Source: a candidate division WOR-3 bacterium | GTDB lineage: Bacteria > Hydrothermota > Tepidihabitantia > Tepidihabitantales > CAIPLT01 | NCBI GenBank assembly: GCA_965649215.1 | Contig: CBFGJZ010000013.1 | Coordinates: 9,241-41,648, forward strand | Direction of reading: 5' to 3' | Length of the DNA: 32,408 nt | Shown: in pieces, positions 1-32,408 of the stretch | How the letters are laid out: each line of letters begins with the position of its first letter | Numbering within the stretch: position 1 is the first letter of the stretch | Notes under the pieces: model-generated | Database searches by the model: none | Seen by the model: only the letters and a program-made list of their open reading frames with translations | What the model was told of the DNA's origin: nothing | Made by a program: the position numbers and the translations under genes

Positions 1-753
1 AGCAAAATTAGGATTTAAGCGGATTGCTGTATTGTAATCAGCCAGCGCTTTTTGATATTGACCAATGTTTTGATAGGTATTAGCACGATTAAAATAGTCT
101 TGATAGTTCTGGGGGTTAATTTTGATTACTTGTTTTAATTCGTCGCTTGGCTTTGTTTCGGCATCTTGCCCGCTAGATATCTGAGGCTTATTGGTAATAT
201 TGATTTTATTCGGTTTAGTTTGTAATTCTTGGTCAAAATCATCAGACCATTGGTCCGTGATTTTTAAAGGATCCTGTTTTTTTTCAAAATCCTCATTTAG
301 AAAGTTCTCTAATTCAATGTCTATTTTTTTCTTAACTTCAGGCATTGGTTTTTCAAAATCGTAAGTTTCTTCATTATCCAAGGCAGATTTTTCAAATTGG
401 GCATAATCTGGTAAAGTTGATGGAATGGTTTTGTTAATATCAAGTGGTGAGTGATTATATTTATTGTCTTGTTTTAGTTTCTGATTGTTTTCTTGTTCTT
501 GGGTAAGATTATGTTCATTTGGTTTTTTTACTTTAGTAATTTCTGAGTATGCAGATGGGTGGTTATTAGTTTTTGTTAAAGCATTGGTCTTGTTTTTAGG
601 AATTTCAGATTCTTGATAATTATATGCTTTGAGATTTTTTTCGTCTTTATGATTTGAATATTCTAATTTGTGATACTGAGCAAAAACGGGTATAGAAATT
701 AAGAATAAAAAAATAATAACTGCCGATAGGGTAGATAATTGAGCATTTTTCAT
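1..753 (-). CDS. Secreted TPR-repeat protein, 3' end truncated by the window edge
   Basis: Not in the ORF track. ATG at 753 is preceded by AGGAGG and the frame is open to position 1. Hand translation gives MKNAQLSTLSAVIIFLFLISIPVFAQ (signal peptide), a long K/N/E/Q-rich region, then TPR-like INPQNYQDYFNRANTYQNIGQYQKALADYNTAIRLNPNFA. Confidence 0.85.
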   Translation of the reverse strand, partial: MKNAQLSTLSAVIIFLFLISIPVFAQYHKLEYSNHKDEKNLKAYNYQESEIPKNKTNALTKTNNHPSAYSEITKVKKPNEHNLTQEQENNQKLKQDNKYNHSPLDINKTIPSTLPDYAQFEKSALDNEETYDFEKPMPEVKKKIDIELENFLNEDFEKKQDPLKITDQWSDDFDQELQTKPNKINITNKPQISSGQDAETKPSDELKQVIKINPQNYQDYFNRANTYQNIGQYQKALADYNTAIRLNPNFA

Positions 754-953
754 AATGCCTCCTTACTTTATCAAATTAGAGTTAAAGTTCCTCATCCATA
801 ACATTAGACATAAAAATCAAGCGGATAGTTTAATTGCGTAGGTTTTTGTATAGCGTTTGTTTATTAGCTCATTGATTTTAAAGGTGATAACTTATAATTT
901 TTTATGGTATGTCTTAAAGAGATATGTTTTTATTGTTGAAAATTAACGTGGCT

Positions 954-1442
954 TTATTTTATTTCTTCAAAATAACCGCTTTCTTTCTTTTTTCGGACAT
1001 TGTGCCAATGGAAACATTTACCATTCATTGCAACATAAACACCCGATGGTAGGGTTTGAGCAAAGGCTAATGCCGAACCCAAATTAAACATTCCATCAGA
1101 GCTGCCAAAACTGTAGGGAATCATTGCGCCGGTTAAAACAATGGTCTTTTGCGTTCCGACTTGTGCTAAAACGCGGGCGGTTTCAACCATTTTATCAGTA
1201 CCATGAGTAATAACAATCCGTTTTTCAGGTGATTTTTCTACAGCATAGAGAATTTTTTCTCTGTCTTCGTCGGTCATGAGAAGACTGTCTTTCATCATCA
1301 ATTCTTCAATGATTAAATCCACTTTACATCGACCCAGTTTTAACATATCATGGATATGAGTGCGCTTAAAATATAATTCACCCGTTAATTCGTTATATTC
1401 TTTATCAAAAGTCCCACCTGTAACAATTATTCGTATTTTCAT
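954..1442 (-). CDS. Short single-domain asparaginase/glutaminase family protein
   Basis: TGGT, HGTD and TGAMIP motifs; 162 aa, N-terminal catalytic domain only. Confidence 0.88.
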   Translation of the reverse strand: MKIRIIVTGGTFDKEYNELTGELYFKRTHIHDMLKLGRCKVDLIIEELMMKDSLLMTDEDREKILYAVEKSPEKRIVITHGTDKMVETARVLAQVGTQKTIVLTGAMIPYSFGSSDGMFNLGSALAFAQTLPSGVYVAMNGKCFHWHNVRKKKESGYFEEIK

Positions 1443-1454
1443 AGGGTTGAAATG

Positions 1455-1482
1455 ATTATAAGTTATTTTGCAATTCTGTCAA
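1455..1482 (-). promoter_or_regulatory. sigma70-type promoter of the asparaginase gene
   Basis: TTGACA-16 nt-TATAAT on the minus strand, 12 nt before the ATG, no SD. Confidence 0.7.
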
Positions 1483-1520
1483 CAGATTGAAATTATGGTG
1501 TTATTGTATTGACTTAAATT

Positions 1521-3212
1521 CTATCGAAAGGCATTGGTAATTGGCATGCGTCGGCCAAAACCATAAGCTTTGGGGGTTATTTTAATGCCTAAAGGGGCTT
1601 GATATCGTTTGTATTCATTATGGTCAATTCGATTTATAATATCGTTAACTAATTCTCGCTCAAAACCCATTTTAATGATTTCATCTTTGCTTCGGTTCTC
1701 TTCAATATAGAGATGAATGATTTTGTCTAAAATCCGATACGGCGGTAAATCATCTTGGTCTTTTTGATTAGGTCGTAATTCAGCAGATGGTGGTTTTGTG
1801 AAGATGCTTTCGGGGATCACTGCGCGTTGATTTTCGCGAGGTAATTCATTGATAAAACGACATAATTTATATACCATCATTTTCGGCACATCGGAGATTA
1901 AGGCTAAACCACCAGCCATATCACCATAAAGAGTTGAATAGCCAACTGATAATTCAGATTTATTGCCTGTCGTTAAAACCAAATAGCCAAACTTATTAGA
2001 GAGTGCCATTAAGATATTACCGCGAATTCGTGCTTGAATATTCTCTTCAGTGGTATCGGCTGGTAGGTTACGAAACTCAGGTTGTAAAGTTCTTAAATAA
2101 GCTTCATTAATCTCATTAATGGGAATAAAGAGGGGTTCAATGCCTAAATTTTGACTGAGCGTAATCGCATCGCGAATTGATGAACTTTGAGTATATTTAC
2201 TCGGCATAATAACCAAGACAACCCGATGCGCACCTAATGCTTCGACAGCTAAACAGGCAACTAAAGCAGAATCAATCCCACCAGAAAGTCCCAGAATGAC
2301 TTTATTAAAATTATTCTTTTGAACATAATCGCGTAGACCTAATACTAATGCTTGATATGTCTCAACAACTTCATCATTAAAGATATTGACTTTATTGGTT
2401 TTGATGTTCTTTTTTAGATCTTCACTGTTAAAGATAATAAAGTCTTCTTCGAATCGCTTTGCCATTTTGACCATTTTACCTTGGGCATTACAGACAAAGG
2501 AGCCACCGTCAAAGACTAAATCATCTTGACCACCGATTAAATTGCAATAGTAAATCGGAACGCGATTGGTAATCGAACGATTTTTTACTAATTGCTGGCG
2601 AAGTTTATATTTACCGATATAAAAAGGTGAAGAGGATATATTGATAATGAAATCAGCACCAGCCGCAGTTAATTCCGCAATTATTTTATCATCAACCCAA
2701 ATATCTTCACAAATCGTAATACCAAATTTTTCAAGAGATTTAGTTTTCAGACTGGCAATTTTAAAGACATAATGTCTTTGGTCGGCGGTAAAATACCGTT
2801 GTTCATCAAAAATATCATAATTCGGTAGATATGATTTAGCTTGAGAACCAAGATACTTGCCATTACTGATGAGGACGGCAGAATTAAATAGTTTGTAATG
2901 GGGACTATGCATTTGCATCGAAATATCATAATTGGTGGCTTTAATCTGTTTTTGACCTTTTTCGACCGTGCCAATAATTGCGGAAATACCCGATGAATTT
3001 TTAATAATCCTTTTTAAGTGACGCTCAATCTCGGCTAAAAAGTCTTTTTTTAATAATAAATCTTTAGGTGGATAACCACAAATCGCTAGTTCGGGAAAAA
3101 CGATTAGATCAACTTTTTCTTGACGTCCCTTTTCTAAATAAGTGATGATTTTATCAGCATTTCCTTTAATATCACCAACGGTAACATTGATTTGCGCGAG
3201 AGCAATTCTCAT
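1521..3212 (-). CDS. nadE: Glutamine-dependent NAD+ synthetase
   Basis: N-terminal nitrilase domain (FPEL, K in AKSYLPNY, ICEDIW) plus synthetase domain (GLSGGIDS, ENIQARIRG, TGNKSE, GYSTLYGD, PSAEL). Confidence 0.96.
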   Translation of the reverse strand: MRIALAQINVTVGDIKGNADKIITYLEKGRQEKVDLIVFPELAICGYPPKDLLLKKDFLAEIERHLKRIIKNSSGISAIIGTVEKGQKQIKATNYDISMQMHSPHYKLFNSAVLISNGKYLGSQAKSYLPNYDIFDEQRYFTADQRHYVFKIASLKTKSLEKFGITICEDIWVDDKIIAELTAAGADFIINISSSPFYIGKYKLRQQLVKNRSITNRVPIYYCNLIGGQDDLVFDGGSFVCNAQGKMVKMAKRFEEDFIIFNSEDLKKNIKTNKVNIFNDEVVETYQALVLGLRDYVQKNNFNKVILGLSGGIDSALVACLAVEALGAHRVVLVIMPSKYTQSSSIRDAITLSQNLGIEPLFIPINEINEAYLRTLQPEFRNLPADTTEENIQARIRGNILMALSNKFGYLVLTTGNKSELSVGYSTLYGDMAGGLALISDVPKMMVYKLCRFINELPRENQRAVIPESIFTKPPSAELRPNQKDQDDLPPYRILDKIIHLYIEENRSKDEIIKMGFERELVNDIINRIDHNEYKRYQAPLGIKITPKAYGFGRRMPITNAFR

Positions 3213-3422
3213 AAAATCGAGTTATTATCTATCGTAAAGTAAAGCCCCAACATTAAATTATGTTATAAAAGATTAACTAATATATTTTTAATGTCAAGAC
3301 TTTATAAATGGTTATTCATTTGCTAGTTTAGTAGAGTAATTGGGAATTTTTCAAACAAGTAATTTTTTAATTATTCAACAATCCTAAACTTTTAATAATT
3401 ATCATGATGGCTGTAAGTATTA

Positions 3423-3451
3423 TTGACAAGTTAAGAGTTTAAGCATATATT
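3423..3451 (+). promoter_or_regulatory. sigma70-type promoter of lptF
   Basis: TTGACA-17 nt-TATATT, 8 nt before the GTG start. Confidence 0.65.
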
Positions 3452-3459
3452 TACAGTGA

Positions 3460-4710
3460 GTGAAAATTCTACATCGGCAAATTCTTAAAGATTTTTTGGG
3501 TCCATTTTTATTAGCAATCTGCGTAATGACAATTATTTTGTTAATGGATAAGATTTTTCTGTTGATTGACCTTTTGATTAGAAAAGGTGTGAATTTTTGG
3601 GTAGTGAGCGAATTGATGTTGTATAGTTTGCCATTTGTGATATCGTTTAGCGTCCCGATTGGCGTGCTCATTGCATCGGTGATGGTGTTCGGACGGCTTA
3701 CTCATGATAATGAATTGACCGCAATCCGTAGTGCGGGTATCAATCCATTAAAGTTATTTGTTCCATTAGTTGGGTTGATTGGGTTTGTGACCATTTGGAT
3801 GGTCTTTTTTAATGGTTATATCTTGCCGGAAGCAACTCATCGGGCAAGAAACCTGCTAACTGATATTGCTCAGAAAAAACCCTCAGTACGGATTTATGAA
3901 GGAGTGTTTTTAGAGGATTTTCCAGGTTATATTATTTATTTTGGTTCAATTGATGATCGAACAGGTAATGTTAGTGATGTTACAATCTGGCAACAGAAAG
4001 GGCATGGGGAACCACCAATTTTAATTAAAGCAAAATCAGGTCGCATTAGCAGTAGCCCTGATGAGCGATATTTTGTGATTGCCCTTGATAATGGCGAAAT
4101 CTCAGAATTAGTAGAAGCGGGAAAATATCGGCATCTAAGTTTTACAAAACACGAGTTGAATTTAGAAATCGATTTAGAGTTTATCCGTCGGGAACGAAAA
4201 TACCGAACTAATCGAGAATTAATGCTCAGCGCATTATATCAGCGATTGAAAAATATCCGCACAGAACTCCAAAATCTTAATAAAGAAATTAAAGAATTGA
4301 AAACTGCAAGCCATGATGAAGTGAGAAAATACCATTTAGAAGACCGCCAAGCTAAAATACGCAATCGGCATAATGAGTATAATAAATTGGCAAGCGAAAT
4401 TGAAAAGCGTTATGCATTAGCATTTTCTTGCTTGATTTTTCTTTTCTTTGGCGCTGGTTTAGGAATGCTTTTAAAACGGAGTGGCTTAGGCGCAGGATTT
4501 GTAATTGGGTTATTATTTTTCGCTGGCTATTACATATTATTCATCTGGGGTGAAGAAATGGCTCAAACAGGTATTTTGCCACCATTTATTAGCATTTGGT
4601 TTGCGAATTTGATTCTGGTGCCAATTACCTGGGAAATATTGAATTATGTAAGTCAAGAAAAATTGTTGACACAACGATTTTTACAATTATTCATGAAAGC
4701 AGAAGCATGA
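3460..4710 (+). CDS. lptF: LPS export ABC transporter permease, LptF family
   Basis: Three N-terminal TM helices, GRLxxDNELTAIRSAGI motif, periplasmic beta domain, three C-terminal TM helices ending WFAN; paired with an LptG-like gene. Confidence 0.88.
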   Translation: MKILHRQILKDFLGPFLLAICVMTIILLMDKIFLLIDLLIRKGVNFWVVSELMLYSLPFVISFSVPIGVLIASVMVFGRLTHDNELTAIRSAGINPLKLFVPLVGLIGFVTIWMVFFNGYILPEATHRARNLLTDIAQKKPSVRIYEGVFLEDFPGYIIYFGSIDDRTGNVSDVTIWQQKGHGEPPILIKAKSGRISSSPDERYFVIALDNGEISELVEAGKYRHLSFTKHELNLEIDLEFIRRERKYRTNRELMLSALYQRLKNIRTELQNLNKEIKELKTASHDEVRKYHLEDRQAKIRNRHNEYNKLASEIEKRYALAFSCLIFLFFGAGLGMLLKRSGLGAGFVIGLLFFAGYYILFIWGEEMAQTGILPPFISIWFANLILVPITWEILNYVSQEKLLTQRFLQLFMKAEA

Positions 4711-5807
4711 TTTATCAGCGTTTTGTAATAAAAGAGTTCATTAAGTTTTTGGTCTTAGCTATTGCCTGTGTGGTTACGATTTATTTGTTGATTGATTTAT
4801 TTGAAGAATTGAGTTATTTTATCAACCGAAAAACTCCGTTTGAAACTGTGCTTTTGTATTATTTTTATAGCATACCGTTTGCCATTAGTTTACTCTTTCC
4901 GGTCAGTGTGATTTTATCATGTTTTATGGTCTTTGGTAGTTTCACTCGAGAACGAGCATTGCATGTTTTTCAGTCCGCTGGTGTTAATATCTATCAATTG
5001 TTTAAACCATTGATTATCGTCGGATTTGTCTTAATTGTTCTTCAATTTTTATTTATTGAACTGATCACAATTCCTGCCAACCAAAAATTGGAAAGTTTAA
5101 AACGTAATAAGATTGAACGTCAACAGCTCAGTAATGTTAAGCGAAATAATTTATTTTTGCGGGGACGGGAACAGATTATTTATTTTATTAAAGAATATGA
5201 ATTGATACGAAAAGAACCGACTACCCATACAGGTATTATGCGTAATTTTATAATTGCCCAATATAATCAAGCTGGCACACTCAAACAGCGAATTGACGGT
5301 AAAGAAGCTAAATTTCTTGACAACCGCTGGTTGGCATATGATGTAACCGTGCGTTATTTTGTTTCAGACACGACAATGGTCTTTCAGGACCTAGATACGA
5401 TGACTTTAGCAATTACCGAAAAACCCGACTTTTTTATGCAAGAGGTGCGTAATATTGAACAATTACACACTTGGGAACTAGCAACATATATTAAAGAGTT
5501 AAAGATTGCGGGTGTGAAGACAATCAAAGCAGAAGTGGAACTGCATTACCGTATTGCGAATAATTTTATTGCTCTAATTTTGATTTTAATGAGTTTACCA
5601 TTAGCGATCAGTCTTAAACGGGGTGGCGTTATGTTTGGTTTAGGGTTGGGATTATTATTTGCTTTTATTTATTGGGGATTAATCCAAATTACCAAAGCTT
5701 TAGGACAAGTTTTATTATTGAGTCCAGTTCTAGCCGCATGGTTTGCTAATTTGTTATTTTTGGCAGTGGCAATTTATCTTCTGATTGATGTCAGGAAGTA
5801 TGCCTAA
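4707..5807 (+). CDS. lptG: LPS export ABC transporter permease, LptG family
   Basis: Same architecture (SAGV, ELHYRIA, AAWFAN). The start is more likely ATG 4707, overlapping the lptF stop as ATGA, than the track's 4596. Confidence 0.85.
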   Translation: MIYQRFVIKEFIKFLVLAIACVVTIYLLIDLFEELSYFINRKTPFETVLLYYFYSIPFAISLLFPVSVILSCFMVFGSFTRERALHVFQSAGVNIYQLFKPLIIVGFVLIVLQFLFIELITIPANQKLESLKRNKIERQQLSNVKRNNLFLRGREQIIYFIKEYELIRKEPTTHTGIMRNFIIAQYNQAGTLKQRIDGKEAKFLDNRWLAYDVTVRYFVSDTTMVFQDLDTMTLAITEKPDFFMQEVRNIEQLHTWELATYIKELKIAGVKTIKAEVELHYRIANNFIALILILMSLPLAISLKRGGVMFGLGLGLLFAFIYWGLIQITKALGQVLLLSPVLAAWFANLLFLAVAIYLLIDVRKYA

Positions 5808-7098
5808 GCCGAGAATGATAGGCTTTTATTGCCATTAGTTTGTCTCGCGTTTGTTGAGAAACTCCTGGGAAGATAGCATTATTATGATATAAGGGATCAA
5901 TCGAATCAGTGGAAAATAGTTTTTGATAACCTTGAGTAAAAGGAATTGGCGAATATTCAGCAAGATGACTTATAATGCCTTGTTCATTTAAGAAGTCAAT
6001 GCTTTGTCTAATAGATTCAATATCAATTTCAGGAAGTCCAATTAAGAGATAGGCATGAAGTTGAGTGCGATTAAAGCCACTTTTCTTCAGATACTGCACT
6101 GCTTGAATGAATTCTTCAATTTGAACTTTGTTATCAATTTTGCGATGAATATTAAAATCAATTGTTTCTAAACTTAAATAAATGGTCTTAAAACCAGCCG
6201 TATACATTTTATCGCTAAGTTGTTGGGTTATAAAACGGGGATGTAAACCATTTGGAGAATGAAGATTTATTTTATATTTGTTTTTAATGATTTGGTCTAA
6301 AATTGATTCAAAGTTAGGATTAGCTAATAAGGCGTCATCATAAAAGGCAAGGTTAGTAATATTAAGACTGAGATCGTATTCAATTTCCTGCATGACCGAC
6401 GAAAGTGAACGAAATGTAAATCGGGGCGTTAAGAAAGGTACTGCACAATAAGTACAATTAAAACAACAACCGAGTGATGTTAAGATTACCGCATAATCTA
6501 ATTTGGAATATAAATCAAAAGCGGGATTAGGTAGTTGTTCAAAAGGAATTGGTTTAATCTCCGCTAAAAGTGGGGTGAGATTTTGTTCTGCGCGACCCCT
6601 TATTACATAATCGGCATTACTGTGATTTTGGGCATGTTCAAAACAGAGTGTCGGATAAATCCCACCAAGGACAATTGGAGTGTCGGGAAAGTATTCTTTG
6701 AGTATTTTGATGACATCAAAAGTACCAAGATACCAATAAGTCATAATTGAAGTGATAAAAATCCAATCTGGTTTGGGTAAACTAACAAGGATTTTACGGA
6801 AAAGATGAGGGGGAATGCCATATCGTTTGTATTTGCGAGGATAGTTTTGATAGATGGAAGGTTTAGGAATTTCTTCAGCATAAAATTTGCCCCTCCCATA
6901 TTCATCAACCTTGGGAAGTTTGTCAATATTGTTTACTAAGATAGGATGATAACGGTCTAATAAATCAAGATAGTCAATTTGCCAACCAGCATTTCTTAAT
7001 ATTGACGCCAAATATAGTAAGCCAAGCGGTTTACTCCAAAAATCAAAAGCTTTAAAATCATAGATCCACGGATTTATTAATAATGCACGTTTGGGCAT
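5791..7098 (-). CDS. B12-binding domain radical SAM protein
   Basis: N-terminal LINP...PLGLLYLAS and VLGGIYPT (B12-binding type) followed by the CxxxCxxC motif in TSLGCCFNCTYC, plus FYDDAL and PNGLH. Confidence 0.85.
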   Translation of the reverse strand: MPKRALLINPWIYDFKAFDFWSKPLGLLYLASILRNAGWQIDYLDLLDRYHPILVNNIDKLPKVDEYGRGKFYAEEIPKPSIYQNYPRKYKRYGIPPHLFRKILVSLPKPDWIFITSIMTYWYLGTFDVIKILKEYFPDTPIVLGGIYPTLCFEHAQNHSNADYVIRGRAEQNLTPLLAEIKPIPFEQLPNPAFDLYSKLDYAVILTSLGCCFNCTYCAVPFLTPRFTFRSLSSVMQEIEYDLSLNITNLAFYDDALLANPNFESILDQIIKNKYKINLHSPNGLHPRFITQQLSDKMYTAGFKTIYLSLETIDFNIHRKIDNKVQIEEFIQAVQYLKKSGFNRTQLHAYLLIGLPEIDIESIRQSIDFLNEQGIISHLAEYSPIPFTQGYQKLFSTDSIDPLYHNNAIFPGVSQQTRDKLMAIKAYHSRLRHTS

Positions 7099-7117
7099 TT
7101 TGGGAAATGCTTAAGGT

Positions 7118-8272
7118 TTAGATGCGAAGGGAAGTGAAGATTGAGAATAGGAATAGTTTACGATTGAGATTGATTGTGGTATCCTGCAAAGCATTTACAA
7201 GTAAAGTAAGACGACTGATAAGTTGATCGAGAGAGAGCTTGGTCTTTATTTTGTGGATTATTTTATGGTCATAGACAGTAGGTAAATTAATTTTTTTATA
7301 TAATGCTGAGCGGTAGATAAGTAATAATGATGAGATAATTTTTTCTAATGGAATATCTTGACGGTCATAATAAAGGATTTCGTGGAGTAAATTAAGAGCC
7401 AAAGTTTCATCGCGATCGAGAAGTTTGATTAAGTTATCTTCAGGTAAAAATGTGTTTTGGTCCGAAATAAAAAGGAGTGCTTTACGTAAACTGCCTTCGG
7501 CAATTTGGGCCGCAATCTGGGCTTGGGTAGGATCGATGTTTTTGTTTCGGATTAGATATTGAGTAATTAGTTCTGGTGCAAGATAGGAAAAAGTGACGAT
7601 TTGGCAACGCGATCGGATTGTTGGCAGAATAGTTGATATCTTTTCGGTAGTTAAAATAAAGAGTGTATCTATTTGTGGTTCTTCTAAAGTTTTTAATAAG
7701 GCATTGGCAGTTTCTATACGCATTCTATCGGCATCAATAATGATGATTATTTTATTGCGACCAATGACTGGGGCATAGGACATTTCACTTTTCAGCCATT
7801 TGATTATTTCGATAGGATGAAAATTGGTACTGGGTAGATCGGGTCTTATTTTATCGAGAGCATAATCACTAAGATTCTGACCTATGTAAGAAAGTGCATT
7901 TTGAACTTTTTCGTACTCTTTGACTTGTTCTTCTTCAGTGATAGCAATAACAGAGGTAAATGATGTTTCTTCAGATGAATCGGATTCGATGAAAGGGCGG
8001 AGAGTGCTTTTAGTGCGTTTTTGAGGAATTGGGAAAATTAGTTTGACATCAAGATAGTTAAGATTGGAAATTTGCCGACAGCGTTGGCAATCATTGGTTT
8101 CAATATCGGTTGGCTGGGGACAATTGATGATTTGGGCAAAATTAATTGCCATAGTTCTTTTGCCAACACCTTTGGGACCGACAAAAAGCAACGGGGGAAA
8201 GTGTTTTTGTTCAAAGAGGCGGCTTAAAATAGATTTGGGAAGCTCTTGTCCGATTATTTTGTTAAAAAGCAT
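7118..8272 (-). CDS. holB: DNA polymerase III delta-prime subunit
   Basis: IIGQ, GPKGVGK, ANALLKTLEEP and LPTIRSRC clamp-loader motifs. Confidence 0.88.
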   Translation of the reverse strand: MLFNKIIGQELPKSILSRLFEQKHFPPLLFVGPKGVGKRTMAINFAQIINCPQPTDIETNDCQRCRQISNLNYLDVKLIFPIPQKRTKSTLRPFIESDSSEETSFTSVIAITEEEQVKEYEKVQNALSYIGQNLSDYALDKIRPDLPSTNFHPIEIIKWLKSEMSYAPVIGRNKIIIIIDADRMRIETANALLKTLEEPQIDTLFILTTEKISTILPTIRSRCQIVTFSYLAPELITQYLIRNKNIDPTQAQIAAQIAEGSLRKALLFISDQNTFLPEDNLIKLLDRDETLALNLLHEILYYDRQDIPLEKIISSLLLIYRSALYKKINLPTVYDHKIIHKIKTKLSLDQLISRLTLLVNALQDTTINLNRKLFLFSIFTSLRI

Positions 8273-8273
8273 C

Positions 8274-9404
8274 TTAACGGCTTAACCATAATAATGGGTC
8301 AACAGCTTTACCTTCAACCCTTAGTTCAAAATGTAAGATATCTTTGGTTTTACCGATAATATCACCTTGTTGGACGTTTTCATTAAGGTCGCTTGTAAAC
8401 TCTGCTAAATTGGAATAGAGCGAATAGAAACCATCACTATGATCAATGATTATCATATTACCATACCCCATAAAACGATCCGCATAGACAACTCGGCCAT
8501 TGGCAATTGCTTTGACATTAGCATTCTGAGGAGTTTTAATGTCAATCCCTGTATTTTTTATTTTGGTTTTATATTTAGGGTCCTCTTGACTACCAAAATA
8601 AGATACAACTGAGCCATAATAAGGCCAGGGGAGTTTACCCTTCATAACTTCTAAATAATGTGTTCCTGGTGCTAATTTGCGAGCTCTTCGTTTAGCTTCT
8701 AAGTCGGCAATTAATTTTTCTAATTTTGCCGCGGCGGTTTTTAATTCTTGCTCTAAAGTTTTATTTTGGGTTTTTTCAGTTTGGACTTTGTAAAGTACTT
8801 TCTTTTCTAAATCCTGTAGATTACTTAAATTCTTCCGCTCTTTTTCACGACTTTCCTTTAAACGTTGTAATTCTGCTTTGGCAGCAGATAATTGGCGGTA
8901 TTGAATTTCTAAATTTTCTTTTAATTTTTTAAACTCTAAGATTCGATTTTTACGGTCTTGAGCAATTAAACGCAAAAAAACATTTTTCTGATAGATTTGA
9001 GCAATTGATTTTTGAGAGATTAAAATTTCTAATGGCAAAATTCGATTTGCTTTATAATAAGCAACTAAGAGATTTTCTAAATCAGCCCTTCGATTTTTGA
9101 TATTGTTTTCAGTGATACGGATCTGTTCACTGACTTGAATTATTTCTTTTTGTTTTTGTTTTTGTTGTGATTCTAATTCTCGAATCAATTTTTTAGTTAA
9201 ACTAATCTTTTCATCATAAGCATCAATGCGCTTTAAGACGCTGGCTTCTTCACCTTCTAATTTATTAATTTTAGCTTGAATATTTCGTAGTTGCTCTTGG
9301 ATTTTCTCAAGTTCTTTACGACTTTGGTCAAGATCTTCTTGGGCTAAAAGCGGTATTATTAATAATAAGAAAAGACAAACCAAACTAAATTTTTTTATTG
9401 CCAT
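8274..9404 (-). CDS. envC: Murein hydrolase activator, EnvC-like (coiled coil plus degenerate M23/LytM domain)
   Basis: Signal peptide, long coiled coil, KGKLPWP, NTGIDI, GYGNMIIIDH, LHFELR. The M23 Zn ligands are degenerate and the gene follows ftsEX. Confidence 0.82.
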   Translation of the reverse strand: MAIKKFSLVCLFLLLIIPLLAQEDLDQSRKELEKIQEQLRNIQAKINKLEGEEASVLKRIDAYDEKISLTKKLIRELESQQKQKQKEIIQVSEQIRITENNIKNRRADLENLLVAYYKANRILPLEILISQKSIAQIYQKNVFLRLIAQDRKNRILEFKKLKENLEIQYRQLSAAKAELQRLKESREKERKNLSNLQDLEKKVLYKVQTEKTQNKTLEQELKTAAAKLEKLIADLEAKRRARKLAPGTHYLEVMKGKLPWPYYGSVVSYFGSQEDPKYKTKIKNTGIDIKTPQNANVKAIANGRVVYADRFMGYGNMIIIDHSDGFYSLYSNLAEFTSDLNENVQQGDIIGKTKDILHFELRVEGKAVDPLLWLSR

Positions 9405-9409
9405 AATGT

Positions 9410-10261
9410 TTATTTATTGAAAACATGGCTGAGAGCAAGATAAGAACCCCCAATACCTAAAAATCCGCTGAAGAGAATATTAAAGATAAAAATAAGAAAC
9501 CACGGAAAATGTAGCATCGGGAATTGAGCAGTAGCAAAAAGATAGATGATAACTGTAATTAAAAACGCAATCAAACCACCGAAAATGCCGTGTAGGAATC
9601 CTTCTACATAAAATGGAAAACGCACCATAAAATTAGACGCTCCAACTAATTTCATAATTTCAATTTCTCGCGCTTTAGCCACAATCGTTGCTTCAACGGT
9701 GCGGGAAACTATAAAGATTATTGACAAAAAAACAATGATTAATATGGCAATGTCAAAACCAACCACCGTGCGAATGATCTTTTGAATGCGAATTAATAGT
9801 TCTTTACCTGACCAAATTTCTTTAATACCACTTAACAAACTGATTTTCTCTTCCAGCTCGCCAAGACGTTTTGACAACTGATAGGCGGGGTCAATTTTGA
9901 TACGAAATGATGCTGGTAAGGGATTATGGTCAATAATATCAAGTACGGATGCATATTCGGCAAGATCATTTTTTAATTCAGACAATGCTTGTTCTTTTGA
10001 GATATAGGTGACTTCTTTAACACCATTGATAAGAGCGATCTGTTCTAATAGACTTTGGACGTTCGCATCATTTGTTAAAAAGGCATAAATTTCGAATTTG
10101 TCTTCTATCTGTTGCTTAGCTCTGAAAAGATTAGTCGTTAAGAGTAAAAAGAGCGATAAGAGTAAAAGACAAGCAGCATTAACACCAACGGATAAGAAAA
10201 ATGATGTTTTATTACGGACAATATTTTTAATACCTTCCTTGAAAAGAAAATTAATTGCCAT
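9410..10261 (-). CDS. ftsX: Cell division permease FtsX
   Basis: ISKEQAL, NPLPASF, REIEIMKLVGAS, PFYVEG; four TM helices; follows ftsE. Confidence 0.92.
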   Translation of the reverse strand: MAINFLFKEGIKNIVRNKTSFFLSVGVNAACLLLLSLFLLLTTNLFRAKQQIEDKFEIYAFLTNDANVQSLLEQIALINGVKEVTYISKEQALSELKNDLAEYASVLDIIDHNPLPASFRIKIDPAYQLSKRLGELEEKISLLSGIKEIWSGKELLIRIQKIIRTVVGFDIAILIIVFLSIIFIVSRTVEATIVAKAREIEIMKLVGASNFMVRFPFYVEGFLHGIFGGLIAFLITVIIYLFATAQFPMLHFPWFLIFIFNILFSGFLGIGGSYLALSHVFNK

Positions 10262-10916
10262 CGCTTAAAATCTTACCATTTTCTAGATGCACGATTCGTT
10301 TATTGCTGGACTCAGCCATAATATGATCATGGGTCGCCATAATCACAGTTGTACCATTATAATTTATCTCTTTTAAAATATTGAGTATTTCGCTTGAACC
10401 TTTATAATCAATATTACCCGTTGGCTCATCGGCTAAAAGCAAATCAGGGTTTTTGGCAATCGCACGAGCAATAGCAATTTTCTGTTGTTCGCCGCCGGAT
10501 AATTGATAGGGGTAAAAGTCTTTACGATTATACATGCCTACTTTATTTAGAGCGGAAGTTACAATTTCGGGAATTAAAGCAGGACGAATACCGAGTACTT
10601 TAAGGGTAAATTCAATATTTTCATAAACGGTGCGGTCTAGTAAGAGTTTAAAGTCTTGGAAGATAATGCCGATTTTTCTTCGTAAGGCAGTAATGTGCTG
10701 ATCAGTGAAATGTTTGTTTAAATTATAATTTAAAACTTTAAGTGTACCTGAGCTAATTGTATCACCATAATAGATTAAACGTAAAAGTGTACTTTTACCC
10801 GCTCCGGTCGGACCGACTAAAAAAACAAATTCACCTTTGTCAATTTTTAGATTGATATCATAGAGTGCAGTCCAATTATTTTTAAATACTTTCGTAACAT
10901 GGTCAAAAATAATCAT
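10251..10916 (-). CDS. ftsE: Cell division ATP-binding protein FtsE
   Basis: GPTGAGKST, IFQDFKLL, LSGGEQQ, LLADEPTGN; precedes ftsX. Confidence 0.93.
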   Translation of the reverse strand: MIIFDHVTKVFKNNWTALYDINLKIDKGEFVFLVGPTGAGKSTLLRLIYYGDTISSGTLKVLNYNLNKHFTDQHITALRRKIGIIFQDFKLLLDRTVYENIEFTLKVLGIRPALIPEIVTSALNKVGMYNRKDFYPYQLSGGEQQKIAIARAIAKNPDLLLADEPTGNIDYKGSSEILNILKEINYNGTTVIMATHDHIMAESSNKRIVHLENGKILSDGN

Positions 10917-10925
10917 AATTTTATA

Positions 10926-10954
10926 ATTATATTACTTATGATAAGCAATGTCAA
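10926..10954 (-). promoter_or_regulatory. Consensus sigma70 promoter of the ftsE operon
   Basis: Perfect TTGACA-17 nt-TATAAT, 9 nt before the ATG, no SD. Confidence 0.8.
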
Positions 10955-11008
10955 CTTAATGTATTTGGTTTAAATTCATACTTTTTTATTCTTGGTTTTC
11001 GAATTAAG

Positions 11009-11665
11009 CTAAAACCACCATTTGAAAATTTCTTTGATAGCAATCAACGCATCTTTCGGACCGATCTTTTTACCTTCAGTGCGGGCATGATAGTTAATGG
11101 GGACCTCGACAATTCTAATTTTCTTTCTTAAGAGTTTACAGGTAATCTCGGGTTCGATTTCAAAGCGATGTGCGGTCAGTTGTAAATCGAGCATAACGTC
11201 ACGACGAACCATCTTATAACAGGTTTCCATATCTGAAATATGCCCGCCGTACATAAGATTGGTAAGTCCAGTCAAAAAATAATTAGCCAATTTACTCAAA
11301 AATAAAAATTTGCTTTTACCTTTAAAACGAGAGCCAAAAACTGCCCCGATTTTACGGGAACTAAAAGCTCTAATTAATTTAAGATAATCAAATGGGTTAT
11401 ACTCTAAGTCTGCATCTTGTATAATTATCACATCGCCCTGCGCGTGTCTGATACCTGAGCGAATTGCTGAACCTTTGCCTTTATTCTTTTCATGGAGGAT
11501 TAACTTGATATCGGGAATTGCTAGTAATTTATTACGAGTACCATCTTGGGAAAAATCATCAACAACAATAATCTCTTTTTCCACGGGTACTGATTTAACA
11601 GTATTGATTATTTTTTCAATGGAATCGACTTCATTGTAAACAGGGATAATTACTGATAATTTCAT
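11009..11665 (-). CDS. Glycosyltransferase family 2 (DPM1/polyprenol-phosphate glycosyltransferase-like)
   Basis: SVIIPVYNE, VDDFSQDGT, NKGKG, QDADLEY, DMETCYK, FEIEPEIT. Confidence 0.92.
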   Translation of the reverse strand: MKLSVIIPVYNEVDSIEKIINTVKSVPVEKEIIVVDDFSQDGTRNKLLAIPDIKLILHEKNKGKGSAIRSGIRHAQGDVIIIQDADLEYNPFDYLKLIRAFSSRKIGAVFGSRFKGKSKFLFLSKLANYFLTGLTNLMYGGHISDMETCYKMVRRDVMLDLQLTAHRFEIEPEITCKLLRKKIRIVEVPINYHARTEGKKIGPKDALIAIKEIFKWWF

Positions 11666-11676
11666 ATTTGCGGGTT

Positions 11677-11705
11677 ATTATATAAAATCGTATTACCATA
11701 GTCAA
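11677..11705 (-). promoter_or_regulatory. sigma70-type promoter of the GT2 gene
   Basis: TTGACT-17 nt-TATAAT, 11 nt before the ATG. Confidence 0.7.
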
Positions 11706-12070
11706 GTTAGATAATTTAATGTTTATCAGCATCTATTTATTTATCAGCGATATTAACATCATGACGACCGACCATTGGTATTTTTTATTGTAAACTGATT
11801 ATTGACTTATCTTGAATGCTCAACTAACTCTGAATAATTTGTAAGATATCTAAAATACATTAATTATTTTAAGACATTAAACTATTATTTAGTTTTTAAA
11901 AGTATGAGTGACTTATTTAAGAGTGTCTTTTCGAAATAAACATAAAGTATAGTAAGTGATTGATTGTAAATTAAAAAAGTAAGATATTGTGAGTAGTTAC
12001 AAGTTATTTGATTTACAAATTAAAAGAAGATACTGTTATTATGGATGTTCTCTCCAAAGTGTTTTTTCTA

Positions 12071-12098
12071 TTTACATATTTTGAAATATGTTTATAAT
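12071..12098 (+). promoter_or_regulatory. sigma70-type promoter of the patatin/mutase operon
   Basis: TTTACA-16 nt-TATAAT, 6 nt before ATG 12105. Confidence 0.6.
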
Positions 12099-12104
12099 GA
12101 GTTA

Positions 12105-14285
12105 ATGAGATTTGCGCTACTCTCTTTTCTCCTATGCGCTTTGGTTTTAGGAGAATCGAATGTAGAGAGTGAACCAACAATAAGGATTGGTCTGGCATTA
12201 TCAGGTGGTGGTGCCTTAGGAATTGCTCATGTCGGTGTTTTAAAAGTTTTGGAAGAGGAAAATATTACAATTAGTTATATTGTTGGTAATAGTATGGGAG
12301 CTTTAATTGGTGGGTTATATGCAGCTGGTTATCACGCAACCAAAATCGAAAGTATTCTGTTAAGTGTTAATTGGGAAAATTTGTTTAGTTCACAAATACC
12401 TTTTGGTGCTCAGTATTTACTAGATCGACAGCAAAAACAGCGATATATTTTTTATTTACAGCATCGTAATTTTGTTCCATTTTTACCAAGTGGAGTGGCG
12501 ATGATTCAAAATGCTGAGTTCTTATTGATGCGGCTTTTATCAGCGATTGAGTATGATACAGATTATGATTTTGACTCTTTAGTGATTCCTTATCGGAACA
12601 TTGCAGTAGATTTACAATCAGGTAAAAGAATTATTTTTAACAAAGGCCGTTTAGCTCAAACCATCCGTGCAAGTATTGCTGTGCCCGGTGTTTTTGCACC
12701 GATTAAAATCGGAGAGTATGAGTTAATTGATGGTGGAATAATTTCTAATTTGCCCGTTGATCTTTTAGAGGAATTTAACCCTGACTTGAAAATAGCTTCG
12801 CTGACAAGTAGAAAGAATCAAATCGAAAGTGGTTCAGTTATTGATGTAATTTTACAGAGTATAAATCTAATTGCGATTGATGATTGGGAAAGACAAAAAC
12901 AAAAGGCAGATTTACGGATCGAGCCAAATGTGGAAAGTTTTAAAAATTCTGATTTTCACAAAGCAAAAGAACTAATTAAAGCAGGTGAGGTTGCAACAAA
13001 AGCAATATTACCCGAACTTAAGTCAAAGATTAAAAATAGAAAGATTGCTAATTTGCGTAAAAAGATAATCAAACGCGACTTAGCATTAATACGATCAATT
13101 ACTTTTGAGGGATTAGAAAGCGTAAATGAGAACATTATTACACAAAGAATGCATCTTCATAAAGGCGATAAATTAAATTTTGAAAAATTGATTGATGACT
13201 TAACCAATATCTACTATTTAAATCTGTTTGATCATGTCGATTATGATGTGCGATTTAACAAAGATAAAGATTCAGTAGATTTAGTAATAAAATTACACGA
13301 AAAAGCTCAAGGATTTTATGCTTTGGGTATGCGCTATGACAGTTTTGATGGTGCAATTTTTGGTTTAAAAGTAGGACAAGGAAATATCAAAAATTCGTGT
13401 GCTGAGATAAGTGCAACATTTTTGTTTGGTAATGATAGAGAAATTCGATTGAGCATACATAATACTCGATTATATGCATTGCCGATCGGATATCGAGTAG
13501 ATGGATATTGGCGAACAACAAAAGGAATATTTAATGATATATCTACAATAGGAGGTAATTTGTATAAGTTCGAAATGCTAGGGGGAGAGGTTGTAACTGA
13601 CTATATTTTGGGTAAAAATGCGTTTTTTAATATTGGTCTGATTGGATATCAAACCAAATATGAACATAGACAAAACCAAGAAGTTATCATCGTACCAATG
13701 TTTGGGGTTGTATATAATAATCTTAACGATCTTTATTTGCCAAATCGTGGTATGAATCATAAATTCAATGTTTTTTATGCGGCCACACAACTTAGGACGG
13801 ATTCTAACTTTTGGAAAGCAAGATATGTTTCTGAATATATCATACCTTTTACAAGTAGATTTACGATGCATCCGAAATTCGAAATTGCATTATCAAATGG
13901 TTATTTAACATACCCGGAAAAATTTAAATATGGGGGATTGAATTTCCTGGGATTTGATAAATTTGAGTTTGTAACGAATCAGGCATTAATAATCAGTAAT
14001 AGTTTTGATTTAATGCTTTTTGAGTTATTTAACTTATCTCGTTATCCATTTTATCTATCTATCTTTACTAATTTAGCGACTTTTGATAAAATTAGTGAAT
14101 TGATTGATAATATTAACTTCAAAGAAAAGTTTTATTGGTCGTTTGGGATTGGGATTAAAACAAATACCCCAATTGGTCCTATGCAATTTGCTTTTAGTTT
14201 GTCCGATTTTAATAAATACTCAGAAAATCGAAAACCACAATTATCATTAAGTATAGGGAGAGAGCTTAGATATCTTGATGGATAA
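12105..14285 (+). CDS. Patatin-like phospholipase with POTRA domain and Omp85-type beta-barrel (PlpD/type Vd-like)
   Basis: Signal peptide MRFALLSFLLCALVLG (start 12105 preferred over 12045); SGGGALG, GNSMG and DGG patatin motifs; POTRA-like segment (ITFEGL...LFDHVDY); aromatic beta-strand C-terminus with TPIGP. Confidence 0.85.
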   Translation: MRFALLSFLLCALVLGESNVESEPTIRIGLALSGGGALGIAHVGVLKVLEEENITISYIVGNSMGALIGGLYAAGYHATKIESILLSVNWENLFSSQIPFGAQYLLDRQQKQRYIFYLQHRNFVPFLPSGVAMIQNAEFLLMRLLSAIEYDTDYDFDSLVIPYRNIAVDLQSGKRIIFNKGRLAQTIRASIAVPGVFAPIKIGEYELIDGGIISNLPVDLLEEFNPDLKIASLTSRKNQIESGSVIDVILQSINLIAIDDWERQKQKADLRIEPNVESFKNSDFHKAKELIKAGEVATKAILPELKSKIKNRKIANLRKKIIKRDLALIRSITFEGLESVNENIITQRMHLHKGDKLNFEKLIDDLTNIYYLNLFDHVDYDVRFNKDKDSVDLVIKLHEKAQGFYALGMRYDSFDGAIFGLKVGQGNIKNSCAEISATFLFGNDREIRLSIHNTRLYALPIGYRVDGYWRTTKGIFNDISTIGGNLYKFEMLGGEVVTDYILGKNAFFNIGLIGYQTKYEHRQNQEVIIVPMFGVVYNNLNDLYLPNRGMNHKFNVFYAATQLRTDSNFWKARYVSEYIIPFTSRFTMHPKFEIALSNGYLTYPEKFKYGGLNFLGFDKFEFVTNQALIISNSFDLMLFELFNLSRYPFYLSIFTNLATFDKISELIDNINFKEKFYWSFGIGIKTNTPIGPMQFAFSLSDFNKYSENRKPQLSLSIGRELRYLDG

Positions 14286-14293
14286 TAAAAATT

Positions 14294-14800
14294 ATGTTAA
14301 TTCTTGATTGGTTAATAATAATAATCGCGGCTGGTATTATTGTTGTTCAAACTGCCCGCAGTATTAAAGATTTTGAATATGTATTTTTTGAGATGTTGGG
14401 ATTATTGTTAGCAGCATATTTAGTTACGAAATACTATTATCCTTTATCTTTAAAAACCACAACTAACCCCGCGCTTACTTTATTGGTATTCTATTTGGTT
14501 TGTCTGTTTGTAATGATTATTGTTGCTGATCTTATTGCGAATAAATTACAATTTTCTTTAGCACCGTTTGATCCTTATTTAGGATTTATATTAGCAGTAA
14601 TTAGTGCATGGTCGATATTATATATTTTGCTAAATGTCGTAAAAATTGCTTTCCCCAATGGTTTGATTCTAAAACTAATTGGTAAAGAGATAATAATTTT
14701 TGATATCTGGGATAATTCGCCATTAGCAAATGAAATCTTAAATTTTAATTCATTTAAAGCAGTGGCTAATTTTTTAAACCGAGTTAAATTAAGCGAATGA
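14294..14800 (+). CDS. Membrane protein, CvpA-like
   Basis: Four TM helices, N-terminal ILDWLIIII, DxxLG motif and SPLA near the C-terminus. Confidence 0.55.
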   Translation: MLILDWLIIIIAAGIIVVQTARSIKDFEYVFFEMLGLLLAAYLVTKYYYPLSLKTTTNPALTLLVFYLVCLFVMIIVADLIANKLQFSLAPFDPYLGFILAVISAWSILYILLNVVKIAFPNGLILKLIGKEIIIFDIWDNSPLANEILNFNSFKAVANFLNRVKLSE

Positions 14801-15306
14801 TACATATTTACACGGGTAATGGCAAAGGCAAGACGACCGCAGCAATCGGTCAGGCGATAAGAGCTTTAGGACATAATTATAAAGTGCTGATGATTCAATT
14901 TATGAAAGGCGATCCCGATTACGGGGAAATTAAAACAATCAGCAAAATAAAGAATTTTAAGGTAATTCAGTCAGGACTACCAACATTTGTAGAAAAAGGT
15001 AATCCTACCACAGAGGATATGAAACTCTCCCAAAATGGATTTGCGTTGGCTAAGAAAGCGATCAACAAGAAGAAATACCAAATGATAATTTTAGATGAGA
15101 TAAATGTAGCAATTGATTATGGATTAATTAAATTGTCTGATGTAGTAAAACTTATTAAGAGCTGTCCTAAACAAATTGAACTCATCTTAACTGGTCGCTA
15201 TGCACCTAAAGAACTAATAGAAATAGCAGATTTAGTTAGTGAAATAAAAGAAATAAAACATCCCTATCAAAAGGGATTTGTATCCAGAAAGGGAATAGAT
15301 TATTAA
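14797..15306 (+). CDS. cobO: Cob(I)alamin adenosyltransferase (CobO/BtuR/CobA type)
   Basis: YTGNGKGKTTAA, QFMKG, ILDEIN, LTGR, KHPY...GIDY. Confidence 0.95.
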   Translation: MIHIYTGNGKGKTTAAIGQAIRALGHNYKVLMIQFMKGDPDYGEIKTISKIKNFKVIQSGLPTFVEKGNPTTEDMKLSQNGFALAKKAINKKKYQMIILDEINVAIDYGLIKLSDVVKLIKSCPKQIELILTGRYAPKELIEIADLVSEIKEIKHPYQKGFVSRKGIDY

Positions 15307-15325
15307 AATTAAAACTGCTACAAAT

Positions 15326-16276
15326 ATGATAAATCAACTTATAAAAGATTTTATTAAGAAAGATGAACGGGCTTTAAGTCAGTTAATGACGATCGTTGAG
15401 AATAATGGAGAAGATGCTAAAACAATTTTGAATCGACTTTATCCAAAGCTACCTCGAGCTTGGCGTATTGGTATTACTGGACCACCAGGAGCAGGCAAAA
15501 GCACTTTAGTTGAAAAATTAGCAACGGAATGTGTTAAACATAAATTAACAGTCGGTATTGTCTGTATTGACCCAACCTCGCCATTCAGCGGTGGTGCAAT
15601 TTTAGGCGATCGAGTGCGAATGTCGTCATTATTTTTAGACCCGAAAGTTTTTATTCGTAGTATGGCAACTCGTGGTAGTTTAGGTGGAATTGCCAAGGCA
15701 ACGAAACAACTTTGTGATTTATTAGATGCGTTTGGCAAAGATATTATTATCATTGAAACAATTGGTGTGGGACAAGTTGAATTAGATGTAGCTGGTATCG
15801 CATATACAACGATTGTTGTTTTAGTGCCAGAAGCCGGTGATGCAATTCAAACAATGAAAGCAGGACTAATGGAAATTGCTGATATTTTTGTAGTGAATAA
15901 ATCAGATCGTGAGGGGGCTGACAAATTAGTTATGGAAATCCAATCAATATTAGAAATGCAGGAATTTGTACGCGTACCACCTGTGCTTAAGACAATTGGC
16001 ACTGAGGGAATTGGTATCACAGAATTGTATAAAAATATTCTTGACCATCGCAGTTATTTGGAAAATAGCCAAAAAATAAAAGAACGCTGGCAAGTTATCA
16101 TCAATAACGAAATTAAGGAGTTAGTGCAAGAAGAGGTTGATAAGCAAATCTGGCAGAATTCGAAAATAAGACTTGAATTAGCTAATTTTATTGATAAAAT
16201 AATTGAAGGTAATGAAACACCTTTTAATGCTGCAGATAGAATTATAAAGATGTGGAGTCAAATAAGGAGGAAATAG
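15326..16276 (+). CDS. meaB: Acyl-CoA mutase-associated GTPase chaperone MeaB/ArgK
   Basis: [41 protein letters not shown]. Confidence 0.95.
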
Positions 16277-17883
16277 TGAAGCAAAAAGGTAATCAATTGA
16301 TAACTGATAAAACAATCTCCGGCATACCTATAAAAATCGTATATGTTCCTGCTGATATTAAAGATTTAGATTATGAACAGGATTTAGGTATGCCTGGCCA
16401 TTTTCCATTTACCCGAGGAATTCGAGAAACGATGTATCGTGGACGATTATGGACAATGCGTCAGTTCTCAGGTTTTGGTACGGCGAAAGATACAAATAAA
16501 CGCTACAAATTTCTTTTATCTCATGGGGAAACAGGTTTATCAGTTGCTTTTGATTTTCCTACTCTCTATGGTCGAGACTCGGATGACCCCTTGAGTGAAG
16601 GTGAAGTTGGTAAATGTGGTGTGGCGATATCTTCATTGGCAGATATGGAAACATTATTTGATGGTATTCCTATGGGTGAAGTATCAACTTCAATGACAAT
16701 TAATGGGCCGGCTGCAGTAATCTGGGCATTTTATATTGCGGCTGCTGAAAATCAGGGTGTGAAATCACAGGTTTTACGCGGAACAATTCAAAATGATATT
16801 TTAAAAGAATATATTGCTCAAAAATCATGGTTATTTCCACCGCAACCATCAATGCGGATTATTACCGATATTATGGCGTTTGCAGCAAAAGAAGTACCAA
16901 AATGGAATACAATCTCAATCAGTGGTTATCATATTCGCGAAGCTGGTTCAACTGCAGTACAAGAACTTGCCTTTACATTAAAAGACGGGCTTACTTATGT
17001 TGAAGAAGGTATTAAAGCTGGTTTAGATGTTGATGTATTTGCACCTCGTCTTTCTTTTTTCTTTAATTCGCATTTAGATTTTTTTGAAGAGATTGCTAAA
17101 TATCGTGCAGCCCGAAGAATTTGGGCAAGAGAAATGAGAAATACTTATAAAGCTAAAAAGCCTGAATCATGGTTACTTCGATTCCACACTCAAACTGCAG
17201 GATGTACTTTAACCGCCCAGCAACCTGAAAATAATATTGTTCGAACCGCATTTCAAGCATTAGCCGCAGTTTTAGGTGGCACCCAAAGTTTGCATACTAA
17301 TTCGATGGATGAAACTTGGGCGTTACCTACAGAAAAAGCAGTTTTGATTGCCCTACGAACTCAACAACTAATTGCATATGAAACCAATGTTGCTAATGTG
17401 ATTGACCCATTAGGTGGTTCATATTATCTCGAAGCACTTACAAACAAAATGGAAGAAGAAGCATATCAATATTTTGAAAAGATCGATAAAATGGGCGGTA
17501 TGATTAAAGCAATTGAAAATGGTTATCCACAACGAGAAATTGCCAATGCTGCTTATCAGTACCAACAAGCAGTGGAAAAAAAGCAAAGAATAATTGTTGG
17601 TGTTAATGATTTTGTTGTCCAGGGTGAGAAATTAGAAATCCCGATACTAAAGATTGATCATCGCGTAGCCGAAGAACAACATAAACGATTAAAAATGTTA
17701 AGAAAAAAACGGGATAATAATAAAGTTAAAAAAGCTTTAAAAGAATTGAAACATGTGGCACAAACTAAAGAAAATATTATGTATCCGATCTTAGAAGCAG
17801 CTAAAGCTTATGCGACTTTAGGTGAAATTTGCGGAACTTTAAAAGAAGTGTTTGGTGTTTATAAAGAACCACCGATGTTTTAA
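16276..17883 (+). CDS. icmA: AdoCbl-dependent acyl-CoA mutase large subunit, isobutyryl-CoA mutase type
   Basis: MCM-family motifs (WTMRQxx[25 protein letters not shown]). It has RQF and IAQK where MCM has RQY and Arg. The start is probably GTG 16276, after AAGGAGG. Confidence 0.8.
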
Positions 17884-17899
17884 TTTTAAGGAGGATAGA

Positions 17900-18313
17900 A
17901 TGAACAAAAAGTTAAGGATATTGATTGCCAAACCCGGGTTAGACGGTCATGATCGTGGCGCCAAAGTTGTTGCGCGGGCATTACGTGATGCTGGTTTTGA
18001 GGTCATTTATACCGGTCTACACCAGACCCCAGAAATGATTGTAAATACTGCAATTCAAGAGGATGTTGATGCAATTGGATTATCAATTCTATCCGGTGCT
18101 CATATGACAATTTTTCCTAATGTTTTGAAGTTACTTAAGAAAAAAAGAGCAAGTGATATTCTACTTTTTGGAGGTGGTATAATTCCTGAAGAAGATAAAA
18201 AAGCTTTATATAAATTAGGAGTTGGCAAGTTATTTGGACCTGGTACAGATACTGCCGAAATCGTTGATTATTTAAACAAGTACTTCAAATTAAATAGCGG
18301 AGCAAAACAATGA
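17900..18313 (+). CDS. icmB: Acyl-CoA mutase small (cobalamin-binding) subunit
   Basis: GLDGHDRG (DxHxxG), GLSILSG, GGGII. Start ATG 17900 follows AAGGAGG. Confidence 0.85.
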
Positions 18314-19860
18314 AAATGGATGAGGGTATTAAACGATTGCAAAAGTTAAAAGAACAAGCCAAATTAGGGGGAGGACAAGACCGAATTGACAAACAGCACG
18401 AATCAGGCAAACTAACTGCACGAGAACGACTTGATATTTTACTTGACGAAGGCAGTTTTCAAGAATTCGATGCCTTTGTAACCCATCGCATCTATGATTT
18501 TGGTATGCAGAATAAAAAAATATTGGGCGATGGAGTTGTGACCGGAGTTGGTAAAATTGAAGGTCGTGATGTCGCTGTTTTTTCTCATGACTTTACTGCT
18601 TTTGGTGGTACCTTATCCGAAACATTTGGTTTGAAAGTTATGAAGATTATGGATTTAGCAATGAAATTGGGTATTCCTATAATTGGTCTTAATGATTCGG
18701 GTGGTGCTCGTATACAAGAAGGAGTGGTTAGTTTAGCAGCTTATGCTGAAATATTTTGGCGGAATACTCAAGCATCGGGTGTAATTCCGCAAATCTCAGC
18801 AATTATGGGACCTTGTGCTGGTGGTGCAGTCTATTCGCCAGCTTTAACTGATTTTATCTTTATGGTAAAAAATACTAGTTATATGTTCATTACTGGTCCT
18901 GAAGTTGTCAAAACTGTTACTCATGAACAAGTTAGTTTTGAACAATTAGGTGGTGCTCAAATTCATGCTTCAAAATCTGGTGTTGCCCATTTTGTTAGTG
19001 AAGATGATAAAGATTGTCTCTTGAGTGTTCGTAACCTAATGTCTTATTTACCGTTGAACAATTTAGATGAACCACCATTGATTGACAGTGATGATGATCC
19101 GAATCGAGAAGATGAAGAACTAAATAGGATAATTCCAGATGACCCGAATAAACCTTATCAGATGAAAGATGTCATTTTACATATTGTTGATTACGATTCG
19201 TTTTTGGAAGTTCATAAAGATTATGCTCCTAATATCATTGTCGGATTTGCTCGATTAGACGGACGAGTTGTCGGCATTATTGCTCAGGAACCATCGATAA
19301 TGGCAGGTGTTTTAGATATTGATGCTTCGCTTAAGGGCGGACGATTTATCCGTTTTTGCGATGCTTTTAATATTCCAATAATTACATTTGAAGATGTCCC
19401 AGGTTTTCTACCAGGTACTGTTCAAGAACACGGTGGTATTATAAAACATGGCGCAAAACTATTATATGCATATTGCGAAGCAACTGTACCCAAAATAACA
19501 ATCATTACTCGTAAATCATATGGCGGTGCTTATTGTGTCTTAGGTTCCAAACAAGTACGAGCGGATATTAATTTAGCATGGCCCACTGCAGAACTTGCGG
19601 TAATGGGACCCGAAGGCGCAGTTAATATAATCTATCGTAAAGAAATAAACGAGGCTGAAGATCCCCAAGCATTGCGTCAAAAATTAATTGATGAGTATCG
19701 GGATAAGTTTGCTAATCCTTATGTAGCTGCAAGTCGTGGTTATGTTGATGATGTCATTGAACCTAAAACAACACGCCGCGAACTAATTAAATATTTAAAA
19801 TTATTAGATACGAAACGGGATAAATTGCCACCCAAAAAGCATGGTAATATTCCGTTATAA
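18310..19860 (+). CDS. Acyl-CoA carboxylase/decarboxylase carboxyltransferase subunit (PccB/MmdA family)
   Basis: [43 protein letters not shown]. Confidence 0.93.
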
Positions 19861-19890
19861 TATAAAAATTTGATAAGATAAGGAGAAACT

Positions 19891-21381
19891 ATGGCAAAAA
19901 TATACAAAAATTTTATCAATGGTAAATATCTTCCATCAAGTTCGGGTAAAACTTATAAGAACTTAAATCCTGCTAACACCGATGATGTGGTTGGTATTTT
20001 CCCACTATCCGAAAGCGAAGATGTTAATAAAGCAGTTAGGGCTGCTAAAAATGCCTATGAAAAATGGCGTAAAGTACCAGCACCACAACGGGGTGAAATT
20101 ATTCGCAAAGCAACGGAAATTCTTATTAAACGAAAAGAAGAGTTAGCGCGTATTATGACACGAGAAATGGGTAAAGTTTTAAAAGAAACTCGCGGTGATG
20201 TTCAAGAAGCAATCGATACCGGACTTTATGCTGCGGGCGAAGGTAGAAGGCTATTTTCTTATACGGTGCCTTCGGAATTAAGAAATAAAATGGCATTTGT
20301 AATTCGCCGGCCAATGGGTGTATGGGGAGTTATTTCGCCGTGGAACTTTCCCATGGCAATTCCATCTTGGAAGATCTTTCCTGCATTGTTATGTGGTAAT
20401 ACAGTTGTTTTTAAACCAGCGACTGATACTCCAGCCAGCGCCGGTGAATTTGTTGATGCTTTAGTTGAAGCAGGTATTCCCGATGGCGTTGTTAACATTA
20501 TTTATGGTTCTGGAAGTAAAGTTGGAGAAGCTCTGTTACATCATCCTGATATTTGTGGCATAACCTTTACTGGTTCGTCTCAAATTGGAAAAAGAATTGC
20601 AGAAGTATGCGGTAAGACTTTGAAAAGGTGTTCTTTAGAGTTAGGTGGTAAAAATGCTCAAATTGTAATGGATGACGCAGATTTAGATTTAGCTTTAGAT
20701 GGAGTGCTTTGGGGTGCGTTTGGTACAACTGGTCAACGCTGTACAGCTACCTCGCGTTTAATATTACACGAAAAGGTTTATGATAAGTTTTTAGCGATGT
20801 TAAAAAAACGTACTGAACAGTTAAAGGTAGGAGATGGATTGGACGAAAAAAACGAAGTCGGTCCTTGTGTTTCTGAAGCACAAAGACAAACTGTTCATAG
20901 TTATGTTGAGATTGGTCTCAAAGAGGGTGCAAAATTGTTATGTGGTGGTGAACCATTAACAAAAGGTAAATACGCTAAAGGATTTTTCTATAAACCAACT
21001 ATCTTTGTCGATGTGATACCCGAGATGCGAATTGCTAAAGAGGAAATTTTTGGACCTGTCCTTTCAGTTTTAAAGGTTAAAAATTTGACTGAAGCAATTA
21101 AAGTTTTAAACAACACTCAATATGGTCTATCTTCTTCAATCTATACGAAAGATGTTAATAATGCTTTTAAAGCCATAGAAGATATTGAAGCGGGAATTAC
21201 TTATATCAATGCTCCGACAATTGGTGCAGAATGTCATTTACCATTTGGTGGTGTTAAAGAGACTGGGAATGGACATCGTGAAGGTGGTTGGACGGTATTT
21301 GAAATCTTCTCTGAACTCAAAACCGTGTATGTTGACTATTCAGGTTCGCTTCAAAAGGCGCAGATAGATACCTGGGACTAA
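19891..21381 (+). CDS. NAD(P)-dependent aldehyde dehydrogenase
   Basis: PWNFP, FTGS, LELGGKN, GQRCTA, EEIFGP, PFGG; AAGGAG SD. Confidence 0.95.
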   Translation: MAKIYKNFINGKYLPSSSGKTYKNLNPANTDDVVGIFPLSESEDVNKAVRAAKNAYEKWRKVPAPQRGEIIRKATEILIKRKEELARIMTREMGKVLKETRGDVQEAIDTGLYAAGEGRRLFSYTVPSELRNKMAFVIRRPMGVWGVISPWNFPMAIPSWKIFPALLCGNTVVFKPATDTPASAGEFVDALVEAGIPDGVVNIIYGSGSKVGEALLHHPDICGITFTGSSQIGKRIAEVCGKTLKRCSLELGGKNAQIVMDDADLDLALDGVLWGAFGTTGQRCTATSRLILHEKVYDKFLAMLKKRTEQLKVGDGLDEKNEVGPCVSEAQRQTVHSYVEIGLKEGAKLLCGGEPLTKGKYAKGFFYKPTIFVDVIPEMRIAKEEIFGPVLSVLKVKNLTEAIKVLNNTQYGLSSSIYTKDVNNAFKAIEDIEAGITYINAPTIGAECHLPFGGVKETGNGHREGGWTVFEIFSELKTVYVDYSGSLQKAQIDTWD

Positions 21382-21461
21382 AGAAAATATTAAATATTAA
21401 AAATTAAAATAAAAAAAGATTGTTATAAATTAAGCGGCGTAATAGGTTTCGTTCTGCCCAT

Positions 21462-22772
21462 CTAGTCAAGATTAGTTAACTCTTTAAAATGTTCTTTGAA
21501 GATACGATAGTACATCAGTTCTTCTTTGCTTGACAACTGCCAGCCGCAGGGTAAAACAGATTCTTTGTTAAAATCTGGATCAGAAATATTTTTACGAGCG
21601 TACTCAGAGATTAATTCACCAATGCCAGCACCCTGCCAGAATTTTGCTTTGGTTCGATTTACGACAGAGTCGGGTAATAAATTATCCAGCGCCTGGCGTA
21701 ATATCCATTTTTCAATATTATTACGGAGTTTATATTCAGTTGGAATTTGTAATGCATATTCGACAACCGCTGGGGCAACAAACGGAACCTGCGCAGTCAA
21801 GCCAAATGCCGACGCACAGCGGTCAACTCTTTGTAAAGTAGTATTATGAAGACGGTTCATAATATCAACCAATTCATCGGCCAAAAAGAGCGGATTGAGA
21901 GTTTTTAAGTATTCGTAGCCGGCAAATAGTTCATCTGCGCCTTCGCCAGAAAAAACTTCGGAAACATACTGAGCCGCAGTTTTTGCGGCTAAGTAATTGG
22001 TGATACTGGAACGAACTAATAAGGCGTCAAATGATTCGAGATGATAGATAACTTCAGGTAAAGCTTTAAGCAAATCTTGAAAAGTGACAATTACTTCGTG
22101 GTGATGTAATTTCTGTCCAGATTGTAAATTAGATTTAAGATAATCAACAACAATCCGGGCAAATTTGATATCGGGTGCGTCTTTTAAACCGGTGGCAAAG
22201 GTGTGGATAGTTTTCGCATATTTACTCAAGAAACTGACAATTGCGCTCGAATCAAGCCCGCCAGAAAGCCAGGCACCAATCTGGTTGCCGATAATTTTAT
22301 TTTCAATCTCATGACATAAAAGCATGCGTAATTCATAAGCAATAGTTTCTGGTAAGCGGTTAAAAGAATCCTGTTTTTGATAATGTTTTTGTGCAATAAA
22401 GGTATTGTCTTGATAAAGATAACCTGGTGGAAATTCTTTGATATTGTGAGTGATATTTAACAGTGCTTTGACTTCTGATGCAAAACAGAGTGCGCCGTTG
22501 ATTTTACAATAATATAATGGAGTTATGCCTAAAGGGTCTCGCCTTAGTAACAGTTTATTGTCTTTAATTATAATCGGTATTAATTTATTCAAGTCGTTCT
22601 GTCGCTCACCGAGAATATTTGACTCGAAATTGGCATAGACAATACTGAGTGTGGCATTGTCGGTTTGAAATATTTCATTACTAAATTTGCCCCGATGTCG
22701 AATCTTTTGTAACATTTGCTGCACAAGTTCATTTTGATTAATTCGAAAAATACCTGCAATACCATAAGACAT
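21462..22772 (-). CDS. Asparagine synthetase-like ATP-dependent amide/lactam ligase with a degenerate glutaminase domain
   Basis: Synthetase motifs LSGGLDSS, SGEGADELFAGY, RVDR, KWILR. The N-terminus MSYGIAG lacks the catalytic Cys and the NGEIYN motif is absent. Confidence 0.85.
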   Translation of the reverse strand: MSYGIAGIFRINQNELVQQMLQKIRHRGKFSNEIFQTDNATLSIVYANFESNILGERQNDLNKLIPIIIKDNKLLLRRDPLGITPLYYCKINGALCFASEVKALLNITHNIKEFPPGYLYQDNTFIAQKHYQKQDSFNRLPETIAYELRMLLCHEIENKIIGNQIGAWLSGGLDSSAIVSFLSKYAKTIHTFATGLKDAPDIKFARIVVDYLKSNLQSGQKLHHHEVIVTFQDLLKALPEVIYHLESFDALLVRSSITNYLAAKTAAQYVSEVFSGEGADELFAGYEYLKTLNPLFLADELVDIMNRLHNTTLQRVDRCASAFGLTAQVPFVAPAVVEYALQIPTEYKLRNNIEKWILRQALDNLLPDSVVNRTKAKFWQGAGIGELISEYARKNISDPDFNKESVLPCGWQLSSKEELMYYRIFKEHFKELTNLD

Positions 22773-24415
22773 TATTTGTTGCCTTTGTGAAGTAGTGTTT
22801 TTAATCTTTGTGTTTCGGTCATTGGTTTACCAGTGCGGGGATTGATAACAAGATATTTGCCATTAATTGGTGCAGTAATAATTGTTCCTTGAGCAACCTT
22901 GGAATCGACCAGGTGTGGTGCATCAAGGATTCCATTTTTAACCGCCGTGTATAAAACATCCGGATTGGTCAATGGGTCGGCTACTTTTTTATTTATCTCT
23001 TTTATTGCATTCAGTATTAACTTTGCTTGTTGAATCAGTTCCTGTTTTCGTTTTTGGATAATGCGGTCAGAGATAATGTTTGGTAACTGTTTTAATGCTA
23101 ATCGAATTGCACCATGAGTGATTTTAGCGCTCTCAATAATCTCTTTGGCAGTAGCATTGTAATTGGCTTCGCAATAACCGACAACATGGACGATATGCGG
23201 TTTGAGCATCATACCGACCAAGACGGACGCGGCTAAATGTCCTTTGGCAATATCTGGTTCAGGCGGCATACTCCGTAAACCAGTTCTAATTTGACGAAAA
23301 CTGTTAAAATTACTGTCGTGCAAAGATTCAATCATTTCGATTTTCGCAAGCATTTTTGCCAAGTCCATTTGGGGACTGGTTTCAGGCGGAGTATTGAGCA
23401 TATATTGGGATACATAATTTCTGACACCCAGTTTTTTCGCATTATACGCGGCTAAATAAGCAGTTGCCACAGCCAATGCATCATGACTGTCACGCAAACT
23501 CCATTGATGGGCATCATTAACTTCAATTGGGATATTATGTTTTGCATACCATTTAATCGTTGCCTGATTTTCTTTTATGGCGTTGAGTAAAGTTCGATTT
23601 GAGCGTCGGTCAAGTTCATTATACCAGAATAAAGGCACAGCGCCCCAGGCAATCCTGATAGTTTTAACCAACATTTTTGCCCAATCGATTAAATGGTCAG
23701 TGCCGGCATAACATCTGAGTAAGGGATAATTACCACAACGGGTTGCTTGATAGATTGCCTTTAAATCAGACGCTTTACGGATTGGCACACCACCAGCACC
23801 GCTGCCAGATTTTGGCATCTGATTTGGCGTGAAAAAGTATTGCTGGGCATTCTGGTCTGGAGCAATACTGATAATATCCAATACTTTTGCCAAAGCGATT
23901 TTTTTGGCATCAATCACAGTCTGCTTGACGGTTTTTAAACCGAGATGATGTCTTAACAGGGGATAAGGATAGTTTTGTTTAATACGCTCTACTAAGGTTT
24001 GGGCATAATCTGTTTTTGCGTTGTTTCCTGATTTTGCTTTAAGATAATTGATTATGGTTTGAATTGATTCAGCGCCAGAAAAGACTGCTTCAAACATCTT
24101 AGTCTCTCGAGCAACTTTAGCGACCGAAGTCGTACCGCCAAAAGCAAGGCGAGTATTTTCAAGATGATATTTACGCAGTTCTTTTTTTAAGTCATTAAAT
24201 AAATCTTGAGCAGTTTCTGGCGATAGACGATAACTGACCACGGCTAAGTCAGGTTGTTTATCTTTAATTGCAGATACGAATTTTTTTATGCCGATGGCTG
24301 GACCTAAGAATTCCGTATCATACCCATGGTTTTGTGCCAAGCGTAGAAAATTTATAATACCGGCAACATGCACGCAATTACCAATACAAGCCCCTAAAAT
24401 TTTATTGCCTTGCAC
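22772..24415 (-). CDS. Cobalamin-binding protein with a C-terminal glutamate-mutase-like catalytic domain; function unknown
   Basis: N-terminal B12 Rossmann domain: GNCVHVAG (variant DxHxxG), LG, VSYRL (SxL-like), FGG. The ~400 aa C-terminal domain resembles glutamate mutase epsilon by eye (low-identity inference). Confidence 0.72.
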   Translation of the reverse strand: MQGNKILGACIGNCVHVAGIINFLRLAQNHGYDTEFLGPAIGIKKFVSAIKDKQPDLAVVSYRLSPETAQDLFNDLKKELRKYHLENTRLAFGGTTSVAKVARETKMFEAVFSGAESIQTIINYLKAKSGNNAKTDYAQTLVERIKQNYPYPLLRHHLGLKTVKQTVIDAKKIALAKVLDIISIAPDQNAQQYFFTPNQMPKSGSGAGGVPIRKASDLKAIYQATRCGNYPLLRCYAGTDHLIDWAKMLVKTIRIAWGAVPLFWYNELDRRSNRTLLNAIKENQATIKWYAKHNIPIEVNDAHQWSLRDSHDALAVATAYLAAYNAKKLGVRNYVSQYMLNTPPETSPQMDLAKMLAKIEMIESLHDSNFNSFRQIRTGLRSMPPEPDIAKGHLAASVLVGMMLKPHIVHVVGYCEANYNATAKEIIESAKITHGAIRLALKQLPNIISDRIIQKRKQELIQQAKLILNAIKEINKKVADPLTNPDVLYTAVKNGILDAPHLVDSKVAQGTIITAPINGKYLVINPRTGKPMTETQRLKTLLHKGNK

Positions 24416-25983
24416 TATCGCCTACCTTCTTCAACAAAACGACGGATTTGCCGAACCGTCATACCATCTAAGCCGAGTTTGTTAATAGTTCGACCTTCTG
24501 CCCAGTAATTCCGATTATGCAAGACATTGGCAAGTTGAATGATTGATTTCATGGTCGGTACTTTAACCCCCAGATATTCTCCCAATGATGCGATTGGCAC
24601 CAGGCTGGTTGGTACATCTTCAGCAATATAGCGATGGTCAATTGTATTTGGCGCTAAAATACCGTGGTAATTATAATTTGCCTGAATTGCTTCATATAGA
24701 TTATCACCAGCAACGCCATATGCCTGATAAATCCATTCTCGCGCAGTCAACACCCTGATACCCAATGCTTCAGCGACTTTGACCCGCTCGGCATCGAGCG
24801 CTTCCAAGACCAGCGACACCGAAGGGCTGGCACCTTCGTGGTAATAACTAAAATTGCCTTTTTCATTTTCAATCCAGGCAGTATTAAGAACAGTCAAGGC
24901 AGGATGAAAGATTGCGCCAATATTACTCAGACCAGTTTTCAAGACATTATCACCAGCAACAAACTGATGAAATGTATTTTTCAGTGATGCTAAAACATCA
25001 GGCAGGTGAAATGCGGGCAGGGTTGCGATAGGCACTGCATTTTTAATTCCAAAAATCCGAACCTGACCCGGATTTGTAATTCTTGATGCATAGAGCAGGG
25101 TTTCAGCTTCAGCCAGAAAATAATATTTATTGATTTTTAACTGACGGAGCATTTCAGCAAAAACCAGAGCGCCACCAGTCCGACCCGGATTTAACAAAAC
25201 TATTTGACCATCGGTAAGGTGTGGTCCTAAAATTCGAGCCATTTCAATATGACCCAAAGCCGGCACCACAACCATGACGATATCAACATCTGCTAATGCC
25301 TGCTTGACATCGGTTGTAACCAAATTTAACTTTGCAGTGCCGTTAATCTCACCGGTAACTTCAATTTCATTACTCGCCTGAATGGTTCGAATCCGGTCTG
25401 CACTGCGGTTATACAGGTTGACTTTACGACCGGTCAAAGCCAGATGTGCTGCCATTGCTAAACCGCCATTACCAGCACCAACAATACAGATAGTCTGAGA
25501 GTCTTCAGCCGGTTCAATTTGCCCGAGCGGTAATTCCTGCTCTTTAATAAAATTCAATATCCCGGCGGGTGATTCTGTTTTTAATAAAGTTTCTGTAAAA
25601 AAAGGTTCGTGAAAAAGATGCGCAAGACGACTTAAAATTTTAAGCTGAAAATTATGTCCGATTAAACGATTAATCACCAGAAAAATTATGTTTGCTGGTT
25701 TATCATCAATGGCATTAAAATCAATACCCGATTTACTGATGCCAATGGCGATGATTGGTTGATGCACGGCATTGGTGCAGGTATGCGGAATTGCAATACC
25801 CTGACCAATGCCAAAAGTGCCTTTGCGTTCAGTCGCCTGCAGGTCTTTAACAGCCAGTTCAGGATTACTTAATCGCCCGGCATTTTTCAATGCTTCGGTT
25901 AATTCTTGATAAACTTCTAATCTGGTGGTGCTTTTTAAATCAAGTATAATTGCATTTTCGACAATGAATTTGTGAATAAACAT
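24415..25983 (-). CDS. PTS EIIA domain fused to an NAD/NADP octopine/nopaline (opine) dehydrogenase
   Basis: N-terminal GIGQGIAIPH (EIIA-2); C-terminal GAGNGG, NPGRTGG, NIGAIFHP, LDAER, HRYIAEDVP. Start ATG 25983 follows a GAGGTG SD (the track uses 25992). Confidence 0.88.
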   Translation of the reverse strand: MFIHKFIVENAIILDLKSTTRLEVYQELTEALKNAGRLSNPELAVKDLQATERKGTFGIGQGIAIPHTCTNAVHQPIIAIGISKSGIDFNAIDDKPANIIFLVINRLIGHNFQLKILSRLAHLFHEPFFTETLLKTESPAGILNFIKEQELPLGQIEPAEDSQTICIVGAGNGGLAMAAHLALTGRKVNLYNRSADRIRTIQASNEIEVTGEINGTAKLNLVTTDVKQALADVDIVMVVVPALGHIEMARILGPHLTDGQIVLLNPGRTGGALVFAEMLRQLKINKYYFLAEAETLLYASRITNPGQVRIFGIKNAVPIATLPAFHLPDVLASLKNTFHQFVAGDNVLKTGLSNIGAIFHPALTVLNTAWIENEKGNFSYYHEGASPSVSLVLEALDAERVKVAEALGIRVLTAREWIYQAYGVAGDNLYEAIQANYNYHGILAPNTIDHRYIAEDVPTSLVPIASLGEYLGVKVPTMKSIIQLANVLHNRNYWAEGRTINKLGLDGMTVRQIRRFVEEGRR

Positions 25984-26085
25984 TGAAATCACCTCACAAT
26001 CTTTACAAGTTTAGGTTAATTATACAATATTAGTCGCCCCATCAATAATTTCCTTGCCGCAAATTGTATAAGAACTGTTTATTAA

Positions 26086-26114
26086 AGTATAATGAAAATT
26101 GTTAATATGGTCAA
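26086..26114 (-). promoter_or_regulatory. sigma70-type promoter of the opine dehydrogenase operon
   Basis: TTGACC-17 nt-TATACT about 100 nt upstream of ATG 25983. Confidence 0.6.
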
Positions 26115-26185
26115 CCTAAAATTCTAAAAAAATTAGATTGTTTAATTAAAAATTATTCACAGATTACGATATATTGGATGATAAA

Positions 26186-27028
26186 CTATTCAATCACCGA
26201 TTTGATTTTGATTCGTTTGTCTTCTTGGGTGAGATATGCCATGGCAATTTTAGGGTCGTGTTCAAAGAAAGAGACCCAGTTTTCAGCTACGGCTTGGGTT
26301 AAAAGTTTCTGTTTATGTTCCATGGTTTCTAAGGGAAATAAGTCATAAGCCATGAGATAGGGAAGACTAATATGTGAAACTGTCGGAATCAGATCACCCC
26401 AATAGATTAAAGTTTGATTTTCTGAAGAAATTTTAACCACTTGATGGCCAAAAGTATGTCCTGCGGTCTTCATAACTTCAATGCCATCAATTATTTGTTC
26501 CTGTTCATTAACTAAACAGAGCTGATTATTTTCTTTTAGTGGTAGAAAATTTTCTTTAAGATAACTGGCTTTAGATCGCCGATCTGGATTATTGGCTGCT
26601 TCCCATTCGCTTTTCTGGATATAATATTTAGCATGTGGAAAAGTCGGTACTACTTTGCCATTTGCATCAACTTTTGTATTACCACCACAATGGTCAAAAT
26701 GAAGGTGGGTATTTATGACAATATTGATATCAGTTACTTGATAGCCAAGTTTTTGTAAAGATTGTTCAACTGTCGTATGATGATTTACTTGATAGATATT
26801 ATTGAATTTTTCCTGTCCTTTATCACCGATACCCGTATCAATAAGAACAAGTTCTTTACCGGTATTGACAAGACAGGTTCTTAAAGCCAATAAAATACGA
26901 TTATTTTCGTCAGCAGGATTAGTTTGGTGCCATAATACTTTTGGGACGACACCAAACATGGCACCGCCGTCGAGTTTAAATAAACCATCCAGCAGTGGAT
27001 AAATCTCAAATTTTCCTAATTTCAACAC
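26186..27028 (-). CDS. Metallo-beta-lactamase-fold hydrolase (YtnP-like)
   Basis: LDGGAMFGVVPK, THLHFDHCGG, GHTFGH, GDL, FEHD. Confidence 0.9.
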   Translation of the reverse strand: MLKLGKFEIYPLLDGLFKLDGGAMFGVVPKVLWHQTNPADENNRILLALRTCLVNTGKELVLIDTGIGDKGQEKFNNIYQVNHHTTVEQSLQKLGYQVTDINIVINTHLHFDHCGGNTKVDANGKVVPTFPHAKYYIQKSEWEAANNPDRRSKASYLKENFLPLKENNQLCLVNEQEQIIDGIEVMKTAGHTFGHQVVKISSENQTLIYWGDLIPTVSHISLPYLMAYDLFPLETMEHKQKLLTQAVAENWVSFFEHDPKIAMAYLTQEDKRIKIKSVIE

Positions 27029-27067
27029 AGATGATAAATAATATTAAATAAGGTGGATTTATTTTTG

Positions 27068-27637
27068 TTATGCTTGAGTGGCAACCGCTCGCTTACCTGC
27101 TTTCTTACGGACATATTCACCTTTATAGCGGATTCCTTTACCGTGATACACATCAGGAGGCTTGGTGGCACGAATTTCAGCAGCGATTTCACCTACGAGT
27201 TGTTTATCAGCACCTTTAAGGGTAATTTCAAACATCTGTTCTTTTGTATCTTCTGGATTAGGGACTTGTTTGATATCAACGCTAATCTCTTTGGGAATTG
27301 TAAAATCAACAGGATGGATGAAACCAACATGAACTTGAAGACCTTCTTTGGTCTTTTGAGCACGATATCCCATACCCCGCACTTCAAGAATTTTTTCGAA
27401 ACCAACTGTTACTCCTTTCAGCATATTTTTCAGGTGAGCTTGAATTGTGCCAACATACATAGACGAATTCGGTTGTTTTTCAGTAACTGTAATCATATTA
27501 TTTTCGATTTTCACATTTACCGTTGGATGGATTTTAAGTTGCAATTCACCTAATGGACCTTTGACAGTTATTTTATCATCCGCTTGCTGGATCGTTACTC
27601 CAGACGGAATCGGAATTGGTTTATTTCTTTTTGCCAT
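27068..27637 (-). CDS. rplF: 50S ribosomal protein L6 (uL6), orphan and divergent copy
   Basis: KPIPIPSGV, VKGPLGEL, NMLKGVTVGFEKILEVRGMGYRA, GADKQLVG, GKGIRYKGEYVRKKAGK. Confidence 0.93.
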   Translation of the reverse strand: MAKRNKPIPIPSGVTIQQADDKITVKGPLGELQLKIHPTVNVKIENNMITVTEKQPNSSMYVGTIQAHLKNMLKGVTVGFEKILEVRGMGYRAQKTKEGLQVHVGFIHPVDFTIPKEISVDIKQVPNPEDTKEQMFEITLKGADKQLVGEIAAEIRATKPPDVYHGKGIRYKGEYVRKKAGKRAVATQA

Positions 27638-27645
27638 AGATAATA

Positions 27646-27673
27646 ATTATACTAAAAAAAATCTAATCGTCAA
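27646..27673 (-). promoter_or_regulatory. sigma70-type promoter of rplF
   Basis: TTGACG-16 nt-TATAAT, 8 nt before the ATG. Confidence 0.7.
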
Positions 27674-27707
27674 GAATAATTATCTTTACGAAATAACTAT
27701 CTATAAA

Positions 27708-27735
27708 TTGACTTTTTAGTTTTTAACGATAAAAT
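27708..27735 (+). promoter_or_regulatory. sigma70-type promoter of the EIIA-permease gene (back-to-back with the rplF promoter)
   Basis: TTGACT-16 nt-TAAAAT, 7 nt before ATG 27743. Confidence 0.65.
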
Positions 27736-27742
27736 AATACAA

Positions 27743-29698
27743 ATGGAAAATTTTAGTTTGAAAACATTTTTTTCACCTGATTTAATTTTTATTAATGATC
27801 AATTAGAAAATCAGGAAGCGGTTTTTCATTTCATTGCCGATAAATTACAAGAGAAAAATCTAATTGATAACACTTCAAGGAACGAAGTTATTGAATTACT
27901 AAAAAATCGTGAAATTAGCACTTCAACAGGTATTGGTAATGGCATTGCTGTACCCCATATAATTTTACCAAATATTAATAAGATTTTTGGTTGTGTTGTT
28001 AAGCTTGACAAAGGAATTGATTGGAAGGCTATTGATGGACAGAGCGTAAAATTAATTGTCTTTCTTTTTGCGCCGGCGAGTCAGCGTCAATTTTATTTGC
28101 AAGTTTTAGCAATGATTGCGCAGCATTTAAATTCGCCTTTGGTCTTAAATAAACTCTTAAAAACCAAAAAGACAAGTGTTATCTATCAAATAATTACAGA
28201 GGGCTATCAAGGTAATTTTTTTGAAAGGTATCGTCGCGCAATTTACTTTTTAGGCGGACTGATTTTCTTTTTTATCCTTGCGAAATTTATCTTTTCTTAT
28301 GTTAAAATACCAGATTTAGAAATCTATCAAAAACTTGATTATTTAAAGTTTAATGAAACGGTTTGGATTAATAAAGAAATCATTTCGATGATGCTTTTCT
28401 TTAGTATGGTTTTGGGTACCTTACTATTCTTCCGTTTCCGAGTTGCTTTTGGAGCAGCGGCATTATGTCTTTTATTGCTTGCGGGCGTGATGGATATTGA
28501 GACAACGGTCAAATTTATGTCAATACCGACAATACTTTTTATCATTTCGGTAATGGTTTTAGTAAAATGGTTTGAAGCAAAAGGAGTCTTTAAATACTTA
28601 GTAGTGCGAGCATTAAAATATTTTCATAATTCGCCGATGCTGTTATTTGCGGCGTTGATGTTTTTTTCGGCTATCTTAGCAGGGTTGATTGACGAAGTTT
28701 CAGCAATTCTAATCACTTTTGGCATTGCGATGGAAATCGCTCGACATACAAAAATTAGCATTATTCCTTATCTCTTAGGATTAGTAATGGCAACTAATAT
28801 TGGTAGCGCGATGACTTTAATTGGTAATCCGATTGGTATCTATCTTGCTTTTGCAGGTAAACTTACTTTCTTTGATTTCTTGAAAAACTCAACCATAATT
28901 TCTCTATTCAGTGTTATTATCATAATATTAATTGTGTTATTTTTCTTTCGTAAAAAAATAAAAAGTGAAGGGAAAGTTGATATTACCGAAATTGAAAATA
29001 ATATTGAAGTGCCCGAGCGAAAAGAACTTTTAATCGCAACCATTGTTTTTGCGATTTTCGTTATATTTATTGTGTTACATTCTTGGTTAGAGCATTTACT
29101 ACGAGTTGAAGAACGAACCGTACTTTTAGCAACCGTACTTGGCATAGTCGGTTTTATTGTTTTACGAGAAGAAGAGCGAGGAAGGTATTTTATTGAAAAA
29201 GGACCAGATTGGTGGACTGTGCTTTATTTTATGTTCTTATTTGCCAATGCTGCGTGTTTGGAATATACAGGTGTTACGGCTAAATTGGCGCATCTTTTAG
29301 TAGCAGCGGCACATAATTTACCCTTAGGATTTTTAGGTCATCTTAAAGAAAGCACAGGTATTATGTCTCTTATGTTGTGGAGTTCAGGAATTTTATCAGG
29401 ATTTGTTGATAACTTACCGATTGTTGCTGCTTTAGTACCCGTGGTCAAAGATTTAACTGCGCAAGGTATTTTTGGTTCTAATATCTTCTGGTGGGGACTT
29501 TTATTAGGTGGTTGTTTTGGTGGCAATCTAACTATGATTGGCTCAACCGCAAATTTAGTGGCAATTGGTTTATACGAAAAATCGTTTCGTAAGAAATTTC
29601 ACTTTACAGAATGGATTAAAATTGGTATTATCGTGACCATCGTATCCCTTATCATGGCAAACTTAATATTATTTGTAAAATTATTATTAATTAAATAA
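27743..29698 (+). CDS. PTS EIIA domain fused to an ArsB/NhaD/CitM (ion transporter superfamily) permease
   Basis: N-terminal NREISTSTGIGNGIAVPH; C-terminal multi-TM domain with ATNIGSAMTLIGNP, SGFVDNLP and GGNLTMIGSTAN. Confidence 0.88.
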   Translation: MENFSLKTFFSPDLIFINDQLENQEAVFHFIADKLQEKNLIDNTSRNEVIELLKNREISTSTGIGNGIAVPHIILPNINKIFGCVVKLDKGIDWKAIDGQSVKLIVFLFAPASQRQFYLQVLAMIAQHLNSPLVLNKLLKTKKTSVIYQIITEGYQGNFFERYRRAIYFLGGLIFFFILAKFIFSYVKIPDLEIYQKLDYLKFNETVWINKEIISMMLFFSMVLGTLLFFRFRVAFGAAALCLLLLAGVMDIETTVKFMSIPTILFIISVMVLVKWFEAKGVFKYLVVRALKYFHNSPMLLFAALMFFSAILAGLIDEVSAILITFGIAMEIARHTKISIIPYLLGLVMATNIGSAMTLIGNPIGIYLAFAGKLTFFDFLKNSTIISLFSVIIIILIVLFFFRKKIKSEGKVDITEIENNIEVPERKELLIATIVFAIFVIFIVLHSWLEHLLRVEERTVLLATVLGIVGFIVLREEERGRYFIEKGPDWWTVLYFMFLFANAACLEYTGVTAKLAHLLVAAAHNLPLGFLGHLKESTGIMSLMLWSSGILSGFVDNLPIVAALVPVVKDLTAQGIFGSNIFWWGLLLGGCFGGNLTMIGSTANLVAIGLYEKSFRKKFHFTEWIKIGIIVTIVSLIMANLILFVKLLLIK

Positions 29699-29699
29699 A

Positions 29700-30053
29700 A
29701 TGAGCAAAATTATTATTATTGTGATTGATGCCCAAACGGGCAGTAAAAAGATAATCAACTGGCTTTTAGGTACTGATTATAAAATTGTGCTGATGGGATT
29801 ACTGGATACTGCTAATGATAAAAAGAACAAAACCAGTTGGCATGATTTGTTCTTATGGCAAGAAGATTTCAATAATGCGGGTTTTAATGTTTCCATCAGT
29901 ACGGAGAAAGGTTCGTTATTCAACATTATCGGTACCCTACAAAGTTTACAAGCGGATATGTTGGTAATTCCAAAGAGAATTTTCTTAAGTTTGGCACACG
30001 ATGAATATGAAGATTTTTTAGAGCAAGTGCTCTGTCCAGTAATGTTATATTAA
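29700..30053 (+). CDS. Hypothetical protein, possibly a degenerate universal-stress-protein fold
   Basis: Starts 2 nt after the permease stop. MSKIIIIVID at the N-terminus and ADMLVI...CPVMLY at the C-terminus resemble USP edge motifs. Confidence 0.55.
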   Translation: MSKIIIIVIDAQTGSKKIINWLLGTDYKIVLMGLLDTANDKKNKTSWHDLFLWQEDFNNAGFNVSISTEKGSLFNIIGTLQSLQADMLVIPKRIFLSLAHDEYEDFLEQVLCPVMLY

Positions 30054-30075
30054 AAAAATTAAGAAAGGAAAAATA

Positions 30076-31269
30076 ATGAAAAAAAGCAAAGAATTAATTG
30101 AAATCAGTAAGCAATACAGTGCTAATAATTATCATCCGTTGCCTGTGGTTTTATCACACGGACAAGGGATTTGGGTTTATGATGTGGAGGGCAATAAATA
30201 TTTAGATATGCTGTCATCATATTCAGCACTAAATCAAGGTCATTGCCATCCGAAAATATTAGAAACATTAGTTGAGCAAGCCAATAGACTAACTTTAACA
30301 TCACGAGCATTTCATAATGATAAGTTTGGTCCGTTTTGTAAATATCTTTGTGAAGTTACTAAAAAAGATAAAGTCTTACTTATGAATAGCGGGGCTGAAG
30401 CAGTCGAAACCGCAATAAAAGCTGCCCGCAAATGGGGTTATCTAAAAAAGAAAGTTAAAGAAAATCAAGCAGAGATTATTGTCTGTGAAAATAACTTTCA
30501 TGGTCGCACTACAACGATTATCAGTTTCTCATCAGAAGCGCAGTATCGATTTGGTTTTGGACCATTCACACCGGGTTTTAAGATGATTCCATATGATGAT
30601 CTATCTGCCTTAGCTGGAGCAATTAATGAAAATACAGTTGGTTTTCTATTTGAACCAATTCAAGGCGAAGGTGGGGTAGTAGTTCCGAAAGATGGATATT
30701 TAAGAGGTGCAAAAGAGATTTGTCAAAAAGCCAATGTCCTATTCATTGATGATGAGATTCAAACAGGCTTAGGGAGAACAGGTCGTTTGTTTGCTTATGA
30801 ATATGAAGATGCAACGCCGGATATTTTAATACTTGGTAAAGCCTTAGGTGGTGGTTTTTATCCAATCTCCGCAATCTGCGCAGATGATGAGATTATGGAT
30901 GTCTTTACACCTGGCGACCATGGTTCAACTTTTGGTGGTAATCCTTTAGCTTGTGCAGTTGCTCATACTGCTTTACAAGTTATAATTAAAGAACAATTAG
31001 CGGATCAGGCTGAAGCATTGGGTAAATACTTTATGAATAAATTACGCTTAATAAAATCACCTTACATTAAAGAAATTAGAGGTAAAGGTTTATTGATTGG
31101 GGTAGTGCTCAATCAAAAAGCACGGCCATTCTGCGAAACATTAATGCAAGAGGGGATATTAGCCAAAGAAACGCATGATTATGTAATTCGTTTTGCCCCA
31201 CCTTTAATTATTGAAAAAGAAGACATTGACTGGGCGTTAGAAAGAATAAAGAAAGTATTATCATCATAA
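30076..31269 (+). CDS. rocD: Ornithine--oxo-acid transaminase
   Basis: ANNYHPLP, YSALNQGHCHP, LTLTSRAF, EPIQGEGG, DEIQTGLGRTG, GKALGGG, HGSTFGGNPL. Confidence 0.95.
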   Translation: MKKSKELIEISKQYSANNYHPLPVVLSHGQGIWVYDVEGNKYLDMLSSYSALNQGHCHPKILETLVEQANRLTLTSRAFHNDKFGPFCKYLCEVTKKDKVLLMNSGAEAVETAIKAARKWGYLKKKVKENQAEIIVCENNFHGRTTTIISFSSEAQYRFGFGPFTPGFKMIPYDDLSALAGAINENTVGFLFEPIQGEGGVVVPKDGYLRGAKEICQKANVLFIDDEIQTGLGRTGRLFAYEYEDATPDILILGKALGGGFYPISAICADDEIMDVFTPGDHGSTFGGNPLACAVAHTALQVIIKEQLADQAEALGKYFMNKLRLIKSPYIKEIRGKGLLIGVVLNQKARPFCETLMQEGILAKETHDYVIRFAPPLIIEKEDIDWALERIKKVLSS

Positions 31270-31366
31270 TAGATGATAATTACAATAAAATCCGAAATAA
31301 ATTGGCTTTAATACAAGAGCAGAATAATCTTGCTAATCGTGAAGTCAAGAAAAAAATAGAAAAAGA

Positions 31367-32209
31367 ATGCGGATATTAGTGACAGGTGCTCGTGGAATGT
31401 TGGGCACTGATTTATGTGTTTTATTAAAACAAAAACAAATTTCACCTATTGAACTTGATCTGCCAAAGTTTGATATTACCAATATCAACCAAGCAATTAA
31501 TACTATCAAACAACATAAACCAGAAATTATAATCCATCTTGCGGCTTTTACAGATGTTGATAGAGCCGAAGAAAACAAAGCAGATGCTTATGCTGTAAAT
31601 ACGCAAGGAACTTGGGCGGTTGCATTAGCCGCTCAGGAATGCAAAGCAAAATTACTTTATATCAGTACGGATTATGTCTTTGACGGCAGTAAAAACAAAC
31701 CCTATCATGAAAACGATCAACCCAATCCAATAAATTACTATGGTCTAACTAAACTACTCGGTGAGCGAGCAATTACTCAACACTTAAAACAATATTATAT
31801 TGTGCGAACCGCCTGGTTATTTGGAAAAAATGGCAATAATTTTGTTAAGACGATAATAAAACTTGCTCAAGAAAAAGACGATTTAGAAGTAGTCAATGAT
31901 CAAATTGGTTCACCAACTTATACCAAAGATTTAAGTCAAGCAATCTACAACCTTATTCAAACCGATAAATATGGCATTTACCATATTACCAATGCAGGAT
32001 ATTGTTCTTGGTATGAATTTGCTTGTGAGATTATAAAACAAGCAGAATTAAATACCCAAATAACACCAGTCAGTTCTGATAAGATTAATCGTAAAGCAAA
32101 AAGACCCGCTTATTCAGTGCTGGACAACGGCAAGTTTGAAAAAGTCTGTCAAGACAAACTCAGGAGTTGGCAGGAAGCATTAAAAGAATATCTACAATCT
32201 ATTAAATAA
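31367..32209 (+). CDS. rfbD: dTDP-4-dehydrorhamnose reductase
   Basis: GARGMLG, AAFTDVD, STDYVFDG, YGLTK, DQIGSPT, RPAYS. Confidence 0.95.
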   Translation: MRILVTGARGMLGTDLCVLLKQKQISPIELDLPKFDITNINQAINTIKQHKPEIIIHLAAFTDVDRAEENKADAYAVNTQGTWAVALAAQECKAKLLYISTDYVFDGSKNKPYHENDQPNPINYYGLTKLLGERAITQHLKQYYIVRTAWLFGKNGNNFVKTIIKLAQEKDDLEVVNDQIGSPTYTKDLSQAIYNLIQTDKYGIYHITNAGYCSWYEFACEIIKQAELNTQITPVSSDKINRKAKRPAYSVLDNGKFEKVCQDKLRSWQEALKEYLQSIK

Positions 32210-32256
32210 GACATTATTTTATCTTGACAAAGAGATGTTTAAAGGTAATATAAAAT

Positions 32257-32408
32257 ATGATTAAATCGATATATTCTAGAAAAAAGCTAAACACAGAAAT
32301 AAAATCTGAAAAAAAATACAAAAAGAAAAAAAATAAAGAAATTTTACAATTAAAAGAAAGCAGCATAAGAATAACAAATCCAACACAAGAAATTTTACCT
32401 CATATTAT
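32257..32408 (+). CDS. Possible partial CDS with a Lys-rich N-terminus, running off the window
   Basis: ATG 32257 opens MIKSIYSRKKLNTEIKSEKKYKKKKNKEILQ... with no stop before the window end; preceded by TTGACA-16 nt-TAATAT. Confidence 0.4.
   Translation, partial: MIKSIYSRKKLNTEIKSEKKYKKKKNKEILQLKESSIRITNPTQEILPHI

Follow-up and report, generated by a model that had tools for sequence, protein, structure and literature searches.

To our knowledge, only a handful of adenosylcobalamin (AdoCbl)-dependent carbon-skeleton mutases are known, and those that do not act on CoA esters have hardly grown in number over decades. In the N-acetylglutaminylglutamine amide (NAGGN) osmolyte pathway, which comprises AsnO and Ngg, an amidotransferase of the AsnB family completes a small stress solute by amidating a carboxylate; the genes controlled by c-di-AMP riboswitches are usually those for ions and osmolytes. 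A 2009 genome paper flagged the dehydrogenase/B12 gene pair as unexplained. Literature searches found no characterisation of this pair. An initial sequence-only reading of the locus studied here had known of no described pathway for its gene combination, and none was found in the literature searched.

The locus lies in a 32,408-nucleotide stretch of DNA from a candidate division WOR-3 bacterium (the window), and its features are collected in Table 1. The open reading frames listed on the minus strand were 21462-22772 (436 aa, ATG), 22772-24415 (547 aa, GTG), and 24415-25992 (525 aa from GTG), referred to here as genes 3, 2, and 1, respectively. At both junctions, cgaTAGTGcaa between genes 1 and 2 and aaaTAATGtct between genes 2 and 3, the stop codon and the next start codon share one base, confirming the 1-nt overlaps of three minus-strand genes described in the sequence-only reading. 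That reading had also placed the genes behind one promoter and one Shine-Dalgarno sequence and had begun gene 1 at ATG 25983. The Shine-Dalgarno sequence GAGGTG was indeed read 6 nt before this ATG, which supports it as the start, and the alternative GTG 25992 falls within the same ribosome site. Promoter-like sites in the region numbered 19, compared with 14.6 ± 4.2 in shuffles, and were thus not enriched; the single candidate promoter is therefore given as plausible. No terminator-like site was found after 21462. The earlier family calls agreed with Pfam, which returned Octopine_DH for gene 1, Asn_synthase for gene 3, and a B12-binding domain for gene 2 just below the cut-off (31.5 bits against 32.1); the opine dehydrogenase call for gene 1 stood, but its N-terminal PTS_EIIA_2 domain had gone unmentioned.

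Table 1. Features of the locus and of its surroundings in the window
Feature	Position	Strand	Basis
Gene 3, short asparagine-synthetase-like adenylating amide ligase (predicted)	21462..22772	-	Asn_synthase, AsnB alignment
Gene 2, B12-binding domain plus glutamate-mutase-E-like TIM barrel (candidate AdoCbl mutase)	22772..24415	-	AlphaFold2 model, fold searches
Gene 2, TIM-barrel catalytic domain (predicted), residues 136-540	22796..24010	-	Structural alignment to 1cb7_B
Gene 2, Rossmann-type B12-binding domain, residues 1-127	24035..24415	-	Pfam near cut-off, structural alignment
Gene 1, EIIA(Ntr)-like domain plus opine dehydrogenase fusion	24415..25983	-	Pfam, structure-library matches, homologue alignment
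Gene 1, opine dehydrogenase domain (Rossmann N-domain plus Octopine_DH helical domain)	24430..25503	-	1bg6 alignment
Gene 1, PTS_EIIA_2 (PtsN-like) regulatory domain	25540..25968	-	Pfam 96.6 bits, residues 9-151
Shine-Dalgarno GAGGTG	25990..25995	-	Read from sequence; 6 nt ahead of ATG 25983
Candidate promoter TTGACC-17-TATACT	26086..26114	-	10/12 matches; ~100 nt upstream of gene 1
EIIA_2 domain fused to CitMHS-type anion transporter	27743..29698	+	PTS_EIIA_2 109.1 bits, CitMHS 161.5 bits
ATP:corrinoid adenosyltransferase CobO, makes AdoCbl	14797..15306	+	214.7 bits

Residues 164-521 of gene 1 aligned end-to-end with N-(1-D-carboxyethyl)-L-norvaline dehydrogenase (1bg6; E 7.9e-78), and Octopine_DH (PF02317) scored 168.2 bits against a cut-off of 30. 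His202, Arg292, and Asp297 of 1bg6, which we take to be its catalytic residues, are matched by His363 and Arg454, present in 35/35 homologues, and by Asp459, present in 34/35. Judged by these alignments, the domain is closely related to an opine dehydrogenase that has been characterised, and the corresponding activity is predicted. 1bg6 reportedly favours hydrophobic amino acids, a poor fit to a glutamate-type substrate. Among solved structures, the EIIA domain best matched 2a0j, a nitrogen-regulatory IIA protein (E 2e-11), and the His motifs of the two align. The phosphorylatable His lies in a GIAIPH motif (codon 25783-25785; His70 counted from GTG 25992, His67 from ATG 25983) and was retained in all 6 fused homologues inspected. 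Fusions of EIIA to the dehydrogenase were present in 6/104 loci in addition to the studied window, and over its entire length the fusion shares 88% identity with its counterpart in L019 and 54-68% with those in L003, L004, L045, and L046. The same genome encodes EI and HPr, adjacent on contig C4, and five EIIA_2 domains: besides that of gene 1, two are on transporters, in fusions to a CitMHS transporter and to an amino-acid permease, and two are free EIIA_2 genes elsewhere.

Structure prediction and a Foldseek search, both proposed in the sequence-only reading, were conducted on the gene 2 protein and returned a glutamate mutase E fold. The AlphaFold2 model had a pLDDT of 92.1; its barrel aligned with glutamate mutase E (1cb7_B) at Z 33.0, with an rmsd of 2.8 over 368 residues, followed by lysine 5,6-aminomutase (Z 31.1), ornithine 4,5-aminomutase (Z 27.8), and the CoA mutases (~20), and Foldseek matched the model to glutamate mutase 6h9e_B (E 5.9e-17). 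Residues 1-127 aligned with the corrinoid proteins 1y80 and 4jgi (Z 15.8, VIA-align). The B12 motif reads CxHxxG (Cys14, His16, Gly19) in place of DxHxxG, with GG at 93-94. Cys14 and His16 are each ≥90% conserved; of the base-off/His-on motif, the protein keeps the His but has another residue for the Asp. Among AdoCbl isomerases, the CxHxxG motif is atypical.

PF06368 (Met_asp_mut_E) gave no match at E ≤ 0.01 in the gene 2 protein (P0002), and NCBIfam returned the glutamate mutase S subunit only, at 22.7 bits against a cut-off of 110, with no membership in TIGR01503; a few relatives scored 27-30 bits for Met_asp_mut_E (PF06368/TIGR01503). The earlier label "glutamate-mutase-like" is thus upheld by fold and not by sequence, as there is no PF06368 match. 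PDB sequence searches with the family profile and L009 yielded B12-domain matches only and never GlmE, and reference genes for true GlmE were therefore fetched from Clostridia genomes; a genus-level search for true GlmE genes gave 0/6 scored (3 not scored). hhalign was used to compare the pockets of 33 family members with those of 4 true GlmE proteins, in a match that was anchored on conserved motifs and whose span agrees with the structural alignment. The columns of GlmE Arg66, Arg100, Arg149, and Glu171, which we take to be the glutamate-binding residues (Clostridium cochlearium structure), hold His157, Gln191, Tyr236, and Pro261 in this alignment, which has a probability of only 41% (E 2.8e-4). 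The conserved Arg155 and Arg234 of gene 2 lie two residues before the His157 and Tyr236 columns. The KHGG of aminomutases, four residues with the PLP-binding Lys of the B12-binding domain (Lys629 of OraE), corresponded to a gap in the family profile and in L009 aligned to 3kow. As modelled, gene 2 is a candidate orphan mutase with the fold of glutamate mutase E and another substrate pocket, because both the substrate residues of GlmE and the PLP-lysine insertion of the aminomutases are absent. Its identity as a true glutamate mutase was rejected, since the glutamate-binding residues are replaced and it belongs to neither PF06368 nor TIGR01503.

Three related mutases (P0154, P0155, and P0159) are fused to MutL/GlmL, the glutamate mutase accessory protein. 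The source genome has a stand-alone MutL, and its sole other AdoCbl isomerase is methylmalonyl-CoA mutase. MutL was found in only 2/5 other pair-bearing genomes and was rejected as an obligatory partner. A complex prediction for the mutase and the dehydrogenase domain scored 0.00, which is uninformative either way.

Gene 3 starts MSYGIAG, with Ser2 replacing the Cys nucleophile, and its Asn_synthase domain scored 199.1 bits, bearing out the earlier description of a Cys-less asparagine-synthetase-like protein. The PP-loop SGGLDS, at residues 170-175 (22248-22265), was aligned to AsnB, and the glutaminase domain is vestigial, being ~60 residues shorter (AsnB 47-130 versus 44-71 here). Over its residues 72-429, gene 3 matched AsnB at E 3.2e-46, compared with 4.6e-14 for CarA and 3.6e-12 for beta-lactam synthetase, and reached 322 bits against the AsnB equivalog, below the cut-off of 499. 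Its relatives form at least 120 protein clusters of ~445 aa at ≥50% identity, and the glutaminase Cys (Cys2) is kept in 5/38 same-position relatives. Because some relatives keep this Cys and AsnB is much the nearer match, gene 3 is likelier, on sequence grounds, to make an amide than to close a lactam. When the short form was sought away from the pair in Clostridia (399 genomes scored), the genes retrieved had the usual size of AsnB; among 30 fetched Clostridia AsnS loci, only one (G115) adjoins a dehydrogenase, and there the dehydrogenase and AsnS-like genes are adjacent without a gene 2-type mutase.

The gene 2 family comprises at least 7873 homologues in one search; it forms 715 clusters at 50% identity and occurs with its partner in many bacterial phyla and archaea. 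Halothermothrix orenii (Hore_09740/09750) is one of its cultured carriers. The dehydrogenase gene was beside the B12 gene in 24/24 genome loci and 78/80 metagenome loci (102/104), and in the two exceptions the B12 gene is where the contig stops. The gap between the two genes has a median of 39 nt, with the dehydrogenase first in 91 loci and the B12 gene first in 11. Ligases were counted in the 50 loci where the pair is flanked on each side by 1500 nt or more. The AsnS-like gene, whose conservation with the pair the sequence-only reading had proposed to survey, was present in 24 of these, an ATP-grasp gene in 7, neither in 19, and both in 0; in the homologue P0139, the mutase and an ATP-grasp domain are joined in a single protein. 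The conserved core is the dehydrogenase and the single-chain B12 protein, and the ligase is optional. The order of the trio is nearly always dehydrogenase, B12 protein, ligase. The conserved barrel residues of the mutase do not vary between loci that have a ligase and loci that lack one; this invariance and the usual last position of the ligase gene suggest that the ligase acts late. In L003, L004, and L045, the pair has a CobO gene as its immediate neighbour. The CobO gene of the window is common to the trio and the neighbouring methylmalonyl-CoA mutase genes.

Of 36 loci scanned, 4 have a c-di-AMP riboswitch immediately upstream of the dehydrogenase, and an Rfam scan of the window gave no matches to riboswitch or other RNA families. 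Genes recurring near the pair encode CBS-domain regulators (7 loci), Na+/H+ exchangers (5 different loci), MscS (3), and CitMHS (3/104). The riboswitches, Na+/H+ exchangers, MscS channels, and EIIA fusion point to a role for the module in ion or osmotic stress. Within the studied window, hints of salt stress consist of the EIIA domains and the transporter only; the divergent EIIA_2-CitMHS gene is possibly, if weakly, associated with the trio. An ornithine aminotransferase gene 4 kb from the trio is 62.8% identical to the gene beside the mutase in L011, which is the only one of the 104 loci with such a gene beside the pair.

We propose a biosynthetic route to an amidated stress solute via the dehydrogenase, the mutase, and an optional ligase, and hold this proposal tentatively, at slightly less than an even chance. 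The opine dehydrogenase would reductively join an amino acid and a 2-oxo acid, probably pyruvate, and the single-chain AdoCbl enzyme would rearrange the carbon skeleton of the opine, or that of the amino acid from which the opine is built. Tailoring would come last and be optional: the AsnB-like enzyme would adenylate one carboxylate and convert it to the carboxamide with free ammonia. The product would be a small nitrogen-containing solute, most likely for ion or osmotic homeostasis; of the alternative products listed in the sequence-only reading, an osmolyte is thus the best supported. Counting against the proposal are the small numbers of loci with a riboswitch or with ion-handling neighbours, the reported preference of 1bg6, the low probability of the pocket alignment, the atypical CxHxxG motif, the patchy occurrence of MutL, the G115 locus without the mutase, and the glycan setting of three loci. 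Switching would here probably occur at the protein level, through phosphorylation of the PtsN-like EIIA on the dehydrogenase, and c-di-AMP riboswitches would take its place in other lineages. A more specific version strikes us as unlikely: a new class of AdoCbl carbon-skeleton mutase whose substrate would be a secondary-amine (opine-type) di- or tricarboxylate in place of a CoA ester or a free amino acid, in a route, completed by the ammonia-dependent AsnB-like ligase, to an as yet undescribed amidated branched imino-acid compatible solute. The switch would be c-di-AMP in some lineages and, here, PTS-Ntr phosphorylation of the EIIA domain on the first enzyme.

The module could instead be catabolic, with the mutase rearranging an amino acid or opine-like compound and the dehydrogenase running oxidatively, on the model of the B12-dependent fermentation of lysine and ornithine, in which a dehydrogenase acts after a mutase. 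Record titles place most carriers among the anaerobes, the fold resembles that of lysine aminomutase (Z 31.1) and ornithine aminomutase (Z 27.8) nearly as well as that of GlmE, and in the window the trio converges on genes for methylmalonyl-CoA mutase, carboxyltransferase, and aldehyde dehydrogenase, with the ornithine aminotransferase 4 kb away. However, an ATP-consuming amide ligase is found in 31/50 complete loci, and in one homologue a ligase domain is fused to the mutase; the annotated neighbours show no recurring lyase, CoA-transferase, or thiolase; the four-residue insertion with the aminomutase PLP-binding Lys is absent; and the c-di-AMP riboswitches are of a kind usually found on ion and osmolyte genes. 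We therefore judge a catabolic role improbable. Glycan tailoring, in which the pair would make an unusual amino-acid-like acid for the ligase to amide-link to a surface polysaccharide or flagellin sugar, seems a distinctly poor prospect, as such context was seen in only 6/104 loci. In three of these (L007, L008, and L014), the pair and an ATP-grasp gene lie in glycan or flagellin-glycosylation clusters amid DegT aminotransferase, RmlA/RmlB-type, Wzy, flippase, sugar transferase, and Maf/MptE-like genes, which suggests another use at those three loci; UDP-glucose dehydrogenase is directly upstream in L011, L015, and L021. The window also has RmlD (31367-32209) and a GT2 glycosyltransferase, but this RmlD is 5 kb away on the opposite strand, gene 3 is of the ammonia-using AsnB type, and the riboswitch and ion-transport context at other loci fits badly.

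It is also quite improbable that gene 2 is no radical AdoCbl isomerase at all but serves alongside the dehydrogenase as a corrinoid protein for methyl transfer or as a B12-binding regulator. CxHxxG stands in place of DxHxxG, several database names label relatives "methionine synthase", the best sequence matches of the B12 domain are corrinoid proteins (4jgi, E 7.1e-06), and methyltransferase and DHPS-type barrels are among the structural matches of the barrel (Z 14-16). These are left far behind by the AdoCbl isomerase barrels (Z 33.0, 31.1, 27.8, and, for CoA mutases, ~20), MutL fusions occur among relatives, and three loci have an adenosyltransferase gene next to the pair. The sequence-only reading had raised closure of a (beta-)lactam on an N-substituted methylaspartate, which would give an antibiotic-like product, and had listed an opine metallophore. 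Gene 3 does resemble beta-lactam synthetase and CarA in lacking the N-terminal Cys and matches both (3.6e-12 and 4.6e-14), and an MBL-fold gene lies upstream (26186-27028). The AsnB match, however, is 30 orders of magnitude better, the ammonia-delivering Cys is present in five same-position relatives, and the ligase is dispensable (absent in 19/50) or swapped for ATP-grasp (7/50). The MBL-fold protein is like lactonases of the YtnP type, at a sub-threshold score of 239 bits (cut-off 425). The annotated neighbours include no CEAS/CarB/CarC-like, nicotianamine-synthase-like, or metal-transport genes, and a spread over many phyla and archaea is unlike that of a specialised antibiotic. Both the beta-lactam and the metallophore readings, which we regard as having very little chance of being correct, were rejected on the nearness of AsnB, the Cys2 relatives, the turnover of the ligase, and the lack of supporting neighbours.

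The trio probably makes a small stress-related solute, and solving the module would probably add a new stress metabolite of anaerobes and account for a recurrent c-di-AMP riboswitch target. The B12 family is large, widespread, and bound to a fixed enzymatic partner, and its reaction, once found, would add a new B12 reaction. The EIIA fusion wires a PTS-Ntr signalling domain straight onto a metabolic enzyme, making the long-debated PTS-Ntr outputs testable in one polypeptide.

Compared with known systems, gene 2 shares with glutamate mutase GlmS/GlmE (EC 5.4.99.1, C. cochlearium, 1cb7, 6h9e) a Rossmann B12 domain and a TIM barrel of the same fold, with aligned GlmE/gene 2 anchors at Asp89/Asp180, Asp96/Asp187, Asn143-Pro145/Asn229-Pro231, Gly151-Thr152/Gly238-Thr239, and Trp167/Trp257. 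It differs in being one chain with an N-terminal B12 domain and CxHxxG instead of DxHxxG, and in having an opine dehydrogenase as its neighbour, not methylaspartase. Gene 1 aligns over the full length of the Arthrobacter opine dehydrogenase 1bg6 with His, Arg, and Asp all kept, whereas its N-terminal EIIA domain and its B12-enzyme partner gene set it apart. That domain is the same as in PtsN/EIIA-Ntr (2a0j, 4gqx, 1a6j), with the phosphorylatable His motif and with EI and HPr in the genome, but in place of a free regulator of ~150-160 aa it forms one polypeptide with the enzyme that it presumably targets. Gene 3 shares the PP-loop SGGLDS synthetase domain with Escherichia coli AsnB (1ct9) and departs from it in Ser2 for Cys, a cut-down glutaminase domain, and a score below the equivalog cut-off; beta-lactam synthetase (1jgt) and CarA (1q15) likewise have no N-terminal Cys but are far more distant than AsnB. 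To the NAGGN amidotransferase, gene 3 is a weak NCBIfam match (127.8 bits against a cut-off of 570), and the NAGGN pathway differs in having no B12 enzyme or opine dehydrogenase and in an AsnO that retains its glutaminase.

The opine dehydrogenase and B12 genes of the trio (an EIIA-opine dehydrogenase fusion, gene 1; a B12 protein, gene 2; an AsnS-like ligase, gene 3) were found together far beyond the source organism. A total of 104 loci were sampled: 24 came from species genomes, and the other 80 were the best among 571 metagenome hits. A dehydrogenase homologue adjoined the B12 gene in 102 of these, and in the other 2 the contig ended at the B12 gene. Of the two genes, the dehydrogenase led in 91 loci and the B12 gene in 11; the median distance between them was 39 nt. 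As labelled, carriers among the species-genome loci include Thermotogae, Clostridia, Acetothermia, Planctomycetia, Bacteriovoracaceae, and two archaea. Where at least 1500 nt were available on each side of the pair (50 loci), an AsnS-like gene was present in 24, an ATP-grasp ligase in 7, both in none, and neither in 19; one protein (P0139, 863 aa) fuses the mutase to a glutathione-synthetase/RimK-type ATP-grasp domain. Based on these counts, the pair is the core of the module, and an ATP-dependent amide-forming enzyme is its frequent, interchangeable third member. The co-occurrence proposed by the sequence-only reading is therefore real and broader than was supposed: an opine dehydrogenase and an orphan AdoCbl mutase form a widespread two-enzyme core, with an AsnB-like enzyme as its commonest tailoring partner. 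That reading knew of no described pathway with this gene combination, and our full-text literature search, with most subscription journals outside its scope, likewise found no characterization of an opine dehydrogenase-B12 mutase pair. A 2009 genome paper, which marked the pair as lacking an explanation, names Halothermothrix orenii (Hore_09740/09750), Petrotoga, and Thermosipho among cultured organisms that have it.

Homologues of gene 2 numbered at least 7873 in one search and formed 715 clusters at 50% identity; a further subfamily of ~600 to 630 aa lies at 32 to 37% identity. Within its own phylum, gene 2 occurred in 2 of 151 sampled genomes, the source genome counted, and in 0 of 4 from its own family, while a Latescibacterota-labelled genome (locus L019) carries the entire neighbourhood in the same order at 72 to 91% protein identity. 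The G+C content of the trio region is 0.41 (23001-26000) versus 0.30 to 0.37 in most of the window. Lateral acquisition would fit both this patchy distribution and the higher G+C. An exception to the pairing was seen in a Clostridia genome (G115), where the dehydrogenase (54% identical) precedes an AsnS-like gene encoding a Cys-less protein of 497 aa, and two TldD/PmbA genes come next. No gene 2-type mutase adjoins that dehydrogenase, and the genome's sole gene 2 relative (35% identical) lies on a different contig. The contig with the dehydrogenase also bears a true glutamate mutase E gene, at a distance of ~22 kb. TldD/PmbA genes were also seen downstream of the pair in 3 metagenome loci.

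At the locus itself, the stop and start codons of successive genes overlap by one base (TAGTG and TAATG), which bears out the tight coupling first read from the sequence. The spacing of a GAGGTG motif makes ATG 25983, the start originally chosen for gene 1, likelier than GTG 25992. Promoter-like sites were not enriched in the region (19 found versus 14.6 ± 4.2 in shuffles), and an Rfam scan of the window gave no match.

Features of the window and of related loci (window positions unless a locus or protein is named)
Feature	Position	Strand	Remark
Gene 3	21462-22772	-	ORF listing of window
Gene 2	22772-24415	-	ORF listing of window
Gene 1	24415-25992	-	ORF listing of window
GAGGTG	6 nt ahead of ATG 25983	-	read from sequence
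Promoter-like site	26114-26086	-	candidate from motif scan
PTS_EIIA_2 domain	gene 1 residues 9-151		Pfam, 96.6 bits
Opine dehydrogenase domain	gene 1 residues 164-521		Octopine_DH, 168.2 bits
B12 genes	5791-7098, 14797-18313, 22772-24415		CobO and MeaB also in window
Aldehyde dehydrogenase	19891-21381	+	converges on trio; syntenic in L019
EIIA_2 fused N-terminally to CitMHS-type transporter	27743-29698	+	divergent from trio
Ornithine--oxo-acid transaminase	30076-31269	+	TIGR01885, 559 bits, over cut-off
Ribosomal protein L6 gene	27068-27637	-	186.8 bits, over equivalog cut-off
Patatin phospholipase fused to POTRA and Omp85 domains	12045-14285	+	
162-aa ORF	954-1442	-	asparaginase N-terminal domain match only
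EIIA_2 fused C-terminally to APC amino-acid permease	L030:70-1905	+	
Stand-alone MutL/GlmL-family gene, 600 aa	L131:7187-8989		own genome, contig C1; 422 bits; between glycine-cleavage genes and serS
G115 dehydrogenase region	L168:1315-8866	-	also glycoside hydrolase (Alpha-amylase domain and CBM_48)

Gene 1 encodes a fusion protein whose EIIA part had been overlooked. The best matches of this part are nitrogen-regulatory IIA proteins (2a0j, E 2e-11); the phosphorylatable His, residue 67 when counted from ATG 25983 and 70 from GTG 25992, is present in the motif GIAIPH and is kept in 6 of 6 fused homologues inspected. Fusion of EIIA to the dehydrogenase was seen in 6 of the 104 loci, all from the closest relatives. 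The dehydrogenase part aligned end to end with the solved structure 1bg6 (E 7.9e-78), placing its catalytic His202, Arg292, and Asp297 opposite His363, Arg454, and Asp459 of gene 1. Among 35 homologues, both His363 and Arg454 were conserved in 35 and Asp459 in 34.

In Pfam, gene 2 matched only a B12-binding domain, and weakly (31.5 bits versus a cut-off of 32.1). A structure predicted by AlphaFold2 from 33 homologues (mean pLDDT, 92.1) aligned over residues 136 to 540 with glutamate mutase E (1cb7_B; Z 33.0, rmsd 2.8, 368 residues), followed by lysine 5,6-aminomutase (Z 31.1), ornithine 4,5-aminomutase (Z 27.8), and CoA mutases (Z ~20), and Foldseek was consistent with the glutamate mutase E match. 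The cobalamin motif is CxHxxG. For comparison of the pocket, four true GlmE genes were fetched from Clostridia genomes (the TIGR01503 cut-off was exceeded in 20 of 300 searched), and their aligned profile was matched to that of the gene 2 family. The match extends over 381 columns and agrees in span with the alignment by structure; its probability is only 41% (E 2.8e-4), with several motifs anchoring it. In this 41%-probability alignment, GlmE Arg66, Arg100, Arg149, and Glu171, the glutamate-binding residues, which are invariant among the four GlmE compared, correspond to gene 2 His157, Gln191, Tyr236, and Pro261; within the same strands, conserved Arg155 and Arg234 of gene 2 precede His157 and Tyr236 by two residues. 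Ornithine aminomutase carries its PLP lysine in a four-residue insertion, which is missing from the gene 2 family in our alignments. On these grounds, gene 2 is predicted to belong to the AdoCbl isomerase superfamily and to have a GlmE fold. Glutamate mutase was rejected on the replaced substrate residues and a PLP aminomutase on the missing insertion; the label "glutamate-mutase-like" rests on the fold.

An adenosyltransferase gene directly adjoins the pair in three loci (L003, L004, and L045) and lies 7 kb away in the window. Three more distant mutase relatives (P0154, P0155, and P0159; 826 to 1266 aa) carry a fused MutL/GlmL, known as the accessory protein of glutamate mutase, and the stand-alone MutL of the source genome is a candidate for reactivating the orphan mutase; among other pair-bearing genomes, only 2 of 5 had MutL. 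The source-genome gene lies far from any mutase. The only clear B12-domain proteins of the genome (a methylmalonyl-CoA mutase small subunit, a B12 radical-SAM enzyme, and gene 2) are all encoded inside the window, a region that also holds CobO and MeaB and resembles a B12 island.

Gene 3 encodes a short protein related to asparagine synthetase (Asn_synthase, 199.1 bits); it has the PP-loop SGGLDS, Ser rather than Cys at residue 2, and a glutaminase domain shortened by ~60 residues. Its family consists of ~445-aa proteins in at least 120 clusters at 50% identity or more. Matches were found to Escherichia coli AsnB (E 3.2e-46), CarA (4.6e-14), and beta-lactam synthetase (3.6e-12). Among 39 AsnS-like genes adjoining the pair, 5 begin with MCG or VCG, the start that bears the canonical glutaminase nucleophile, 33 do not, and 1 has an unreadable start. 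Because a glutaminase can deliver only ammonia, the shared ligase reaction would most simply be amidation of a carboxylate, and the Cys-less ligases, gene 3 included, would use free ammonia. Since the conserved barrel residues of the mutase are the same in loci with and without a ligase, and the ligase gene is usually last in the gene order, we infer that the ligase acts after the dehydrogenase-mutase core.

The pair had 400 nt or more of upstream sequence in 81 loci; the 36 shortest of these were scanned for riboswitches, and in 4 a c-di-AMP riboswitch (93 to 104 bits) directly preceded the dehydrogenase in the same orientation. Clustering of 875 neighbour ORFs yielded Ddl-like ligases (8 loci), CBS-domain regulators (7 loci), Na+/H+ exchangers (5 different loci), MscS channels (3 loci), CitMHS transporters (3 loci), and MarC (2 loci) as recurrent neighbours. 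In the source genome, EI and HPr genes lie side by side, and of five EIIA_2 domains two are free and the others are carried by the dehydrogenase, a CitMHS transporter, and an amino-acid permease, which suggests that PTS-type phosphorylation is used widely there to control solute traffic. PtsN is known to act on K+ transport. Together, the riboswitches, ion-handling neighbours, and EIIA domains, each seen in a minority, point to ion or osmotic homeostasis.

The core and ligase would accordingly be read as a biosynthetic route building an amidated small solute tied to ion or osmotic stress, with the fused EIIA domain controlling the pathway in the source organism; we hold this reading tentatively, as somewhat short of probable. 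Against an ion or osmotic role stand the loci in which the pair lies inside glycan or flagellin-glycosylation clusters (L007, L008, and L014) or behind a UDP-glucose dehydrogenase gene (L011, L015, and L021). The glycan clusters favour a function in glycan tailoring, which we nevertheless consider unlikely, and we regard catabolism as rather unlikely. Methyltransferase-type barrels matched the gene 2 model at Z 14 to 16, and a non-radical corrinoid role for this protein appears improbable. The sequence-only reading had raised lactam closure by the Cys-less ligase; the far closer match to AsnB than to CarA or beta-lactam synthetase, and the five same-position relatives that keep Cys, argue against it, and we judge a lactam or metallophore product highly improbable.

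Several other genes of the window were annotated. The ornithine--oxo-acid transaminase shares 62.8% identity with the gene that comes right after the mutase in a Thermotogaceae locus (L011); its presence near the pair may be fortuitous or may mark a supply step. The aldehyde dehydrogenase is nearest to alpha-ketoglutaric semialdehyde/2,5-dioxovalerate dehydrogenases (575.6 bits versus a cut-off of 770) and would yield 2-oxoglutarate. The L6 gene, the sole one found in the genome (95% complete), is outside any ribosomal-protein operon and is flanked by an MBL-fold gene and the EIIA-CitMHS transporter, with identical placement in L019. The patatin fusion looks like an outer-membrane lipase of the PlpD type, and the 162-aa ORF may be a truncated gene.

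In comparison with known systems, the likeness to Arthrobacter N-(1-D-carboxyethyl)-L-norvaline dehydrogenase (1bg6) extends over the full dehydrogenase part of gene 1. Gene 2 has its fold in common with glutamate mutase E, whereas the glutamate-binding residues of the latter are replaced. Gene 3 shares the synthetase domain and PP-loop of AsnB but is without Cys2 and ~60 glutaminase residues, and its match to CarA and beta-lactam synthetase is far weaker.

Follow-up and report, generated by a model that had tools for sequence, protein, structure and literature searches.

The reverse-strand gene at positions 22772..24415 of the window, the 32,408-nucleotide stretch of candidate division WOR-3 DNA analyzed here, encodes a GlmS-GlmE-like protein of 547 aa with a GTG start, P0001. 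Judged from its fold, hhalign comparison and residue conservation, P0001 is probably a single-chain adenosylcobalamin (AdoCbl)-dependent isomerase that arose from the S + E pair of glutamate mutase and works in one pathway with an opine dehydrogenase (ODH). Its family is large: it counts at least 7,873 protein clusters and occurs in at least 586 species genomes across bacteria and archaea, and the genomes that carry it belong mostly to anaerobes, yet it has neither a curated family model nor a solved structure. To our knowledge, AdoCbl-dependent isomerases are known for no more than about a dozen reactions.

The N-terminal part of P0001 (approximately residues 1-130; 24026..24415, reverse strand) is a B12-binding Rossmann domain that is not preceded by a helical cap. 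The Pfam model PF02310 (B12-binding) covers residues 5-96 and scores 31.5 bits against the protein, below the gathering cut-off of 32.1 bits, while in a six-frame search of the genome it scores 34.2 bits, above this cut-off. The profile of alignment A1 (27 aligned relatives) matched the solved B12 domains of 4jgi (E 2.5e-5), 7xcn (E 1.4e-4) and OraE (E 0.0017), as well as 2yxb and GlmS, and structural comparison with VIA-align matched model residues 2-127 to 4jgi_A with a Z of 16.1. A single-sequence PDB search with P0001 gave a chance match alone (E 1.5), and an NCBIfam search gave MutS matches alone, all sub-threshold. The first-pass annotation had proposed a natural S-E fusion, which is a fair description, given that this N-terminal domain aligns with GlmS/MutS residues 2-98.

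The cobalamin-binding loop departs from the canonical form. Residues 12-19 read GNCVHVAG, and the CxHxxG variant of the His-on loop (C14-V-H16-V-A-G19; 24359..24376, reverse strand) indeed carries a cysteine at the position of the Asp of DxHxxG, as had been noticed at first reading. The absence of a radical-SAM CxxxCxxC motif holds as well, P0001 containing five cysteines in total (10, 14, 227, 235 and 415). In alignment A1, conservation across the 27 relatives reaches at least 90% at C14, H16 and G19. Among 262 relatives with an aligned motif region, 252 have CxHxxG, eight have DxHxxG and two have neither, and in one relative, P0141, the motif His is lost as well. CxHxxG was also found in all 120 MutL-fused relatives listed from 167 long ones. 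Conservation and both censuses together indicate that the motif is not a chance occurrence. The canonical B12 spacing is DxHxxG-x41-SxL-x26-28-GG; P0001 has SYRL at residues 61-64, with R63 invariant, and FGGT at residues 92-95, with L64, G93 and G94 at least 90% conserved. The Asp of DxHxxG matters in glutamate mutase, and its loss from P0001 therefore counts against the proposed isomerase function.

The C-terminal portion of about 400 residues folds, in the AlphaFold2 model (pLDDT 92, pTM 0.84), into a (β/α)8 barrel of the GlmE/KamD/OraE type (approximately residues 136-445; 23081..24010, reverse strand), which bears out the suggested relationship to glutamate mutase epsilon; the top Foldseek match was 6h9e_B (E 1.2e-16). 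In VIA-align, the best match was GlmE 1cb7_B (Z 33.0, rmsd 3.0, 374 residues), with model residues 136..537 superposing on residues 43..443, followed by 6h9e_B (Z 32.7), KamD 8t0v_A (Z 31.3), OraE 3kow_A (Z 28.1), methylmalonyl-CoA mutase (MCM, Z of about 22) and DHPS-like barrels (Z of about 16). The barrel is followed by a helical and β extension (residues 446-547; 22775..23080, reverse strand), which is also aligned with the C-terminus of GlmE. Consistent with this, hhalign of the A1 profile against nine true GlmE sequences was colinear over 377 columns (E 9.6e-5) and ran to residue 547. Against the proposed function, this alignment has a probability of 58.5%, and its correspondences to Arg66, Arg100 and Glu171 of GlmE lie in low-confidence stretches. 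PF06368 (Met_asp_mut_E) does not match P0001, but two relatives narrowly exceed its gathering cut-off of 26.6 bits, P0137 with 27.5 bits and P0107 with 28.1 bits.

The six segments listed in the first-pass annotation are all present in the stated order: ISIAPDQNAQ (182-191), GGVPIR (208-213), RCYAGT (234-239), QYMLNTP (337-343), TGLRSMP (378-384) and HVVGYCEA (410-417). Its block matches to GlmE were reproduced by hhalign, with YAGT/RHGT aligned at high confidence, together with RSMPP/MGGFP and HVVGYCEA/KVIVKTPxEA. The arginine claw that holds glutamate in GlmE, which we take to consist of Arg66, Arg100 and Arg149 (a numbering that fits the GlmE alignment A2 minus 6), is not kept in the P0001 family, as judged from hhalign and A1 conservation. 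Arg149 is replaced by the invariant Y236 (23708..23710, reverse strand; high hhalign confidence, supported by the relatives) and Arg100 by Gln191 (low confidence), whereas R155 may stand in for Arg66, as far as the sequence can tell. Since the Arg149 contact is an invariant Tyr, free glutamate is not expected to be the substrate. In contrast, Glu416 (23168..23170, reverse strand) aligns at medium hhalign confidence with Glu330 of GlmE and is Glu in at least 90% of A1 and in 121/121 rows of the long-relative alignment; the role of Glu330/Glu338 in contacting the adenosyl ribose has been reported (PMC3958899, PMC4413051). An uncharacterized AdoCbl mutase class with a new substrate had been suggested at first reading. 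The GlmE-type isomerase fold and the altered contacts agree with this, while the class as such is not new, as it had already appeared in print (Zhang et al. 2009, PMC2667541).

Directly upstream of the mutase gene, the reverse-strand gene at 24415..25992 encodes a PTS EIIA_2 domain (IAIPH, His70) fused to the ODH, as assigned by Pfam and the match to 1bg6 (full-length, E 3.2e-78). The TAG stop of the ODH gene shares one base with the GTG start of the mutase gene, an arrangement of translational coupling, and an ODH match lies beside the mutase gene at 78 of 80 loci. Based on the alignment with 1bg6, the window ODH contains the acidic-type determinants R271 (LNPGR) and G359 (SNIG), which correspond to ArODH positions 111 and 198, and R112 and G200 are invariant across 27 partner ODHs. 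Mutagenesis of these Arg/Gly positions has been reported to switch specificity to acidic amino acids (Telek 2024, PMC10787698). The metagenomic ODHs (mODHs) of the same study are weak on L-Asp (kcat/KM of 0.04 s-1 mM-1), which hints that the true mODH substrate is something else. Complex prediction for the mutase and the ODH domain gave a score of 0.15 (mark 0.32). Two apparent ODH-mutase fusions were rejected as artefacts: the one at locus L004 reads through a run of N, and the N-terminal part of the one at L075 comes from reading GC-rich DNA out of frame, which gives an Arg-rich sequence.

On the other side, the ATG of a 436-aa AsnB-like amide ligase (21462..22772, reverse strand; Pfam Asn_synthase 199 bits; 1ct9, E 3.2e-46) shares one base with the TAA stop of the mutase gene. 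Its N-terminus, MSYGIAG, lacks the cysteine, and Cys2 is likewise missing in 21 of 22 readable AsnB-like N-termini. AsnB-like matches occur at 31/80 loci, two of them being short fragments, and ATP-grasp ligases are found at other loci. Against the proposed pathway, the genes downstream of the mutase/ODH pair differ by locus (TldD/PmbA, Lgt, thioesterase and others). Mechanosensitive-channel and MarC genes adjoin the module at some loci, and in the window an aldehyde dehydrogenase (ALDH) and an MCM operon are its neighbors; an MBL-fold gene and ALDH were each found in none of the 80 mutase-locus flanks. As context only, a divergent forward-strand gene (27743..29698) combines, by Pfam, an EIIA_2 domain and a CitMHS carboxylate transporter in one protein, and an EIIA domain is also fused to an amino-acid permease here.

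The family is tied to the cofactor reactivase MutL. All 120 rows listed among the 167 long relatives carry a fused MutL (PF13941), and P0273 (1657 aa) combines ODH, B12 domain, barrel and MutL in a single chain. The host genome contains one MutL/GlmL-type gene (422.8 bits; G000:C1:133210-134631), which is unlinked to the mutase gene, and a PF06368 search found no canonical GlmE in this genome; in five carrier genomes, too, no canonical GlmE was found, only weak matches of the P0001 family. The B12-binding domains above cut-off in the host genome are those of the MCM small subunit, a B12-radical-SAM protein and P0001. Among 150 Clostridia genomes, MutL is present in 5/8 carriers of the main family versus 2/130 genomes with neither the family nor GlmE (Fisher p 2.9e-6, uncorrected for kinship), while its absence from the search results of the remaining 3/8 carriers, like its lack of linkage in the host genome, counts against the proposed function. 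No MutL was found in the 80 mutase-locus flanks. The neighboring MCM operon includes an ATP:corrinoid adenosyltransferase, BtuR/CobO (14797..15306, forward strand; PF02572, 214.7 bits), which is the likely supplier of AdoCbl, and at locus L005 BtuR lies directly downstream of the mutase.

We infer that P0001 binds AdoCbl and catalyzes a radical reaction as follows. [quoted passage not shown] Binding of the substrate would then trigger homolysis of the Co-C bond, Glu416 would hold the adenosyl ribose, and the 5'-deoxyadenosyl radical would drive a 1,2-rearrangement. P0001 would share its pathway with the coupled ODH, whose Arg/Gly pair directs such enzymes to L-Asp/L-Glu-like amino acids and pyruvate, and the Cys-less AsnB-like ligase, encoded next, would probably amidate a carboxylate. 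Given the acidic-type dehydrogenase and the amide ligase, an N-(1-carboxyethyl) acidic amino acid, or a compound closely related to it, is the likely substrate or product of P0001. The unlinked MutL/GlmL-type reactivase and BtuR would keep the cofactor active.

A small stress solute as the end product of this pathway is plausible, though on balance doubtful. Among Firmicutes, a c-di-AMP riboswitch precedes the module at 5/7 loci, and in the WOR-3 lineage the EIIA domain fused to the dehydrogenase would put the module under the EI/HPr phosphorelay. However, neither the window nor 11 non-Firmicute loci yielded a riboswitch, so the proposed stress role rests on other lineages. No Na+/Li+ riboswitch appeared at any of the 18 loci scanned; Rfam models gave nothing at E <= 1 within 25800..27800 and nothing at gathering score in the whole window, and a promoter/terminator scan remained at shuffle level (27 observed versus 22.9 expected). 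A bolder version, which we regard as unlikely, is that the family forms a new AdoCbl radical class that rearranges a partner-made opine, an N-(1-carboxyethyl) acidic amino acid, without PLP and through a Cys-His-cobalt arrangement not known to have been described for B12 enzymes. The amidated product would then be a new compatible solute in anaerobes of both domains, bacteria and archaea, with c-di-AMP switching its synthesis in Firmicutes and the PTS phosphorelay doing so in the WOR-3 lineage.

The same enzymology could also run in the opposite direction, the module degrading an acidic amino acid, either opine-like or branched, to feed fermentation, which seems somewhat unlikely. The known enzymes GlmE, KamDE and OraSE are catabolic, the carriers are mostly anaerobes, the EIIA domains found on a carboxylate transporter and on an amino-acid permease suggest control of uptake, and the ALDH gene and MCM operon lie next door. 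Degradation fits poorly, however, with an ATP-spending amide ligase as the common third gene, AsnB-like or ATP-grasp, with the c-di-AMP riboswitches and the mechanosensitive-channel/MarC neighbors, and with the lack of conserved downstream catabolic genes, ALDH and MBL included.

An aminomutase of the lysine 5,6- or ornithine 4,5- type, dependent on both PLP and AdoCbl, would shift an amino group and leave the new amine to the dehydrogenase; this reading is quite improbable. KamD and OraE are nearly as close to the model as GlmE by Z, the OraE B12 domain matches the family profile, and the partner dehydrogenase performs C-N chemistry. In both aminomutases, the PLP Lys is located 11 residues past the cobalt-binding His (His133/Lys144 and His618/Lys629; PMC3958899). 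By contrast, the corresponding residue of P0001 is Ala27, there is no conserved Lys in its B12 domain, and the PLP Lys of OraE sits in a 4-residue insert ("khgg") that is missing from the family profile; chemistry of the PLP-aminomutase type is therefore not expected. In addition, GlmE aligns over 374 rather than 331 residues, its C-terminal extension included, and the relatives reach PF06368 and not PF09043. A PF09043 search of the host genome returned no match, but its control gave no signal either, so this blank carries no information.

A methylcobalamin-dependent corrinoid protein or methyltransferase is very improbable. Database names such as "methionine synthase", the identity of the best N-terminal sequence matches (4jgi and 7xcn, corrinoid proteins of methyltransferase systems) and the pterin-binding nature of the DHPS-like barrels point that way, but the barrel scores against AdoCbl isomerases (Z 28-33) are twice those of the DHPS type, no helical cap precedes the Rossmann fold (the Pfam match begins at residue 5), the Glu that contacts the ribose is retained, fusions to the MutL reactivase occur among relatives, the adenosyltransferase gene adjoins the mutase gene at L005, and no methyl-donor or -acceptor methyltransferase gene was found in the flanks examined. 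It is equally hard to credit that the Cys-for-Asp exchange marks a loss of B12 catalysis, leaving a pseudoenzyme or a protein that regulates the dehydrogenase by sensing B12 or redox state: the prevalence of CxHxxG, the His-less P0141 and the Pfam score just under cut-off would allow it, but His16, Gly19, G93-G94, Glu416, Tyr236 and many Arg/Asp residues of the barrel show little or no variation across bacteria and archaea, which points to a working active site, the eight members with Asp at the Cys14 position indicate that Cys and Asp are interchangeable there, and fusion of such a protein to a cofactor reactivase makes little sense.

Combined, the analysis narrows the P0001 family to a candidate isomerase with a defined fold and the diagnostic residues C14, H16, Y236 and E416. 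Further handles are the regulatory elements, a dedicated reactivase and the partner enzyme, relatives of which have had their specificity class determined by experiment. Finding out what the family makes could bring to light a new B12 reaction and a naturally Cys-containing form of the His-Asp cofactor switch, and perhaps also a new stress solute of anaerobes.

Compared with glutamate mutase (GlmS/GlmE with GlmL/MutL, EC 5.4.99.1; Clostridium cochlearium, 1cb7, 6h9e), P0001 carries the His loop under identical residue numbers (14-19), and the two share the Rossmann B12 domain, the GlmE-type barrel with C-terminal extension, the ribose-contacting Glu and the association with the MutL family. 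However, glutamate mutase has separate S and E subunits, an Asp in the loop and methylaspartase as its partner, whereas P0001 is one chain with a loop Cys and is paired with an ODH. KamDE and OraSE (8t0v, 1xrs, 3kow) resemble P0001 in their barrel, with Z values of 28-31 that lie slightly below those of GlmE, and in having a His-on B12 domain, and OraE is also a fusion of barrel and B12 domain, but with the reverse domain order; the PLP lysine of these enzymes and its 4-residue insert are absent from the P0001 family. Compared with ArODH/CENDH (1bg6) and the mODHs (PMC10787698), the partner ODH has Arg 111/Gly 198 as in the L-Asp/L-Glu-preferring mODHs and differs by its N-terminal PTS EIIA_2 fusion.

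As far as the accessible parts of these papers go, the family was predicted as novel B12-dependent by Zhang, Rodionov, Gelfand and Gladyshev in 2009 (PMC2667541), the Halothermothrix orenii operon Hore_09740/09750 was noted in PMC2626281, and the two papers covered 11 genomes and left the function open. In the literature listings searched, we found no later paper assigning a function to this family, none on an opine dehydrogenase with a cobalamin mutase, and nothing on the P0001 family in connection with adenosylcobalamin and opines. According to the same portions of the two papers, the 2009 family resembles P0001 in its N-terminal, distant B12-binding domain, its invariably adjacent pfam02317 dehydrogenase and the AsnB or D-Ala-D-Ala-ligase-like genes nearby. 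Relative to that description, what is new here is the recognition of a GlmE-type barrel, of the change to CxHxxG and of the fusions to MutL, together with the acidic type of the dehydrogenase and the regulation.

P0001, the single-chain B12 protein encoded at 22772..24415 (minus strand), comprises 547 residues. As the first-pass annotation had pointed out, residues 12-19 read GNCVHVAG, with Cys in place of the Asp of the usual DxHxxG loop; the six further segments it had quoted are all present in the order given, and its statement that a radical-SAM CxxxCxxC motif is absent holds for the five Cys residues of the protein. In an alignment of 27 relatives (38-80% identity), conservation of C14, H16 and G19 reaches 90% or more. 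Among 262 relatives with the motif region aligned, the loop reads CxHxxG in 252, DxHxxG in 8 and neither in 2, and the Cys is a hallmark of the family, not a quirk of one gene. Among the DxHxxG readings are those of two typical members (P0109 and the member at locus L029) and of a paralogous group of about 600 aa with DPHTxG; the Cys therefore sits exactly where the canonical loop has its Asp. The rest of the B12 signature, SYRL (61-64) and FGGT (92-95), is also there; its spacing was compared with the canonical one.

Proteins of the paralogous group (P0161, P0162, P0166, P0180 and P0184; G107:C1:1289574-1290809 and G143:C26:27927-29183) are about 600-650 aa long and show 32-37% identity; only their barrel part matches strongly. 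Their loop, DPHTxG, has stayed canonical, and their linker is longer. In P0141, a full-length member of 549 aa, the whole loop including the His is gone (it reads PKYTNE) and the barrel is retained.

The Pfam B12-binding match at residues 5-96 is marginal in the protein scan (31.5 bits against a cut-off of 32.1), with 34.2 bits in the genome search, and NCBIfam gave only sub-threshold matches to methylaspartate mutase S. The family profile matches the solved B12 domains of 4jgi (E 2.5e-5), OraE, a B12 mutase and GlmS. The alignment was used to build a confident AlphaFold2 model (pLDDT 92, pTM 0.84). A Foldseek search with this model bore out the proposed GlmE-like barrel: the top match is glutamate mutase E (6h9e_B, E 1.2e-16), and next come the ornithine and lysine aminomutases and the acyl-CoA mutases. 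VIA-align gave the same picture, with Z 33.0 for 1cb7_B (rmsd 3.0 over 374 residues, model range 136-537), 31.3 for KamD (8t0v_A, 331 residues), 28.1 for OraE (3kow_A), about 22 for methylmalonyl-CoA mutases and about 16 for pterin-binding barrels.

Nine true GlmE sequences were drawn from Clostridia genomes. Their invariant residues R72, R106, R155, E177, Y187, K332 and E336 are, after subtraction of six, presumably Arg66, Arg100, Arg149, Glu171, Tyr181, Lys326 and Glu330 of C. cochlearium GlmE. In hhalign the two families align colinearly through 377 columns (E 9.6e-5, probability 58.5%), and the block matches put forward in the first-pass annotation were reproduced. In the highest-confidence stretch RHGT of GlmE pairs with YAGT, which makes Tyr236, invariant in the P0001 relatives, the counterpart of Arg149. 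Arg100 pairs with Gln191 at lower confidence, and the alignment is unreliable across the Arg66 and Glu171 regions; the suggestion of changed substrate contacts is supported at Arg149 and, with lower confidence, at Arg100. The pairing of KVIVKTPxEA with IVHVVGYCEA places Glu416 at the Glu330 position. Among the matches listed, Glu416, Tyr236 and Arg155 of P0001 are identical in 121 of 121 aligned rows. In PMC3958899 and PMC4413051 the Glu at the Glu330 position is described as a contact of the adenosyl ribose, a role shared with Glu338 of OAM. Judging from the Glu416/Glu330 match and the exchange of Arg149 for Tyr236, the adenosyl-handling part of P0001 is thus retained and the glutamate claw remodelled.

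A scan of genome contigs found at least 600 stretches, of which at least 586 encode a relative; those listed belong to Bacteroidota, Aminicenantes, Firmicutes, Thermotogae, Ignavibacteria, Chloroflexi and several archaeal lineages. Cultivable, harmless organisms with such a locus include Fervidicola ferrireducens, Tepidanaerobacter acetatoxydans and Rosettibacter primus. In the best 80 of these loci, an opine dehydrogenase (ODH) homologue adjoins the mutase in 78 (six matches shortened by contig ends), nearly always immediately upstream on the same strand, and none was found at L065 and L074. In the window, the mutase overlaps by one base both the ODH gene (TAGTG) and the following gene (TAATG). 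The latter is AsnB-like and has a match in 31 of the best 80 loci, two as fragments only. The glutaminase Cys2 is missing in 21 of 22 readable N-termini, the exception being L009; the window protein begins MSYGIAG, its glutaminase domain reduced to a stub. Downstream genes vary (MarC, TldD/PmbA, Lgt, hotdog thioesterase, Ddl-like ATP-grasp ligase, MscS-type channels), and in one relative, P0137, an ATP-grasp ligase is part of the same chain. What is conserved is therefore the pair of dehydrogenase and mutase, to which unrelated ligases add an optional third step that forms an amide.

The window ODH domain aligns end to end with the N-(1-D-carboxyethyl)-L-norvaline dehydrogenase of Arthrobacter (1bg6; E 3.2e-78). 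According to passages of Telek et al. (2024, PMC10787698), Arg at position 111 and Gly at 198 of ArODH change the specificity from hydrophobic to L-Asp/L-Glu-type, with pyruvate and NADPH as co-substrates. Aligned to 1bg6, the window ODH carries both acidic-type determinants (LNPGR, SNIG), and this Arg and Gly are invariant across 27 partner dehydrogenases, which suggests that the pathway intermediate would most likely be an N-(1-carboxyethyl) acidic amino acid.

A metallo-beta-lactamase-fold gene (26186..27028, minus strand) precedes the EIIA-ODH gene by 193 bp on the same strand; no homologue was found in the 80 related loci, and it is probably outside the mutase module. Between it and the EIIA-CitMHS gene sits a ribosomal protein L6 gene (27068..27637, minus strand; PF00347, 90 bits), isolated from any ribosomal operon in the window.

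Relatives of 1,200-1,260 aa are fusions to the MutL/GlmL domain PF13941. At E <= 1e-20 the search yields 167 long relatives; the domain is present in all 120 among the matches listed, with a separate check for five. P0273 (1657 aa; four member sequences on three contigs) combines ODH, B12 domain, barrel and MutL on a single chain. The window's own genome, G000 (1.64 Mb, 95% complete), has one MutL gene (422.8 bits, 600 aa; G000:C1:133210-134631, L003 7187..8989), adjoining gcvT/H/P and serS. Its C-terminus extends about 120 aa beyond the Pfam model, and a 117-aa ORF without Pfam match precedes it. A canonical GlmE was not found in this 95% complete genome, and besides P0001 only two proteins have a B12-binding domain above cut-off, a B12-radical-SAM protein and the small subunit of MCM. 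Since MCM is provided with a chaperone of its own, MeaB, we infer P0001 to be the client of the orphan MutL. Among 150 Clostridia genomes, GlmE occurs in 12, all with MutL; the main P0001 family occurs in 8, five of them with an unlinked MutL; and MutL is found in 2 of the 130 with neither (Fisher's exact p 2.9e-6 for co-occurrence with the P0001 family, uncorrected for relatedness).

A BtuR adenosyltransferase gene directly follows the mutase in L005; in the window it lies at 14797..15306 (plus strand). There it belongs to a compact operon (14797..21381, plus strand) of BtuR/CobO, MeaB, MCM large and small subunits, carboxyltransferase and aldehyde dehydrogenase, convergent with the mutase operon. 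A B12-binding radical-SAM protein of 435 aa is encoded at 5791..7098 (minus strand), between lptF/G and the DNA polymerase III delta' gene.

Regarding regulation, a c-di-AMP riboswitch (RF00379, 100-105 bits) was found in five of seven Firmicute loci: in L010, L017, L034 and L057 it immediately precedes the dehydrogenase, and in L053 it is separated from it by one gene. None was found at Firmicute loci L025 and L067, in 11 loci from other phyla or in the window. The window dehydrogenase (24415..25992) carries a fused PTS EIIA_2 domain whose histidine lies in IAIPH, as at L005 and L006 and, judged by alignment length, at L004. In G000 the EI and HPr genes adjoin each other. Of its five EIIA_2 domains, three belong to fusion proteins, with the ODH, a CitMHS transporter (27743..29698) and an amino-acid permease as partners. 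Outside the window, this set of PTS genes includes the sites G000:C17 (L101 70..1905) and G000:C4:63030-63672. A genome search of G000 found no EIIC permease, and the phosphorelay therefore looks purely regulatory. EIIA(Ntr)-type proteins are linked to potassium homeostasis.

The family has been known in print since 2009 as a predicted B12 family: passages of Zhang et al. (2009, PMC2667541) report that its gene is in every case a neighbour of a pfam02317 dehydrogenase and that Ddl and AsnB genes occur close by, and part of the genome paper of Halothermothrix orenii, also a cultivable, harmless carrier, remarks on the same operon (Hore_09740/09750; PMC2626281). Further full-text searching found no assigned function, and protein Atlas clusters and source names are generic. 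For the window, the present analysis adds a census of the motif, the absence of the PLP-lysine insert, a count of co-occurrence with MutL, the triple fusion of ODH, mutase and MutL, and the EIIA fusion inside an EIIC-less PTS. Overall, the first-pass observation stands, and its reading as a GlmE-related fused AdoCbl isomerase class gains support from the fold, the hhalign comparison and the kept Glu416. P0001 is quite likely an AdoCbl-dependent, GlmES-derived isomerase, predicted to work with an acidic-type opine dehydrogenase.

P0001 is not glutamate mutase proper, because it departs from that enzyme in three defining features: where glutamate mutase has the loop Asp, Arg149 and a two-subunit architecture, P0001 has Cys, Tyr236 and one chain. 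Identity as a PLP aminomutase is unlikely. According to PMC3958899, the two aminomutases have their PLP lysine at +11 from the His that binds cobalt (His133/Lys144, His618/Lys629). Against the family profile, the OraE PLP Lys falls inside a four-residue insert absent from the P0001 family, and the alignment of 27 relatives contains no conserved Lys in the B12 domain. P0001 itself has Ala at His+11.
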